Counted from the stretch's first letter, positions 1-64,000 are shown. The stretch is 64,000 nucleotides of DNA from Candidatus Bathyarchaeia archaeon (GCA_038870975.1 JAVZJD010000001.1:480001-544000); one strand, 5' to 3'. Program-made: numbers and translations. The notes: generated by a model not told the origin, from the letters alone.

Positions 1-2276
1 CCTATGTTTTTCAGCTGTATGTTTAATATTTCACCTTTTCCATCACCATATACCCATAGACCAATTCCTCTATTGTTGGATAGATTCAAATTAACATTTC
101 TGATAAACTGACACCATCCAGTATCATCTTTTAAAGAACTTTCAACTACAATTTTACCGCTAATCGTTCCAACTTTAATTTTTTCCGTAGATTTCTCTAT
201 TCGGTACGTTACACCTGTGGCTGAAGAAGACGTAAATTGGTCTAACTCATTAACATTTACTAGCAGAATGTTTTCGCTTTCATCGTATTCTGCCAATGAA
301 GATAACGCCTGTATCCTTAACTCAAATGAAGGCTCTTCAAAGTCACTATAAATAGTCCACTCGTTATCGACCCCATTGATACCTTTTATGTAATGTTCAA
401 AATGTTTCACACGACGTAAAACCCATCTATTCTTAGATGGTTTAATTAATCTGAATTCTGCTCCAAGTTCACGTAATCTTCTTTTCTCCTCTTCTGATAA
501 AATATTTCTAAGCCTTAATTCTTCATAGTTTTTAACTATTGATAATATTTCAGGTGTCCAACCATTCTCCCTTAAGTCATGAACTGTAGTCTCTATTGAA
601 AGTGGTGAATCATAGCCCAAACATTTGTTACAAACGTATTCGACTTCATCTGGTTGAGTAGCTGGATAGTATGGGGTTTTAGTATACACGCCAAACCATC
701 CGAATTCAGCAGGCATTAGATTTGCTTGAACTTTTATAACGCCTGGAATTTTGACCTTATCTACATGACCTTTCACACCTCTGTATGCTCGATCTGTTTG
801 GGCATCCCTTGAGTATATATGCCAGTTAAAGTGATCTAACTGCTCGTCAGTAGGTTTCAACATTGTACCCTGCCCTCGATAAATGCTGACCGTGTAGCTA
901 GCTCCCTGTATTAAAACTTCTCTTCGGAATTTATTGAAGAAGGCTAGTTGAACTTTTGGTATGTAATACCACCATGCTCCTTGGGCAGATGCTGCTTCCG
1001 CTCCATCGAAATATATCATATCGAAACCGCATTCATTTACTATATTTGCTATACGTTGTGCAATCTCATCTAGGAGAGTACTTTCAGCATCAGCGATGTA
1101 AAATCCAAACATTTCAGCTAAGTGATATACTGTGGCTCCTTTTTTGTGCTCTGCTGGTTTTGTGCCCCTAGCACCTCTAATACAACCTGTAAATCCGTAG
1201 GGAGGTTGAAGTGAAACCCCACTATAGATAATTATTTCATTGTCTATTTGAATTTCATTACCGCCGCCTGCATAATAGAGCTGAGGTTTTATTGGGACAT
1301 CCTTGGGAGGCCCGCTCGTTGGAATAAATGAACTATTTTCATCTATTGTATCAGCTAATGTGAACCTTGCATTTTTCAATAACCGTTTATCAGGAACTGG
1401 TGTTACATATGGATCATTTTTACTGATGCACGTTGTTAAAAAGTGAAGACCAACTTTTAACCCCGCATCGTGCATTTTCTTAACAACTTTCTTTAAGCTT
1501 TCCAAACCATTTGGATAGTTTCTTAGGTTAATTGGATAGCTTCCGCAACTTGTTGACCACGAAGAATCATACATCATAACATAGCTGAAGCCACCTTTCT
1601 TAGCATACTCTATAACTTCATCTACATTCTGCTCGGTAACGTCAATGAATAAGTAAGATTTTTTGACTTCAGGAGATGCTTTATCCCATACTCCAGCCAG
1701 TGTTGGACTCGGCAACCCTTCTCTCAACTGGATTCTTCTAATGGTCTCTTTTATCTTATTGAATGGTACTCCTACAATAGCGATTTTACTTTTAAGAAGT
1801 CCATATCTTGGATAACATTTAGCCACTAATATAGCTTTTTCATCAGATGCCCCATAAGAACGCACTTGTAAATTTAAAGCTAATATGCATGCAGCGAAAA
1901 TATCATTATATCCTATATTTAATAATCTTCCGATGTTTTCCTTAATTGTTAGAGGTATTTTACATAGTGTAAATTCTTCCACATTTTGATCATTTATTGA
2001 ATGCGGTTCGAAAACAATATAATCTTCTTCTATTCTAATTTTTAAACAACATTCAATTTTTATCTCATCAAAAATTATTTTTAATTCATCATTATTCAGT
2101 TCAATCGATGAAGGCCAATAGCCTCTACCGTTTTTTACTAGTTCTGTAAAGGGATTTTGAAGAGTGAAATCCAAATAATTTTGGCCAGATGTCTTATCTA
2201 AGAATAGTTTAGAAAAACCCTTCTTATCTATCACCCACTTTAAATATTTATTTTCTAAAACGATTTCTGAAACCAT
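1..2276 (-). CDS. Large putative glycoside hydrolase (TIM-barrel, alpha-galactosidase-like) with C-terminal carbohydrate-binding-like domain; runs off the left edge
   Basis: Not in the ORF track (no stop in window). ATG at 2276 preceded by GGTGTGA SD; frame reads open to position 3: MVSEIVLENKYLKW...YPNGLESLKKVVKKMHDAGLKVGLHF...GFDMIYFDGAE...GIGLWVYGDGKGEILNIQLK. Region is visibly AT-richer than the rest of the window. Confidence 0.7.
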   Translation of the reverse strand, partial: MVSEIVLENKYLKWVIDKKGFSKLFLDKTSGQNYLDFTLQNPFTELVKNGRGYWPSSIELNNDELKIIFDEIKIECCLKIRIEEDYIVFEPHSINDQNVEEFTLCKIPLTIKENIGRLLNIGYNDIFAACILALNLQVRSYGASDEKAILVAKCYPRYGLLKSKIAIVGVPFNKIKETIRRIQLREGLPSPTLAGVWDKASPEVKKSYLFIDVTEQNVDEVIEYAKKGGFSYVMMYDSSWSTSCGSYPINLRNYPNGLESLKKVVKKMHDAGLKVGLHFLTTCISKNDPYVTPVPDKRLLKNARFTLADTIDENSSFIPTSGPPKDVPIKPQLYYAGGGNEIQIDNEIIIYSGVSLQPPYGFTGCIRGARGTKPAEHKKGATVYHLAEMFGFYIADAESTLLDEIAQRIANIVNECGFDMIYFDGAEAASAQGAWWYYIPKVQLAFFNKFRREVLIQGASYTVSIYRGQGTMLKPTDEQLDHFNWHIYSRDAQTDRAYRGVKGHVDKVKIPGVIKVQANLMPAEFGWFGVYTKTPYYPATQPDEVEYVCNKCLGYDSPLSIETTVHDLRENGWTPEILSIVKNYEELRLRNILSEEEKRRLRELGAEFRLIKPSKNRWVLRRVKHFEHYIKGINGVDNEWTIYSDFEEPSFELRIQALSSLAEYDESENILLVNVNELDQFTSSSATGVTYRIEKSTEKIKVGTISGKIVVESSLKDDTGWCQFIRNVNLNLSNNRGIGLWVYGDGKGEILNIQLKNI

Positions 2277-2376
2277 TTTATCACACCATCATTTGAATGA
2301 ATAGTATTTATCAACTTTACTTTGAAACTCTTCATTTAATTTTTAAACTTCTCTGATAAATCTATAAAATTGAATT

Positions 2377-3000
2377 TCACTTTTCAGCCAACTCTCTCGC
2401 TTCCATAAATACTACTCCCATAGATTTTAAGTAATCAATCAGTTTTTCAAGCTGTGCTAATACGTAGTCTCCACAGTTTTTAATTGTATATTCGTCAGGT
2501 AGGACACTACCTTTAGGACTAACTCTAATCGGTCCCTTGGGTATTTCAACAAACTCCCATGGATGGAAGTAAAAGCATAAAACGACTGGAAGCCCTTTAT
2601 TTTTCACATAGTTTATGTGATTTCTGATGTGGATCATTAGTTTTTCCGCACTCTCAGTCCTAAATTTAGGCCACTGATCCCTATCTCTACCATACTGGTC
2701 TTTACTTTCAACGGTCATATCCGCAAAGTTGGGTATCTCCAATATTTTCATATTACCTTCCTTAGTCCAATCATCTTTGCTAGGATGATATGGTATGAGT
2801 TGCTCTCCGTAGAAGTAGAGTGGATATGACGCGTCAGCTTTATATCCCAAATTCTCAAGACTACGAATCAATATCGTACTCCCCCAGAGTCTCGGAGCTT
2901 TAAATGAAAGAACCTTATCCCTGAGAGCTTCTTCAGTCTAAATGGTACTTCTTCTGGAAAAAGCGGCTTTACCCCTGGTATTGGAAAAAGTTCATCACTT
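2377..3000 (-). pseudogene. Polysaccharide deacetylase (NodB/CE4-like) pseudogene, 5' truncated and frameshifted
   Basis: The 164-aa ORF has the FYFHPWEF motif. Upstream in frame reads KVLSFKAPRLWGST (FRAP motif), and after a frameshift near 2940 SDELFPIPGVKPLFPEEVPFRL. The N-terminal catalytic part and start codon are missing. Confidence 0.7.
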
Positions 3001-3109
3001 AAAATTAATAGGATAAGGTTCTTAAGAAGAAGCTTATAACTTAGCAAAGCTGGTTTTAATTCATCTACAAATTAGATGATGGATGGTTATTTGGAAAGCG
3101 TAAGTAAGT

Positions 3110-3586
3110 CTAAATGTTTAGAATCCTATTTAGGAATTTACACATGTTTCTGAAATGAGACCCGAGCCAGTACACCTTCTTGCAATTGTCGCATATCCAA
3201 AACTTCGATTGTCTACGTAGTACGCCATCTGGTATTAAGCCAGCAACCTCTTCTTTTGAGGCTTCTCTTATGGTGCTGTTGCAAACTGGACACCTGCTTT
3301 TAGAGGGATCTATGACTGGATTTAAACCAAACTTTTTAACTAGGAAGCCTACTCTCTCGGCTTCACTCTTACCAGCTACTTCTAAGGCTTTCAGCCCTCT
3401 GCTTAAAGCCTTAGAGACGAGTCCTTTATCCCTTGTAAGTATTACAGCGTTAAACTCTAAAGCCGCTCTGAGTAGGTCTTCGTCCGTCCAAGACGGGTTG
3501 TAGAGAACATTGCAACCTAGTATTCTCAGCCATCTAGCGGTCCGACCGAGCATTAAATCCACTACGAAGACTTCGTTCAAACCCAA
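3110..3586 (-). CDS. Mut7-C RNase (PIN-like) domain protein with zinc ribbon
   Basis: FVVDLMLGRTARWLRILG, ILTRD, CPVCN...CDNCKKVYWLGSH motifs. Confidence 0.85.
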   Translation of the reverse strand: MGLNEVFVVDLMLGRTARWLRILGCNVLYNPSWTDEDLLRAALEFNAVILTRDKGLVSKALSRGLKALEVAGKSEAERVGFLVKKFGLNPVIDPSKSRCPVCNSTIREASKEEVAGLIPDGVLRRQSKFWICDNCKKVYWLGSHFRNMCKFLNRILNI

Positions 3587-4923
3587 ACACCTGGTTTAAT
3601 GACTCTACCAACTCCCGGCTTACTTAAAATCTCACCGTTTAAAAAAACCGGCTCACCGTTTACTAGAACGCCTTTAACAATACCTCTCCCCTTCCACCCT
3701 TTAAATGGACTGTGCTTAGCCTTAGATTTAAACTCCGACGGGTCTATTCTAAACTCTCCGTTTAAATCTACCACTGTTAAATCGGCCCAGTAGCCGATTT
3801 CAATAGACCCCCTACCCGCTATTCTGAATATTTTAGCAGGGTTTTGAGAGGTAAGCTCGACCAGCTTGGAGAGACTTAACCATCCTCTGTTGACACAATC
3901 AAGCATAAGCGGTAGAAGCGTTTCCAAACCTGGGAAACCGGTTTTGATGCTCCAAATGTTCCCTATGGATTTTTCTTCTAGAGTATGTGGAGCATGGTCT
4001 GAAGCTATGCAATCCACCATGGTTTTTCTAACCCCAACCCACAGTCCTTCAACGCAGCCTTCAGACCTAAGAGGCGGGTCAACGAGGCCGTATATTCCAA
4101 GGGTTTCATAGTTTTTCTTTGAAAGTAGCAAATGATGAGGTGTGACTTCGCATGTAACTGATAGCCCTTCGGCTTTAGCTTCAGCTATACGCTTGAGCGA
4201 CACTGGGGAGGTTATGTGGCAAAAGTGTAATTTCACGGGTTTTATTTTCCTAAGCATAGCGGTTAACTCGTCTACGGATTCGTTTTCAGACTCTTCAGAG
4301 AGAGCGGCTTCAAAAGCCTCTAAACCTCCGTTGGGATTAGCGTGCTTCACAGCTTCATACGTTTCCCTTCTCTCGGCATGAACAAGCACTGGTAAACCTG
4401 TTCTACCGATTGCTTCAAACGGCTTCCTTAAATCTTCCAAACTGTTGAATTTATACCCAGGCATAACTCTATGCATGAATACTTTAAACCCGAAGACCCC
4501 TTCAGCCACAAGCCTAGAGATTTCAGTCAGTTTTTCAGGTATAAAACTGTAGAACCCCACGTTCACGTAAATTTTAGGCTTAGCTGTTTCAATTTTAGAC
4601 CTTAATGTTTCAGCGTTTTCAGTAGCTGGGTCTGTATTAGGCATGTCTAAAACCGTTGAAATCCCTCCGAATGCTGCAGCCAAGGTCCCAGTATCATAAT
4701 CCTCCTTATACGAAAGATTGAGTCCTCTGAGGTGTACATGTACATCTATAAGCCCAGGTATAACGAGTAAACCGTTAAGGTCTATCGTCTCGTCAACAGG
4801 CTTATTTATCTTCAACTTGGTTAAACGGGAGATTTTACCGTCTTCAACTAAGATTTCAACACCACTAATTACTAACCCCCTGTAGAAGATTTTACAGTTT
4901 CGCAGTCTAAGAGTTTTCAACAA
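3577..4923 (-). CDS. pyrC: Dihydroorotase (amidohydrolase family)
   Basis: PGLIDVHVHLR, DMPNT, CEVTPHHL, IASDHAPH, SKAKHSPF. Start placed at TTG 4923; the ORF track extends to 4962. Confidence 0.85.
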   Translation of the reverse strand: MLKTLRLRNCKIFYRGLVISGVEILVEDGKISRLTKLKINKPVDETIDLNGLLVIPGLIDVHVHLRGLNLSYKEDYDTGTLAAAFGGISTVLDMPNTDPATENAETLRSKIETAKPKIYVNVGFYSFIPEKLTEISRLVAEGVFGFKVFMHRVMPGYKFNSLEDLRKPFEAIGRTGLPVLVHAERRETYEAVKHANPNGGLEAFEAALSEESENESVDELTAMLRKIKPVKLHFCHITSPVSLKRIAEAKAEGLSVTCEVTPHHLLLSKKNYETLGIYGLVDPPLRSEGCVEGLWVGVRKTMVDCIASDHAPHTLEEKSIGNIWSIKTGFPGLETLLPLMLDCVNRGWLSLSKLVELTSQNPAKIFRIAGRGSIEIGYWADLTVVDLNGEFRIDPSEFKSKAKHSPFKGWKGRGIVKGVLVNGEPVFLNGEILSKPGVGRVIKPGVWV

Positions 4924-4971
4924 CCATAGTTTAATAGAAACTCCTATAAGAGTTTCACGCATAAAATACTA

Positions 4972-5604
4972 GTGCTGGTCAAAATGACCACTAATTTAAC
5001 AGATGACGAGGGGGCATTTCTAGTTAGAATTGCAAGGAGAAGTATTGAAGAATATCTTACAAAGCGCGTTAAAATAAAGCCACCCATCGAAACGCCAGAA
5101 AGCTTGAAAGTTAAACGTGGGGTATTCGTAACGCTGAATAGCTTCATCGAAGGAGCTAAAGAGCTTAGAGGATGTATAGGTTTTCCGTATCCAACTCATC
5201 CTCTAGTTGAAGCAACTATTGAAAGTGCTATAGAAGCGGCTGTAGGAGACCCGAGGTTTCCACCTGTAACTTTAAAAGAAATGGATAATATAGTTGTTGA
5301 AGTCAGCGTTCTAACGAAACCTGAGCTCATAGTCGTCAGCAATCCTAAAGAACTGCCTAAAGCTATTAAAATAGGCATAGATGGTTTGATCGTCGAAAGA
5401 GGCTTTTATAAAGGACTTTTACTACCACAAGTTCCTGTTGAATGGAATTGGGATGAGGAGGAGTTTCTAAGCAATGCCTGTATAAAGGCTGGTCTAACCC
5501 CAGACAGTTGGCTTCTAAAAGATACAAGAGTATATAGATTTCAAGCTGAAATCTTTGAAGAAGAAGAGCCTAGAGGCAGAATTAAGCGTAGGATTTTAAG
5601 GTAG
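4972..5604 (+). CDS. AMMECR1-domain protein (AmmeMemoRadiSam system protein A / TIGR00296 family)
   Basis: GVFVTL, LRGCIG, DPRF, GLLLPQV motifs. Confidence 0.92.
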   Translation: MLVKMTTNLTDDEGAFLVRIARRSIEEYLTKRVKIKPPIETPESLKVKRGVFVTLNSFIEGAKELRGCIGFPYPTHPLVEATIESAIEAAVGDPRFPPVTLKEMDNIVVEVSVLTKPELIVVSNPKELPKAIKIGIDGLIVERGFYKGLLLPQVPVEWNWDEEEFLSNACIKAGLTPDSWLLKDTRVYRFQAEIFEEEEPRGRIKRRILR

Positions 5605-5609
5605 TAATT

Positions 5610-6776
5610 ATGAGCGTTTACTTCGGAGTGTGCGGAATAGGCTTAGGTCATGCTGGAAGATGTATACCTATAGCTGAGAAACTCAAAGAGAAAGGTATAG
5701 ACGTGGTTTTTTCATCTTATGGTAATGGCTTAAACTACATCAAGGAGAAACAGTTCAATTGTAAGAAGGCACCATCAATAGGATTCGCCGTCAAGACTGA
5801 TGGAGGGGTGGATTTTAGACAGAGTACTGTAAATCCTGGACCCTTTATAGCATCGATTAAAGTCCTTAGACAGATAGCTTTTGAATTGATGGCCATTGGA
5901 AACTTCCAGCCTAAAGTAGTTATTTCCGACAGTAGAGTTTCAACGATAGTTGCTTCGAAGGTTTTGAAAATTCCATGTATAACAATTCTCAATCAGTTTA
6001 AGATAATAATACCTAGGAGGCGGCGCTTTTTAAGACTATGCAGGCTTATGGATGCGGCAGCGCTTGCTTTAATCGGTAGAATCTGGACTATAAGCGACTA
6101 CGTTCTCATACCTGATTATCCAATGCCTTACACAGTTTCACTTGGAAACCTTGAAATACCACCTGTATACTCTAAGAAGGTCTTCCTAGTGGGTCCCATA
6201 GTCCCAGTGAAACCCGAAGAACTACCTTCTCAAAGAGAGCTTAAAGAGAAGCTGGGTCACGACCCGGATAAACCTCTAGTATTTGCACCCATAAGCGGCT
6301 CTCTAAAAGAGCGTAGATACCTAATTGAACTTTTAACCTCCATATTTATGGAACTCGATGAATACAATATCGTTATGTCTAAAGCAAACCCAACTGGTAC
6401 ACAAGCTCCGTTTAAACTCGGCTCTCTAACGGTATATGAGTGGTTAAACAATAGATTTGAATATCTTAAAGCCTGCGACGTAGTCGTTTCAAGAGCTGGA
6501 CATGGAACGATTACACAGAGCATGTTTTACGGTAAACCGATGATATTAATACCAACTCCAAACCACACCGAGCAAATAGGCAATGCCTCGAGAATTGAAG
6601 AAATGGGCTTAGGATTAACTCTAGAGCAGGAGAAGCTTACCAAGGATTCGCTTCAAAATGCAATTGAGAGAATTATAAACGGTGGATTTATGGAGAGGAG
6701 CTTGGAGGCTTCCAGAGAATTGAAGCAATACGACGGATGCAGGAAAATAGTATCTATCATAGAGGATTTCCTTTAA
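5610..6776 (+). CDS. MurG-like glycosyltransferase (GT28/GT1, MJ1255-like)
   Basis: GIGLGHAGR N-terminal motif; SRAGHGT and HTEQ in the C-terminal Rossmann domain. Confidence 0.85.
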   Translation: MSVYFGVCGIGLGHAGRCIPIAEKLKEKGIDVVFSSYGNGLNYIKEKQFNCKKAPSIGFAVKTDGGVDFRQSTVNPGPFIASIKVLRQIAFELMAIGNFQPKVVISDSRVSTIVASKVLKIPCITILNQFKIIIPRRRRFLRLCRLMDAAALALIGRIWTISDYVLIPDYPMPYTVSLGNLEIPPVYSKKVFLVGPIVPVKPEELPSQRELKEKLGHDPDKPLVFAPISGSLKERRYLIELLTSIFMELDEYNIVMSKANPTGTQAPFKLGSLTVYEWLNNRFEYLKACDVVVSRAGHGTITQSMFYGKPMILIPTPNHTEQIGNASRIEEMGLGLTLEQEKLTKDSLQNAIERIINGGFMERSLEASRELKQYDGCRKIVSIIEDFL

Positions 6777-6902
6777 CTGTTCTATTTTTACAACTTTATG
6801 TCTAAAACTAAACTGTTTAAGTTGTCGAATTTAAACGCTAATCTCCATCGAACAGATTTTTTGGACAATTGAAAAATCCATGAAAACATGAATTTAATAT
6901 GG

Positions 6903-6918
6903 AAAACCTTATATATAT
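6903..6918 (+). promoter_or_regulatory. BRE/TATA promoter of the Cren7-like gene
   Basis: AAAACCTTATATATAT about 35-45 nt upstream of ATG 6953. Confidence 0.6.
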
Positions 6919-6952
6919 CATGGATATCCATTTAGTCATGGAGTGATGGAAA

Positions 6953-7108
6953 ATGGCCAAGTGTCCAAAGTGCGGTACTGATGTAGCTAAGCCAGTAAAA
7001 GAGTGGGATATTCAGCCTAAGCAGAAGAAGGGTCCAAAAGTCCACATAACTCTATACGAGTGCCCTAACTGTAAGACTAGATTTAGAGAAGCAAAAAGAC
7101 TTGCATAA
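6953..7108 (+). CDS. cren7: Cren7-like chromatin protein with two CxxC motifs (51 aa)
   Basis: Missed by the ORF track (<60 aa): MAKCPKCGTDVAKPVKEWDIQPKQKKGPKVHITLYECPNCKTRFREAKRLA. It has Cren7 hallmarks P.K.W...P...KG..V...LY..P....FR, its own TATA box and a T-rich terminator. Confidence 0.8.
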   Translation: MAKCPKCGTDVAKPVKEWDIQPKQKKGPKVHITLYECPNCKTRFREAKRLA

Positions 7109-7133
7109 ACGCCATAAACACAAGTTGAATAAT

Positions 7134-7150
7134 CCCTCCTTTTTTTCCTT
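7134..7150 (+). terminator. Oligo-T archaeal terminator after cren7
   Basis: CCCTCCTTTTTTTCCTT 25 nt after the stop codon. Confidence 0.5.
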
Positions 7151-7239
7151 CAATCCTCAGAGTTTAAGCATGTAAATTTTAGAGGACTTTCAATTGAGCA
7201 ACTTTTACAACTGTATGCTAAAAAAATAAAATAGATGGT

Positions 7240-9225
7240 TTAAAACGGTATGAAGAATCTTATAACCATCAGTAGTCCGCCTATGAAAGAGACTAGTACA
7301 GCACCCACTATGAAGCCTATTGCAACTGGTACTCCAACTTCTTCATAGAACTTGCTTCCACCGATTCTAAGCACTATGAGTTTAACAATCCACGCTACTG
7401 TTACAGTAGTCCACAGTCCTTCAATAAGAGCATGACCATCTGTGATTATTAGGAAGCCGATAGGGTCTAATGGGAACCATAAGAATTTAGCGTGGAGATA
7501 TGTCAATGCACCTGCAAGTAGAACCCCGCCTAGGAAGTGGGGTATCCACTCCCCTCTAACTGGTCGATTTACAATACCCTGTGGATCTGCTCTATACCAT
7601 ACACCGCCCCAGAGGCTCGACGGTAGTTTCGTTGCTCCGAAGGTGTAGAGACCCCATATGTATCCCAACTGTGCTAATAATGGCGCTAGAATACCTACGA
7701 CTAGTGAAACTTTGAAGATCGTTTTAGTATCCATACCCATCATAGAGCCCATTTTATAAGATGATAAAGATGTTATAAGCGGTGTTCCCCAGCCTTCTGT
7801 GAAGGCTTGACCTGTAGGATGCATCATACACATGGCTAAAACCCATTCCTTATAGTTTGCCTCGGTTGGCATACTTCCCATGACTAGCTTCATAGGTCCA
7901 TAGTAGAACCAGCTTCCAGCCGGAGCGTTATATCCGACAAGTGAGTAGACTCTTGTAGATGCAAATGTGCATATGAAGTTGCTTACGATTAGAATTGCTA
8001 TTGGTGCTAATGTCAGGCCTACAGACCCCCAGAGAGCGGCTATGACTATTACGGCTAAGATTATCATTAGAAATGCAATTCTATAGCTGATAGGTTCACC
8101 CTTCACTTCTTCACCTCTAGCGGCATGCCTGAATATTGAAGCCACAGCACGCCAGTTTAAGATGAAGTAGAATAAGACTATTCCAGTGCTTACCCCAGCT
8201 GTTGAAAACGCGTCCCATTTGAATGGTTCGCCGACTCTATAACTTATAGTACCACACCAGACTCTACCGCAACCATCTAAACCGAGGATGCCAGAGTAAT
8301 AGCCTGAGAAGTACGCTACTTGCATGAGCACTTGGAAGATTATATTTGTTATTACCGCGCTCGTGAGAACGGATAATGGCGCTAAGAAGAATATGGCTGC
8401 GTGTACTGCGCTTTTATTAAGCATTGCCATGCCTGGTAGCTGGGCTAAAGCTGAGCCTGCAGTAAGCCAAACTGTTCCATGGTTGCAAGTATTTGTCCTC
8501 CACCCGTAAACGTCTGGAAACCACGGATATAGAGCTGTCAAGAATAGTGGAATCTGGTATGCCAGTCCTAGAACGATGCCCACTACAAGCGGAACACCCA
8601 GTTTCTTCCTTAGACCTCCCTGCTCTAGGAACCTGTTGGCTAGTGTAACGCTAACAATCGTCTGTGGGAATGGGACTTTTTCAACATCTATATAGTGGTG
8701 GCGGAGTAGAGAGGCTATTGCCAAGTAGAAGACGGCGTAAGCAGCCATCATGAGCCACCAGAACATTATGAAGGGCATGAGAGCACCCCAAGGAACAGCA
8801 GCTCCACCACCGACTATAGGTCTCACCACTTCGGCTGGAGGAGCAAATATAGAGGGCCAATTGTCTGAAATATCCGGTTCTACTACTCTACTGGCTAGAA
8901 AACCAGTATATGTGTCTTGAATAGGCCATCCGTCAGAAGTCATAAAGACTACTAGGCCCATAGTGGCTACGTATAGAAATGCAAAGGTTGTTTTATCAGC
9001 TGATTTGAAAAAACCGATTTCCCTTAAAATTCCTAGGAAGAATATTAGGACTGTAGGTAAAACTGGAACCCAAAGTTTACAGCCTACTGTCCCTGCAGTA
9101 TACCAGTTTGTAAAACCTCCAGGAATCATAGTCGTCCAAACAGGACCGAAGAAGCCGAAGACAAATATTATAACCAGTGTGGAAATCCATAGACTGGTAC
9201 TTATAGGCTTATACTCCGTAGACAA
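7240..9225 (-). CDS. OPT-like (DUF6785/DUF6784-type) polytopic membrane transporter, paralog 1
   Basis: Many TM segments; DVEKVPFP, PWFPDVYGWR, HAKFLWFPLDPIGF, GGSKFYEE and RFFIPF shared with three other ORFs in the window. Confidence 0.75.
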   Translation of the reverse strand: MSTEYKPISTSLWISTLVIIFVFGFFGPVWTTMIPGGFTNWYTAGTVGCKLWVPVLPTVLIFFLGILREIGFFKSADKTTFAFLYVATMGLVVFMTSDGWPIQDTYTGFLASRVVEPDISDNWPSIFAPPAEVVRPIVGGGAAVPWGALMPFIMFWWLMMAAYAVFYLAIASLLRHHYIDVEKVPFPQTIVSVTLANRFLEQGGLRKKLGVPLVVGIVLGLAYQIPLFLTALYPWFPDVYGWRTNTCNHGTVWLTAGSALAQLPGMAMLNKSAVHAAIFFLAPLSVLTSAVITNIIFQVLMQVAYFSGYYSGILGLDGCGRVWCGTISYRVGEPFKWDAFSTAGVSTGIVLFYFILNWRAVASIFRHAARGEEVKGEPISYRIAFLMIILAVIVIAALWGSVGLTLAPIAILIVSNFICTFASTRVYSLVGYNAPAGSWFYYGPMKLVMGSMPTEANYKEWVLAMCMMHPTGQAFTEGWGTPLITSLSSYKMGSMMGMDTKTIFKVSLVVGILAPLLAQLGYIWGLYTFGATKLPSSLWGGVWYRADPQGIVNRPVRGEWIPHFLGGVLLAGALTYLHAKFLWFPLDPIGFLIITDGHALIEGLWTTVTVAWIVKLIVLRIGGSKFYEEVGVPVAIGFIVGAVLVSFIGGLLMVIRFFIPF

Positions 9226-9738
9226 CTTCCCACAAAATTCATTCTACGTGAAAACATTTAAAAATCTTTCTTGAAGAAGATACTCAAGGGCTTTTAAGGG
9301 AGGCTCTGCTATACCTTATGGATAAGCCTCCAACACTTCTGTATGAAGTGTTGGAGGAACAGGGGATTAGGGCGTTCGCTCAAATTGCTGAAAAATAGGT
9401 GCGGCAAGTGCCCAGTCTTTGAAGCCATCACATCCATAGACCCGAAGCTTAAGAGGATTAAAGTTGAACTCGAGGAGCTAAAGAAGAAGCGTGAGGCTGT
9501 AGAAAATGCCCAAGGTAGTCGAAGAACGCCTCAGAAGGGCTTTTAACGCGTAACATTGAGAAAACTGTCATAGGCGTATACTACCCTACCTATTGAGATA
9601 ATACTGGATCTACTCTGAAGGATATACCATAGGACTCGAAAAGTCCGACGTGTTTAAGATAGGATAGTTATTCACGAATTCCTGATAAATGCACTAAAGT
9701 CTAGTGAGGCTACAGTCGAAGTCGAGAAAAAACGCCTA

Positions 9739-9819
9739 GAGGCATCCAAGCTTATAGAAGCAGGCTTCGAGTATGTAACGACCTTCAACAATACCATTCT
9801 CTTCAGGAAGAGGAAGTAA
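9739..9819 (+). pseudogene. C-terminal relic of tyrosine recombinase/integrase
   Basis: Reads EASKLIEAGFEYVTTFNNTILFRKRK*, matching the relic tails at 19.5 and 26.8 kb. Confidence 0.7.
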
Positions 9820-9821
9820 TC

Positions 9822-11444
9822 CTAAGGAGTAAAAGGTAATCCTAATTTTCTACTTAAGCATGCCTTTATAAACCCATAATATGGGGGTGATGGCTTTCCA
9901 GGTCTACTTTTGAATTCTGGATGGAATTGTGTACCCATGTAGAAGTACCTATCTGGAAGTTCGAAGATTTCAACCCGTGAGCCATCTATTGAGAAACCTG
10001 AGAAAACCATTCCATGTTTTTGCAGAATATCCCAATATTTTACATTTACCTCCCAACGGTGTCTATGCCTCTCCATTATAATATTCTTACATCCATAGAG
10101 TTTATAGGCAATAGTTCCAGGTACAAGCTCCACTGGTTGCGCTCCAAGCCTCATAGTCCCTCCGAGTTGTTTAACTTCTTTCTGCTCAACCATGAGGTCT
10201 ATGACTGGATGAGAAGTATTGGGGTTATTTTCAGTACTATTTGCATCTTTAAGATTACATACATACCTTGCGAAAGCCACAATAGCCATTTGAAAGCCGA
10301 AGCATATACCTAGTAATGGTATGTCCATTCTCCTCGCATAATCTGCGGCTAGAATCTTCCCCTCCGTCCCCCTGGCGCCGAAACCAGGAGGCACTATAAT
10401 ACCATCATAGTTTAAAAGCTTCTCAAGGTTTTCTTCATTCTCAAATTCTTCAGCTTCTATCCAGTCTATTTTAGCTTTAGCATTACAGTAGGCGGCTGCG
10501 TGTTTAATGGCTTCATTAATACTTACGTAGGCATCTGATAGTGCGGCATACTTACCCACCATTGCGATTTTAATCTCGCGATCTGCTGTAAGAAATGCAT
10601 CTACTATCTGCTTCCATTCAGACCAATTTGGTTTAACTGGGTTCAAGCCCAGTCTTTTAACCACGTATTCACCCATCCCCTGTTCGTCTAATATGAGGGG
10701 GGCTTGGTATACACATTGAAGCGTGTAAGAGCAGAAAACAGCTTCCCTAGGTATTGTACCGAATAACGCTATTTTAGCCTTCGTCTCCTCTCCGATATTC
10801 CTCACACACCTAGCCACTATTATATCAGGTTGAATACCTATCCGTCTAAGCTCGTTAACGCTATGTTGAAGCGGCTTAGTCTTTTCTTCCCCAGTCGTAT
10901 CTAAAACAGGTACTAGAGCTACGTGAACAAACATTGTATTCTCAAAACCCTTTTCAAGTCTTATCTGCCGTATCGCCTCTAGGTATGGTAGTCCTTCAAT
11001 ATCTCCCACTGTACCTCCAACCTCCGTTAGAAGGACATCTATCGGCTCTTTCTCAGCAACCATGTAGATTCGACGTTTAATCTCATCTGTTATATGAGGC
11101 ACTATTTGAACACATTTACCCAAATAGTCGCCTCTCCTCTCCCTCTCTATGACAGCCCAGTATACCTGGCCAGTCGTTATATTGTGGTCCTTAGTCAAAT
11201 TTATGTCTAGAAATCTCTCATAGTGGCCAATATCGAGGTCTATTTCACCTCCATCCTCTGTAACGAATATCTCTCCATGCTGGTAAGGGTTCATAGTTCC
11301 ACAGTCTACGTTCAAGTATGGATCTATTTTTATCACAGAAACCCTATATCCGCGGACTTGGAGGATTTTACCTATTGAAGCAGTAACTACACCCTTACCT
11401 ACACTCGATAAAACTCCTCCAGTTATGAATATGAATTTAACCAA
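9822..11444 (-). CDS. pyrG: CTP synthase
   Basis: KFIFITGGVLSSVGKG, GICFG glutaminase Cys, TQFHPEF. Confidence 0.98.
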   Translation of the reverse strand: MVKFIFITGGVLSSVGKGVVTASIGKILQVRGYRVSVIKIDPYLNVDCGTMNPYQHGEIFVTEDGGEIDLDIGHYERFLDINLTKDHNITTGQVYWAVIERERRGDYLGKCVQIVPHITDEIKRRIYMVAEKEPIDVLLTEVGGTVGDIEGLPYLEAIRQIRLEKGFENTMFVHVALVPVLDTTGEEKTKPLQHSVNELRRIGIQPDIIVARCVRNIGEETKAKIALFGTIPREAVFCSYTLQCVYQAPLILDEQGMGEYVVKRLGLNPVKPNWSEWKQIVDAFLTADREIKIAMVGKYAALSDAYVSINEAIKHAAAYCNAKAKIDWIEAEEFENEENLEKLLNYDGIIVPPGFGARGTEGKILAADYARRMDIPLLGICFGFQMAIVAFARYVCNLKDANSTENNPNTSHPVIDLMVEQKEVKQLGGTMRLGAQPVELVPGTIAYKLYGCKNIIMERHRHRWEVNVKYWDILQKHGMVFSGFSIDGSRVEIFELPDRYFYMGTQFHPEFKSRPGKPSPPYYGFIKACLSRKLGLPFTP

Positions 11445-11874
11445 TAGAAACCCCCTTTAAACAGAGCACCTTAGAGATTTCTTACGAGTAAATCCCTGCG
11501 AAACCCTCTTATTTCTTTTATTGTCATTTATCGTCATATATGCGAGCCTCTTTTAGGCCCTATAATCTTCGACCTTTCAAATAGGTTAAACCCAAGTTGC
11601 TGAACCAGAGCCGACCTTCGTTGTTGCATTGGTATACTAGCGGCTCAGCAATAGCGGTGTTTACTACGAGTTGGACAAGATGCTATTACGTGTGGTGGTT
11701 GCTCATACATTAAGACCTGCATTCAACTCTTATTAATGGTAAAGTCAGCCGGATATGATTTAACTTCTTTTGGCATGAAAATGTGGTTTTAAATTGAAAA
11801 CTAAGTCCTCAAACGAAAAGCTTTTCTTTAGAAAGACTTTAGTAGAATTGTCATTTAGTAGGGCGGTTATCTAA

Positions 11875-12573
<699 letters not shown>

Positions 12574-12604
12574 CGTCTAATTCTTTCTCTACTCTAGAGA
12601 AGTG

Positions 12605-13108
12605 TTAATAGACACTTATCTTCTTCACACCTTCTATTTCAAGAATTCTTTTTAAAGCATCTCCAGACGGAGACCTCTCTAAGACTAAGATGAGCTTAGG
12701 CTCAGGCGACAGATCTGGGTCTTCAGCGACAGCCTGTCTAATGCTTATGTTTTCAGACGCCACGATGGAGGCTGCTTTAGCGAGGATGCCTGGCTTTTCA
12801 GAGTCCGCGTATATCTCTATGACTGAGAAGCCTAATTGCTTAGCAACTTCCGATAGCAACGGTCCAGACGGTTTGAGAAACATGAATATCTCCCTAAGCT
12901 CAGAATCTCTTAAAATCGACAAAACAGTCTCTTTTACAACTCTTCTATCGACACCTAGTGCTCTTGCTATCTTCTGATAGCTCTGTTTTACTGGTCCACA
13001 GTATATTTCTCCATCTCCGGAAATCCTAAAGCCAAGCTCTATTATAGTCTTAGCGACTTTGACTCTAGCAGGATACGATGTGAATTTCTCGAGAACGCGA
13101 CGCCACAT
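12605..13108 (-). CDS. ACT-domain regulator of amino-acid metabolism (COG2150-like)
   Basis: HTH-like IARALGVDRRVV, C-terminal ACT PGILAKAASIVASENISIRQ, AEDPDL. Confidence 0.85.
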   Translation of the reverse strand: MWRRVLEKFTSYPARVKVAKTIIELGFRISGDGEIYCGPVKQSYQKIARALGVDRRVVKETVLSILRDSELREIFMFLKPSGPLLSEVAKQLGFSVIEIYADSEKPGILAKAASIVASENISIRQAVAEDPDLSPEPKLILVLERSPSGDALKRILEIEGVKKISVY

Positions 13109-13149
13109 ACGTTAATATTTATATTCGTGGAGACTATTAAATAATGCTA

Positions 13150-13728
13150 TCAGTCGTATACTATAAAGCCGTATACAATTGGCGTTATGAAGACCTCTAT
13201 AAAAGCCGCTACGGCAAGCATAGGTGTAATTGTTTTGAAGAATGTTTTTAAACTCCTGACTACGGTGGCTTTAACGTGGCTTTTCCTACCGAATACGCCC
13301 ATCCAGGCTTCCCATCCGACGTTTAAACCCAAGGCTGATGCCACTAGGACTGAAGGTATTTCTATAATGCCGTGAGGTAGTAGAGATGCCAACGTACCTG
13401 CGAATCCTATTGAGGCAAAGCCGTATTTAACAACTGCGCCGAGTATTAAACCGTTAAAAGTTAAGAAGACTATTGGAGGGATTCCTATGAGAAACCCAAG
13501 TAGAACCACTAAAAGGCTTTTAATGAAGTTGTTCAGAAATACTAGAATCGCTAGTATTGGAGGAGGAAAAGCAGTTAAAAACTTTGACATCTCTGACAAA
13601 CCTTCTATAATCGATAGGGTCGAAGTATCTGAAGTAAAACCAATGAACATGGAAGCCCCGAATAGAATAGAACTTACTAGAACATTTATCCACAGTCTAC
13701 GCTTCTCGGTGGAGGCTCCTCCGCTCAA
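13150..13728 (-). CDS. SpoIIM-like membrane protein (DUF95)
   Basis: VFLNN, FNGLILG, LLPHGIIEIP, AAFIEVFITP. Confidence 0.88.
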   Translation of the reverse strand: MSGGASTEKRRLWINVLVSSILFGASMFIGFTSDTSTLSIIEGLSEMSKFLTAFPPPILAILVFLNNFIKSLLVVLLGFLIGIPPIVFLTFNGLILGAVVKYGFASIGFAGTLASLLPHGIIEIPSVLVASALGLNVGWEAWMGVFGRKSHVKATVVRSLKTFFKTITPMLAVAAFIEVFITPIVYGFIVYD

Positions 13729-13906
13729 CTATACATCGATAGGCTTTGAACAATATTAATCTTATTGAAGAGTCGAAGATGGCCTCTACGAGACTTATAC
13801 GGATACTTCTAAAAGCAGGATTGCCTAGGAATTAAAATCTAAAAGAACGTAGGGAGACAGTAGTTGAACACTTTAACTCTCTATCTATAGATTGCCCATT
13901 TTCATC

Positions 13907-14017
13907 TCACGTCACTTTTCTCGTCCATCTATAAGCATCTCGACTTGAGTATTTTACGATTGTTTCTTTAAATGCACCCTCTAAATCAATGTTGTAATAG
14001 TTTGCAAAGCTCCAAAT
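13907..14017 (-). pseudogene. C-terminal fragment of MazG-like nucleotide pyrophosphohydrolase
   Basis: Reads IWSFANYYNIDLEGAFKETIVKYSSRDAYRWTRKVT* directly after an in-frame stop; resembles the MazG-like tail (lAN...IDLE.AF......Y..RD..RW). Confidence 0.55.
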
Positions 14018-14266
14018 CTATCCCTCCGTTAGATTCTGTCTTCTTTTTAATTTTACTTTCTCGTTAAAAATGGAAAAATCACTCGGGTTCAAGACGGATG
14101 GTTGAAGTGGCTTTGAAGATGCGTAGGCTAACCTGGGTTGGAAAAAAGTATGGTAAGATGGCATTCGTAGACTTTCCATTAGGAGAAGTATCTTTTTAAC
14201 GAAGGAGTTTATGCCCTTTCTAAAGGCATTAAAAACGAAAAATCACTCTTTTAGACCTACACCTCT

Positions 14267-14319
14267 CCCCCTAGGGGGTCTAACTGTCCATAAAATAGTC
14301 CATAAAAACTTCCATAAAA
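14267..14319 (+). repeat. G-tract/TAACT plus three CCATAAAA iterons at 12-nt period (dispersed repeat, copy 1)
   Basis: CCCCCTAGGGGG palindrome, TCTAACTGT, then CCATAAAA at 14288, 14300 and 14312; inverse copy at 27114-27171. Confidence 0.75.
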
Positions 14320-14474
14320 TCGAAACATTATGGATTTGTATTTTTTCACAGAACCATCCAATGAAGAGATTGAGGCTTTAATGTTTAAAACTCATGCGGT
14401 TCGGAGAATTCTAACAGCCACTCCTTACTTTTTTGATAAAAACCTCTTTATTCTCTCCAGGTTTTCTCAAATAT

Positions 14475-14693
14475 ATGCCTAAGCCAGGTTACTCCATCAT
14501 AATCGTGTCGGATTCTGTTAAACAGCAGCTGGAGTCGATCGCCCGATCTAAAGGCTTCAGAACAGTTAACCAGCTGTTAGAGGCGTGGCTGAGGGTTAAC
14601 CCCAGGGTATACTCCGACGGTGGAGAACCCTCTCTCGCGTTTATCTCTCTTTATCCAATTCTCAACCATCTTCTGAATTTGACGTATAGTTAA
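14475..14693 (+). CDS. Small RHH/CopG-like DNA-binding protein, possibly a degraded mobile-element gene
   Basis: MPKPGYSIIIVSDSVKQQLESIARSKGFRTVNQLLEAWL has a beta-helix-helix pattern; lies between the iteron repeat and a weak integrase relic. Confidence 0.5.
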   Translation: MPKPGYSIIIVSDSVKQQLESIARSKGFRTVNQLLEAWLRVNPRVYSDGGEPSLAFISLYPILNHLLNLTYS

Positions 14694-14825
14694 CCCACTC
14701 ATCGAAAAACCTTTCAACCTCACCAAACTATTTAACGTTTCGACTGATGGGGAAGATTTTTGTGTAACTGAAGAGACGGCAAAACTTATAGAAGAACTTG
14801 CCATTAAGAAGAATATGAATATGAG

Positions 14826-15545
14826 GTGGTGATTTTAGGGAACGAAAGTGAAATAGACATATCCATAGTAATACCTACTTTAAACGAGGAGAAATACCTT
14901 CCGAGACTTCTCAAGTCTATTAAAACACAGAAGGTAACTTGTAAGATTGAGACCATCATCGTAGATAGCTTCAGCTCTGATAAAACGGTAGATTTAGCTA
15001 GACAATTTGACACTACTGTTTTAATCGTAAAGTCAAATATAGCTGAGGCTAGGAATATTGGAGGCCTTCAAGCGAAGGGGAAGTTTCTACTTTTTCTAGA
15101 TGCAGATACAGTGATTCCTCAAGGCTTCTTAAATAGCCTTAGGCATCTACTTGAGAGCGGTGTTAAATGTGTAATTTTCAGACCAGAGCCGTTAGAATAC
15201 GCTGGGTCTTTATTTGCTAGAATAGGCTATACGTTAGGATGGATTTTGTGTCGACTACGCCTTACAAACCCATGCTATATGGGTTTAGCTATTGAGAGAG
15301 GCATATTTTCAAAGCTGGGAGGTTTTAATACACGTCTAGTTTACAGTGAAGATTTGGATTTCCTATGGAGAGTTTCAAGGGCTGTAAAGATATACTATCC
15401 TAAACAAATCTCCATATACAGCAGTACGAGGAGGTGGTTTAAGAACGGGAAGCTTAGGTTTTCAGAGTGTCTTAGAATGGCTCTTAGAGTTTTACAGTAT
15501 ATGGTTCTACGTAAAAGCGGTATGGAGTATCCATTATATAGATGA
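14826..15545 (+). CDS. Glycosyltransferase family 2
   Basis: ISIVIPTLNEE, IIVDSFSSDKT, LFLDAD, SEDLDF. Confidence 0.92.
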   Translation: MVILGNESEIDISIVIPTLNEEKYLPRLLKSIKTQKVTCKIETIIVDSFSSDKTVDLARQFDTTVLIVKSNIAEARNIGGLQAKGKFLLFLDADTVIPQGFLNSLRHLLESGVKCVIFRPEPLEYAGSLFARIGYTLGWILCRLRLTNPCYMGLAIERGIFSKLGGFNTRLVYSEDLDFLWRVSRAVKIYYPKQISIYSSTRRWFKNGKLRFSECLRMALRVLQYMVLRKSGMEYPLYR

Positions 15546-15638
15546 TGGAGTCGATATGTAAAGATTCTATTTTTAAAAATTGAAATTTATTTAAGGGAAC
15601 TGATAAATACTGGCATACTCGCTACGTATTACGTTGGT

Positions 15639-16436
15639 GTGATTAATATGAGCACAAGCCACATTCAAGACCTGATTTTTAGGATGATGACTGTAGACCT
15701 CCTTAGAATAGCGAAGGAGAGGTTTACCTACAGAGAGCTCTCTCAAATGGTTGGCCTTCAGATTACCGTTTTAAGCCGGTATGTTAAAGGTCACGTTTTA
15801 CCCAGTACTGAGAGGGCAAAATCTATATGGAAAACGTTAAACCCAATAGTTGGACTTGAGAAGGAACTTCTAGAAGCTGTAAAATTCGATGAAGAAGGGT
15901 ACTTTGACAACACTAAAATCATCGGAGACAGTTCACTGTTACATTTAGCTTCTCAAGATGCATTAGCTAAATTCGCAGGTAGAAGGGTTACAAAAGTACT
16001 AACGGCAGCTGTTGACGGTATACCCCTAGCTACGATGATCGCGCAGGCCATGGGAGTGAATCTAGTAATCGCTAAGGGGAGTAAGGAAATAGGCGTTAAA
16101 GAGTTTGTAGAGGAAACTTATGTTCCTAGTAACACAGGCATGATTGTAACACTCTACATACCGAAAGACTCCATAAAGAAGACGGATAGCGTACTCATCG
16201 TAGACGATGTAGTAAGAACAGGTGAAACTCAGAAAGCCCTCATAAGCCTCGTTCAAAAGTGTAAAGCAGAAGTCACCGGCATATACACGTTGGTCGCGAT
16301 AGGCGATGATTTTGAGAAGAAGCTGAATCTTCCACCAAGGTGTAAATTCGAAGCCGTTATAAGAATAATTCCAGAACGTATTAAACCTGTTGAAGTTAAA
16401 AGAAGCCGACCGATGGTAAGCTCAATGGCAATATAG
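15639..16436 (+). CDS. HTH-phosphoribosyltransferase (PurR-like / adenine PRT family)
   Basis: N-terminal HTH (TYRELSQMVGLQITVLSRYVKGHVLPS) and PRPP motif VLIVDDVVRTGET. Confidence 0.88.
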   Translation: MINMSTSHIQDLIFRMMTVDLLRIAKERFTYRELSQMVGLQITVLSRYVKGHVLPSTERAKSIWKTLNPIVGLEKELLEAVKFDEEGYFDNTKIIGDSSLLHLASQDALAKFAGRRVTKVLTAAVDGIPLATMIAQAMGVNLVIAKGSKEIGVKEFVEETYVPSNTGMIVTLYIPKDSIKKTDSVLIVDDVVRTGETQKALISLVQKCKAEVTGIYTLVAIGDDFEKKLNLPPRCKFEAVIRIIPERIKPVEVKRSRPMVSSMAI

Positions 16437-16450
16437 TTATCGCTTAAAGC

Positions 16451-17707
16451 CTAAGTTCCAGTTTCATAGCTTTCCAAGTATTTTCTCTGCTTTTCCGTCA
16501 AACTGTCTATTTGAACACCCATAGTTTCCAGTTTAAGCTCGGCAACCATTCTGTCAACCTCTAAAGGTACATCATATACACGTGGCTCAAGAAGACCGGC
16601 TTTTTCAACCAAATATTTGACTGAAAGAGCCTGATTTGCAAAAGACATATCCATCACTTCGCTCGGATGCCCCTCAGCAGCTACCAGGTTTATAAGCCTA
16701 CCTTCGGCCAGAAGATATAATCGACTACCATTCACGAGAGTATACTCGTCTAGATTATCTCTAATTTTTCTCTTTGAGATAGAGAGCTTCTCAAGGTCTT
16801 CAAGAGATATTTCAACGTTAAAATGTCCAGCGTTGCACATGACTGCTCCATCTTTCATAAGAATCATGTGCTCAGCTCTTATTACGTCTACGTTACCTGT
16901 AGCTGTTATAAACAGGTCGCCTATTTTTGCGGCTTCAACCATAGGCATTACTTTAAACCCATCCATAACCGCTCTTAAAGCCTTTATGGGGTCTACTTCT
17001 GTAACCACGACCTGCGAACCCATACCTCTAGCTCTATTGGCTATTCCCCTACCGCAATGTCCATATCCAGCCACCACGACTGTTTTACCAGCTAAGAGCA
17101 TGTTTGTAGCTCTAAAGATGCCATCTAGAGTGCTCTGGCCAGTTCCATAGACGTTATCGAAATCCCACTTAGTCTGAGCATTATTAACAGCTATAATCGG
17201 TATTTTAAGAGATTTAAGCCTCTCCATGGTTTTAAGCCTTAGAACACCCGTAGTTGTCTCTTCACATCCTCCAAGTATACTCGTGAGAAGGCCACCCATC
17301 TCTTGATGAAGCGTCACGATTAGATCCGCACCGTCATCTAAAACCACATCGGGTTTATGGGATAAAACAGTTTTAATGCATTCGTAGTATTCTTCCTTAG
17401 ACTGACCCCTCCACGCGTAGACATTAACACCTTCTACGGCTAGAGCAGCTGCAACATCATCTTGACAGGATAGCGGATTAGAGGAAGCCAGTGATACTTT
17501 AGCGCCTCCTGCCGTCAAAGTCCGAACTAAGACTGCAGTTTCTTTAGTAACGTGTAAACATCCCGATATCCTTAATCCTTCCAGGGGTTTACTCTTAATG
17601 AATTCTTCTCTTATCTTAGCTAGGACAGGCATTCTCCTAGAGGCCCAGTCGATCTGTAGCATGCCTTTATCGGCAAGTTTAACATCTCTAACTTTAAATT
17701 TCTCCAT
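16451..17707 (-). CDS. ahcY: S-adenosylhomocysteine hydrolase
   Basis: [44 protein letters not shown]. Confidence 0.98.
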
Positions 17708-17746
17708 CCTAAAAGCACCTCAGCAAGAATATCAACACTCTTATAA

Positions 17747-18481
17747 TTAACGGTTGCTGAGCGGATTAAAATTTAAAGTTTGAGAAGGCTTTAATTCTGG
17801 AATCCATCCCTTAAAACCTATGACGTCTCCGTAAAACACTATACATCCTCTAACCCCCTTTATCTCCAAGGCTTTTTCAAGTGCTTTTTCAACAACACTT
17901 TTGGAGTTGTTACTCCTCACTAGATTGCATATAGCCGTAGCTACTGCGTCTGCAAGTCCAGAGTTCTCAGCGAAGACCGTAACTAGGTCGGCTTCACCAA
18001 AGCTTACACCAGCTCCAAGTTTTGAACTACTTGAAGCTACTCCTAAAGGGGTGTCTTCAGGGTGTATTGTGAAAGAGAACCCCCTTAAAACTCCAACACC
18101 AGCATACGCACCTATATTTATGGGAACTGTTATGGTTGAAGCCGCTATTTCACCACCATTCTCAACGACTAAAACAGTAGGCATTGCCGTTAACCCGTAC
18201 TCTAAAGACATGTCGGCTAAAACTCCTGCTACAGATGCCATAGGGCCTACGTTTGCCAGAAAACCGGCGGAAGCCATCCTTTTAACGACTTCAGGAGCCC
18301 ATTTCTCTACTTCAACTGGGTCTAGACTCCATTTAAACTTAGGATTCATCCTCAGGTACTGTTCAAGATTTATACGACATTCTAAAACCTTCAGCCAACA
18401 TAGTTCAGCAGCGTTTAAGCTATCGGTTAAAATGTTAAGCTTTGTTTCTCTGAAGCTTCTTCTGACTTTTATAAGCTTCAT
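17747..18481 (-). CDS. UPF0280 / ApbE-superfamily protein
   Basis: VGPMASVAG, VENGGEI, SFGEAD, ADAVATA. Confidence 0.9.
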   Translation of the reverse strand: MKLIKVRRSFRETKLNILTDSLNAAELCWLKVLECRINLEQYLRMNPKFKWSLDPVEVEKWAPEVVKRMASAGFLANVGPMASVAGVLADMSLEYGLTAMPTVLVVENGGEIAASTITVPINIGAYAGVGVLRGFSFTIHPEDTPLGVASSSSKLGAGVSFGEADLVTVFAENSGLADAVATAICNLVRSNNSKSVVEKALEKALEIKGVRGCIVFYGDVIGFKGWIPELKPSQTLNFNPLSNR

Positions 18482-18610
18482 TATAAGGCATTAATTCAAT
18501 AGGTGGATGCTGGATAAAAACTTTAGAAGCTACGTATAGTATTCGATCGACATTTTCACCGTTATTTTTATAAGGATTTAACGACAAAGTGAATATCGGA
18601 GGGCTTTTTC

Positions 18611-19006
18611 TTGTCTTCTGTTAAAATGAATCTGAATACACCCGTAGAAGCAGTTATGCGTTCTCCACCCGTGAAAGTCCTATTCTCAGATACTATAGCC
18701 ACCGTTATCGATAAAATGTCTATGTACGATATAGGAGCGGTCATAGTGGAAATGGGAGGGAGACCCGTTGGTATAATTACGGAGAAAGACATACTTAACC
18801 GGGTCATACGAGCTGGTAGAAGTCCAGCCGCAACGTACGCTCACGAAGTCATGAGTAAACCGCTTATAACAATTGAGGCAGATAAGCCAATATCGGAGGC
18901 TTTAAGAATCATGCGTGACAATAAAATAAGAAGGCTTGCTGTAACTAGGAGGGGAAACCTCGTCGGAATACTGACTGAGAGAAGAATTATAGATGCTTTG
19001 GTTTAA
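18611..19006 (+). CDS. CBS-domain pair protein
   Basis: Two CBS repeats (VGIITEKDI; VGILTERRI). Confidence 0.9.
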   Translation: MSSVKMNLNTPVEAVMRSPPVKVLFSDTIATVIDKMSMYDIGAVIVEMGGRPVGIITEKDILNRVIRAGRSPAATYAHEVMSKPLITIEADKPISEALRIMRDNKIRRLAVTRRGNLVGILTERRIIDALV

Positions 19007-19027
19007 TCCCTCCAATCCCATTATTTT

Positions 19028-19417
19028 TTAACCCATAACGACGGTAACTTTCTCACCACCTTTAACCTTTCTTAAAATATCGATACCTTCAACTATCACT
19101 CCAAACGGATTAACAGGACTATAAGCCCTAGGCTTATCAGATACGCTTACTGGAGTTCTACCGAAGAAGAGGCATATGGCATTTCCAGGAGGCCAGAATG
19201 CAACCTCCCCAACTTCCATATCGACCCTGCTGTTCTCTTCCTCTACGTTTAGATTTACTTCAAAGTAAACTTCGTCACCCCATCTCATAGCTCTACCGCT
19301 CAGAGGAAGGCTCTCCAAGACCCTTCTAACTGTCTTAGGATTCCAATCTTCCTTAACTTCTACTAAAACTGAGCCTACACCATTGAAAACAATTTTAATT
19401 ACTCTTGAAGAACCCAT
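19028..19417 (-). CDS. Cyclophilin-like fold protein (DUF369/TM1367-like)
   Basis: RWGDEVYF, GEVAFWPPGNAICLFFGRTP, SPVN. Confidence 0.88.
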   Translation of the reverse strand: MGSSRVIKIVFNGVGSVLVEVKEDWNPKTVRRVLESLPLSGRAMRWGDEVYFEVNLNVEEENSRVDMEVGEVAFWPPGNAICLFFGRTPVSVSDKPRAYSPVNPFGVIVEGIDILRKVKGGEKVTVVMG

Positions 19418-19493
19418 TTAACCACCTAATAAAATACCCTCTTCAGTTGTATTTAAGTTAAAAAATCAGCTATTTGAAGTGTTCGTCATATTT

Positions 19494-19858
19494 TTAATGA
19501 TTGGTTATAGTATTCCGCTTTCTGAAAACCATCGGTTCAGTTAAAGTCATTGTTACATATTCGAATCCAGCCTCGAACAGTTTAACAGCTTCTTCATCGC
19601 TTTTTGTAGCTTTTTTAACAGCTTCATCATGCTTTGGGTTGACTTATGTTAGAGCAATTCTTCTACGTGTGCTATATCTTTGGTCCCGTGATGTTCCATA
19701 GTCGCTCCCAATGTTGGAAAATGTGGATAGTTAATCTTAGACAGTCTTAAATTGTTAAGTTTCAAGACAAGATGCTTTCTCTGCTCTGAAAATTTTTGCT
19801 TCATAGATCTTCTTAACCTTGGGGAGAACTGATCAGATTTCTTAGGAAGACGGTTAAT
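19494..19858 (-). pseudogene. Decayed tyrosine recombinase/integrase, C-terminal half
   Basis: Across shifted frames: INRLPKKSD...QRKHLVLKLNNLRLSKI / TIHIFQHW / ATMEHHGTKDIAHVEELL*HKS / KSDEEAVKLFEAGFEYV...FRKR. These are eroded H-x-x-R-H and LGH box motifs with a stop and frameshifts. Confidence 0.8.
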
Positions 19859-20206
19859 TTTCTCATGAGACTAGGGTTGGAAATTGCTTAAAAGTAAGGT
19901 TTTTTATCTTCGCTTAATTAATTCAGTCCTCTTACAACTCTATAATCTAAAAGCTCCTTCTAGACGTTGCGAGGAAAACTACTACCAACGGAGCGATGAA
20001 TGTTACTATATACTCAAATTTTGGAGACTATTTTTCTCTTCCATAAACCGTTGGAAGAAGCCATTTAAATAATATGTCGGCGGAAAACATTAATGAAAGT
20101 GAGGCCCTCTCAGCCCGTGAGTTGTTTTAACCTTCTTTAAGATGGGTGGTTTTTCGAAGGGGAAATGGTTGCAACCAACGCTTATGCCTGAGCCAAGCCC
20201 ATCTGC

Positions 20207-21013
20207 TCAGAGGAATGGTAGGGGTTTAACCGTCGGGGGGAGCTTACGCTTATGAGATGTGGATTCGTAGCGTCTCACGACATCGAGAACCACGCTCTCC
20301 GGAATTTCGAGCTTCCGAGCGACTTCAGACGGTTTTAGCTTATGTTCGAATAGACCTACTAGGATTCTATCCAAAACCTGGTAGTCTACGGGAAGTTCGT
20401 CTGTGGCCTTATGCCCAGCATAGAGTTGGGGGCTACTCGGCTTATAGGCTATACGCTCAGGTATTCCAAGCCACTTAGCTAAAGACCTAACTTGAGTCTT
20501 ATAAAGGTGGGCTATGGGTAGGAAGTCTGCTGCTCCATCACCATACTTAGTATAGTACCCGATTAAAACCTCGCTTTTATCGCTAGTTCCAGCAACTAGT
20601 AACCCGTAAAGGTTTGCATAATAGTAGAGGATCGACATTCTAACTCTGGCTCTGAGATTGGCCGTAGGCATTTTATAAGCTGGATCTGACGGCTCATACG
20701 GTAGTACTCTCAGGAGGGCTTCCACAACGCTATCTATAGGTATGACCTTGTAGTTTATACCAAGCCAGTCAGCGAGGGCTACAGCATCTTCAACGTCGGA
20801 TTTAGGGGTGAATGAAAGAGGCATCAATAAAGCTAAGACTCTATTAGAGCCTAAGGCTTTAACACATAGAGTTGCGGTCACACTACTATCAACACCACCG
20901 CTTAAACCTAAGACGACACCTCTAGCACTACCTACAACATCTTTTATGAAAGAACAGATTTCTTCAACTGCTTCAGCGAAGTCTATAATAGGCACTGTTA
21001 AAATATCGACCAA
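20207..21013 (-). CDS. nadE: NH3-dependent NAD+ synthetase
   Basis: GLSGGVDSS, NLRARVRM, GYYTKYGDG, LYKTQV. Confidence 0.96.
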   Translation of the reverse strand: MVDILTVPIIDFAEAVEEICSFIKDVVGSARGVVLGLSGGVDSSVTATLCVKALGSNRVLALLMPLSFTPKSDVEDAVALADWLGINYKVIPIDSVVEALLRVLPYEPSDPAYKMPTANLRARVRMSILYYYANLYGLLVAGTSDKSEVLIGYYTKYGDGAADFLPIAHLYKTQVRSLAKWLGIPERIAYKPSSPQLYAGHKATDELPVDYQVLDRILVGLFEHKLKPSEVARKLEIPESVVLDVVRRYESTSHKRKLPPTVKPLPFL

Positions 21014-21072
21014 TAAATCCCCTGGAATACCTCTGGAAAAAGTAGAATTTAAACCTAAACTTATAGAAAAAA

Positions 21073-21104
21073 GGCTACGTATAGGCTGCCTATTTCACGC
21101 GGCC
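21073..21104 (-). other. 3' arm of the 23S pre-rRNA processing stem (bulge-helix-bulge)
   Basis: Pairs with 24219-24250: GGCTACGTATAGGCTGTCTA-CACG-TAG-CGGTC / GGCCG-CGTG-AAA-TAGGCAGCCTATACGTAGCC, a canonical 3-4-3 BHB. Confidence 0.85.
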
Positions 21105-21120
21105 ACCAGATTCTCTTTCA

Positions 21121-24201
<3,081 letters not shown>

Positions 24202-24218
24202 CTACTCGAGAACCCAGC

Positions 24219-24250
24219 GACCGCTACGTGTAGACAGCCTATACGTAGCC
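24219..24250 (-). other. 5' arm of the 23S pre-rRNA processing stem (BHB)
   Basis: Reverse-complement match to 21073-21104. Confidence 0.85.
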
Positions 24251-24335
24251 TCATAGCGTTCAAGATAAATACGCTCAGCTCTTAGCCTAGAAACCGGGTT
24301 TCTAGGCTGCATTGGGGATTGGGGCTTGGGAAGAT

Positions 24336-25972
<1,637 letters not shown>

Positions 25973-26176
25973 CGGATCCGCAAGGCTTTGAACTTCCCAA
26001 GCCCCTTTTCAGATCCAACCTTATAGAGGTTGGACCCTCATGTTTATACCCACAACAGGAGGTCGGGTTTGTTTCATTCTCGGGTGGAGAACCCTTCATC
26101 GTCGGAGACCCGACGCCACCGCCGGGTGTTGTGGGTGGAGGGGGAAGCCTCCAAAAAGAAGAGGGGGGTTATTGAG

Positions 26177-26190
26177 ATATAAACTTTGCG
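26177..26190 (-). promoter_or_regulatory. rRNA operon promoter (BRE + TATA)
   Basis: CGCAAAG-TTTATAT on the minus strand about 205 nt upstream of the 16S, followed by a structured GC-rich leader. Confidence 0.7.
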
Positions 26191-26213
26191 CTGTGAGTAT
26201 TATGGAGGTTTCT

Positions 26214-26759
26214 CTATTTTGATTCGAATTTCTCCTTGTATGTTTTAATAGCTTTTTCTATTGTTTTAATGGCTTCTTGTAGGTTTTTCCACTCTTTGAA
26301 TTTAACCCATTTGCCTGGTTCTAGTCTCTTATATGTTTCGAAGAATTCTTGAATTTCTCTTCTGACGTGTTCAGGTATGTCTTTGTAGTCTATTATGTGG
26401 TTGAAGCGGGGGTCTTTAACTGGGACGGCTACGATTTTATCGTCTATACCTGCTTCATCCTCCATAACTATTAGAGCTATGGGTCTTACTTTGACTATGC
26501 AGCCTGGGAAAGTTGGATGGGTTGTTAAGACTACTACGTCTAAAGGGTCTTCATCTTCATGCCAAGTTTGAGGGGCGAAGCCGTAGTCGAAAGGCCAGTA
26601 GACGGCGGAGTAGAGAACTCTGTCTAACTTAAAAACGCCGGTTTTTCTATCATACTCTATTTTGTTTGAGCTACCTTTCACGTTTTCAATTACTACGTTG
26701 AATTCGTAGGGTGCTTTATCTCCGAGGTTAACGTCGTGGAGTAGGTTCAAGGTTAACAC
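26214..26759 (-). CDS. ppa: Inorganic pyrophosphatase (family I)
   Basis: KIEYD, LDRVLYS, DYGFAPQT, DEDPLDV, DDKIVAV, FFETYKRLE. Confidence 0.97.
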   Translation of the reverse strand: MLTLNLLHDVNLGDKAPYEFNVVIENVKGSSNKIEYDRKTGVFKLDRVLYSAVYWPFDYGFAPQTWHEDEDPLDVVVLTTHPTFPGCIVKVRPIALIVMEDEAGIDDKIVAVPVKDPRFNHIIDYKDIPEHVRREIQEFFETYKRLEPGKWVKFKEWKNLQEAIKTIEKAIKTYKEKFESK

Positions 26760-26801
26760 CTTGTTTAAAGTCGTATTTGCTGGCTTATAACTTTAAATTC
26801 T

Positions 26802-27020
26802 GAATCGTTTTCGCTTTTTGAATAGCCATCTGCTGTGTAACTTACAGACGTATTCAAAGCCTGCGATGGGCTTTAAAGCTTCTTCATCTGATTTTGCTAT
26901 AAGAGCATGGTGTTCTATGTCTTCTTATGTTCAAGCAGTTCTTTGACTTGGATTACATCCTTCTCTTTTAGGTATTCCATGGTCGTCTTCTTAAGTCTTG
27001 GATTTTTGAGCTTCCATAAT
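26802..27020 (-). pseudogene. Decayed tyrosine recombinase/integrase, C-terminal relic
   Basis: WKLKNPRLKK.. TMEYLKEKDVIQVKELLEHKKT*NTML / AKSDEEALKPIAGFEYVCKLHSRWLFKKRK; homologous to the 19.5-kb relic. Confidence 0.8.
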
Positions 27021-27113
27021 GCTTTCTATGAATTTTCTCCGTGTTTTTAACTCTTAAAACTTGGAAGACGCTATTTTAATCGCGTTGAGAGTTTTAGTAG
27101 TTATCGTTGGTGG

Positions 27114-27171
27114 TTTTATGGAAAATTTATGGAAGTTTTTATGGCTATTTTTTATGGATAGTTAACCCCCC
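27114..27171 (-). repeat. G-tract/TTAACT plus four CCATAAA iterons (dispersed repeat, copy 2)
   Basis: Minus strand GGGGGGTTAACTAT-CCATAAAAAATAG-CCATAAAAACTT-CCATAAATTTT-CCATAAAA; shares CCATAAAAACTTCCATAAA with copy 1. Confidence 0.75.
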
Positions 27172-27363
27172 TCCTCTATTTTTAGGTTGTAAAGGGCTAG
27201 GTATATCCTATAAAGTCTATCGTATTTTTTTCTCATTCTTGTAGTTTGGGTTGTACTTATACTTCAAGTGGACCATTCTTAAGCATGCTTCTTCGATTGA
27301 TTTAAATAATCCCACTCCTCTAGCAAAAGCGACAATCCTATTCTCTAAATTCTCCAATGTAAC

Positions 27364-27540
27364 ATAGTCCAAGAGACCCTGTTTTTTCTCTCCAAGTCGC
27401 CTTTCTGCTTCTGGTTGTGAGAGGAAACTTTACAATAGATTATGGCCTTCTTAGACACGTCTGGTCTAGTGATACCAAGTAGATGTTCAACCTCACTTTC
27501 CGGCGCTCTCCTCCTACCGCCAACAGTTCTAATGACGAAG
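27364..27540 (-). mobile_element. IS607-family TnpA (MerR-HTH serine resolvase) relic
   Basis: VIRTVGGRRRAPESEVEHLLG...KAIIYCKVSSHNQKQKGDLERK, the eroded RTxGGxRR and YARVSS motifs; no start codon, truncated. Confidence 0.8.
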
Positions 27541-27544
27541 TTGC

Positions 27545-27590
27545 TGAACCATCCCCTCCCTATCGGAGGGGTGGAGCTCTCTAGGTTTCA
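27545..27590 (-). mobile_element. IS200/IS605- or IS607-type right-end-like hairpin (TnpB omega-RNA 3' end relic)
   Basis: GAGAGCTCCA-CCCCTCC-GATAG-GGAGGGG-ATGGTTCA: a subterminal GC hairpin ending in TTCA, abutting the IS607 relic. Confidence 0.45.
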
Positions 27591-27689
27591 GAGATGCGAT
27601 GAACCCTTGCATGGACTTCGCCGAACCTCAGCGCATGACAGTACATTTGGCTTCTTCCCCAATACCTTGGTGGACGTTTCCATGCCATC

Positions 27690-28052
27690 TTACATCTTTC
27701 TAAATAGCTTTGCGTCGTCCGTTATCAGTTTGGCGTCGTTCTCTATTGATGCCGTAACGTATGATGCCTCATAGTAAGTTATTTGGAGTTCACACGCCAG
27801 CTTGAAAACGAGGGAGCTGTCCAATGGATCTACGACACCCATTACCTTTAGAACATCGTCGATCAAGGCGATTACTTCTAGAGCTTCTTCGGCATTAATC
27901 CTCTTGAGTAGGCTGACCTCCCTCCATAGAGCGTTCCCGATCTCGTACTTCGTGAGGGAGAGGACTAAATGGTTCTTGAGCAATTCATATGCGTCTCGCC
28001 CGTGAAGCCTTATGGTGTTTAATAGAGCAGATGCATCGTAGAGTAGCTTCAT
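27690..28052 (-). CDS. vapC: VapC/PIN toxin, probably shortened by a premature stop
   Basis: LLYDASA, YEIGNALW, ITYYEASY (family D replaced by E), LITDD. The frame continues after TAA with KVLGKKPNVLS, resembling the family tail. Confidence 0.75.
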   Translation of the reverse strand: MKLLYDASALLNTIRLHGRDAYELLKNHLVLSLTKYEIGNALWREVSLLKRINAEEALEVIALIDDVLKVMGVVDPLDSSLVFKLACELQITYYEASYVTASIENDAKLITDDAKLFRKM

Positions 28053-28275
28053 CTCCCTTCACGGCTCGCCCTTATGGATTCCACCATTTCCTCCGAGGGG
28101 ATCTTCTTAAGGACTTCTCCTATTCTCTCAAGGGACGACTTGACCCTCTCTTCCTCGGCCCTCCTAACTTCCTCCTCAAGAGCTGCTCTAACCACCTTGC
28201 TTATGGGGATCCCGTACTTCCTCAACTTTTCACGCAGTTCTCTATCTATCTTAGCGGATATGTTACGTAAGCCAA
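28049..28275 (-). pseudogene. VapB/CcdA-like RHH antitoxin with a 1-nt frameshift near the start
   Basis: TTG GCT TAC GTA ACA (MAYVT) then a shift into ISAKIDRELREKLRKYGIPISKVVRAALEEEVRR...IRASREGR*; its TGA overlaps the vapC ATG. Confidence 0.7.
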
Positions 28276-28573
28276 ATATACCATCCCAAATGTAATACCA
28301 AATTAGTAATACTTAAAACATTACTAATGTCCTATTCGCTCTTGTCTCAGCTTGGTCTGTAAGACCACTCACGGTCCCCGTTCCATTCGACCGGTCCGCC
28401 TTCATACAGCGGCCTCAGTCCACTATTCCTCACTCTCGGCGTCGTTTTACCGTTTATGGGCTTCCAGAGTTCAACCGATGCTTTTCGCACTCGGTCACAT
28501 CGACCGCCAAGGCGCCCAAAAATTCAAATATAAAACCAGCTTTCTTTAAGAAGAGGGGAGGAAGAAGCCCTCT

Positions 28574-28597
28574 AAACCTCATAAAGGGAATTGAAAC
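28574..28597 (+). CRISPR. Solitary CRISPR-like repeat with a leader-like upstream region; no array
   Basis: AAACCTCATAAAGGGAATTGAAAC ends in the ATTGAAA(C/G) signature of archaeal repeats; upstream TCGACCGCC...AAATATAAAA resembles a leader/promoter; no second copy at spacer distance. Confidence 0.5.
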
Positions 28598-28652
28598 GTG
28601 TATCTGTCGTACGATTTATGACTATGTCAAATTTTTGTGAAGGATTTTATTA

Positions 28653-28746
28653 AAATCCCTAGGTATTCTAAAAAGTTATTCTGAATTCCATGATGTCGCC
28701 CACGTCTAAATCATTTCAAAAAGTTTTTAGAATACCTATAGGATTT
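28653..28746. repeat. Inverted repeat, ~22-nt arms with a perfect 15-bp core
   Basis: TAGGTATTCTAAAAA (28660-28674) versus TTTTTAGAATACCTA (28724-28738), extended by AAATCC/GGATTT. Confidence 0.8.
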
Positions 28747-29202
28747 GGAACATATTTTGACAAATCCATGAGTTTCATAGAGGTTGTTGCGATGGGTGGA
28801 GTAGAAAATTACTGAGAGTAATTTTATCATGGAAAAATACTAGGGGGAGGGGTTAATTTGGTCTTCCCTTCTTAACTCTTAATACTGCTACTTTAGGCTT
28901 CTCTCATCTAATTCACGAAATCCTCCGTGGAAACTTCATAAGACCTCCCACAGACCTCATTCAACTTTCTCACAGTCTAGTGAATATTAGGTTGAAGTAA
29001 CAATTTCAACCTCTAATACCAAGACTGAAGAAGATCATGTTTAATTTCCGAAAGACTTCATGGGATAAACTATTAAAAGTATCACATCATTAAGATTTAT
29101 TTTTCCATCACAATCCCGCGTGAGCATCGCTCGTAAACTTGTGCCTTTATGTTTCAATTATTTTAACTGGCACCTAATCAAAGTTTGGCTCTCAAAGGGC
29201 TG

Positions 29203-29226
29203 GAATCTCGTAGAGAGAATTAAAAG
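29203..29226 (+). CRISPR. Second solitary, degenerate CRISPR-like repeat
   Basis: GAATCTCGTAGAGAGAATTAAAAG; 17/24 ungapped identity to 28574-28597 and similar to crenarchaeal GAATCTC...GAGAATTGAAAG-type repeats. Confidence 0.4.
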
Positions 29227-29353
29227 ATACTTTCTGTATTTTTACGATTTTTCACTTCTGCAACGTAGAATTCCATGAAGAAAATCGACTTCTTAAATTG
29301 CACATAATACTTTTATGAGTGAATGGTCTAGTAGAAAATAGTGGTGTTGCTCA

Positions 29354-29749
29354 TTGGTTTTGAGGAGAGAGGCGTTGCTCTGGATGAGGCAGGCTGAAAG
29401 CGATTTGAAGAAAGCCGAAAACGACCTTAAGACGGGTGATTGGGATTCTGCGGCTTTCTGGTCTCAACAAACGGCTGAAAAAGCTTTGAAGGCCATATTG
29501 ATAAACGCCGGTAAAGTGTATAGGGGGCATGACCTCCTGGGTATTGGAGAATCTTTAAAGTTAGAATTGGAGATCGACATAGACTCGATTCTCAAAGACC
29601 TCAGAGAACTCACCATCCACTATACGATTTCAAGATACCCCAACGCTGCCAACGCCTTACCTATGGAGCTTTACGACGAAGAGAAGGCCCGTGGGCTCGT
29701 CGAGATGGCTCGGAGGGTTTTAAAATGGTCAAAGCAGTATCTGCGTTGA
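29354..29749 (+). CDS. HEPN domain protein (HEPN-MNT toxin-antitoxin)
   Basis: WMRQAESDL, FWSQQTAEKALKA, GHDL, HYTISRYP. Confidence 0.92.
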   Translation: MVLRREALLWMRQAESDLKKAENDLKTGDWDSAAFWSQQTAEKALKAILINAGKVYRGHDLLGIGESLKLELEIDIDSILKDLRELTIHYTISRYPNAANALPMELYDEEKARGLVEMARRVLKWSKQYLR

Positions 29750-30069
29750 AAAGTCAAGAGAGGGCATTTGAAATAATCGAGAGATTTATTGAAAATGCCA
29801 AGAGGCTATGTTCGATGAAGGGACTTCTACTCAGGGAGGCTTACCTCGTGGGCTCTAGAGCGCGGGGCGACTATTTAGAGGATAGCGATATAGACTTAGT
29901 TTTGATAGTCGAGGGCGTTGAAGGCATGGATCAACTGGAGAGGAGGAGAGCCTTCGTAGAAGCACTCGAGAAGGAGATGGAGACGTTCGTCTATACTCCG
30001 AAAGAATGGCATAGCGATGGCTCTCTCTGGATACGGGAGTTGAAGAAAGAGGCGGTGAAAATATCGTAG
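29725..30069 (+). CDS. Minimal nucleotidyltransferase (MNT antitoxin)
   Basis: YLVGSRARGDYLEDSDIDLV; overlaps the HEPN gene. Confidence 0.92.
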   Translation: MVKAVSALKSQERAFEIIERFIENAKRLCSMKGLLLREAYLVGSRARGDYLEDSDIDLVLIVEGVEGMDQLERRRAFVEALEKEMETFVYTPKEWHSDGSLWIRELKKEAVKIS

Positions 30070-30331
30070 CCCTATTAATTCTCTTATCGTGTTACTCTTA
30101 GTTTTGAGGATGTTGAGCTTCACCAATTAATCTATCTGCTTTAATTCTCAGTTTTTCAACTTATTAGGATTATTTTTGAACCTACATACAATACGTACGT
30201 ATATTAAAATTTACCTTAATATATGGAAATGACTGCCGCATAGTGACGGTTGGAGTGAGGACAACGTAATTTACGGTTAAATCAACACTATGCTTAACTT
30301 TCTGTCTTTCCATCTCTGTACAGGTGTCTCT

Positions 30332-31399
30332 TTGAATTCTAGGGAGCGGGTATTGGCTGTTGTAAACCACGAGTTACCCGACCGTATTCCCACTGATATT
30401 TGGGCCACTCCTGAAGTTTGGAGTAGACTTAAAGCCTATTTCGGTGAGGGTGTCGATATATTGGAGGTTTTGCACATAGATGGTATTTTTGGAGTGGCAC
30501 CTAAGTACGTAGGTCCTCCACTACCTTCTAATGATGGGGAGGTTGTAGATTACTGGGGTGTATGTTATAAGAAGGTTGATTATGGTTTAGGTGTTTATGA
30601 GGAGCCGGTTAGGCATCCACTCGCTGAGGCTAGAACAATCGAGGATCTAGATAGATACCGGTGGCCAAGTGTAGATTGGTTCGATTTCTCCAGTATGCGT
30701 GAGGCGGCTAGGAGATTGCGTGAGAATCGTGTTGTTAAAGCAGGTTATATGGCTATATTCTACCAGCATTGTCTATTGAGGGGTTTTAAAAACGCGCTAC
30801 TCGATCCCCTTATGAGGCCTGAGTTTACACGATATCTGCTGGATAGAGTATTCGAGTTTCTATACGAGTTGCATCTACGTATGTTTCAAGCTTGCGACGG
30901 CTTAATAGACGTTACAGAGGTGACGGATGACTTCGGCACTCAGAACGGTCCGATGATAAGTCTCAAGGTTTTCCGCGGGTTCTACCGTCCATACATGGAG
31001 AAGTTCATAGATTTAGCCCACGGCTTTGGGATTAAAGTCTTCCACCACGACGATGGGGCTATACGTATATTCATACCAGACCTCGTGGAGATGGGCATAG
31101 ACATATTGAACCCAGTGCAGTGGACATGTCCAGGAATGGACCTTGGAGAGTTGAAGAGTGAATTCGGTAGACGGTTATGCTTCCACGGAGCTATAGACAA
31201 TCAACGTATACTATCCTTCGCATCGCCAGAACAAGTTAGAGCAGAGGTTAGAAGATGCATAGACATACTGGCGTCTGATGGGACAGGATACATAGTAGCA
31301 CCATGCCACAACATACAACCAATAACACCAGTAGAAAACATAATAGCAATGTACGATGAAGCATACAAATACGGGTCGAAGCACTGCAGAAGAGCATGA
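30332..31399 (+). CDS. Uroporphyrinogen decarboxylase / MtaA-CmuA methyltransferase family protein
   Basis: SRERV...HELPDRIP, DDFGTQNG, HHDDG, LNPVQ, APCHNIQ. Start moved to TTG 30332 after a GGTG SD; the ORF track starts at 30290. Confidence 0.88.
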   Translation: MNSRERVLAVVNHELPDRIPTDIWATPEVWSRLKAYFGEGVDILEVLHIDGIFGVAPKYVGPPLPSNDGEVVDYWGVCYKKVDYGLGVYEEPVRHPLAEARTIEDLDRYRWPSVDWFDFSSMREAARRLRENRVVKAGYMAIFYQHCLLRGFKNALLDPLMRPEFTRYLLDRVFEFLYELHLRMFQACDGLIDVTEVTDDFGTQNGPMISLKVFRGFYRPYMEKFIDLAHGFGIKVFHHDDGAIRIFIPDLVEMGIDILNPVQWTCPGMDLGELKSEFGRRLCFHGAIDNQRILSFASPEQVRAEVRRCIDILASDGTGYIVAPCHNIQPITPVENIIAMYDEAYKYGSKHCRRA

Positions 31400-31745
31400 A
31401 TTTTAAGTTCATCATATGGAAATCTAAATCGTGTGAAGAAAGGCTGAAGACAGCCGATGGAAGCCTTTAAAATGGTATTATTGCCCACTCTAAATATAGA
31501 TGTTTGACCTTATTCCTCGTAATATGGAGTAGCCCACTGTTTCTAGTTACGACGGAAGAATATGTAGATAAATCCCTGAAACTGGTTGAGGGGTCGCCCC
31601 ATGAAATAAAACGTGTGATTAAAGTGGAGGATTGGAAGCCGTAATGAAGCTATCGTGAGGAATATTGATATTCTATGGAGAGTTTTATTGGCAGGTAAAG
31701 CTTTTAACGTTACACGTAGATTCATATTTTGAGGTGTATGATAAG

Positions 31746-32189
31746 GTGAACTGCTGGATCTTCACGGTTACTGAGGAAAACTGGGTCACGGTTAAAAACG
31801 TTAATGTTTTCGGAGTACCTGAGGCTAGGGGTCGTAAAGCTACCGAGCTAGTCAAGCCTGGAGATATGCTAGTCTTTTACGTGACTAAGAGGGACTCTAA
31901 AAGCCTAGGAGGAATGATAGTAGGCGTGTATAAAGCCGCTTCAACGTGGTTTAGAGAGGATAGACCGTTATGGCCTGATGAGGTTAGAGAGGGCGTAGTC
32001 AAATATCCATGGAGGATTAAGATAGAGCTCGTGAAGCTTGGAACAGCCTCCTACGAAAGGCTTGTTGACAGGTTGAGTTTCGTTAAGAATAAAGGTAGAG
32101 CTGGTGCGTACTTAATCGGCAGTCCAGCAAACTTTAAGAAGCCCATACCTGAGAAGGATTTCAAACTCATAGTTGAAAGCATGGAGTGA
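31746..32189 (+). CDS. EVE domain (PUA-like modified-base reader) protein
   Basis: CWIFTVTEENW, VKPGDMLVFYV, GMIVGVY, LWPDE, YPWR. GTG 31746 follows a GAGGTG SD; the ORF track starts at 31665. Confidence 0.88.
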   Translation: MNCWIFTVTEENWVTVKNVNVFGVPEARGRKATELVKPGDMLVFYVTKRDSKSLGGMIVGVYKAASTWFREDRPLWPDEVREGVVKYPWRIKIELVKLGTASYERLVDRLSFVKNKGRAGAYLIGSPANFKKPIPEKDFKLIVESME

Positions 32190-32195
32190 AGCCAT

Positions 32196-34385
32196 TTGGT
32201 CGATAAGCTCGTAGAAAAGTGGCTTCCCCTTTCTGAATTGAATCTACATGCTATGCTTGAAATGGCTTTTAGAGGAATGGCTGCAAAATATAAAAAAGAT
32301 TTTGTCAAAATTTATGGAATTGAGCCTAAAAAGATAGGTGTAGGGACGACGCTTTTAAGGAACATTCACCCATGGCCTGCAAGGAGACCTACAGCACCTG
32401 CACGTTTGTTAAACTTAGCTTCAATACTACCTTCAAACTTCAACCATGATTTTTTCAGAAAACTTTCAGGGTTGACTAACATCCCTAATTTAGCGAATCA
32501 AGATATTCTTCCAATACTTCTACATGCAAAACCAACTGAAACAGAGCTGACGGAAGTCTTAATTAAAGAGTATAATCGAAAGCCTGAAGACTTTGTTATT
32601 GTAGATCCTATGGCTGGTGGTGGCTCTATTCCTTTGGAGGCTTTGAGGCTTGGCTTTAGGACCGTGGCTATGGAGTATAACCCTGTCGCCTATCTTATCC
32701 TTAAGGCTACTTTAGAGTATCCCGCTAAGTATGGTGCAAAGCTTTACGAGGAGGTTAAGGCTGAGGCTGAGAGGCTTATATGCTGGGCTAGGGAGGAGCT
32801 TTGGAAGTACTATCCGGAGGACGCTATGAACTATATTATCGCCAGGGGGTATAGGTGTAGGTCTTGCGGGGGCTTAATTCCGATAATACATACTACCAGG
32901 CTCGGTAAGAATGGTCCTTACATAAGATTCTCCTTCGATAAAGATAGGAAGAGCTTCACGGTAGATGTTTCTAGCGTAGAAACAGAGTTTGACAGGCTTA
33001 GATGCCCATACTGTAAATCGCCAGTAGTTGAAGACATAGCCCTTCGAGAATGGGTTTCCAGACATAAGCGGCTTTTAAGAGTTGCGTTAAATGGAGACTT
33101 TAAATCCGCTAGAGAATCGGTTGAAGAACTCAATCAGACGCACATACTCCTGGTTAAGCAAACAGGGAGGGGATTTAAAGCGACTGGGAAGGGGGATGTG
33201 GAAAAGTTTACCGAAGCATACCTAGACCTCGTTAGGTTGAGTGGAGAGCTTAAAGAGTATATACCTTCAGACCCAATACCCAAAGCCGAAAATGAAGTAT
33301 TCAAACCAGCGACGGACCTGGGAATAGAATACTGGTATGAACTATTCAACCCAAGACAGCTCTTAATCCTGTCAGAGCTCATAAAATACGTCAGAACGAG
33401 AGCCGGAGAATTAATAGAGAAAAAGGGTGAATTTGGAGCTGCAACGACCCTTTATTTAACGTTCGGAGTAGATAAAATAAATAATTACAACACACTTGCA
33501 TCCACATGGCATGAGTCTCACTCTGTCATCAGAGATCTAACTGGTCATTATGCTTCAAAAAGAGAGGTCGATTTCGGCCTCGAATACTGTGAGGCTAAAC
33601 GTATAGACTTAGCTCTAGGCTGGGTTTTTGAGCCTGACGTTGAGGAGCCTACTAAGACTCATGGAGGTATTTGCCCTGTCGTTAAATACTTGTGTTCTTG
33701 GCTTGATGGTTTGGGCGATAGGGTTAGAGTGTTTATGGCTGATGCTATGGAACTCTCTAAGGTTTTAGGTGGGAAGAGCGCCGATGTTATTAACGTTGAT
33801 CCTCCGTACTTTGATCAGCATACTTACAGCGATATAAGCGAGTTCTTCTGGCAAATCCTGAGGATCACGTTGGCTCCTGCCATAGACGCAGGCTATCTAT
33901 TCAGTAGAGGAGAGCCTAGTAGAGCTGAGCTGTTCGTCTCAGGTTGGAGCTCCATACTGTCAACAGTCCCAAGAGATAATGAGCTCATAGAGAGGAAGAC
34001 CGTTAAAGTCTCCGCTAAAGGGAGGAGTACTCTGGAGATTTTAGAACGTATGAAAACACCGCATAGTAGAGATTGGTATGTGAAAAACATGTGGAAATTC
34101 TTCCGTGAGGTTTACAAGAGCCTTAAAGACGGCGGCGTCCTCATAGTATGGTTTACCCACAGCGACCCTGAGGCTTGGGAGGGCATTCTAAGCGCTCTAT
34201 ACGCTTCAGGCTTTATTATCACTAAGGTTTGGACCATAAGGACGGAGATGGCTGAGAGGCGTGTAGCATTAGCGGGGTCTGCATTCTTCTCAAGTTTAGC
34301 GATCGTAGCTAGGAAAGCGGGCGAGAGAGTGGTCGTCGGCACCAGAAGCATTAGAGATCTATCGATGAATGAAGATGTTAAATAA
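32196..34385 (+). CDS. DUF1156-type adenine-specific DNA methyltransferase with zinc ribbon, N-terminal 729 aa
   Basis: HPWPARRP, motif I DPMAGGGSIPLEA, CRSC/CPYC, LFNPRQL, motif IV VDPPY, LKDGGVLIVWFTH. Confidence 0.9.
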   Translation: MVDKLVEKWLPLSELNLHAMLEMAFRGMAAKYKKDFVKIYGIEPKKIGVGTTLLRNIHPWPARRPTAPARLLNLASILPSNFNHDFFRKLSGLTNIPNLANQDILPILLHAKPTETELTEVLIKEYNRKPEDFVIVDPMAGGGSIPLEALRLGFRTVAMEYNPVAYLILKATLEYPAKYGAKLYEEVKAEAERLICWAREELWKYYPEDAMNYIIARGYRCRSCGGLIPIIHTTRLGKNGPYIRFSFDKDRKSFTVDVSSVETEFDRLRCPYCKSPVVEDIALREWVSRHKRLLRVALNGDFKSARESVEELNQTHILLVKQTGRGFKATGKGDVEKFTEAYLDLVRLSGELKEYIPSDPIPKAENEVFKPATDLGIEYWYELFNPRQLLILSELIKYVRTRAGELIEKKGEFGAATTLYLTFGVDKINNYNTLASTWHESHSVIRDLTGHYASKREVDFGLEYCEAKRIDLALGWVFEPDVEEPTKTHGGICPVVKYLCSWLDGLGDRVRVFMADAMELSKVLGGKSADVINVDPPYFDQHTYSDISEFFWQILRITLAPAIDAGYLFSRGEPSRAELFVSGWSSILSTVPRDNELIERKTVKVSAKGRSTLEILERMKTPHSRDWYVKNMWKFFREVYKSLKDGGVLIVWFTHSDPEAWEGILSALYASGFIITKVWTIRTEMAERRVALAGSAFFSSLAIVARKAGERVVVGTRSIRDLSMNEDVK

Positions 34386-34391
34386 GCTATT

Positions 34392-35222
34392 ATGTCAAGC
34401 ACTGTGGACGCCCTTCAAAGCGCCATAGAGTCGGGGGCTTCGGAGCACGAGAAGTACATCATGGCTCTAGCTGGCGCGATAGCAGGCGCCACGCGAATAT
34501 GGAACCCATCGATTGAAGCAGTATCGGTTAAACGTGGCGTTAGACCTATAGATGAGTTTGCTGAAACGGAGAATTTAGATGTGGAGGACGTATACAGGTT
34601 TGTCGTGATGTTGCAATTTTTCAGGGAAAGTCTATATCCAGTGGCTTTATACCACGGTGTTTCAAGAATCCTAGAGGGCACTCTTAAAGAGGCTTTTACG
34701 AAGGCTGGCGTTGAAAAAACCTTGGCTGAAAACATGGTTAACGACATACTCCTAGTGGATAATGACTCCAAAGCCTACCTACTCCTATGGATGTCTACAA
34801 GATTCTCCGAGGAATCAACCGTTGAATATGATTTTGGCGAGAAGATCTGTAAGGTTATTGGCACGAGCCTCGACAGACTTAAAAACTTAGGGCTATTGGA
34901 GACTAAAGGAGGAACTACGTGTAAAATAATCTACGGTAAAGAGGCGGCAGATCTTATCAAGCGTAGGGTTGAAATTCTAGATAAAACCGTTTCAGGCATG
35001 GCTTTAAGACTCACGAAAATTCTAGCTGATACCCCGGCTGTCGAAGAGACTGGTAGAGCTGCGGAGCGAGTAAAAACATTATTTCCATTCAGTAGGCAGG
35101 TTGTGGCTGTTGCACTATTCCTACTGCTCACCGCCAGGGAGGATGAGTTGGAGTCGTTCGGCATTACGAGGCTAAACAAGCCTTTCATAGAAAACGTGCT
35201 TAAACTCCTGTATGGGAGGTGA
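34392..35222 (+). CDS. C-terminal part of the same methyltransferase, in frame after a single TAA
   Basis: GTT AAA TAA GCT ATT ATG: same frame as 32196-34385, no SD; helical C-terminal region as expected for DUF1156 methylases. Confidence 0.7.
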   Translation: MSSTVDALQSAIESGASEHEKYIMALAGAIAGATRIWNPSIEAVSVKRGVRPIDEFAETENLDVEDVYRFVVMLQFFRESLYPVALYHGVSRILEGTLKEAFTKAGVEKTLAENMVNDILLVDNDSKAYLLLWMSTRFSEESTVEYDFGEKICKVIGTSLDRLKNLGLLETKGGTTCKIIYGKEAADLIKRRVEILDKTVSGMALRLTKILADTPAVEETGRAAERVKTLFPFSRQVVAVALFLLLTAREDELESFGITRLNKPFIENVLKLLYGR

Positions 35223-38200
35223 TGTTCTACATGTATATTCCGAGGCTGAAAGACATAGTCGAGCCAACTCAGCTTGTAGAGGCGTATAGTAGACTTAGCC
35301 CAGGCGAATACGTAGGTAGACTTGCACCAAGCCTCGGCATGATAATTGAACACGAGCTATTCGATTCTCGAGTCGTAGTCAGTGATGAATTTTTAGATAC
35401 CGTTACATTTCTATCGATAACTCATCTAGACCCGATGCTTGATGCTTTGAAAATGGTCAACGGAGAGCTTAAAGTCGTTCGAGAAGCCCCAGTTGCTTTA
35501 TCTTTAACGCAAGAGATGGGCTTTGGAAAGACGCACTTCCTCACATTGCTATGGCATCTTTACGCTCAAACATATCGGTGGGATGTCGATGATGTCAGCG
35601 AAGTTATATATCCCAATGTCCTCTGGAGAACCAACTACGATAGAAAAGTAGCTGAAAGGACGTTGGTATTCCCAATAGACATGCTGAGATATCCTAAAGA
35701 CCTCAAGCCTTACGATGCAATATTCGAGACGGCGGCCAGAATATTAGAGCGTAAATCCAAAACGCATGGAATCGAAACCCTAGACCCAGGTTTTCTGAGA
35801 GGCCTTAGTAAGCTTAGACCGATAGAAGCTGTCAAAACGCTCATTTCAAGTCTTAGGGAGGCGATGCCGATATTGGTCGTAGTGGATGAACTTTATGGAG
35901 GAGTCCTCAATATAATTGAGGGAGGCTCTACCGAGAGGATTAAAAGTTTAATGGACCTTATATCGTTTCTTAAGGAGCTTCTAGAATCGTCTAGAGGAAT
36001 GGTGCCACTAGTCTTCATATATGCATCTGCCCAACAGGATGTGGAAAGATGGTCTAAGGCGTCGAAATACCTCATTCAGTTGGAAACTGATAGAATCATA
36101 CCGCTCTTAGTAGATGCCATCGCTGAGTTGAATGATAGGGTTGGAAGACTTAAACCATCCACTCTGAAGCCATTAGAAATTGAAGACGTCTTAAACATAC
36201 TTGCTTTAAGGCTGTTACGATTTAAAGCAAAAAGACAGGATGTTGTGCAAATCCTTCAAAAATACATAGAGAAGGAGTTTGCGGGTTTAATCGGAAAAGA
36301 TGAAGTCCTCAATTTCACGAAGAGGCTCGATAAATTTTACCCGTTCTCGCCGAGCTATGAGGTTCTTCTACTGAAGTTCATACATCCTACGTTTGGAGCA
36401 GACCTTCCAAAGTCACAGCACATAAGGGACCTTCTGAAGGTCACGGCGTCGTTGATAACTAGGCTCATGGCTGCTAAGTGGTCTGAATGTACATTTATAA
36501 GCATAGCCCACTTAGCGTCTGAGGACTTCGGTTACGTTATGAATGAGCGTGTCGCAAGAGAGTGGATGAGGATCTACGATTCATGTGAGAGCATCATCCA
36601 GAAAGTTGGAGATGAAGACATCAGAGAGCTTATGCTAGCCATGTTATCAACGGTTTACGCCAAGTCTGTAACTGAAAACGTAGTTAAACTGCTGGATATG
36701 CTGAGAGCCCCAGAGGTACGGTCTAGAGTTGAGAGGGCTGAGGTAGAGCTTAGAGCCGCTACAAAGCTCGATATGGCTACAACGCTCATAGGTGCTGTAG
36801 CAGAGGACCGCTTCAAGAAGTTTAATGAAGCCTTCGAACAATTTAAGAAATTGCCATACTTGAACAGCTTTGAATACGGCGGTTTAGAATACTACATAAT
36901 CACTCTTCTTCCAAGCCCATCTGAATTGATAGATCAGATGACTGAAGAGGAACGTAAGAAGGCTGGCGTCGATAAGAGTGATTATAAGACCATGCTTGAA
37001 TACTTTAAAGACCATCTGGTCAATCAGTACCCGCTCACAGGCTTCTTTCAAAGTAAATCTGGTAGAGTAGCTCCTCCAAAACTCTACTTAATAGATTGGA
37101 CTAAACATATGGTCAGTTTTAAAGATAAGCCTGAGTTCATAGACTTCCTCGATAGGGATTCATTCACAATACTAACAGTATCGCCTTGGAGCATATTGGA
37201 GGCAAGTCTATTGGGAAAGCCCAAGGCAAATTACGTTGAGGAAGCTGAAGCAATTATACGAAAGTGTAGAAGCGAAATACCGTACGTAAACATGTTTGCC
37301 ATGGTAATTCCAGACGTCCTACCTGAACACCTCTCTAGGCTCTGTAGCCAGATAGCCTCCGTCAACGCAGCCTCCACAGCCATAAACTACCTCAAAATCG
37401 GTGAACCAGAGCAGGCCAAACGTAGGAGACTTGATATGATAAAGAGGAGTCCAACGATACCTACGCTTAAGGATTACTTTAGAAGCGAGCAGGAGTTTGA
37501 GGAGGTGCTCTTAGAGATAATGGAGCATATGCATAGGAAGATCGAAAGCTATGCAGCTAGCTTGGCTTCTTCAGCCATAAGCAATTACACGGCAGACCTC
37601 ATAAACCTCTTCAAAACAGTCGTCTATTACGACCCTACAACGGACTCCATAACACACGGAGATTTAAGAGTAACACCAGAGAGGACTGCAAACGAGTTTA
37701 AAGATATTTACGGCGAACTCCCAGCGTGGATTTTGAACGCCGTAAGCGGAAAATGCAATATACGGAAGACTCCAGACATAAAAGCCAGTCTCATAGAGTA
37801 TATAAAGAAGTATGCGGAAAAGCATAAATCTGTTCTCCTGGCAGATAGGAGGCTTGAAGTAGACTCCACGTACATAGTCGAATCTGTAGTGAAAGGATGG
37901 CCTGAAATACCGATAAAACCAGTATCTAAATCAGCTGTTGAAAGCGCTGTGAAAATACTAAGCGGTACATATTCCCTAATAGACCCTGAGATAAATGAGA
38001 TAAAGGTATCTATAGAGGACGCGAAGATTATGATAGAGCGTGTAAGACTACCCCTCCCTCCACCCCCTGAGGAGTACAACATAGTTGAAGTGCATGGAAT
38101 TAACAACGTCATTATAGTGGTAGCATATTTCGATAAGTTGAAACCCCATCTAAGTAATATTCAAGCTGTAGATTTCTCTCTAAACATTAGAGGGGGAAGC

Positions 38201-38401
38201 GTTAACTTGTCGAAGCTCCCCCTAGAAGTGGTTGAGGCACTTAACATCAAGAATCTACTGGAAAAGTTTAGAAGCAATGTGACAAACGTCTCTCTCACAA
38301 TGTATTTTGAGGAAAAGATGAAGAGAGAGAAAATGCTTGAACAATTTAGAAAGATAGGCGTAGATGAGAATATGATCAAGCTGAAGAAGACTGGTGGATA
38401 A
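35219..38401 (+). CDS. Large DUF499/BrxC-like P-loop ATPase (1060 aa)
   Basis: Walker A QEMGFGKTH, Walker B LVVVDEL, FYPFSP, HIRDLLK; start overlaps the upstream stop (GTGA). Confidence 0.8.
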   Translation: MMFYMYIPRLKDIVEPTQLVEAYSRLSPGEYVGRLAPSLGMIIEHELFDSRVVVSDEFLDTVTFLSITHLDPMLDALKMVNGELKVVREAPVALSLTQEMGFGKTHFLTLLWHLYAQTYRWDVDDVSEVIYPNVLWRTNYDRKVAERTLVFPIDMLRYPKDLKPYDAIFETAARILERKSKTHGIETLDPGFLRGLSKLRPIEAVKTLISSLREAMPILVVVDELYGGVLNIIEGGSTERIKSLMDLISFLKELLESSRGMVPLVFIYASAQQDVERWSKASKYLIQLETDRIIPLLVDAIAELNDRVGRLKPSTLKPLEIEDVLNILALRLLRFKAKRQDVVQILQKYIEKEFAGLIGKDEVLNFTKRLDKFYPFSPSYEVLLLKFIHPTFGADLPKSQHIRDLLKVTASLITRLMAAKWSECTFISIAHLASEDFGYVMNERVAREWMRIYDSCESIIQKVGDEDIRELMLAMLSTVYAKSVTENVVKLLDMLRAPEVRSRVERAEVELRAATKLDMATTLIGAVAEDRFKKFNEAFEQFKKLPYLNSFEYGGLEYYIITLLPSPSELIDQMTEEERKKAGVDKSDYKTMLEYFKDHLVNQYPLTGFFQSKSGRVAPPKLYLIDWTKHMVSFKDKPEFIDFLDRDSFTILTVSPWSILEASLLGKPKANYVEEAEAIIRKCRSEIPYVNMFAMVIPDVLPEHLSRLCSQIASVNAASTAINYLKIGEPEQAKRRRLDMIKRSPTIPTLKDYFRSEQEFEEVLLEIMEHMHRKIESYAASLASSAISNYTADLINLFKTVVYYDPTTDSITHGDLRVTPERTANEFKDIYGELPAWILNAVSGKCNIRKTPDIKASLIEYIKKYAEKHKSVLLADRRLEVDSTYIVESVVKGWPEIPIKPVSKSAVESAVKILSGTYSLIDPEINEIKVSIEDAKIMIERVRLPLPPPPEEYNIVEVHGINNVIIVVAYFDKLKPHLSNIQAVDFSLNIRGGSVNLSKLPLEVVEALNIKNLLEKFRSNVTNVSLTMYFEEKMKREKMLEQFRKIGVDENMIKLKKTGG

Positions 38402-39221
38402 GTTGAGGGTTGAATGGTCCTCATCTCTAAGCCTGCTCAGAGACTACGTATCCAAGCTCTCCAAATCGGTGGGACTATCTCTGAAAGATGGATTGTTGGA
38501 GAGGTATGTTCATATTCTCTTTACATGTTTATGCGCAGCCTACGGTAGACCAGAGTTCTGCGAACTGGTTTCCCACAACCCACTACTGGAGGAGCCGGCT
38601 AAAGTAGGCAAAGCCTTTATAGAGTCCATGAATAGACTATCCAAGGAGGGTTTAACTGTCTCTGGTGGAAGCATCCTCTACGCAACTGAAAAAGTTGAAG
38701 TTGCTCTTAAAACCCGTGAGAAAAAACCCTACGTGGTTTTATGCGACTGCCTATCCCTTCCAGAATACGTGTATATTTACGATAGATTCTCCAGAAGGAT
38801 TCATCTAGACGGACTACTATATTCAATAAACCCGGGCGGAGTGACTAGGACATATGAATACTTAACTTCCATAATCCTCAAGTCTCAAGAGGAGAAAATG
38901 ACGATGTCCACATTAGGAGAAGCGCTTAAGATTAAATTTAGAGCGGTAGGGTCTACTGTTGTGAGAGGTATGGATGAACTGGTCCATAGAACTCAGTGTG
39001 AGAAGTTTCCGAGTGCATCCGACATGGCTGTCAGCCTCTATAGAGCTGTTGAGGATATAGCGTTTAAAATATCTATTCTATCTGAGGATTACACTGTCCT
39101 AGTATTGTCCGACCACGGATACGATGTTTCCCTTGAACCAGATGGGTACTCTCTATTCCACATGTTCACGGGGGAGGGGGCTTGTTTAAGCCTATTCTCC
39201 GCAGCATTAATAGTGGGGTGA
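38394..39221 (+). CDS. Compact PglZ-like alkaline-phosphatase-superfamily protein
   Basis: VVLCDCLSLPEY, NPGGVT, DELVH, VLVLSDHGY, LFH...LSLFS metal-ligand motifs. Confidence 0.75.
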   Translation: MDKLRVEWSSSLSLLRDYVSKLSKSVGLSLKDGLLERYVHILFTCLCAAYGRPEFCELVSHNPLLEEPAKVGKAFIESMNRLSKEGLTVSGGSILYATEKVEVALKTREKKPYVVLCDCLSLPEYVYIYDRFSRRIHLDGLLYSINPGGVTRTYEYLTSIILKSQEEKMTMSTLGEALKIKFRAVGSTVVRGMDELVHRTQCEKFPSASDMAVSLYRAVEDIAFKISILSEDYTVLVLSDHGYDVSLEPDGYSLFHMFTGEGACLSLFSAALIVG

Positions 39222-39227
39222 GCTTTC

Positions 39228-39710
39228 GTGATCAAGACCGAGGGCGAATACTGGCTGATATATAAGCACTCGAAAAACCCCAAAAGATGTACGATGGGAG
39301 TAAAGTTTCCAAGCATAGAATCACGCTACTACGTTACGCTGGGAGGTAAAAGGGCATCCGAACTCTACAACTACATAATCTTAACTCTAGACGCCAATAG
39401 AATCGAATACTTGTTTGAAAAGAAAAACGGAAGAAGCTTTGTAAAACTTCCATGGAGTACTGGACTAGCAATAACCGTGTTTTTACTAGCCATATATGCA
39501 AGACGGAAACCTCTGATCTACGCTCATATACTAGATAGAATGCTCCAAGGTAGAATGCCGCTAATGCGCTATTTAACAAGCATGGTTGAACTAGCATTAG
39601 AGCTAACAGAGTATTTTAAAGATCGGCAGCAAAACAGATTAGTCTCAGACGCCAGCGCAAAAACAGTCTCAAAAGCCATGGGAGAGTTAATAAAGGCTGT
39701 CAAACTATGA
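39228..39710 (+). CDS. Small basic hypothetical protein, last gene of the defence operon
   Basis: 160-aa ORF starting 6 nt after the PglZ-like stop, preceded by a GGGGTGA SD. Confidence 0.7.
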   Translation: MIKTEGEYWLIYKHSKNPKRCTMGVKFPSIESRYYVTLGGKRASELYNYIILTLDANRIEYLFEKKNGRSFVKLPWSTGLAITVFLLAIYARRKPLIYAHILDRMLQGRMPLMRYLTSMVELALELTEYFKDRQQNRLVSDASAKTVSKAMGELIKAVKL

Positions 39711-39789
39711 GGACTTTTACGGAAAAAGTCTTAATAGTCTATTTAAAATTTTCTACTTCTACTATAGACTAGGCATCTGATCATAATGT

Positions 39790-40302
39790 CTACCACTCTG
39801 GAATGTACTTATAGTACTGTATCATTCGTACCGCTGGGTTCGTAATGCCTCTAGTTCCAACGACCTCCTGCACCTCTTTAAGAACTTCTTCAAAACCTAT
39901 AACGGTTATACCCGTCTTCTTCAGCTCTTCAAACAGCTCTCTTCTAGCTTTTCTATCGGGCTTCACCCTTCCATAACTACCGTATATCATAACCCTTCTA
40001 TGGTGTTCTCCAAGCCTTTTAACAACCTCCTCCACGATGTACGGGTCTTCAAACTTCCTCACTATGTTCTTGACAATGAGTGAGATTGGATAGCCTATGG
40101 CTCTACTATAAGCAGCAACGTGTACTTCTATCTCGCCTAATCTTTCATCTGGCTTACTGAGAGTAATGGCTAAGAAGTCTATCTCCCTATTCTTCTTGAC
40201 TCTCAAGTTTCTCATGATAAAGTAGCCTTTAGAAAACAGCCAATACTCTACAACGTCCTCACCAGCTTCACTCAAACCATACTCCTCCCAGAAAATGTAC
40301 AA
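39790..40302 (-). CDS. PD-(D/E)xK restriction-endonuclease-fold protein
   Basis: EAGEDVVEYWL..KGY....N...REIDFLAI...EIEVH pattern (Hjc/YraN/Mrr-like); the likely true start is TTG ~40275. Confidence 0.7.
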   Translation of the reverse strand: MYIFWEEYGLSEAGEDVVEYWLFSKGYFIMRNLRVKKNREIDFLAITLSKPDERLGEIEVHVAAYSRAIGYPISLIVKNIVRKFEDPYIVEEVVKRLGEHHRRVMIYGSYGRVKPDRKARRELFEELKKTGITVIGFEEVLKEVQEVVGTRGITNPAVRMIQYYKYIPEW

Positions 40303-40497
40303 CCCTTAGAGCCCTCAGTACGGTCTCATGGACCGCGTCGAGTTTAATCACAATTCTATTCAACGTTATAGGCCACGGACAGCATCCCATATATCCCATC
40401 TCCACACGTGCTCAACTCATATAATGAATACGCACGATACCATATATAAGACTTATACTATGGAAACTTATCGACAGACCAACAATAGAATCAGCAG

Positions 40498-40549
40498 AAG
40501 AAAAAATAGGGGGTTTTGCGGGTGACTTCATCACACCAATTTTTTATAA
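40498..40549 (+). repeat. ~52-bp imperfect direct repeat, copy A
   Basis: AAGAAAAAATAGGGGGTTTTGCGGGTGACTTCATCACACCAATTTTTTATAA; near-identical to 43224-43277. Confidence 0.85.
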
Positions 40550-40879
40550 TCTTTAAGTCATGTTTTATGCGTTCAATTTTAGAGGCTATACATTTCCGCT
40601 GTGGGAAGATTTTGGATGAATACGGTTACATTAAGCTTTAGATTTAGCGTAGAAACACTCACCGTTATGGCATTGCTCTGCTAGGTTGCAGGTCCAGCTC
40701 AAGGTGAAGTCTTCACCTTCAACCCTAACCTTGACAAGAGCTAAAACTATAGACCTATACTTAAGCCCCCACCATCTACGAAGCCCTCGCAAACGTCAGT
40801 ATTAGGCTGGATTGTTATTGAAACAGACGACGCCTCCCATGACATTGGAAAGCTTACCATGGAAAATAAAAATGGAGGT

Positions 40880-42931
40880 TTAGAATGGTATGTAAAATCT
40901 CACCATTCCAGCGATGCAACCGATTAGCGTCACAATAGCTATGCCTGCTGCGAAGCCTCCTACGGCTGGTGGAATCCACTCCTCGTATAGCCTGCTTCCG
41001 CCTATTCTGATAACTATCGTTTTAACTATCCAGGCTGCTAGGAAGACCGACCAAAGGCAGTTCCAGAATCCTCCGAAGTTTGTAGCTATTAGAAAGCCTA
41101 CTGGCTCGAAGGGAAACCATAGGAATCTAGCGTGCAGAATTGCTAAGGCTGTCACGATTATGAAGCCAGCAGCTCCATATGTTAGGAATGTTTCATTTGA
41201 TGGAAGAGAATATACATAGTTTAGACAAGTCTCACCTCTATCCATACCTAGATACCACGTTGGCAAACCAGCCCTCGTACCGTAAAGGTTTGCAAGCCAA
41301 ACCCTCGACGCGAATATAGTGGGCACTGATATTACCATGGCCATAGCACTGACCCAGAAAGTGTTCTTCAAACTTGTCTTCGTAAGGTCTGCCATCTTCA
41401 AGTTTAAGGCTGTTGTAAAGAAGCCGTTTCCAAATCCAAACGAAACGACGTTTGAACCCCAGAATGCCCACTGGTGGCTCATGACGAAGCTTGCGGTAGG
41501 CTCTGGTGGACGGGTGGGCCACCTAATCCTCATCGTCCAAACAGGCCAGATGCGGCAGTCAGATGCAATAAATGCGCCGTGACCGAACAATACGAGCATA
41601 GCAAGCCACGTAGTGAAGCAGTTGAACGCTATCAGTAGTAGTGAGGCCAAGAAGTCTATGTAGAGGAGTTGACAACTTATGATGCACGCTATGATCGATG
41701 CTACTAACATAATGTACATGGACCTATAGCTCATCGCCTCATTCTTTTCCCAATCTGGTGCAACCCTACCGAAGGCGGCTTTGATTGTAGTCAAAAGATA
41801 CCCTCTATTTAAGTAGATCTGCATAACGGCTAGAGCTAAGAAACCCCCAACCATGCTGAATAGATTCCATCTAAATGGAGCATCCCATCCAGGCGTGTTC
41901 TGATAGCAACACATCCTTGCCCAACTCGGCATGCCCAGTACTCCCGTGTAATAGCCCATCATGTATGCCGCCTGGTCAAGTATCCACATCACGAAGGTCC
42001 AGAACCACACATTGAAGGATACGCTGAGTGGAACCAGTAGAGCCATAGCGAAAGCTATCATATCTTTGCTATAGCCATAGTAGCCTACAACCGACTGAGC
42101 GATTATGTCCGTCTCAGTTACATGAACAGCACCGGATGGACAAGCTTCACGCCACGCGTAGATGTCTGGGAACCATGGGAACGTCCTAGCCATGAAGATC
42201 GGTATCCCGTAGGCGAAGGCCAGTACGAAGCCTATCCAGAACGGCCCAGCAAACCTCTTAGCCCTACCCTCTCCACCAGATTGAACCATCCTTACGATCT
42301 CATAACCAGCAAGCGCCAGTGGAAATGGAACCCTTTCTACGTCGAACCATGCATGTCTGAAGATCAGTACGACTGAAGATGTGAAGAAGAAGAAAGTAAT
42401 ATATTGCAGGCTCATGACGAAGACGATGGGACCCCAGTGAGCCCAATTCGTAGCAACGCCCCCTCGAACCATAGCTTGAACTTCCTCTAATGGAGGCATC
42501 CACCAAATGCCTCTGAAAATACCACGGGGATCCGTCTGTTGGAAGAAGGCCGGTCTGATAGACCAGTCTGTCGCAAGATACGCGAAGCCAAGCGTACAAG
42601 ATGCAATATTCCCGACGGACCATAAGTATGTGAGCAGACTATTGCTAACCTTAAACCACTTTCGAAGCGAATACATCAGAGTCAGTAGAAGGTATGACCA
42701 CACCACGTAACCCGTAACCCTTGAAATCATGCCCAGATTGTAGCCACATTGCCAAGCACCAGGCAACATGCCCAGCAAGCAGAAGGACAGCATCGTCAGA
42801 AATGATGTGATGAAGGATAATATAGCCAAGGGGATCCACGGAACCTTTTCTTCTAGTTTCTCACTGCCCGTTTTCCCACCAAATTCAGGTCTATGCTGAA
42901 TATATATATGTTTTTCGCCCTCCTTTTTCAC
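40880..42931 (-). CDS. OPT-like (DUF6785/DUF6784-type) membrane transporter, paralog 2
   Basis: DVERVPFP, PWFPDIYAWR, HARFLWFPFEPVGF, GGSRLYEE, RFYIPF. Confidence 0.75.
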   Translation of the reverse strand: MKKEGEKHIYIQHRPEFGGKTGSEKLEEKVPWIPLAILSFITSFLTMLSFCLLGMLPGAWQCGYNLGMISRVTGYVVWSYLLLTLMYSLRKWFKVSNSLLTYLWSVGNIASCTLGFAYLATDWSIRPAFFQQTDPRGIFRGIWWMPPLEEVQAMVRGGVATNWAHWGPIVFVMSLQYITFFFFTSSVVLIFRHAWFDVERVPFPLALAGYEIVRMVQSGGEGRAKRFAGPFWIGFVLAFAYGIPIFMARTFPWFPDIYAWREACPSGAVHVTETDIIAQSVVGYYGYSKDMIAFAMALLVPLSVSFNVWFWTFVMWILDQAAYMMGYYTGVLGMPSWARMCCYQNTPGWDAPFRWNLFSMVGGFLALAVMQIYLNRGYLLTTIKAAFGRVAPDWEKNEAMSYRSMYIMLVASIIACIISCQLLYIDFLASLLLIAFNCFTTWLAMLVLFGHGAFIASDCRIWPVWTMRIRWPTRPPEPTASFVMSHQWAFWGSNVVSFGFGNGFFTTALNLKMADLTKTSLKNTFWVSAMAMVISVPTIFASRVWLANLYGTRAGLPTWYLGMDRGETCLNYVYSLPSNETFLTYGAAGFIIVTALAILHARFLWFPFEPVGFLIATNFGGFWNCLWSVFLAAWIVKTIVIRIGGSRLYEEWIPPAVGGFAAGIAIVTLIGCIAGMVRFYIPF

Positions 42932-43223
42932 ACGTATTTGGGTTTTATGTGTCGGAGGCTGTTTTCATCAAATTGAGAAGTCTAGCCGAGGCTGTTCACA
43001 TGGTTTTCAACTCTTATATCAGATCTAAGCCACGCCTCATCCAGAGAAGATCGTGGATGTCTCAGTCAAGGGGTAGTTGCATCCAAGCTCTATCATCAGC
43101 CCCTCTATGCGTTTAAGCCTCTCCACAAGCCCATCCTTCAAATACCTTCTAAACGTCATGTATCCTATCAAATCATACAATGGAAGTAAAACTTCAAAAT
43201 AGATGGCTTCTAAAAAGCTTGAA

Positions 43224-43277
43224 AAGAAAAAATAGGGGTTTTTGCGGAGGAGACTTCACCACACAAATTTTTTATAA
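43224..43277 (+). repeat. ~54-bp imperfect direct repeat, copy B
   Basis: AAGAAAAAATAGGGGTTTTTGCGGAGGAGACTTCACCACACAAATTTTTTATAA. Confidence 0.85.
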
Positions 43278-43440
43278 CTTTATCTGACCATGAAGTTAAA
43301 AATGAAAAAATTGAACCTATTTTTTATTTTATTGTTTTTTTCTTGACTTTTTTTGGAAAAAAGGATATTTTTTAAAGATTTCTTATTTAGGATTATTCAG
43401 CTGAGGTAATGTTTAAATCTAACCTTTTAAATCTAAAATT

Positions 43441-43839
43441 TTGACCTCAATGCTGATTGAGAGAATAGTAGAAGAAGGAGTAAAAGCTCTAGGTAGACAT
43501 ATAATAGTAGAGGCCTTCGACTGCGATGTCGAGACTTTAAACGACACTGAAACACTAAGGTCGATGCTTCTAAACGCTGTTAAAGCGGCTAATATGACGG
43601 TTTGTGGAGAAGTATTCCATGAGTTTAGCCCACATGGCGTTACAGGAGTTGTCGTAGTTAAAGAGTCTCATATATCGATACATACGTGGCCAGAGTATTG
43701 TTATGCGTCTATAGACATATTCACGTGTGGCAACTATTCAAATCCATGGAAGGCATACCAACACATAGTTGAAACTCTTAAACCTAAGAGGATTCAAGTG
43801 ATGGAGCTGAAGAGGGGGGTGCTAAAACCGGGAGGTTGA
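43441..43839 (+). CDS. speH: S-adenosylmethionine decarboxylase proenzyme (pyruvoyl)
   Basis: GRHII, HEFSPHGVTG, KE-SHISIHTWPE cleavage site, DIFTCG; adjacent to speE. Confidence 0.93.
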   Translation: MTSMLIERIVEEGVKALGRHIIVEAFDCDVETLNDTETLRSMLLNAVKAANMTVCGEVFHEFSPHGVTGVVVVKESHISIHTWPEYCYASIDIFTCGNYSNPWKAYQHIVETLKPKRIQVMELKRGVLKPGG

Positions 43840-43842
43840 GAA

Positions 43843-44757
43843 GTGGGAATTAAAAATAAGCGAATAACGTACAACTGGTTTGTAGAGATGCAAGCACCTG
43901 GAAGCGCCCACCTATACAACATACTTAGTGTATATTACGTAGGTTCAACTAGATACCAAGATGTCTCCATTTTAGAGCTTTCAGAGCTTGGAAAGACGTT
44001 AATTCTCGATGGAAAAGTGCAGTCTTCAATTAGAGATGAGCATGTTTACCATGAAGCCCTCGTTCAATTAGCCATGTTGACCCATCCAAACCCTACGAGA
44101 GTGTTAGTCATAGGCGGTGGCGAAGGCGCTACTGTAAGAGAGGTTTTAAAGCATAACACCGTGAGAGAAGTCGTCATGGTCGACATAGATCAAGAACTCA
44201 TAGAAATCATTAAACAGCAGTTTCCAGAACTCCATCAAGGCTCTTTCAACGACCCCAGAGTAAAACTAGTCTTCGACGATGGAAGAAAATTTGTCGAAAA
44301 ATGTGATGACGGCAGATTTGATGTGGTCGTATGCGACCTCACAGACCCATTAAAAGGCGGACCATCTGTATACCTTTATACTGTCGAATTCTATAGGGAA
44401 GTGTCTAGAGTTTTAAGTGGAGATGGAATAATGGTTACTCAAGCTGAAAACGTTAAATCCGCTGGCGAATGTTTTCAATCGATTTATAAGACGATTAAAC
44501 AAGTGTTCCCCATCACCGTGGCCTACACCATGTTTATAAGGTCTTTCGACACAGAGTGGGGATTTGTCATAGGCTCTAAACGTTTTAACCCATTTGATTT
44601 AAACGAGGAAGAGGAGGAGAAACGTATAAAGGAAAGAGGGGTAAGCCTCAAATTTTACGAGCCTAGGATTAAGAAGAGGCTTTTCACACTTCCAAAAGGC
44701 TTCTTAGACGGCGGAAGAATATCGACAGACTCAAATCCAATCTATGAGCCTGTTTAA
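43843..44757 (+). CDS. speE: Polyamine aminopropyltransferase (spermidine synthase)
   Basis: LDGKVQS, YHEALV, VLVIGGGEGATVRE, VDID, DLTDP. Confidence 0.95.
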   Translation: MGIKNKRITYNWFVEMQAPGSAHLYNILSVYYVGSTRYQDVSILELSELGKTLILDGKVQSSIRDEHVYHEALVQLAMLTHPNPTRVLVIGGGEGATVREVLKHNTVREVVMVDIDQELIEIIKQQFPELHQGSFNDPRVKLVFDDGRKFVEKCDDGRFDVVVCDLTDPLKGGPSVYLYTVEFYREVSRVLSGDGIMVTQAENVKSAGECFQSIYKTIKQVFPITVAYTMFIRSFDTEWGFVIGSKRFNPFDLNEEEEEKRIKERGVSLKFYEPRIKKRLFTLPKGFLDGGRISTDSNPIYEPV

Positions 44758-44853
44758 ACGGTTTTCTTCCCTAATTCTTACTGTAGTAAGAGATGTGACA
44801 CATCCTTTAAATTTAGAATCCAATCTTAACGATTTTTAAAGTCTACGTTTACA

Positions 44854-45351
44854 CTATATGAGCCCGAGGCTTTTCATAGTTTTCCAGAAAATGTCTCCAA
44901 CATGGTGGATGTTTTTAAAGCCTCGGCCTGTAGACATCTTGGAAGCTGTGTCGGAGGATATCAAGCTACGGGCTATCGCTAATATTTTCCCATACTTTTC
45001 ATCGACGACCGCTACTATACATCCTTCTTTAAAAGACCCTTCGATTTTGACGACGCCAGGCATCATTACATCGGCGCCGTTTACTATGTGTGGAATCGCC
45101 CCCATGTCAACAGTAACTTTTGGAGGTGAGGTTATTCCCTTTTCCACGCATATAATGGTTGGATATACTTCTCCATTAATTTGTATGAATAAAGGTAGAC
45201 CGTCTATTATGTATATTTGCCGTTTTTTATCGACTCTCACAGCCTCCCATGAGGCTTTCCGATTAAAGTCCAAGTTGAAAAGCTGTTTAATAAGCCGTGT
45301 AAGCTCTCTAGTGCTTCTAATGTTCAACCTACACCGGTATATTTTAGACAT
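44854..45351 (-). CDS. PUA-domain RNA-binding protein (DUF1947/MCT-1-like)
   Basis: VTVDMGAIPHIVNGADVMMPGV, NIHHVGD. Confidence 0.9.
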   Translation of the reverse strand: MSKIYRCRLNIRSTRELTRLIKQLFNLDFNRKASWEAVRVDKKRQIYIIDGLPLFIQINGEVYPTIICVEKGITSPPKVTVDMGAIPHIVNGADVMMPGVVKIEGSFKEGCIVAVVDEKYGKILAIARSLISSDTASKMSTGRGFKNIHHVGDIFWKTMKSLGLI

Positions 45352-45362
45352 TTAAACACCAT

Positions 45363-46496
45363 CTAACAAACTTTAATAAGCGTATAATTCCTAGACCCCA
45401 GACCAAGCTTTTCCGCCATCTCAAGCATAAATGCCCAGTCTACTCTGGGATACAGCATTTTAAATTTATCTGAGCCTGGGTTTACGGCTCCAACTTCATA
45501 CGCCTGTGAGCCAGGTATAGCTGGAGCCGAGTTTACGAGGTCTATAGATGCTTTATCTATAGCAACTATGTCTTTAGAAGCAAGTATTCCTATATCTGGA
45601 ACAATAGGTAAGTCAGACCAGCCTAATTGTTGATGCTCACAGTCACATTTCCAATCGACCTCTAGGAGAAAGTTCACGTTTAGAATCTTGTTGAAACCCA
45701 TAGCTTTAAGAACCCCACACACAGCATCCAATACTCTAAGCTGAATCTCAGATGGATCTGAGATTCTTGTAGACTTTAAAGCTTTAACGGAACATATGGC
45801 TTGACATGCCTTGCATCCGTAGCACATATTTTGATTTAGCACAGCCATACAGTTGACCATTTGTATGGCTTTTACAGGGCAGATTTCAACACACTTACCA
45901 CATCCATCGCACAGCGTGGGGTCGACAGACGGCTTATCATAATAATGGATGAAGTATTTTGTCTCCTTACCTACGCAACCAACCCCTATGTTTTTAATCG
46001 CACCGCTGAAAGCAGTCATCTCATGTCCTTTAAAATGTGTTAAATTCAGTATGAAGTCAAAGTCCAGAAGGGATTTTGGTATCGATACCTCCTTAAGTTT
46101 AAACCCTTCAACTACAACCTTGACACAGTCTAATCCAAGTTCACCATCCATTATGAGTATTTCAGCACCCAATGTCTCCTTAGAGAAGCCGTGCATTAAA
46201 GCCACTTCGAGGTATTTTTTAGCCGTACCCCTAGGGTCTAGTAGTCCCAATCCTGTCGTTTCAACAACCGTAGGTTTAGCTCCCAGCTTCTTAACGTAAT
46301 CGACGGCTGTTCTAACATAAAAAGACCTTAAGTATCGTGTAGTTAAAGGTGCACCCATGTGAGTTTTAACGGCGATTCTATCGCCCGACTTCACAAGATT
46401 CGGAAGACCTACCCTATCCATAAGAAGCTCAAGTTTTTTAACAAGACTCTCCCCACTGTTTCGAGCCCTCGCGTCAACCATGAAGACACTAGACAA
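45363..46496 (-). CDS. DUF362 protein with 2x[4Fe-4S] ferredoxin domain
   Basis: AVKTHMG, THFKGH, GAIKNIGVG, CDGCGKCVEICP, CYGCKACQAIC, DIGILAS.D.VAID. Confidence 0.9.
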   Translation of the reverse strand: MSSVFMVDARARNSGESLVKKLELLMDRVGLPNLVKSGDRIAVKTHMGAPLTTRYLRSFYVRTAVDYVKKLGAKPTVVETTGLGLLDPRGTAKKYLEVALMHGFSKETLGAEILIMDGELGLDCVKVVVEGFKLKEVSIPKSLLDFDFILNLTHFKGHEMTAFSGAIKNIGVGCVGKETKYFIHYYDKPSVDPTLCDGCGKCVEICPVKAIQMVNCMAVLNQNMCYGCKACQAICSVKALKSTRISDPSEIQLRVLDAVCGVLKAMGFNKILNVNFLLEVDWKCDCEHQQLGWSDLPIVPDIGILASKDIVAIDKASIDLVNSAPAIPGSQAYEVGAVNPGSDKFKMLYPRVDWAFMLEMAEKLGLGSRNYTLIKVC

Positions 46497-46629
46497 GTCG
46501 ACACCTTCCGATAAGATAACCGACTAGGAAGACTTAACTTTTATCGTTTGGCACGAAAATTGAAGGAGTATAAATGGATGTATCTAAGTTATCGTTAAAG
46601 CATAAAATTTATATGTTTAAGCATCTCAA

Positions 46630-46884
46630 ATGAATTGTGTCTATATGCCTAGACGTACAACAGTATTGCTGGATGAAGAAGTGTATGAAGAACTGGTGAG
46701 GGAAAGTCTACGGAAGTATGGAACGGTTAAGGCTTTATCTAAAGTCTTAAACGAAATTCTCCTCAACTCTATTAGAGGAAGAAATGAACTGTTTAAATTG
46801 ATATACTCTGAAAAAGTTACGGAAACAACCGTTAAAGAGTTTGAGGAATTCCGCAGAAAATTGTCGAAAAGGTTAGAATCATGA
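46630..46884 (+). CDS. RHH-type antitoxin (VapB-like)
   Basis: RRTTVLLDEEVYEELV; stop overlaps the PIN gene start. Confidence 0.8.
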   Translation: MNCVYMPRRTTVLLDEEVYEELVRESLRKYGTVKALSKVLNEILLNSIRGRNELFKLIYSEKVTETTVKEFEEFRRKLSKRLES

Positions 46885-47318
46885 TAATAGACACTACATA
46901 TCTCTTACCACTCGCTAGAATTCGTATAGATGTTGATTTGTTAAGGGCTGTTGCTGAGGGAAAAGTTGAGTTAAAGTTAGAGGATATCGTTATTAACAGC
47001 ATCTCCATTTTCGAGCTACAAGCTAAAGCCGCAAAATTAAACGTACCAGTAGACTATGTAGTTGAAGCTGTGAGAGTCATTCTTAAAGCATTTAAAATTG
47101 AGGATTTCCATAAACCTGAGATAATAAGAATTGCCAACGATCTAAGAGGGTTTATACCAGACTACGTAGACTGTGTAATAGTTGCAACTTCAATCTCACT
47201 GAAGGATAATCTGCTAACTGAGGATTCACTGCTACTTTCTCTGAAGGAAGAGATAGAAGAAAGATACGGGATAAGAATATTTAAGTTCAACGAGCTAATG
47301 AAGAAAATAGGTGCGTAA
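46881..47318 (+). CDS. vapC: PIN-domain (VapC) toxin
   Basis: MIIDTTYLLP, SIFEL, DYVDCVIVA, LLTED. Confidence 0.88.
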   Translation: MIIDTTYLLPLARIRIDVDLLRAVAEGKVELKLEDIVINSISIFELQAKAAKLNVPVDYVVEAVRVILKAFKIEDFHKPEIIRIANDLRGFIPDYVDCVIVATSISLKDNLLTEDSLLLSLKEEIEERYGIRIFKFNELMKKIGA

Positions 47319-47384
47319 TTGCCCGGTTGAATTCACACCAACTTTAAAAATCAGTTTATCGAATAAAACCCGTAGTGTACCAAC

Positions 47385-48065
47385 GTGGAGAGAAGACAAT
47401 TGAAAGTGTTAATGGCTATTCTGTTAGTAATTACGATTGTACATGTAATTTTTAGAAGTTTTTCGAAGGATAGATGTTATCAGGACGTTTCAGTATACAA
47501 ATGTAGGAATTTAATCAATTATGCTTTAACTGAGGGAACTCCGAAGTCCCATAGAGATGATAGAGCTGATGAATTTGTACATAAGATCCAGTGGGATAAA
47601 ACCAGCGTTGAAGAGCTGAATTTCTCAACAGTAGGTGAAGCTTTAAGCTGGGTTCATGAGAACATCATCTACTGCTACGATGAGTTCTCCTATGGATGCT
47701 TAGAAGCTTGGGCAACTCCAGAAGCAACACTAACATTTAAAGTAGTCAATGGCTCCGAGGGACTCTATGGAGATTGTGAAGATTTAGCCATACTGTTAGC
47801 GTCTTTAATAAAGTTTCACACGTTGGAATTCAAACCTGAAGAAGACGATGCCTATGTGAGGTGTGGTTTCGTAGAGGTGGAGCCTGGAGTGTTTGGATTA
47901 CATGCTTGGGTGGTATTTTACGATGGAAGTGAACATAAGTGGTATGAGATAGATCCCACGAAAAACCATATGGAGTGTATACCGTATCCGAAAAATGGTA
48001 CGCTATGGTTTAACGACATGGGAGTGTTCGGTTTTCTACCGGGGTATTACCCGGAGTGTTATTAA
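47385..48065 (+). CDS. Membrane-anchored/secreted transglutaminase-like cysteine protease
   Basis: N-terminal TM; Cys-His-Asp triad in GDCEDLA, HAWV and IDPT. Confidence 0.85.
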   Translation: MERRQLKVLMAILLVITIVHVIFRSFSKDRCYQDVSVYKCRNLINYALTEGTPKSHRDDRADEFVHKIQWDKTSVEELNFSTVGEALSWVHENIIYCYDEFSYGCLEAWATPEATLTFKVVNGSEGLYGDCEDLAILLASLIKFHTLEFKPEEDDAYVRCGFVEVEPGVFGLHAWVVFYDGSEHKWYEIDPTKNHMECIPYPKNGTLWFNDMGVFGFLPGYYPECY

Positions 48066-48177
48066 CTATTTCTTCATCCTATGGATTTGCACTGTTGTCG
48101 TCTTTAACTAGAATTATCCATCTTCACAAGGTCTTGATTTACCAAAAAGTTTTAAGTGAATCCTTCAAGGAGAATAT

Positions 48178-48804
48178 TTGAAGGGTGATTTTATTTTGAA
48201 GAAAATGTTTTTGGGAGGTATACTTATCTCGGTAATTGGACTAATCATCTTAGCAGTCGGTCTACCCATAGGTTCTTCAGAAGCACCTATAGAAATGGAG
48301 ACGTGGGAAATCACTTGGTTTAGGATATTTTCAGTCCCCACTGAAATATCGCCCCTCAGTAATGTTGGAATTCCCGTAAATGAGTCTACTCTTCCAGCTA
48401 ACTTCGACTTTATTATGAGCGACCCAGACTTTGCAGTATATACAGGCTCCCAAGATGAAATAGGTCTTATAGCTAAGACGAAGATATATGTTCCTAATAG
48501 TGGAAAAGCCCGTTTTGAATTAGGTAGTGATGATGGGAGTGCTCTCTTTATAGATGGAGAACTTACAATAGACAATTGGGGGCTTCATGGCTACGAACCA
48601 GTGTCGAAAATAGTTGACTTAGAGAGCGGGGTTCATACACTGGAAATATGGTGGTTTGAATGGCATGGAGCAGCCGTGCTGAGTTTTAAAATGGATGAGA
48701 AGGTTACTTTTGGCGACCCTTGGTATGGTCGAGCAGTGGGTGGAGCTATTATCATCGCCGGACTTACCATAATGATAATTTCTAGACCTAGGAAGAGAAA
48801 GTAG
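48178..48804 (+). CDS. PA14-domain protein flanked by two TM helices, paralog 1
   Basis: FELGSDDGSALFIDG...IDNW..H...LESGVHTLEIWWFEWHG. Confidence 0.8.
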   Translation: MKGDFILKKMFLGGILISVIGLIILAVGLPIGSSEAPIEMETWEITWFRIFSVPTEISPLSNVGIPVNESTLPANFDFIMSDPDFAVYTGSQDEIGLIAKTKIYVPNSGKARFELGSDDGSALFIDGELTIDNWGLHGYEPVSKIVDLESGVHTLEIWWFEWHGAAVLSFKMDEKVTFGDPWYGRAVGGAIIIAGLTIMIISRPRKRK

Positions 48805-48857
48805 AAAATTATCTTCACTAAGCCCTTTTTACAATTTTTAAATCGCCTCTATTTAAG

Positions 48858-49445
48858 CTACATTTTCTTAGGTTTTAGTAGGAACCCCAATAATGCTAGA
48901 ATTATCCCTATGAATACTAATGCTCCACCTCCCGTCATTATACTCATAGCTTCCTGTTGCCCTGATACTGCCATGTTGAATAGTGCAGCGGGATCATCTT
49001 CTATTAAAACCTGGTAGTATTCGATTTCAAGTATATGTCTTCCAGCAGTTAAATATGCTTCGATGGATTGTTGAACGTTTGGATCTGGACATGGGAGATT
49101 CAACAAAACATCGCCATCTAGAAAGAGCGTTATATCGCCGTCGTCTCCTCCTATGGTGAATTGAACCGTCACATCTCTTGGAACATTTACTTCTAAGCGC
49201 GCTTTAAACCCTATGGGATCTTCCCTATAGGAGTATTCGAGTGGGTCGTAGCTGAAGATCGTTGGGAATCTACCAGTCGCTATAGCATCGCCCCAAACAC
49301 CGTAAGTATTCTGCATAGAGTACCAAGTGACTTGCCATTCACCAGCTTCTATACCGAATTGTTGACTGAGTTGAAGGCCAAAACCAATTATTACAGCGCC
49401 TAAAACTATTAAAACTAAACCGGGTATTAGGATAGATTTACGCAT
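48858..49445 (-). CDS. PA14-like protein flanked by two TM helices, paralog 2
   Basis: WQVTWYS, IGFKA, FTIGGDDG, LTAGRHILEIEYYQ. Confidence 0.75.
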   Translation of the reverse strand: MRKSILIPGLVLIVLGAVIIGFGLQLSQQFGIEAGEWQVTWYSMQNTYGVWGDAIATGRFPTIFSYDPLEYSYREDPIGFKARLEVNVPRDVTVQFTIGGDDGDITLFLDGDVLLNLPCPDPNVQQSIEAYLTAGRHILEIEYYQVLIEDDPAALFNMAVSGQQEAMSIMTGGGALVFIGIILALLGFLLKPKKM

Positions 49446-49700
49446 TCAAAAGTAGATTTAAACGATAGTATATTTAAAATTAACGGAAGGTAGAAATATT
49501 TTATAGAGGCTTTTGATAGTTTCCTTAATCTCTCTTATCGGAGGCTTCTAATAATCACGATAGCTTTAGCCATGGTAGTAGCTTTTACGGGTGCTTTGAA
49601 GTGGTAAACTCCTATGATGGTGGAAATGTTAAGCCCAATACAACTTTGAATGAAGTTAGACTTGAAAGGACTACAATACGATATGTACCAAGGGGAGTAA

Positions 49701-50414
49701 TTAAGATGAAGTGTTCAGGTTTTTACGTATGAGCTCTGTTTCGTTCAGTACGACTTTACACACTTTTCTCATCAAATCCATAACCTCATGCCCTTTCTTT
49801 TCAATACCAATCCATCGATTAAACATGCCCTCTAGAGTGATAACCCAGGTTATATTCTCTGGAGACTTGTAGAATTCAACCATGCCTTTCACTGCGGCAT
49901 TTTCATCTCTTGCAAAAGGCTGATACTCTATTGGAAGCGATAAGAGTGAGATTGAAAACTTGTCGGGCTTAACAGACCTTATTAGAGACATTATCTCAGT
50001 ATTTTGGTTGAGTTTATCTACAAGATTACTTGATGCTTTAAACTCAGGGATTAAACTCCTCATTTTCTCTAAGTAGGGAGATGATGTGAAAAACCAGTTT
50101 TTACGTATAAAGCCTCTACGTACAATGTTGCATTCTAGTGGTTTGAGCTTCCGGTATAGTTCAGCCTCTAAGCTGCCCATAGATTCCTTATTGACGTACT
50201 CTAAAACTCCAGAAACTATCCATATTCTATCGAAGAATCCTACGGTTCTAGATGATATTAAAAGCCTAGTATAACCGAGGGCTTTCTTAGGAGTACAGAC
50301 GACGAGGCCTTGATAGTCTTTCCAATCCTTAATGTAGTCTTTGAAGAGTTGAACTAGGAATGGGGTTGTCGCAGAGATTTTCTTCTTACGTCCCCTATGC
50401 TTCTTGAAAACCAA
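49701..50414 (-). CDS. Hypothetical protein
   Basis: 237-aa ORF with GAGGTGG SD before TTG; no motif recognised. Confidence 0.65.
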   Translation of the reverse strand: MVFKKHRGRKKKISATTPFLVQLFKDYIKDWKDYQGLVVCTPKKALGYTRLLISSRTVGFFDRIWIVSGVLEYVNKESMGSLEAELYRKLKPLECNIVRRGFIRKNWFFTSSPYLEKMRSLIPEFKASSNLVDKLNQNTEIMSLIRSVKPDKFSISLLSLPIEYQPFARDENAAVKGMVEFYKSPENITWVITLEGMFNRWIGIEKKGHEVMDLMRKVCKVVLNETELIRKNLNTSS

Positions 50415-50727
50415 TTATTCCACCTCTTTAACAACCTAGATGGAAAGTGTAACAGTACACTAAAATAGTTGTTCCGAGTTAGATATTTTAAAGTTTAAAG
50501 TTCCAAATGTTGGATAGACTTAGAACTTTAATAGCCTAAAGAGGTGATGTGGTTTAGACTCGGAAAAACCTAGGAGAAGGCCTAGAAGGAGAAGAGCTAA
50601 GACGCGTCGTGAGAAAGTACAAGCCATAGCTCTATCTATTCTGAAAGCCCTATATTCGGGTCTCAAGTGGTCGGGGCTGTGGCTTAAAGAGTTCTTCCGG
50701 AGGGCTGGACTCGTCGCAGTCAATCCT

Positions 50728-51429
50728 TTGAGAGCTTTCACGGAAATAAGTGAAAACCCAGATATAGGCGGCCCCATAGCAGTTCTAGTAATCCTTATAA
50801 TAGCTGATTTAGTTAACAGGCAACTTTTCATGCTTTTTAAGACGGACATATTGATCTTAAAGGGCTCCAACGTGTTAGAGCCTTACAAGTCTACTCTAAT
50901 GGATACTGCAACTGCTACACAGATAGCCGTGATGTCCCTAATAAACTATGGCTACTACATCCTTAGGAATAGTATCATATACTATATAATGGCTTGGATA
51001 CTTAAAACAGAAAAGCACTTTACCAGTATTCTAATGGCTACTGCATACGCTATGTTCACTTATGTACTCGGCAAAGTTATAGAGGCTCTAGCCATACTGT
51101 TTGTAATCCCCCCGTTGACAGTGGTAGTAGCAGTAGACACTTCCGTTGCTATGCTTTCATCATCTATAACACTCGTCTTGATAAACATAGGGAATATCGA
51201 AGCCGCTAATGCTATGACTAATACGTATAGAGAGGCTTGGGAGGGTCAACTAGCACCCAGAGTCCTCTCAAACATGGCATATGCCTTCTCAATATGGAGT
51301 TGTTTAATATGTACAATTGCTCTCTACGTTATGTTTAAAATGCCTAAGAGCAGAGCGATAATAGCTGGAATAACCCCTATAATCGTTGACGCAGTTCTTA
51401 GAATCGTTTTACTTGGAAGATTCTTTTAA
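50728..51429 (+). CDS. Yip1-family membrane protein; frame open upstream to 50548
   Basis: P..AF.EI...PD...P motif followed by five TM segments. Confidence 0.7.
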   Translation: MRAFTEISENPDIGGPIAVLVILIIADLVNRQLFMLFKTDILILKGSNVLEPYKSTLMDTATATQIAVMSLINYGYYILRNSIIYYIMAWILKTEKHFTSILMATAYAMFTYVLGKVIEALAILFVIPPLTVVVAVDTSVAMLSSSITLVLINIGNIEAANAMTNTYREAWEGQLAPRVLSNMAYAFSIWSCLICTIALYVMFKMPKSRAIIAGITPIIVDAVLRIVLLGRFF

Positions 51430-52171
51430 CAGCTATGAATATGGACGAAAGTAGGATTACAACTGTTACCGCTACTGGGACAGTTGAAGACTGTCTACCA
51501 GCCATTAGATTCGGTATGTTTGTAGAAGATATTAGTATGCTTGAAAAGTAGCTTTGAGATACTTTTCCACTTGGGTCTTTAAACTCTATATAGAAGCGAG
51601 AGCTTACGAGTATGCCGGTTTCACAGTCATAGCTTCTCTCGATAAATCCATCCATCGTTGCATTCTTTAAATCCCCTATGTTAAGTCCATTTATCGTGAA
51701 GGTTGCATTCGTCAGCCAGCAGGCTCTATCTATAAAGAGCCTCGAAGAAACTAGTCGTAAGTCTACTACCGTCGCTGATAGGTTTTCAAGCTGAATTACA
51801 TCACCTATTTTAGGGACGTAGCTTATCCAGAGATAGTTTGTAGTATTTTCCACGGTTTTACCATCTATCGTCTTTATTCGGTTGGAGAATGTATCTATTT
51901 TAAACGTCTTCTCGAAAGACATGTCTTCAATACGCATCTCATAGAGAATGTAAACATATCCATCCGTCAAATTTACAACAGTCCACTTAAAAGTCCCCTT
52001 CGTCGGAGCGTAAGGAGCACCCTTGTAGACGGATACATTACAACTATACTCTACATACGTGCCTGGGTTAAGCCAATTAGGCTGAAAAGCATTAGCTCTT
52101 TGAGGTCTAGTGACACCAGTTGTAGAGAAGGCAATCAAAATTAGCACGGCTATTGCTAACCCACGTTTCAA
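51398..52171 (-). CDS. Secreted, C-terminally anchored beta-rich surface protein
   Basis: Signal peptide, WLNPGTYVEY, YDCETGILV, STNI, C-terminal TM and basic tail. Confidence 0.7.
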   Translation of the reverse strand: MKRGLAIAVLILIAFSTTGVTRPQRANAFQPNWLNPGTYVEYSCNVSVYKGAPYAPTKGTFKWTVVNLTDGYVYILYEMRIEDMSFEKTFKIDTFSNRIKTIDGKTVENTTNYLWISYVPKIGDVIQLENLSATVVDLRLVSSRLFIDRACWLTNATFTINGLNIGDLKNATMDGFIERSYDCETGILVSSRFYIEFKDPSGKVSQSYFSSILISSTNIPNLMAGRQSSTVPVAVTVVILLSSIFIAVKRIFQVKRF

Positions 52172-52271
52172 AATAAACCCTGAAATGAGAAAACAGGGAG
52201 AGACTTATAAAATTATCCTGAAAGTGTAAACTCATCGGGTTGAGTTAAAGAGTAGTCTTATAAGCCCGCAT

Positions 52272-53423
52272 ATGACAGATATTGGAGAGGTCACTATGAG
52301 CGTTAAATGCGGTGTTGTAGGTTGCGGTGTTATAGCTAATGAAGCCTATCTTCCCGCCATTAAGAAGTATGGAAGGCTTGTAGCCGTATGCGATGTTGTT
52401 GAGAAGAAGGCAGAGAGAGCTGCTAAACTTTGGGGTGCTGAAGAATACTATAGGGATTATGAGGAAATGCTTGAAAAATCTGATGTCGAAGCTGTATTCA
52501 TACTCACCGGTATGGGCGACCACGCTCGACAGACGGCTATGGCTGCTAACTTAGGTAAGCATGTGCTAGTTCAAAAACCTCTAGCTACAAACATGGATGA
52601 ACTTAAGAAGGCTGTAGATGCCGTTAAAAGATCTGGTGTGAAGGCTTTAGTTGAACCGTGTGTTCAAATGTTTCCAGAGTATGTTAAGGCTAAAGAGATC
52701 CTAAAAGAGATCGGTACAGTCTTCTGGTTTAGAGCTGGACTTGGACGGGGGCCGCCCATATGGGGTGCGGAGACGTTCTTTACAAAGAAAGCTGGAGGCC
52801 CTCTATTCGACCTAGGTGTATATGAGATATCTGCTTTAACGTTTCTACTAGGGCCTGCTGAGAAAGTGTCAGGATTAGCGAAGACTTCCATTCCAGAGGT
52901 GGATATAGTGCCTGACGACTGGTTTATTGAACACCTGTCTAAGTTTGATACTTATAGAAGTGTATGGCCTCTACTAGGGAAGGCGCCTAGGACTAAGAAA
53001 GTTAAAGTAGAGGCGGAAGATAATACATTGACCATCGTGGAGATGAAGTCTGGATGTTTAGGCGTTGTAATAGCCAATTTTGTAACACCCGACGGCCTTA
53101 GGGTTGACATTGGCATGTTTCCAGACATAGAGATCTACGGCTCAGACGGGGGTGTGCTTATAGGTAGTGGAGCCTACGCCTTCGCCTATAAAACCGTTAA
53201 AATGAGAGAGTGGTCTAAAATAGGCTGGGATGCGATAGGTAGACGTGGTTGGAGTTACTACGAGGCTTCAACTAGACACTTCTTAGAGTGTATAGTGAAT
53301 GATAGGGAGCCGATACCTAACATAGACTGGGGAGCCCATGTGAGTGAAATAATGATAAAATCCATAGAGTCTTCGAGAACGGGTAAGACCCTTAAAATAG
53401 AGACTACGTTTAAACCATACTAA
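52272..53423 (+). CDS. Gfo/Idh/MocA-family NAD(P)-dependent oxidoreductase
   Basis: GVVGCGVIA, GKHVLVQKPLA, GGPLFDLGVY, AEDN. Confidence 0.92.
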   Translation: MTDIGEVTMSVKCGVVGCGVIANEAYLPAIKKYGRLVAVCDVVEKKAERAAKLWGAEEYYRDYEEMLEKSDVEAVFILTGMGDHARQTAMAANLGKHVLVQKPLATNMDELKKAVDAVKRSGVKALVEPCVQMFPEYVKAKEILKEIGTVFWFRAGLGRGPPIWGAETFFTKKAGGPLFDLGVYEISALTFLLGPAEKVSGLAKTSIPEVDIVPDDWFIEHLSKFDTYRSVWPLLGKAPRTKKVKVEAEDNTLTIVEMKSGCLGVVIANFVTPDGLRVDIGMFPDIEIYGSDGGVLIGSGAYAFAYKTVKMREWSKIGWDAIGRRGWSYYEASTRHFLECIVNDREPIPNIDWGAHVSEIMIKSIESSRTGKTLKIETTFKPY

Positions 53424-53470
53424 GAATTAGACTTCCGTAATCTAGCAACACAGACACATAGGGATGACGT

Positions 53471-54709
53471 ATGCATAGGTTTAGTGAATTCTATAGAAGC
53501 TGGGGTAGGAATGCTAAAGTCTTAGTCCTTACGGAGCCTCTATGGAGCATCCCCATGAGCTGGGTGTTCTTCTATAGACCCATATTCATGCGTAGCTTAG
53601 GTATTACCGAGGTTGAAATAGGTCTTATGATGACGCTATACTCTATCCTTCAGATATTCCTTCCCCTATTTGGAGGATATTTGGCTGATAGATTTGGCAG
53701 GAAGAGGGTTCTTATGCTATTCGATGTAGTAGGATGGACTACGGCTATGAGCCTATGGATTATGGCTAGAGAATTATGGCATATGATGCTTGCCATAATA
53801 TTTGAAGCACTGATAACCGTAATATATTCCGTGTGGGAGTGTATGCTTATTGAAGACACCGCCCCTGAATATAGAGCTAGTATATTCAGCACTATAAACC
53901 TGATTTACGTAGTTGGAAGTCTTTTAACGCCATTAGCTGGATTTATAGTTATGACGTATGGTATTGAGACGGGATGTAGAATACTTTTCACTGTAGCTTT
54001 GACAAGTTTATGCGTAATGTTTACCGTAAGACAGATCTTTCTGAGAGAGACTGAAGTCGGTAGTCTACTCTTGAGGGAACAGAGCGATCTGTCTGGTTTT
54101 AAGGGCTATAGGAAGGCTATTAGAATCGTCTTTAAAACGAGGATAATCTTCCTAGTGTTTATATGCAGTGTTCTAGGCGGCTTCTACTACACTGTGTCAA
54201 GTACTTATAGTGCACTATACCTTACTGATTCTAAGGGGTTAGGATTGAGCGGAGGACTTGCATCGATAGTTCCAGCATCTTCATCCGTAGTATCAATCCT
54301 CCTACTGACCACCGTACTACCTAGGGTAAAAGGGGAGAATAGTCTCCTCAAGGTTTTAGTTTTTGGATACATATTGGCCGCGTTGTCTGTAACTACACTC
54401 ATTGTAGCCCCCAACGGATGTTTAACTTTAGCTGTTCTAGCTGGCGTCTTGGGAGGTTTCTACATCCTTGTTTATCCAACCATTAGGACGATTCTCGTAA
54501 ATAGAATAGACATGGTGGATGAAAAAGCTAAAGCTAAAATACTATCGTTATCTACAACATCCTCAGCTCTCGTAAACTGGCTGACGCCGACTTTAGCGGG
54601 ATATGCTTATGTAATAAACCCTAAAATTCCATTCATAGTATCAGCTGGAATCTTGACGGTAAACGCTATCATAGCTTTTACGATTAAAACTTTCACAGGG
54701 AAGTCTTAA
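53471..54709 (+). CDS. MFS transporter
   Basis: GGYLADRFGRKR motif A, ~12 TM. Confidence 0.92.
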   Translation: MHRFSEFYRSWGRNAKVLVLTEPLWSIPMSWVFFYRPIFMRSLGITEVEIGLMMTLYSILQIFLPLFGGYLADRFGRKRVLMLFDVVGWTTAMSLWIMARELWHMMLAIIFEALITVIYSVWECMLIEDTAPEYRASIFSTINLIYVVGSLLTPLAGFIVMTYGIETGCRILFTVALTSLCVMFTVRQIFLRETEVGSLLLREQSDLSGFKGYRKAIRIVFKTRIIFLVFICSVLGGFYYTVSSTYSALYLTDSKGLGLSGGLASIVPASSSVVSILLLTTVLPRVKGENSLLKVLVFGYILAALSVTTLIVAPNGCLTLAVLAGVLGGFYILVYPTIRTILVNRIDMVDEKAKAKILSLSTTSSALVNWLTPTLAGYAYVINPKIPFIVSAGILTVNAIIAFTIKTFTGKS

Positions 54710-54759
54710 ATTCGGAAAGATTTTATAAGCCTCAATTAGAAAAATGAATATTGGGATTT

Positions 54760-55353
54760 TTAAACGGTCACTTTCGCCCTAGGTTTTAAAATAAACCCTA
54801 TTACTGTTATTATAGCTCCTATGAATATTATACCTCCGCCTGCGGTCTGTAAAGTTGTAGCTATACCCCATTCTTCAACATGCATTTCGAAAGAAGCTGC
54901 TTGACCCCCCTCCCACTCATACCACCATAATTCCAACTCGTGAGTTCCAGCTGTTAAGAATACGCTGGTTTCATCCACTGCGTATGCCCTTAGAACCCAA
55001 CTATTTATCACAGGCTGTCCATCGACAATCAATATAATACCATCGTCACTCCCAGCCCTGAATATAACCGTCTTATCTTCTCCGAGAGTCACGTATAATT
55101 TTGCTCTGAAGCCGAAGTGGTCAAACCAGTCCTCATAGCTGATTGGATTGTAGTAGAAGTTTTTGGGGAATCTTGAAGACCCTATTACATCGCCCCAAGT
55201 ACCGTAAGAATCTACTATGCTATACCAAGTTACATCCCATTCATCAGCCTCCAGTAGAGCGTCTAGAGAGCTTGCATATTGGAAGCCGAAAACGGTTAGA
55301 GCTATTCCAACGACAAGTATAACCAAACCTACTATGAAAACGGTTTTATGCAA
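54760..55353 (-). CDS. PA14-domain protein flanked by two TM helices, paralog 3
   Basis: WDVTWYS, FGFRA, FRAGSDDGIILIVDG, LTAGTHELELWWYEWEG. Confidence 0.8.
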   Translation of the reverse strand: MHKTVFIVGLVILVVGIALTVFGFQYASSLDALLEADEWDVTWYSIVDSYGTWGDVIGSSRFPKNFYYNPISYEDWFDHFGFRAKLYVTLGEDKTVIFRAGSDDGIILIVDGQPVINSWVLRAYAVDETSVFLTAGTHELELWWYEWEGGQAASFEMHVEEWGIATTLQTAGGGIIFIGAIITVIGFILKPRAKVTV

Positions 55354-55463
55354 TATCCCACCGTTAGGTAATACGGGAATTCGTATTAAAAATTTTGCTA
55401 TTTTAAAATCTACCGGAAAGCATAAAAGTTAAACCCAGGTAATTTTATTCTGGGTGTTGTCTT

Positions 55464-57461
55464 ATGGCAGAACCTTTCGAGAAAGTCGAGAAAGTTTCAC
55501 TGCCCATTGTCGTCGTTTTCAGCGTTCTTCTAGCTCTTATAAGCATGGTCTGGATAAGTCTACTTCCATCTGGACTTTGGCACTTCTACAACCTAGGTAT
55601 TGTGGCGTGTCCTCTACAGCTTACTTCAGCACCATTCATACTGATCCTCTTAACCGCAGCTATTAGTAAAGCTGGATTTTTGAAGAAGCTTAAGACGGCT
55701 ACATTAGTCTACCTTTACATGGCGGCTGTCTCAGTAGCATGGTATACGGATTACGCAGCCACGTCTGAGTGGTATGCAGGCGTATGGCACAATAGGAGGT
55801 TCTACCCAGATATTACAACGCAATACGTACCATGGTATTTGGCTCCTCCAACAGAATACGTTGAGAGGCTTATAACCGGTGGAGCTGTAGACTGGGGTGT
55901 ATGGACTACTCCAATCCTCTATTGGACTATGCTACACATAGTATTCTACCTCTTCATGGCCTCAATAATAACCATATTCAGGAGAAACTGGATAGATGTT
56001 GAAAAAGTCCCATTTACACATGTATTAGCTTCACATGAAATCTTAAAGTACACGTTTAAAGAAGAAGCTACGACTTCTAAACTCATTAAACCATTTATCA
56101 TAGGCGTAGTATTAGGCTTAATTGTTCAATTGCCAATTTACATGGCCGTCATGTTCCCATGGTTCCCAGACGTCTACGGATGGCGTATAAATACCTGCGG
56201 ACACGGAGGCTACTGGATACCCGCGGGTTCACCTTTAGCCTCTATCGTCGGTTTAAGCATGATTCAGAAGCACCCAGTATTTATAGCCATAGGATATTTA
56301 GTACCTCTATCAACGCTTTTCAGCACATGGTTTTTCCACCTGGTCTATATAATAGCTGTTCAAGTGGCGTTTGTCCTAGGATACTACACGGGTCTTGATG
56401 CCATTGGAGGATGTGGTAGAGCTTGGTGTGGGACTGTTACGCCAAACTTCGGAGAGCCTTTTAAGTTTATGGCGCTTAGCTACGTCGGCGGATCTACCGC
56501 TTTAACGTTGATCTACCTAGTGTTAAATTGGAGATATGTTAGAGATACTTTGCTTGCAGCAATGGGGAAGGGGCCTCTGAAAGATTACGAGAAGGAAGAG
56601 GCTTTAACCTATAGGCAGGCGTATACTCTCCTACTGATATCCATAGTTTTGATTATGATTGTTCTATCCGGATGGGGTATGGGACCTGCAACATCGATAA
56701 TTCTGATATTCACCGTATTCATCTTCTGGATCGCTAATACCCGTATCTGGGGTTTAGCTGGCTGTACTCTTCAAGGCGCAGAACATGGCAATGCCTTCTA
56801 CAGACTGTTCGTATGGCCGCAGGCACCTCAACCTCCTACGATGGAGTTTATGGCTTCAGCTTACCTTTCAGAGTGGCTGGTTGACGTGCCAAAGTCTTTT
56901 GGAGGCGCGGCACTATCGTTTGCAGCAGGTTATAAAATGGCGAGTTTAACTGGTGTGAAAACTAGGGACGCATTTAAGACGGTGTTGGTCGCTGGGATCT
57001 TAGGCTATCCTATTGTCATGGCAACCTACGTCTTAATGTGTCACACGTTTGGCCTAGCCAAACTCCCAGTATGGGCTGAGAGTACGTATGACTCTCTCAT
57101 AGATAGATGCGGCAATCCTGACAATTGGAACGTTAGACCCGGCACAGAACCTTGGTGGCCCAATTTCCTAGCAGGCTTCATCATAGTGGCTCTGCTAAGC
57201 TGGCTTCACGCGAGGTTTATCTGGTTTCCACTTGAACCCATAGGCTTTATACTCGGCACAAGTTACATGTCCATACTTTGGGGCGTATGGTTCCCATTCC
57301 TTATCGCTTGGATTCTTAAGACGATAACTTTGAAAGTAGGAGGGACTAGAGGCTATGAAGAGTTTGGAATTCCAGTGGCTGTCGGGCTGATAGCGGGCTA
57401 CATGATCGCAGTACTTATCGGAGGCCTTGTAGGAATAGTAAGATTCTTCGTACCGTTTTAA
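55464..57461 (+). CDS. OPT-like (DUF6785/DUF6784-type) membrane transporter, paralog 3
   Basis: DVEKVPF, PWFPDVYGWR, HARFIWFPLEPIGF, GGTRGYEE, RFFVPF. Confidence 0.75.
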   Translation: MAEPFEKVEKVSLPIVVVFSVLLALISMVWISLLPSGLWHFYNLGIVACPLQLTSAPFILILLTAAISKAGFLKKLKTATLVYLYMAAVSVAWYTDYAATSEWYAGVWHNRRFYPDITTQYVPWYLAPPTEYVERLITGGAVDWGVWTTPILYWTMLHIVFYLFMASIITIFRRNWIDVEKVPFTHVLASHEILKYTFKEEATTSKLIKPFIIGVVLGLIVQLPIYMAVMFPWFPDVYGWRINTCGHGGYWIPAGSPLASIVGLSMIQKHPVFIAIGYLVPLSTLFSTWFFHLVYIIAVQVAFVLGYYTGLDAIGGCGRAWCGTVTPNFGEPFKFMALSYVGGSTALTLIYLVLNWRYVRDTLLAAMGKGPLKDYEKEEALTYRQAYTLLLISIVLIMIVLSGWGMGPATSIILIFTVFIFWIANTRIWGLAGCTLQGAEHGNAFYRLFVWPQAPQPPTMEFMASAYLSEWLVDVPKSFGGAALSFAAGYKMASLTGVKTRDAFKTVLVAGILGYPIVMATYVLMCHTFGLAKLPVWAESTYDSLIDRCGNPDNWNVRPGTEPWWPNFLAGFIIVALLSWLHARFIWFPLEPIGFILGTSYMSILWGVWFPFLIAWILKTITLKVGGTRGYEEFGIPVAVGLIAGYMIAVLIGGLVGIVRFFVPF

Positions 57462-57533
57462 ACTCTCCCCGCTCTTATTTTTCGATTCTCCTGGGGTAAA
57501 TATTAAAATGGGAGGATAGGCTATTCTACATGT

Positions 57534-58772
57534 ATGGCTAGGTTGGCTTTAAAAGGCGGTTTAAGAGAAGCTGAAAATCTGAGAAAAATAGTTCCACTAT
57601 GGCCCATTTACGATGAAGAAGATGAACGGGCTGTAGTAGAAGTTGTACGAAGTAGAAGGTGGTGTAGGCTCTATCCAGGCTCTAAGGCTGAAGTTTTTGA
57701 GAAGATGTTTGCCGAGTATCATCAAGCTAAGTATGGAATAGCCGTTGCAAACGGCACTGTTGCTCTTGAACTTGCCCTTAAAACTGTCGGCGTAGGTATT
57801 GGAGATGAAGTTATAGTACCCGCTGTAACGTTTATAGCTACCGCTTCAGCTGTTAGCGAGGTTGGAGCTATACCGATATTCGCCGACGTAGACCCTGAAA
57901 CAGCAGCTATAAGTGCGAAATCTATTGAAGAGAATATAACGGAGAAGACAAAAGCAGTTATAGGTGTTCACTATGCTGGCTATCCAATAAATTTCGATGA
58001 AATTCTCCCAGTAATTAGAAAACACAACCTGTTTCTAATAGAGGATTGCGCTCACGCACATGGATCTGAGTGGAGGGGGCGTAAAGTCGGTGCAATCGGC
58101 CATATGGGGGGCTTTAGCCTTCAAGAGAGTAAGACTTTAACCGCTGGTGAAGGCGGTGTTGTTCTAACGAATAGCGATGAGCTTGCCGAGAAGGCTAGAC
58201 TTATCCACAATATAGGTAGAGTCCTGGGGAAGCCCGGCTATATACACTATATTTTGAGTTCAAACTACAGGCTTTCAGAGATACAGGCCGGGTTGTTGAT
58301 ATCGCAGATGAGGAGGCTTAGAGAGCAAGTTGAGCTTAAACATGAGACTGGGGAGTATTTAGCCTCTAAGCTTAAGAAGATAGGCGGTGTTGAGCCTCTT
58401 AGAAGAGATGAACGAGTTACTAAGAGAGGCTACTACTACTTTGTAATCAGATACTATCCTGAAGAGTTTCAAAACGTTCCAAAGGAGAGGTTTGTAGCGG
58501 CTTTAAATGCAGAGGGGGTGCCTGCTGGCGTAGGTTACGGTATGCCTCTGTACAAACAGCCAGCGTTTAAGAAGGAGAATCTCAAAGGGATATTCCCAGA
58601 GGGCTGGGAAATTCCGAATTATGAGGATTTAAGCCTTCCAGGTGCTGAAGAATACTGTAGAAGAGAGGTAACACTTCCACATCAAATACTACTCGGTGGA
58701 AGAGAGGCGGCAGACCTCGTAGTAGCTGCAATAGAGAAGATAAAGGAAAATGTTGACGAGCTTTTAACCTAA
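57534..58772 (+). CDS. DegT/DnrJ/EryC1/StrS PLP-dependent sugar/cyclitol aminotransferase
   Basis: NGTVAL, TFIATA, IEDCAHAHG, FSLQESKTLTAGEGG, NYRLSEIQA. Confidence 0.93.
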   Translation: MARLALKGGLREAENLRKIVPLWPIYDEEDERAVVEVVRSRRWCRLYPGSKAEVFEKMFAEYHQAKYGIAVANGTVALELALKTVGVGIGDEVIVPAVTFIATASAVSEVGAIPIFADVDPETAAISAKSIEENITEKTKAVIGVHYAGYPINFDEILPVIRKHNLFLIEDCAHAHGSEWRGRKVGAIGHMGGFSLQESKTLTAGEGGVVLTNSDELAEKARLIHNIGRVLGKPGYIHYILSSNYRLSEIQAGLLISQMRRLREQVELKHETGEYLASKLKKIGGVEPLRRDERVTKRGYYYFVIRYYPEEFQNVPKERFVAALNAEGVPAGVGYGMPLYKQPAFKKENLKGIFPEGWEIPNYEDLSLPGAEEYCRREVTLPHQILLGGREAADLVVAAIEKIKENVDELLT

Positions 58773-58976
58773 ATACCTTACCTGTCGTCTGTAGTGAGGA
58801 CTCTCCATCTCTCTTTTTCTTAAAGGCTTTAATTCTAGCTGAGAAGTTGTTGCAAACCTCCTATTTCTTCCCGTCATTTACATCTTACTTTTAGATTCTC
58901 TGCGGATTGAGTTAAGCGTTCTTCCACTTGATGAATCCCTACGGTGGAAATAAGAGAAGCGAGTGTTAGCGATGCT

Positions 58977-59399
58977 TCATATTTTTGGTAGCGTTATAAT
59001 GTCCTCTAGTTTTTTAAAGTGTTTATCGAATGAGTATATTTCCTTTATCCCATGAGCTTTCATAAACAGATAGGCTAACGCATCGTTAACGCTTATGTCT
59101 TTTTCTCTTGCTATCAATAAAGTGTTTGCGTAATCTTTTGGACTGACCGGATAGACTTTAACATTTTCGCTTGCTATAATCCATGCTAAAAATCCAAGGG
59201 ATTCTTGAATACCAAGCCCTGTTTCAATTACGTTTACAACCTCCGAAACGTGTACAACCGTTGTAGCTACTTCCTCCCCTTCCTCCACCCTTTTCACAAC
59301 AGCCTTTGCCTCATCTTTAACCGTCTGCTCAGCTCTCGTTAGAGCCCTCCGAGGTGTTAGATAAGCATGAAGGAAAATATTTGAATCTATAAATCTCAA
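58977..59399 (-). CDS. vapC: VapC/PIN toxin
   Basis: FIDSNIFL, VSEV, NDALA, YSFDKHF. Confidence 0.9.
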   Translation of the reverse strand: MRFIDSNIFLHAYLTPRRALTRAEQTVKDEAKAVVKRVEEGEEVATTVVHVSEVVNVIETGLGIQESLGFLAWIIASENVKVYPVSPKDYANTLLIAREKDISVNDALAYLFMKAHGIKEIYSFDKHFKKLEDIITLPKI

Positions 59400-59638
59400 T
59401 GTTCCTCGAGCTCCAATAGGACCCTCTTAATGGAGTGGGGGTCGGTAAAATCGACTTTTTCAGATACTTTGATGGAGTCAAATAACGCTGAAGGTGGAAG
59501 TGCCTCTATAGAGATTATTTCAATCCTATCGTCGCGCTTTATCAATGCTAACTTACGAGATTTCCAATTTTTCCTCCAATGTATAGGAATGGATATTCTC
59601 CCTTGCGAGTCAATATCCTTAATAATGATTTCCACCAT
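59396..59638 (-). CDS. AbrB/MazE-type antitoxin
   Basis: IDSQGRISIP; overlaps vapC. Confidence 0.88.
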   Translation of the reverse strand: MVEIIIKDIDSQGRISIPIHWRKNWKSRKLALIKRDDRIEIISIEALPPSALFDSIKVSEKVDFTDPHSIKRVLLELEEH

Positions 59639-59763
59639 TTATATCACTTTCACCAGATTATGACTTATAGTAAAATATAAGTTTTCTTCCAAAACTTATC
59701 ATGTCACCAATACGAGACTATTAACCCCATAAACTCGATACCTTCAGCGAATCACCTAAAGCT

Positions 59764-60360
59764 TTATTTCCTAGGCTCTTTTACAAGCCCATACATTAGA
59801 GCTGGAAGCCCTATAGCTATCATCGCCAATCCTACAGACAATACTTGGTTTTTAACAAGCGTTCTCTCCTCTCTCAGAGTTTCAAAGCAACCTGAAACAT
59901 ATCCTATTTTCAGGTTTACGGTTTTTGGGTAACATGAGGGGTAGTTATAAACAAGGAAGTAATATGTAGATGTCTCATTGACTGTTATGATGTGTTCATA
60001 GTACTCTTGGTGAGACCAAGATATTGGTTTAGATATATTCTCCACGAGTGGAATAATGTTCTGATATGTTTCAACATTAAGCTCTTCAACCCTTTTAAAG
60101 AACTCTTCAAACACTCCGCCAGTGTAAATCTTAAGACCTACACACATGTTTGCTCCTATTTTTGCGACAACCGTGACGTTCCGTGGGAAAGTAAATTTTA
60201 AAAGCTTAACCTCTTCACGTTTCATTTCGAATCTACCTTCATATATTAAAGTCTCCGATTCCAGAGTTTTAAGCTGAACATCTACTGTTAAAGAGACTGT
60301 GAAAAGTAGAGCCCCAACAGTCAATAACACCAATCCGAATGATGCCATCCACTTAAGCAT
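59764..60360 (-). CDS. Hypothetical membrane protein (two TM flanking a beta-sandwich-like domain)
   Basis: N- and C-terminal hydrophobic helices; TYYFLVYN. Confidence 0.65.
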   Translation of the reverse strand: MLKWMASFGLVLLTVGALLFTVSLTVDVQLKTLESETLIYEGRFEMKREEVKLLKFTFPRNVTVVAKIGANMCVGLKIYTGGVFEEFFKRVEELNVETYQNIIPLVENISKPISWSHQEYYEHIITVNETSTYYFLVYNYPSCYPKTVNLKIGYVSGCFETLREERTLVKNQVLSVGLAMIAIGLPALMYGLVKEPRK

Positions 60361-60507
60361 TAGAAGCCTCCATCTAGTAGAAGACCACCCTGTCGTTTAA
60401 TTAAGTTTTATGTAGGAGCAGAACCATTTTTCCCTCCCAGACCTATGGAGGTGAATACTTCACTCTAAAGTATGGAGCATCCGTGAGGAAGGAAAAATAG
60501 AAAGGGT

Positions 60508-62565
60508 TTAGAATGGTATGAAGAATCTTACGGTTCCTATTAGGTATGCTATTAGGTTTGCCAGTGCGTATCCGGCTATTCCTCCGCTTACAAACGGTAT
60601 ACCGTACTCCTCGTAAGCTTTACTGCCGCCTATACGTAGGGTTAGGAATTTAGCTATCCAAGCTCCGAGCATAGCATTCCACTCTCTCATCCAGTTTGGT
60701 GCTACCCCCGTCGCCAGTATGAAGCCTATCGGATGTAGAGGCCACCATAGGAATCTAGCTCTTAGAAGGAATAGTATCATGACGATTACGAAGCCGACTG
60801 CTCCAGCCTCGAACTGGAATATAGCCGGTGGAGCCTGCTCATATCTTGCGAAGTCGTTGTCACACCAGGTTGTTACTGAGCAACTACCCCATATTGGGAC
60901 TCGGCCGACGCCTAGGAGGTTGATGATCCAGACTCTAGTGGCATTTCCTACGAATATTGCAATTATACTGGCTATGGTAGTTAGTATGAATACGTCTCTC
61001 AAGTTTATTTTAGCCATGTCTCCGATCTTAAGGTTCTGTATGGTGAGGTAAGCTCCTGTTTGAACACCGTGGGTTACGTGGTTAAGCCCTGTATGCATGA
61101 ATACGTGGCTCATAATCCAGTCTGCACTGTAAGCTTGAGGGGCTGTCGGCCATATCAGCCTTAGGGGCCAGCTTGGCCATAAAGCTCTCTCGTGTATGTA
61201 TCCGCATCCGCTAAGCCCTAAGACGTATGCTGCTGCAACCGTATTTATGAACGCCCCTACTATTAAAACGGCTAATGCTGTTCCGATGCTTAAGCCTGCT
61301 GAGAAGCAGAACGCTAATAGTATTATAGCGGATATTATTATGAACAGGTAGATCTGCCTGTATGTGAATGGTTCACGTGCTTCCTCGGGAGATTTTCCTC
61401 CACGCATAGCAAGTCTTATGGTTTCAGCAATGTAGCTTTTTGCATGGAATAGCATCATAACGGTCACCGCCAGCGTTCCACCTATCATAGTCACCCACAT
61501 CCAGTAGTACGGTGGACCAAAGAGCGGAGATATGTCTGATCCAGCCCATCCAAGAATTCTACAGCAACTTCCCATGTCGAAGACTCCAGTGTAATATCCC
61601 ATTATGTACGCTATTTGAGCTAAGATTACTATTATGATGAAGAATACCCATGCCGAGAGTAGTACGTCTAAAGGAGCTAGGTAGTACACTAAAAACGGTA
61701 GAATGTTCTTCGTATAGCCTGGCCACCATACAAGAGCACTTTCGACAGGGTCATTAGAGAATAAGCCTACACAACCCTGAGCACTTGTAGTGGTCGTTGC
61801 AGTACCTCTCCAGGCCAATAGGTCTGGCCACCAAGCCCAGACATTCGTACATAAGACTTGGACTTCGAAGATTAACGCTACTAGGAAACCTATGAGGAAC
61901 CATCTCATAGTCCTCTCTGAACCAGGTTCTCCAGATACCCTCCTTACGACATCATAAGAAGCGATTACGTATGGGAATGGGACTTTTTCAACGTCAAGCC
62001 ATCTACGCCTCAGCAACAGCATTACGCTTGAGCCAAACAGGTAGAATACTAAGAGGTATAGTGACCAGAATACTATGCTTCCAGCCCATGCACCCCAGTC
62101 TGTAGCAGCACCGCCAACGTTTATGCGTTGGACAACTTCAAGAGGAGGCATCCACCACCAGCTCTGAGCCATAGGTAAAACTTCAGGCTCCGTATACAGT
62201 AGGGTTCTACTGAAGCCGACAGGCCAGCATGCGAATGTTTCGTAGTGGCCTATGCCGTACATTCCAACCGCGGTGCCTACAACGTATATCGAGATTAGAA
62301 GAGATGGGGATAGCTTACCTTTAAAATACTTAAACGGGTAAGCTAGTAGGAGAACCAGCAGGGATATTACGGGTATTCCCATGGTTTTAGAAACCGTACC
62401 CCACGCATAGCGGCACATGAATACCTGCCCTACTGAGCCGTTTAAAGCAATCTCTACAGTTCCTATGAAACTCAGCAATGCCGATAGAATGGCTAGGGGA
62501 ATTAGTAGAGAAGGACTAATCCTAAACTCTTTGACTTCCTCAGTCATTTTCCCAGCATAATTCAA
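60508..62565 (-). CDS. OPT-like (DUF6785/DUF6784-type) membrane transporter, paralog 4
   Basis: DVEKVPFP, WWPDLLAWR, RARFLWWPLHPIGF, GGSKAYEE, RFFIPF. Confidence 0.75.
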   Translation of the reverse strand: MNYAGKMTEEVKEFRISPSLLIPLAILSALLSFIGTVEIALNGSVGQVFMCRYAWGTVSKTMGIPVISLLVLLLAYPFKYFKGKLSPSLLISIYVVGTAVGMYGIGHYETFACWPVGFSRTLLYTEPEVLPMAQSWWWMPPLEVVQRINVGGAATDWGAWAGSIVFWSLYLLVFYLFGSSVMLLLRRRWLDVEKVPFPYVIASYDVVRRVSGEPGSERTMRWFLIGFLVALIFEVQVLCTNVWAWWPDLLAWRGTATTTTSAQGCVGLFSNDPVESALVWWPGYTKNILPFLVYYLAPLDVLLSAWVFFIIIVILAQIAYIMGYYTGVFDMGSCCRILGWAGSDISPLFGPPYYWMWVTMIGGTLAVTVMMLFHAKSYIAETIRLAMRGGKSPEEAREPFTYRQIYLFIIISAIILLAFCFSAGLSIGTALAVLIVGAFINTVAAAYVLGLSGCGYIHERALWPSWPLRLIWPTAPQAYSADWIMSHVFMHTGLNHVTHGVQTGAYLTIQNLKIGDMAKINLRDVFILTTIASIIAIFVGNATRVWIINLLGVGRVPIWGSCSVTTWCDNDFARYEQAPPAIFQFEAGAVGFVIVMILFLLRARFLWWPLHPIGFILATGVAPNWMREWNAMLGAWIAKFLTLRIGGSKAYEEYGIPFVSGGIAGYALANLIAYLIGTVRFFIPF

Positions 62566-62639
62566 TTACGGCTCAGTATTTAAAAAATTAACTGTGTTAA
62601 GCACGGAAACGACTGGGAAGGTTTAAAAAATATGCGGGG

Positions 62640-64000
62640 TCAATATGGTAGTAGCCACATGCTTCTACTTACTAGGATCAGTAGGGCACGTATAGACTCC
62701 ATTAGACTCCAGCCTATCCAACCGCCCATGTAGAATCTGTTCACGAATACGCCGTAGGATATGTTTGACCTTTTAGTTAAGATGCGGCTTACGACTTTAT
62801 TTCCAATTATTGAGCCTATGAGCATGGCCATCGTAGATTCAAGCTGCATACTGTATCCTAAGTAGGAGCCGAAGGCACCTGTTATGAAGGCCACTAAGAA
62901 GTAAGGCTTGTGGAATACTAGAGATGTCAATAGGTATATGGCTGAACCGGCGGCGAAACCGCCAAGGATAAGCTCTCTTCTGAAGAAGTAGCCCGTCCAC
63001 AGCCATACTTGCCATCTAGCCCAGTTCATCGCATCAACAGGCCAGTATATGATTGTCGCAGGGTATGCGCTTGACGGGATCGGTGAAAGACTCCACAGGT
63101 AGGATACGAACAGTAGAGTTACCAGTATTCCCGCGAAGAAAACTATTATATACGTCTTGATATACTCCGACTTGCTCGCCTGCAGTATGTCTGCTTGCAT
63201 GAACGCCTGAGCTACACCGGGGCCTCCCGTGTAGATGCTAACTGGAGCGAACCATATGCGTTTATCTGCCCAGCCGCTAGAGTATATCATCAGCTCTCTA
63301 AGCATTGGAACGTTAAAGCCTGTGAGAGTTACACCAGCTGCACTAGCGCCTAGAAATGATGCGAAGAATGAGCCTCCTATCATGAAGAGCGCTAGAATCC
63401 ATATTGGGAACCCTGTTAAAGAGTACACCAGTAGCATACCTCCACAACATGCCCCTATGAATGCTAACAGCAGTAAGTTGAGCGGGGGTCCCTCACCTTC
63501 TCCTCCTCTAGCCTTCCCTAGAGAGCTGAAAGCCCTTACGAACGTTTTAGGCCTTATTATGATCGGTAGGAATGCCGCCGCTAAGGCAAGACCTATTGTA
63601 AAGCTTGCGTAGAAGTAGAGTTGAGACCTCTGAACGAGCAGGTACATCGGCCATGAGCGGTCGTACGGGCTTTCTGCAGGCCAAAGGTTAAACCTCGTAA
63701 TCAGGTATGTTCCTACGGAGTAGTAGGAGAAAGCCCCTAGGAATTGAGCTAGACATATTTCTATGGGCAGTATGAAGCCTCCTACGAAGTACATTAGGTT
63801 TAGTGTGAAGCCGAAGCCGAACCCAGGTAGGAAGTGGGCGATTATAGGCGTCATATCATATGTCCCAGCTATTGGAAGTATCGTCGCGTATATCGCAATC
63901 CCCCCGCTAGACAAGTATGGTCCTAAGAGGTACGGGAGGAAACTTACGAACAGGTTGTACAGAGCTCCGAATAGTATTGAAAGCATTAAGATCCTCATCT
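62640..64000 (-). CDS. OPT-superfamily membrane transporter (different subfamily), 5' part outside the window
   Basis: Highly hydrophobic; WSLSPIPSSAYPAT..YWP, WLLPY terminus; frame open to the right edge. Confidence 0.65.
   Translation of the reverse strand, partial: MRILMLSILFGALYNLFVSFLPYLLGPYLSSGGIAIYATILPIAGTYDMTPIIAHFLPGFGFGFTLNLMYFVGGFILPIEICLAQFLGAFSYYSVGTYLITRFNLWPAESPYDRSWPMYLLVQRSQLYFYASFTIGLALAAAFLPIIIRPKTFVRAFSSLGKARGGEGEGPPLNLLLLAFIGACCGGMLLVYSLTGFPIWILALFMIGGSFFASFLGASAAGVTLTGFNVPMLRELMIYSSGWADKRIWFAPVSIYTGGPGVAQAFMQADILQASKSEYIKTYIIVFFAGILVTLLFVSYLWSLSPIPSSAYPATIIYWPVDAMNWARWQVWLWTGYFFRRELILGGFAAGSAIYLLTSLVFHKPYFLVAFITGAFGSYLGYSMQLESTMAMLIGSIIGNKVVSRILTKRSNISYGVFVNRFYMGGWIGWSLMESIRALLILVSRSMWLLPY

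Follow-up and report, generated by a model that had tools for sequence, protein, structure and literature searches.

BREX is built of large multi-domain proteins that make it hard to dissect, and how it blocks phage is a standing question. Hma (the PADLOC name), also called Type-1/Type-2 BREX-Related (BR), consists of a DUF1156 methylase, a DUF499 ATPase and a SNF2 helicase-nuclease, with or without DUF3780. A Type-3 DUF499-centred BR system was defined computationally by Rakesh & Krishnan (Nucleic Acids Res 2026, PMC12839542). Its methylase is an N6-adenine enzyme with a DUF1156-type N-terminus, a nested Zn-finger target-recognition insert and a C-terminal triad of HTH domains, and its DUF499-type AAA+ ATPase has an ORC/Cdc6-like core followed by wHTH/alpha+beta domains and a C-terminal RRM-like domain. 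The core locus further encodes a BrxHII-like Swi2/Snf2 helicase without nuclease, a stand-alone, catalytically intact PglZ and, in 82% of systems, an inactive STAND (BrxB/BrxF-like) small protein (PMC12839542). A search of the text of that paper found neither the name Bathyarchaeia nor Thermoproteota.

Type-3 BR is the closest known system to the locus described here, which lies in a 64,000-nucleotide stretch of a Candidatus Bathyarchaeia archaeon genome (the window; GCA_038870975.1 JAVZJD010000001.1:480001-544000). The region 32196-39710 probably represents a four-gene mobile cassette of the Thermoproteota that belongs to the BREX/DUF499-centred BR group of methylation-based defence and has no helicase, BrxL or other motor.

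Organization of the locus

The following features were mapped in the window.

31746..32189, + strand: EVE-domain gene, 147 aa, GTG start at 31746 (longest ORF from 31665)
32196..34385, + strand: methylase N-part, 729 aa, carrying motifs I (DPMAGGGS) and IV (DPPY), with a 4-Cys Zn ribbon in a nested insert
34383..34385, + strand: in-frame TAA splitting the methylase, a sense codon in homologues
34392..35222, + strand: methylase C-part, 276 aa, in the same frame as 32196-34385
35219..38401, + strand: BrxC/DUF499-like AAA+ ATPase, 1060 aa, with Walker A GFGKTH at residues 101-106 and Walker B VVDE at 221-224
38394..39221, + strand: stand-alone PglZ-like alkaline-phosphatase-fold enzyme, 275 aa, the presumed effector
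39228..39710, + strand: small conserved protein (S), 160 aa
39790..40302, - strand: convergent ORF, 170 aa, a possible PD-(D/E)xK-like nuclease, adjacent to the conserved unit and outside it

Successive co-directional ORFs were either 6 nt apart or overlapped by 4 or 8 nt. The ORFs, the tight spacing and the motifs quoted in the first-pass annotation were all real, and the motifs were invariant across homologues. Its description of five co-directional units was correct as to orientation and packing; the number of ORFs is six, because the methylase is cut in two by a TAA codon, a split that was missing from its gene list. The conserved unit consists of four genes, not six, namely those for the methylase, the ATPase, the PglZ-like enzyme and the small protein (M-A-Z-S, 32196-39710), and is characterized by its gene content and order, its conservation, the folds of its proteins and their intact catalytic motifs. 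A HEPN-MNT pair was found upstream of the cassette, and TA modules and other defence-type genes occur near cassette loci.

Distribution of the four-gene unit

At least nine other loci, all in Thermoproteota (L001, L003/4, L005/6, L007/L030, L008, L009, L029 and L044/45), carry M-A-Z-S with an identical gene order and equally tight spacing, at protein identities of 19-92%. Because the same four genes, order and spacing recur in at least nine loci, the arrangement is not a matter of chance, and the expected co-occurrence of the genes in other genomes was borne out for the four-gene unit. The full-length ATPase was present in 4 of the 401 genomes sampled from the phylum, indicating a patchy spread. 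The DNA shared with a same-genus genome and with other genomes (L029/L030) was limited to 32598-39693 of the window, and in G105 the cassette was located away from the URO-D neighbour. Judged from these comparisons, the four-gene cassette is horizontally mobile in Thermoproteota.

Methylase and its in-frame stop codon

In PADLOC searches the methylase matched MTase_II (6.6e-40), HmaB (3e-32) and DUF1156_MTase (1e-20), with a weak match to PglXI (6.9e-9). It also matched NCBIfam DUF1156_antiphage at 4.7e-31, with a score far below the cut-off of that model, and the Pfam DUF1156 model gave weak or faint matches to its homologues. The PADLOC and NCBIfam matches support the earlier assignment to the DUF1156-type methylases. 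DPMAGGGS, DPPY and the four-Cys ribbon (C221/C224/C270/C273) were invariant in the alignment of the family (A4). PDB sequence searches with the methylase and ATPase profiles returned nothing useful.

Both methylase pieces align to single proteins of 973-1013 aa elsewhere. The C-part is colinear with the C-termini of single-ORF homologues (A4 profile score, 3e-130) and is a helical region corresponding to the triad of HTH-like domains that forms the C-terminal region of BR methylases (PMC12839542). At the position of the TAA, homologues have CAA (Q, L029), CGG (R, L007) or GAC (D), and compared with the relative that has CAA, a single CAA-to-TAA change splits the protein into 729 and 276 aa. 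An alternative genetic code was rejected, as TAA is a stop here, the difference is this one codon, and the other genes read normally. Because of the premature TAA, the activity of the system in this genome is uncertain; it would either work with a two-piece methylase or be switched off.

Decay of the cassette in this genome into a non-functional remnant, with the methylase inactivated by the nonsense codon and the rest drifting, would account for a TAA in place of a sense codon and would suit a region that is a variable island. We nevertheless consider this unlikely. Every other ORF is intact, 82-92% identical to its relatives and free of frameshifts, and all of the catalytic motifs of the methylase are located upstream of the stop. 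An ATG two codons after the TAA, where relatives have GTT or GTG, would permit separate synthesis of the C-part. Moreover, a toxic effector without its methylase would normally be lost fast, and the TAA may also be a sequencing error.

ATPase, PglZ-like enzyme and small protein

None of the last three proteins of the cassette was recognized by any Pfam, PADLOC or NCBIfam model. In fold comparison the best solved structural match of the ATPase was BrxC, and hhalign gave 99.2% for homology with DUF499, including the YPF(S/H)P motif; the C-terminal half showed no hhalign alignment to DUF499. Walker A (GFGKTH) and Walker B (VVDE) were invariant across homologues. The protein is too divergent for the Pfam DUF499 model, and fold and profile comparison together support it as the remote DUF499/BrxC homologue that had been suspected.

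For the 275-aa protein, the nearest fold matches were the PorX and BREX PglZ domains. The protein consists of a single domain and a helical linker, and its metal-site set (D118/T151/D194/H198/D240/H241/H256) and its CDCLS and SDHGYD motifs were invariant. These fold matches and the alignment uphold the proposed PglZ fold, with a complete set of catalytic residues. In profile searches of 34 relatives, Pfam PglZ matched weakly in four (best E, 0.0033) and Phosphodiest in five, while the protein of the window gave no match, failing to reach the gathering score of PglZ (PF08665), and a six-frame PF08665 scan of its own genome gave none either. In the 401 phylum-sampled genomes the Pfam PglZ scan yielded only weak matches, which lay in other proteins and centred on the DHG motif. 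Three were small (L063-L065), of which L064 and L065 are PglZ-like ORFs of about 230 aa; neither the methylase nor the ATPase was located near any of the three.

In all full loci the gene of the 160-aa protein comes after that of the PglZ-like enzyme. Its family comprises 108 clusters, in none of which a Pfam domain was found, and every cluster with a named source is archaeal. It is homologous to the small protein of a helicase-bearing locus, L026 (hhalign, 94%), and unrelated to the small proteins at the DUF3780 position in the Type-2-like loci L028, L027 and L036 (hhalign probability below 1%). PDB profile searches gave chance-level matches only and Pfam none, no P-loop remnant was recognized in the sequence, and Atlas feature matches (0.85 or lower) were uninformative. 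A relation to DUF7680, to which 5 of 45 relatives had a weak Pfam match, was rejected on hhalign; true DUF7680 genes follow DUF499 in L066-L068 and showed no relation to the 160-aa family. The predicted complex of the PglZ-like and 160-aa proteins scored 0.00, which is uninformative either way.

Comparison with described systems

The first-pass annotation had presented a DUF499/DUF1156 core with a stand-alone PglZ as a new blend, but this combination has already been published as Type-3 BR (PMC12839542). In common with Type-3 BR the cassette has a DUF1156-type N6-methylase with a nested Zn-finger insert (split by the TAA in the window), an AAA+ ATPase of the DUF499/BrxC type, a single-domain PglZ that stands alone and keeps its metal site intact, and, beside PglZ, a gene for a small conserved protein (an inactive STAND in 82% of the published systems). 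It differs in that neither the operon nor the genome has a BrxHII-type Swi2/Snf2 helicase, and in an ATPase and a PglZ too divergent for the Pfam models.

The likeness to Hma (Type-1/Type-2 BR) lies in the methylase family (HmaB, 3e-32; DUF1156_MTase, 1e-20) and, for the ATPase, in its N-terminal half. In contrast to Hma, the cassette has no helicase-nuclease, PglZ taking the place of the nuclease, and its 160-aa protein shows no relation to the small proteins at the DUF3780 position. With BREX (Types 1, 3 and 4) it shares the logic of methylase, BrxC-like ATPase and PglZ, BrxC being the top structural match of the ATPase; the weak PglXI match and the Type-4-like short BrxL of sister operons point the same way. 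However, its 275-aa PglZ lacks the N-terminal iSwi2/Snf2, HTH and beta-sandwich (C-terminal) domains, its methylase is of the DUF1156 type and not PglX, and no BrxA, BrxB, BrxL or BrxHII was found. The BREX Type 1 set of long multi-domain PglZ, PglX, BrxA, BrxB and BrxL was likewise not found; the only BREX component detected by PADLOC was the weak PglXI match. No PADLOC model would call the locus a complete system, an outcome that would have counted against the first-pass annotation.

Absence of a motor gene

No helicase ORF was found in the 31.7-40.3 kb region. The own genome (92.9% complete) contained neither BrxL nor a close homologue of the helicase of L026, which gave generic SF2-core matches only, all at least 190 kb away. 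The reported lack of an SNF2 helicase or BrxL in the operon was thus confirmed. An in-operon helicase was also missing from the eight other four-gene loci with the upstream side on the contig. The window belongs to a deep, monophyletic clade of seven loci (SH-aLRT, 99) that has no in-operon motor gene, and sister loci carry a short BrxL (L023, L025, L046/47 and L049-51) or an SF2 helicase in the operon (L026).

In three loci (L003, L005 and L007) unrelated helicase genes were found 1-3 kb upstream, outside the operon, and given these genes a helicase may act in trans. They would also fit the cassette being an ordinary member of published Type-3 BR, with its helicase elsewhere or missed, and not a distinct variant; four of the five components described for that system are represented in the cassette, and the published group was reported from 134 archaeal taxa (PMC12839542). 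This is nonetheless quite improbable. The upstream helicases are of differing families (SF1 AAA_11/12 in two loci, DEAD/Cas3-like_C SF2 in one), genes on the opposite strand lie between them and the operon, and that of L005 has only the generic motor core in common with the in-operon helicase of L026. The surroundings of the cassette contain no helicase in the window, L029, L044 or L009; the SF2 matches in the own genome are generic and distant; and the motor-less clade is monophyletic and deep.

EVE gene and convergent 170-aa gene

The EVE protein matched Pfam EVE (PF01878) at 2.4e-10 (41 bits against a cut-off of 23; profile positions 1-144 of 145) and NCBIfam PRK00809 at 1.9e-35. The 170-aa protein had no Pfam, PADLOC, NCBIfam or PDB sequence match. 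Its nearest named Atlas feature neighbours were Mrr_cat, NERD and PDDEXK_GAPS4 (0.80-0.88), so the PD-(D/E)xK identity claimed for it stands only as a lead; read by eye, its sequence EIDF...EIEVH has H where PD-(D/E)xK expects K.

Both genes had been listed as members of the system, and both fall outside the conserved, mobile unit. Seven of the nine other M-A-Z-S loci have no EVE gene, and the DNA shared with L029 and the same-genus L030 does not include it; the contig of L008 does not include the upstream region. A homologue of the 170-aa protein was found only in the nearest relative, L008. From this distribution the EVE gene is a variable accessory or neighbour and not part of the cassette.

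The first-pass annotation had envisaged a six-gene, dual-mode system with m6A as the mark of self and with EVE plus the convergent nuclease acting as a type-IV-like arm on invader DNA that is modified. The EVE gene does end 6 nt before the methylase, and EVE homologues adjoin related methylase-ATPase operons in L026 (5e-34) and in G009/L036, a canonical Hma example in a related genome (72% identity); L005 has an EVE-like fragment upstream only and L007 a DCD (EVE-like) gene upstream, and an EVE-DUF499 association is cited as ref. 110 in PMC12839542. Because both genes lie outside the conserved unit, however, an attack on modified DNA by EVE plus nuclease is without comparative support. No conserved nuclease is fused to EVE or lies next to it, and the 170-aa protein is a candidate nuclease confined to two loci. 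We therefore regard the dual-mode system as very doubtful.

Predicted function of the cassette

The meaning assigned to the cassette is comparative throughout, and its roles in defence, m6A marking and DNA cleavage by PglZ are proposed by analogy. As in BREX and BR, the DUF1156-type methylase would mark a host DNA motif with N6-methyladenine, the nested Zn-ribbon insert setting the specificity. The BrxC/DUF499-like ATPase, of the ORC/Cdc6 type, would bind DNA, sense unmarked DNA and scaffold the complex. The miniature PglZ would be a two-metal phosphodiesterase with a Thr nucleophile, the putative effector nicking or cutting invader DNA. The 160-aa protein, in the position of the BrxB-like inactive-STAND proteins of Type-3 BR, may be an adaptor or sensor. 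The EVE gene in front, a variable add-on recurring beside related methylases, may read modified bases.

A non-immune epigenetic or nucleotide-signalling module is the least credible reading. In its favour, the closest solved fold to the 275-aa protein is the PglZ domain of PorX (a regulator of type 9 secretion in Porphyromonas gingivalis; PDB 7pv7, among others), a phosphodiesterase on cyclic and linear oligonucleotides (PMC12839542), and the enzyme could hydrolyse oligonucleotide signals as PorX does. PorX contains a receiver domain and acts as a regulator, shares only about 11% identity and has an entirely different genomic context. The patchy, mobile distribution of the cassette, its association with genes for a DNA methylase and a BrxC-like ATPase, the BrxL or helicase of sister operons and the TA modules and other defence-type genes nearby all argue against a non-immune role.

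Within the preferred reading of methylation-based defence, we tentatively suggest, as a possibility that falls somewhat short of an even chance, that M-A-Z-S is a self-sufficient, motor-less BREX-type immunity system. Methylase, ATPase, bare PglZ domain and small adaptor would then be enough for self/non-self discrimination and restriction, with helicase and BrxL as exchangeable modules that the sister clade has acquired or lost on several occasions. If so, the cassette would be the minimal form of BREX-like machinery in nature, well suited to clean tests of two long-open questions, namely how phage is stopped by BREX and whether the effector is PglZ. A naturally minimized relative, with thermostable proteins, a 275-aa PglZ reduced to catalytic domain and linker, and no helicase, BrxL, BrxA or recognizable BrxB, would offer a simpler system for asking whether PglZ is a nuclease effector and what the ATPase senses. 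Since Pfam, PADLOC and NCBIfam miss three of the four proteins, counts of such systems in archaea come out too low.

Organization of the operon and the interrupted methylase gene

Six co-directional ORFs were found on the + strand at 31.7-39.7 kb, with junctions consisting of 6-nt gaps or of 4- and 8-nt overlaps, and a convergent 170-aa ORF terminates 79 nt beyond the operon. The first-pass annotation, which was made from the sequence alone, had described five co-directional units; the direction and the gaps and overlaps were correct, but the ORF count was too low by one, because an in-frame TAA cuts the methylase gene. The motifs that it quoted for the methylase, the ATPase, and the 275-aa protein were all found and are invariant among homologues.

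Genes of the locus (window coordinates, strand, description)
31746-32189, +, EVE gene
32196-35222, +, methylase gene (split)
35219-38401, +, ATPase gene (1060 aa)
38394-39221, +, PglZ-like gene (275 aa)
39228-39710, +, small-protein gene (160 aa)
39790-40302, -, convergent gene (170 aa)

GTG 31746, the start given in the first-pass annotation, is the most likely start codon of the EVE gene, and the Pfam EVE match begins exactly there. The methylase matched PADLOC MTase_II (6.6e-40), HmaB (3e-32), and DUF1156_MTase (1e-20), and its match to NCBIfam DUF1156_antiphage (4.7e-31) was far under the cut-off of that model. Motifs I (DPMAGGGS) and IV (DPPY) do not vary among its homologues, and neither does a four-cysteine ribbon. 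The TAA at 34383-34385 divides the gene product into 729 and 276 aa, and both pieces align end to end with single proteins of 973-1013 aa in other genomes. All the catalytic motifs are upstream of the TAA, and the 276-aa piece that it cuts off corresponds to the helical region at the C terminus. The codon at this site is CAA (Gln) in the homologous locus L029 and CGG (Arg) in L007; therefore, one C-to-T change relative to L029 accounts for the stop. An ATG, replaced by GTT or GTG in relatives, is present two codons past the TAA, and it could, speculatively, permit separate translation of the 276-aa piece.

The ATPase and the PglZ-like protein

No match was obtained for the 1060-, 275-, 160-, and 170-aa proteins in Pfam, PADLOC, or NCBIfam, and none of 18 ATPase relatives matched the Pfam DUF499 model, even at an E value of 5. 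In a profile-profile comparison, however, the ATPase family aligned with four archaeal DUF499-type ATPases over 466 columns (99.2% probability, E = 2.5e-19); two of these four are confirmed by Pfam (L028, E = 0; L036, 2e-194). A YPF(S/H)P motif common to both groups is located inside the aligned region. For the N-terminal half, the label "DUF499-like" in the first-pass annotation is therefore correct in the sense of remote homology. No alignment to the DUF499-type proteins was obtained for the C-terminal half in this comparison. In our reading, the protein may nonetheless carry an RRM-like domain at the C terminus, as DUF499 proteins are described to do. Among 5.8 billion proteins searched, the ATPase family comprises only 23 clusters, and every named member is from a Thermoproteota MAG.

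The predicted model of the 275-aa protein was confident (pLDDT 92, pTM 0.92), and its named neighbors in an ESM Atlas fold search were all PF08665 PglZ clusters (TM 0.58-0.59). D118, T151, D194, H198, D240, H241, and H256 are invariant across 34 PglZ-like sequences; their order, D-T-D..H-DH-H, is the one established for the two-metal site of the nucleotide-pyrophosphatase superfamily. When 1.84 billion representatives were searched exhaustively with a profile, just 95 relatives were found, nearly all of them stand-alone proteins of 220-290 aa. Stand-alone PglZ-like ORFs of ~230 aa with weak matches to Pfam PglZ and to our A2 profile of the family were also observed in L064 (3639-4343, -) and L065 (573-1265, +). 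Neither a methylase nor a BrxC/DUF499-like ATPase was found near them, and they possibly represent a different small PglZ-based module.

A conserved four-gene cassette

The gene order methylase, ATPase, PglZ-like protein, and small protein was seen in all the loci recovered. Full four-gene loci are L001, L003/4, L005/6, L007/L030, L009, and L029; L008 ends at a contig edge, and the more distant L044/45 has an identical order. The DNA common to the window, L029, and L030, which is from the same genus, covers only 32598-39693; it takes in the four genes but neither the EVE gene nor the 170-aa gene. When the flanks of the window were compared with same-genus genomes, the upstream URO-D-like gene was the sole shared part, and in genome G105 the cassette and the orthologue of this gene are on different contigs. 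Full-length ATPase matches were found in 4 of 401 genomes sampled across the phylum. From the limits of the shared DNA, the placement in G105, and this occurrence, the pattern is that of a mobile, patchily distributed cassette. The 160-aa protein family comprises 108 clusters, and all those with a named source are archaeal.

The EVE gene and the convergent gene had been counted as parts of the system, an assignment that the homologous loci do not bear out. The EVE gene is absent from most four-gene loci, yet it recurs in three places. In a related genome of the same family without the cassette (G009), L036, a classical BR/Hma operon, encodes EVE, 194-aa, DUF1156, DUF499, 149-aa, and SNF2 proteins, and its first-gene EVE product is 72% identical to that of the window. 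L036 (G009:C83, 1-9139, minus strand) encodes an EVE protein of 151 aa, a DUF1156 methylase of 993 aa, and a DUF499 protein of 1115 aa (Pfam 2e-194). The L026 operon has an EVE gene at its end (5e-34), and a DCD (EVE-like) gene is upstream in L007. It follows that EVE accompanies this methylase lineage variably, as an accessory and not as part of the core. Its recurrence near relatives is in line with an association of EVE with DUF499 that PMC12839542 cites. The 194-aa ORF of L036 showed a weak second EVE-like match, and the SNF2 helicase gene is cut by the contig end.

A homologue of the 170-aa protein occurs solely in L008, the nearest relative. Weak Atlas neighbors (Mrr_cat, NERD, and PDDEXK_GAPS4, 0.80-0.88) and the pattern EIDF...EIEVH hint that it may be a nuclease. 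We treat its gene as a neighbor of the cassette.

Motor genes and the ATPase phylogeny

Three architectures were seen among relatives in the phylum: one of four genes, one of five genes including BrxL, and one with a helicase and EVE. In the five-gene form (L023, L025, L046/47, and L049-51), a 470-aa BrxL (BrxL_N plus BrxL_ATPase, E about 1e-111 to 1e-114, without a Lon domain) is encoded between the ATPase and PglZ genes, and counterparts of all four window proteins were detected by the window-protein profiles. The third form is represented by one locus, L026, in which an SF2 DEAD-type helicase gene is first and the EVE gene last. The methylase and PglZ-like profiles detected their counterparts in L026, and the small protein was matched by hhalign (94%); the ATPase was matched only in part in the whole-genome search (E = 5e-10) and not at all in the local profile search.

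In a maximum-likelihood ATPase tree with DUF499-type proteins as the root, seven four-gene loci, that of the window among them, form a monophyletic clade (SH-aLRT 99). Its sister clade contains L026, the BrxL loci, and the four-gene locus L044. This topology indicates that the absence of a motor gene (helicase or BrxL) is old and stable in the clade of the window, and that motors come and go in the sister clade. No BrxL was found in the window's own genome (92.9% complete), and similarity to the L026 helicase was limited to the generic SF2 core, at sites 190 kb or more away. Three four-gene loci have helicase genes 1-3 kb upstream; these genes belong to unrelated families and are separated from the cassette by opposite-strand genes; that of L005 has the motor motifs alone in common with the L026 helicase.

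A few kb upstream of the cassette, L007 carries the DCD gene and an SF1 AAA_11/AAA_12 helicase gene (1268-4182, +), and L003 carries a Zn-ribbon SF1 helicase gene (3275-5725, +). These may be separate defence genes within the same islands. In the Sulfolobales MAG loci L049, L050, and L051 (about 270-12010), the methylase (1020 aa), ATPase (1092), BrxL (470), PglZ-like (272), and small (164) genes are flanked by two QueC paralogues, one per side on opposite strands. This bracketing may reflect insertion with target duplication or a tie to 7-deazaguanine chemistry.

Relationship to BREX-related systems and a proposed mechanism

DUF499-centred BREX-related (BR) systems were defined by Rakesh and Krishnan (NAR 2026, PMC12839542). 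In their Type-3, a DUF499 ATPase and an N6-methylase are accompanied by a BrxHII-like helicase and a stand-alone active PglZ, and 82% of cases also have an inactive-STAND protein. The window cassette agrees with Type-3 except for the helicase, and the 160-aa protein is not assigned an inactive-STAND identity. Thus, the central idea of the first-pass annotation, a DUF499/DUF1156 core with a stand-alone PglZ, was right but had already been published, in January 2026. Relative to that description, the additions are a conserved motor-less clade, proteins missed by current family models, an unclassified 160-aa component (108 clusters), and a BrxL-bearing sister form, which seems not to be covered there.

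By analogy with BREX and BR systems, we infer a mechanism in which the methylase would place an m6A mark on a host motif, the ORC/Cdc6-like ATPase would bind DNA and organize the complex, the mini-PglZ would be a metal-dependent effector, and the 160-aa protein might serve as an adaptor or sensor. Given the absence of a motor gene, restriction would have to dispense with unwinding by a helicase, or that work would have to fall to the ATPase.

Another archaeal BR-type layout was observed in L066 (8767-12263), L067 (7083-10552), and L068 (6653-10119), where a DUF499-like ATPase gene (about 990 aa) is followed by a 165-169-aa ORF overlapping a Pfam DUF7680 match in a genome scan; upstream are a divergent methylase gene and a pair of genes for 1090 and 180 aa. 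The 160-aa protein was ruled out as a DUF7680 relative, since hhalign showed no relation to this DUF7680-like protein.

Other features of the window

A HEPN-MNT toxin-antitoxin-type pair (HEPN, 5.5e-30; nucleotidyltransferase, 2.5e-10) with a 25-nt overlap was found at 29354-30069 (+), directly upstream of the URO-D-like gene, and L001 has a similar pair after its cassette. The GC content is 51-59% at 20000-26000 and about 42% elsewhere, consistent with an rRNA operon in a thermophile. The window also encodes four paralogous DUF6785/DUF6784 membrane proteins, one of them directly downstream of the cassette.

DUF6785/DUF6784 paralogues (window coordinates, strand)
7240-9225, -
40880-42931, -
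55464-57461, +
60508-62565, -
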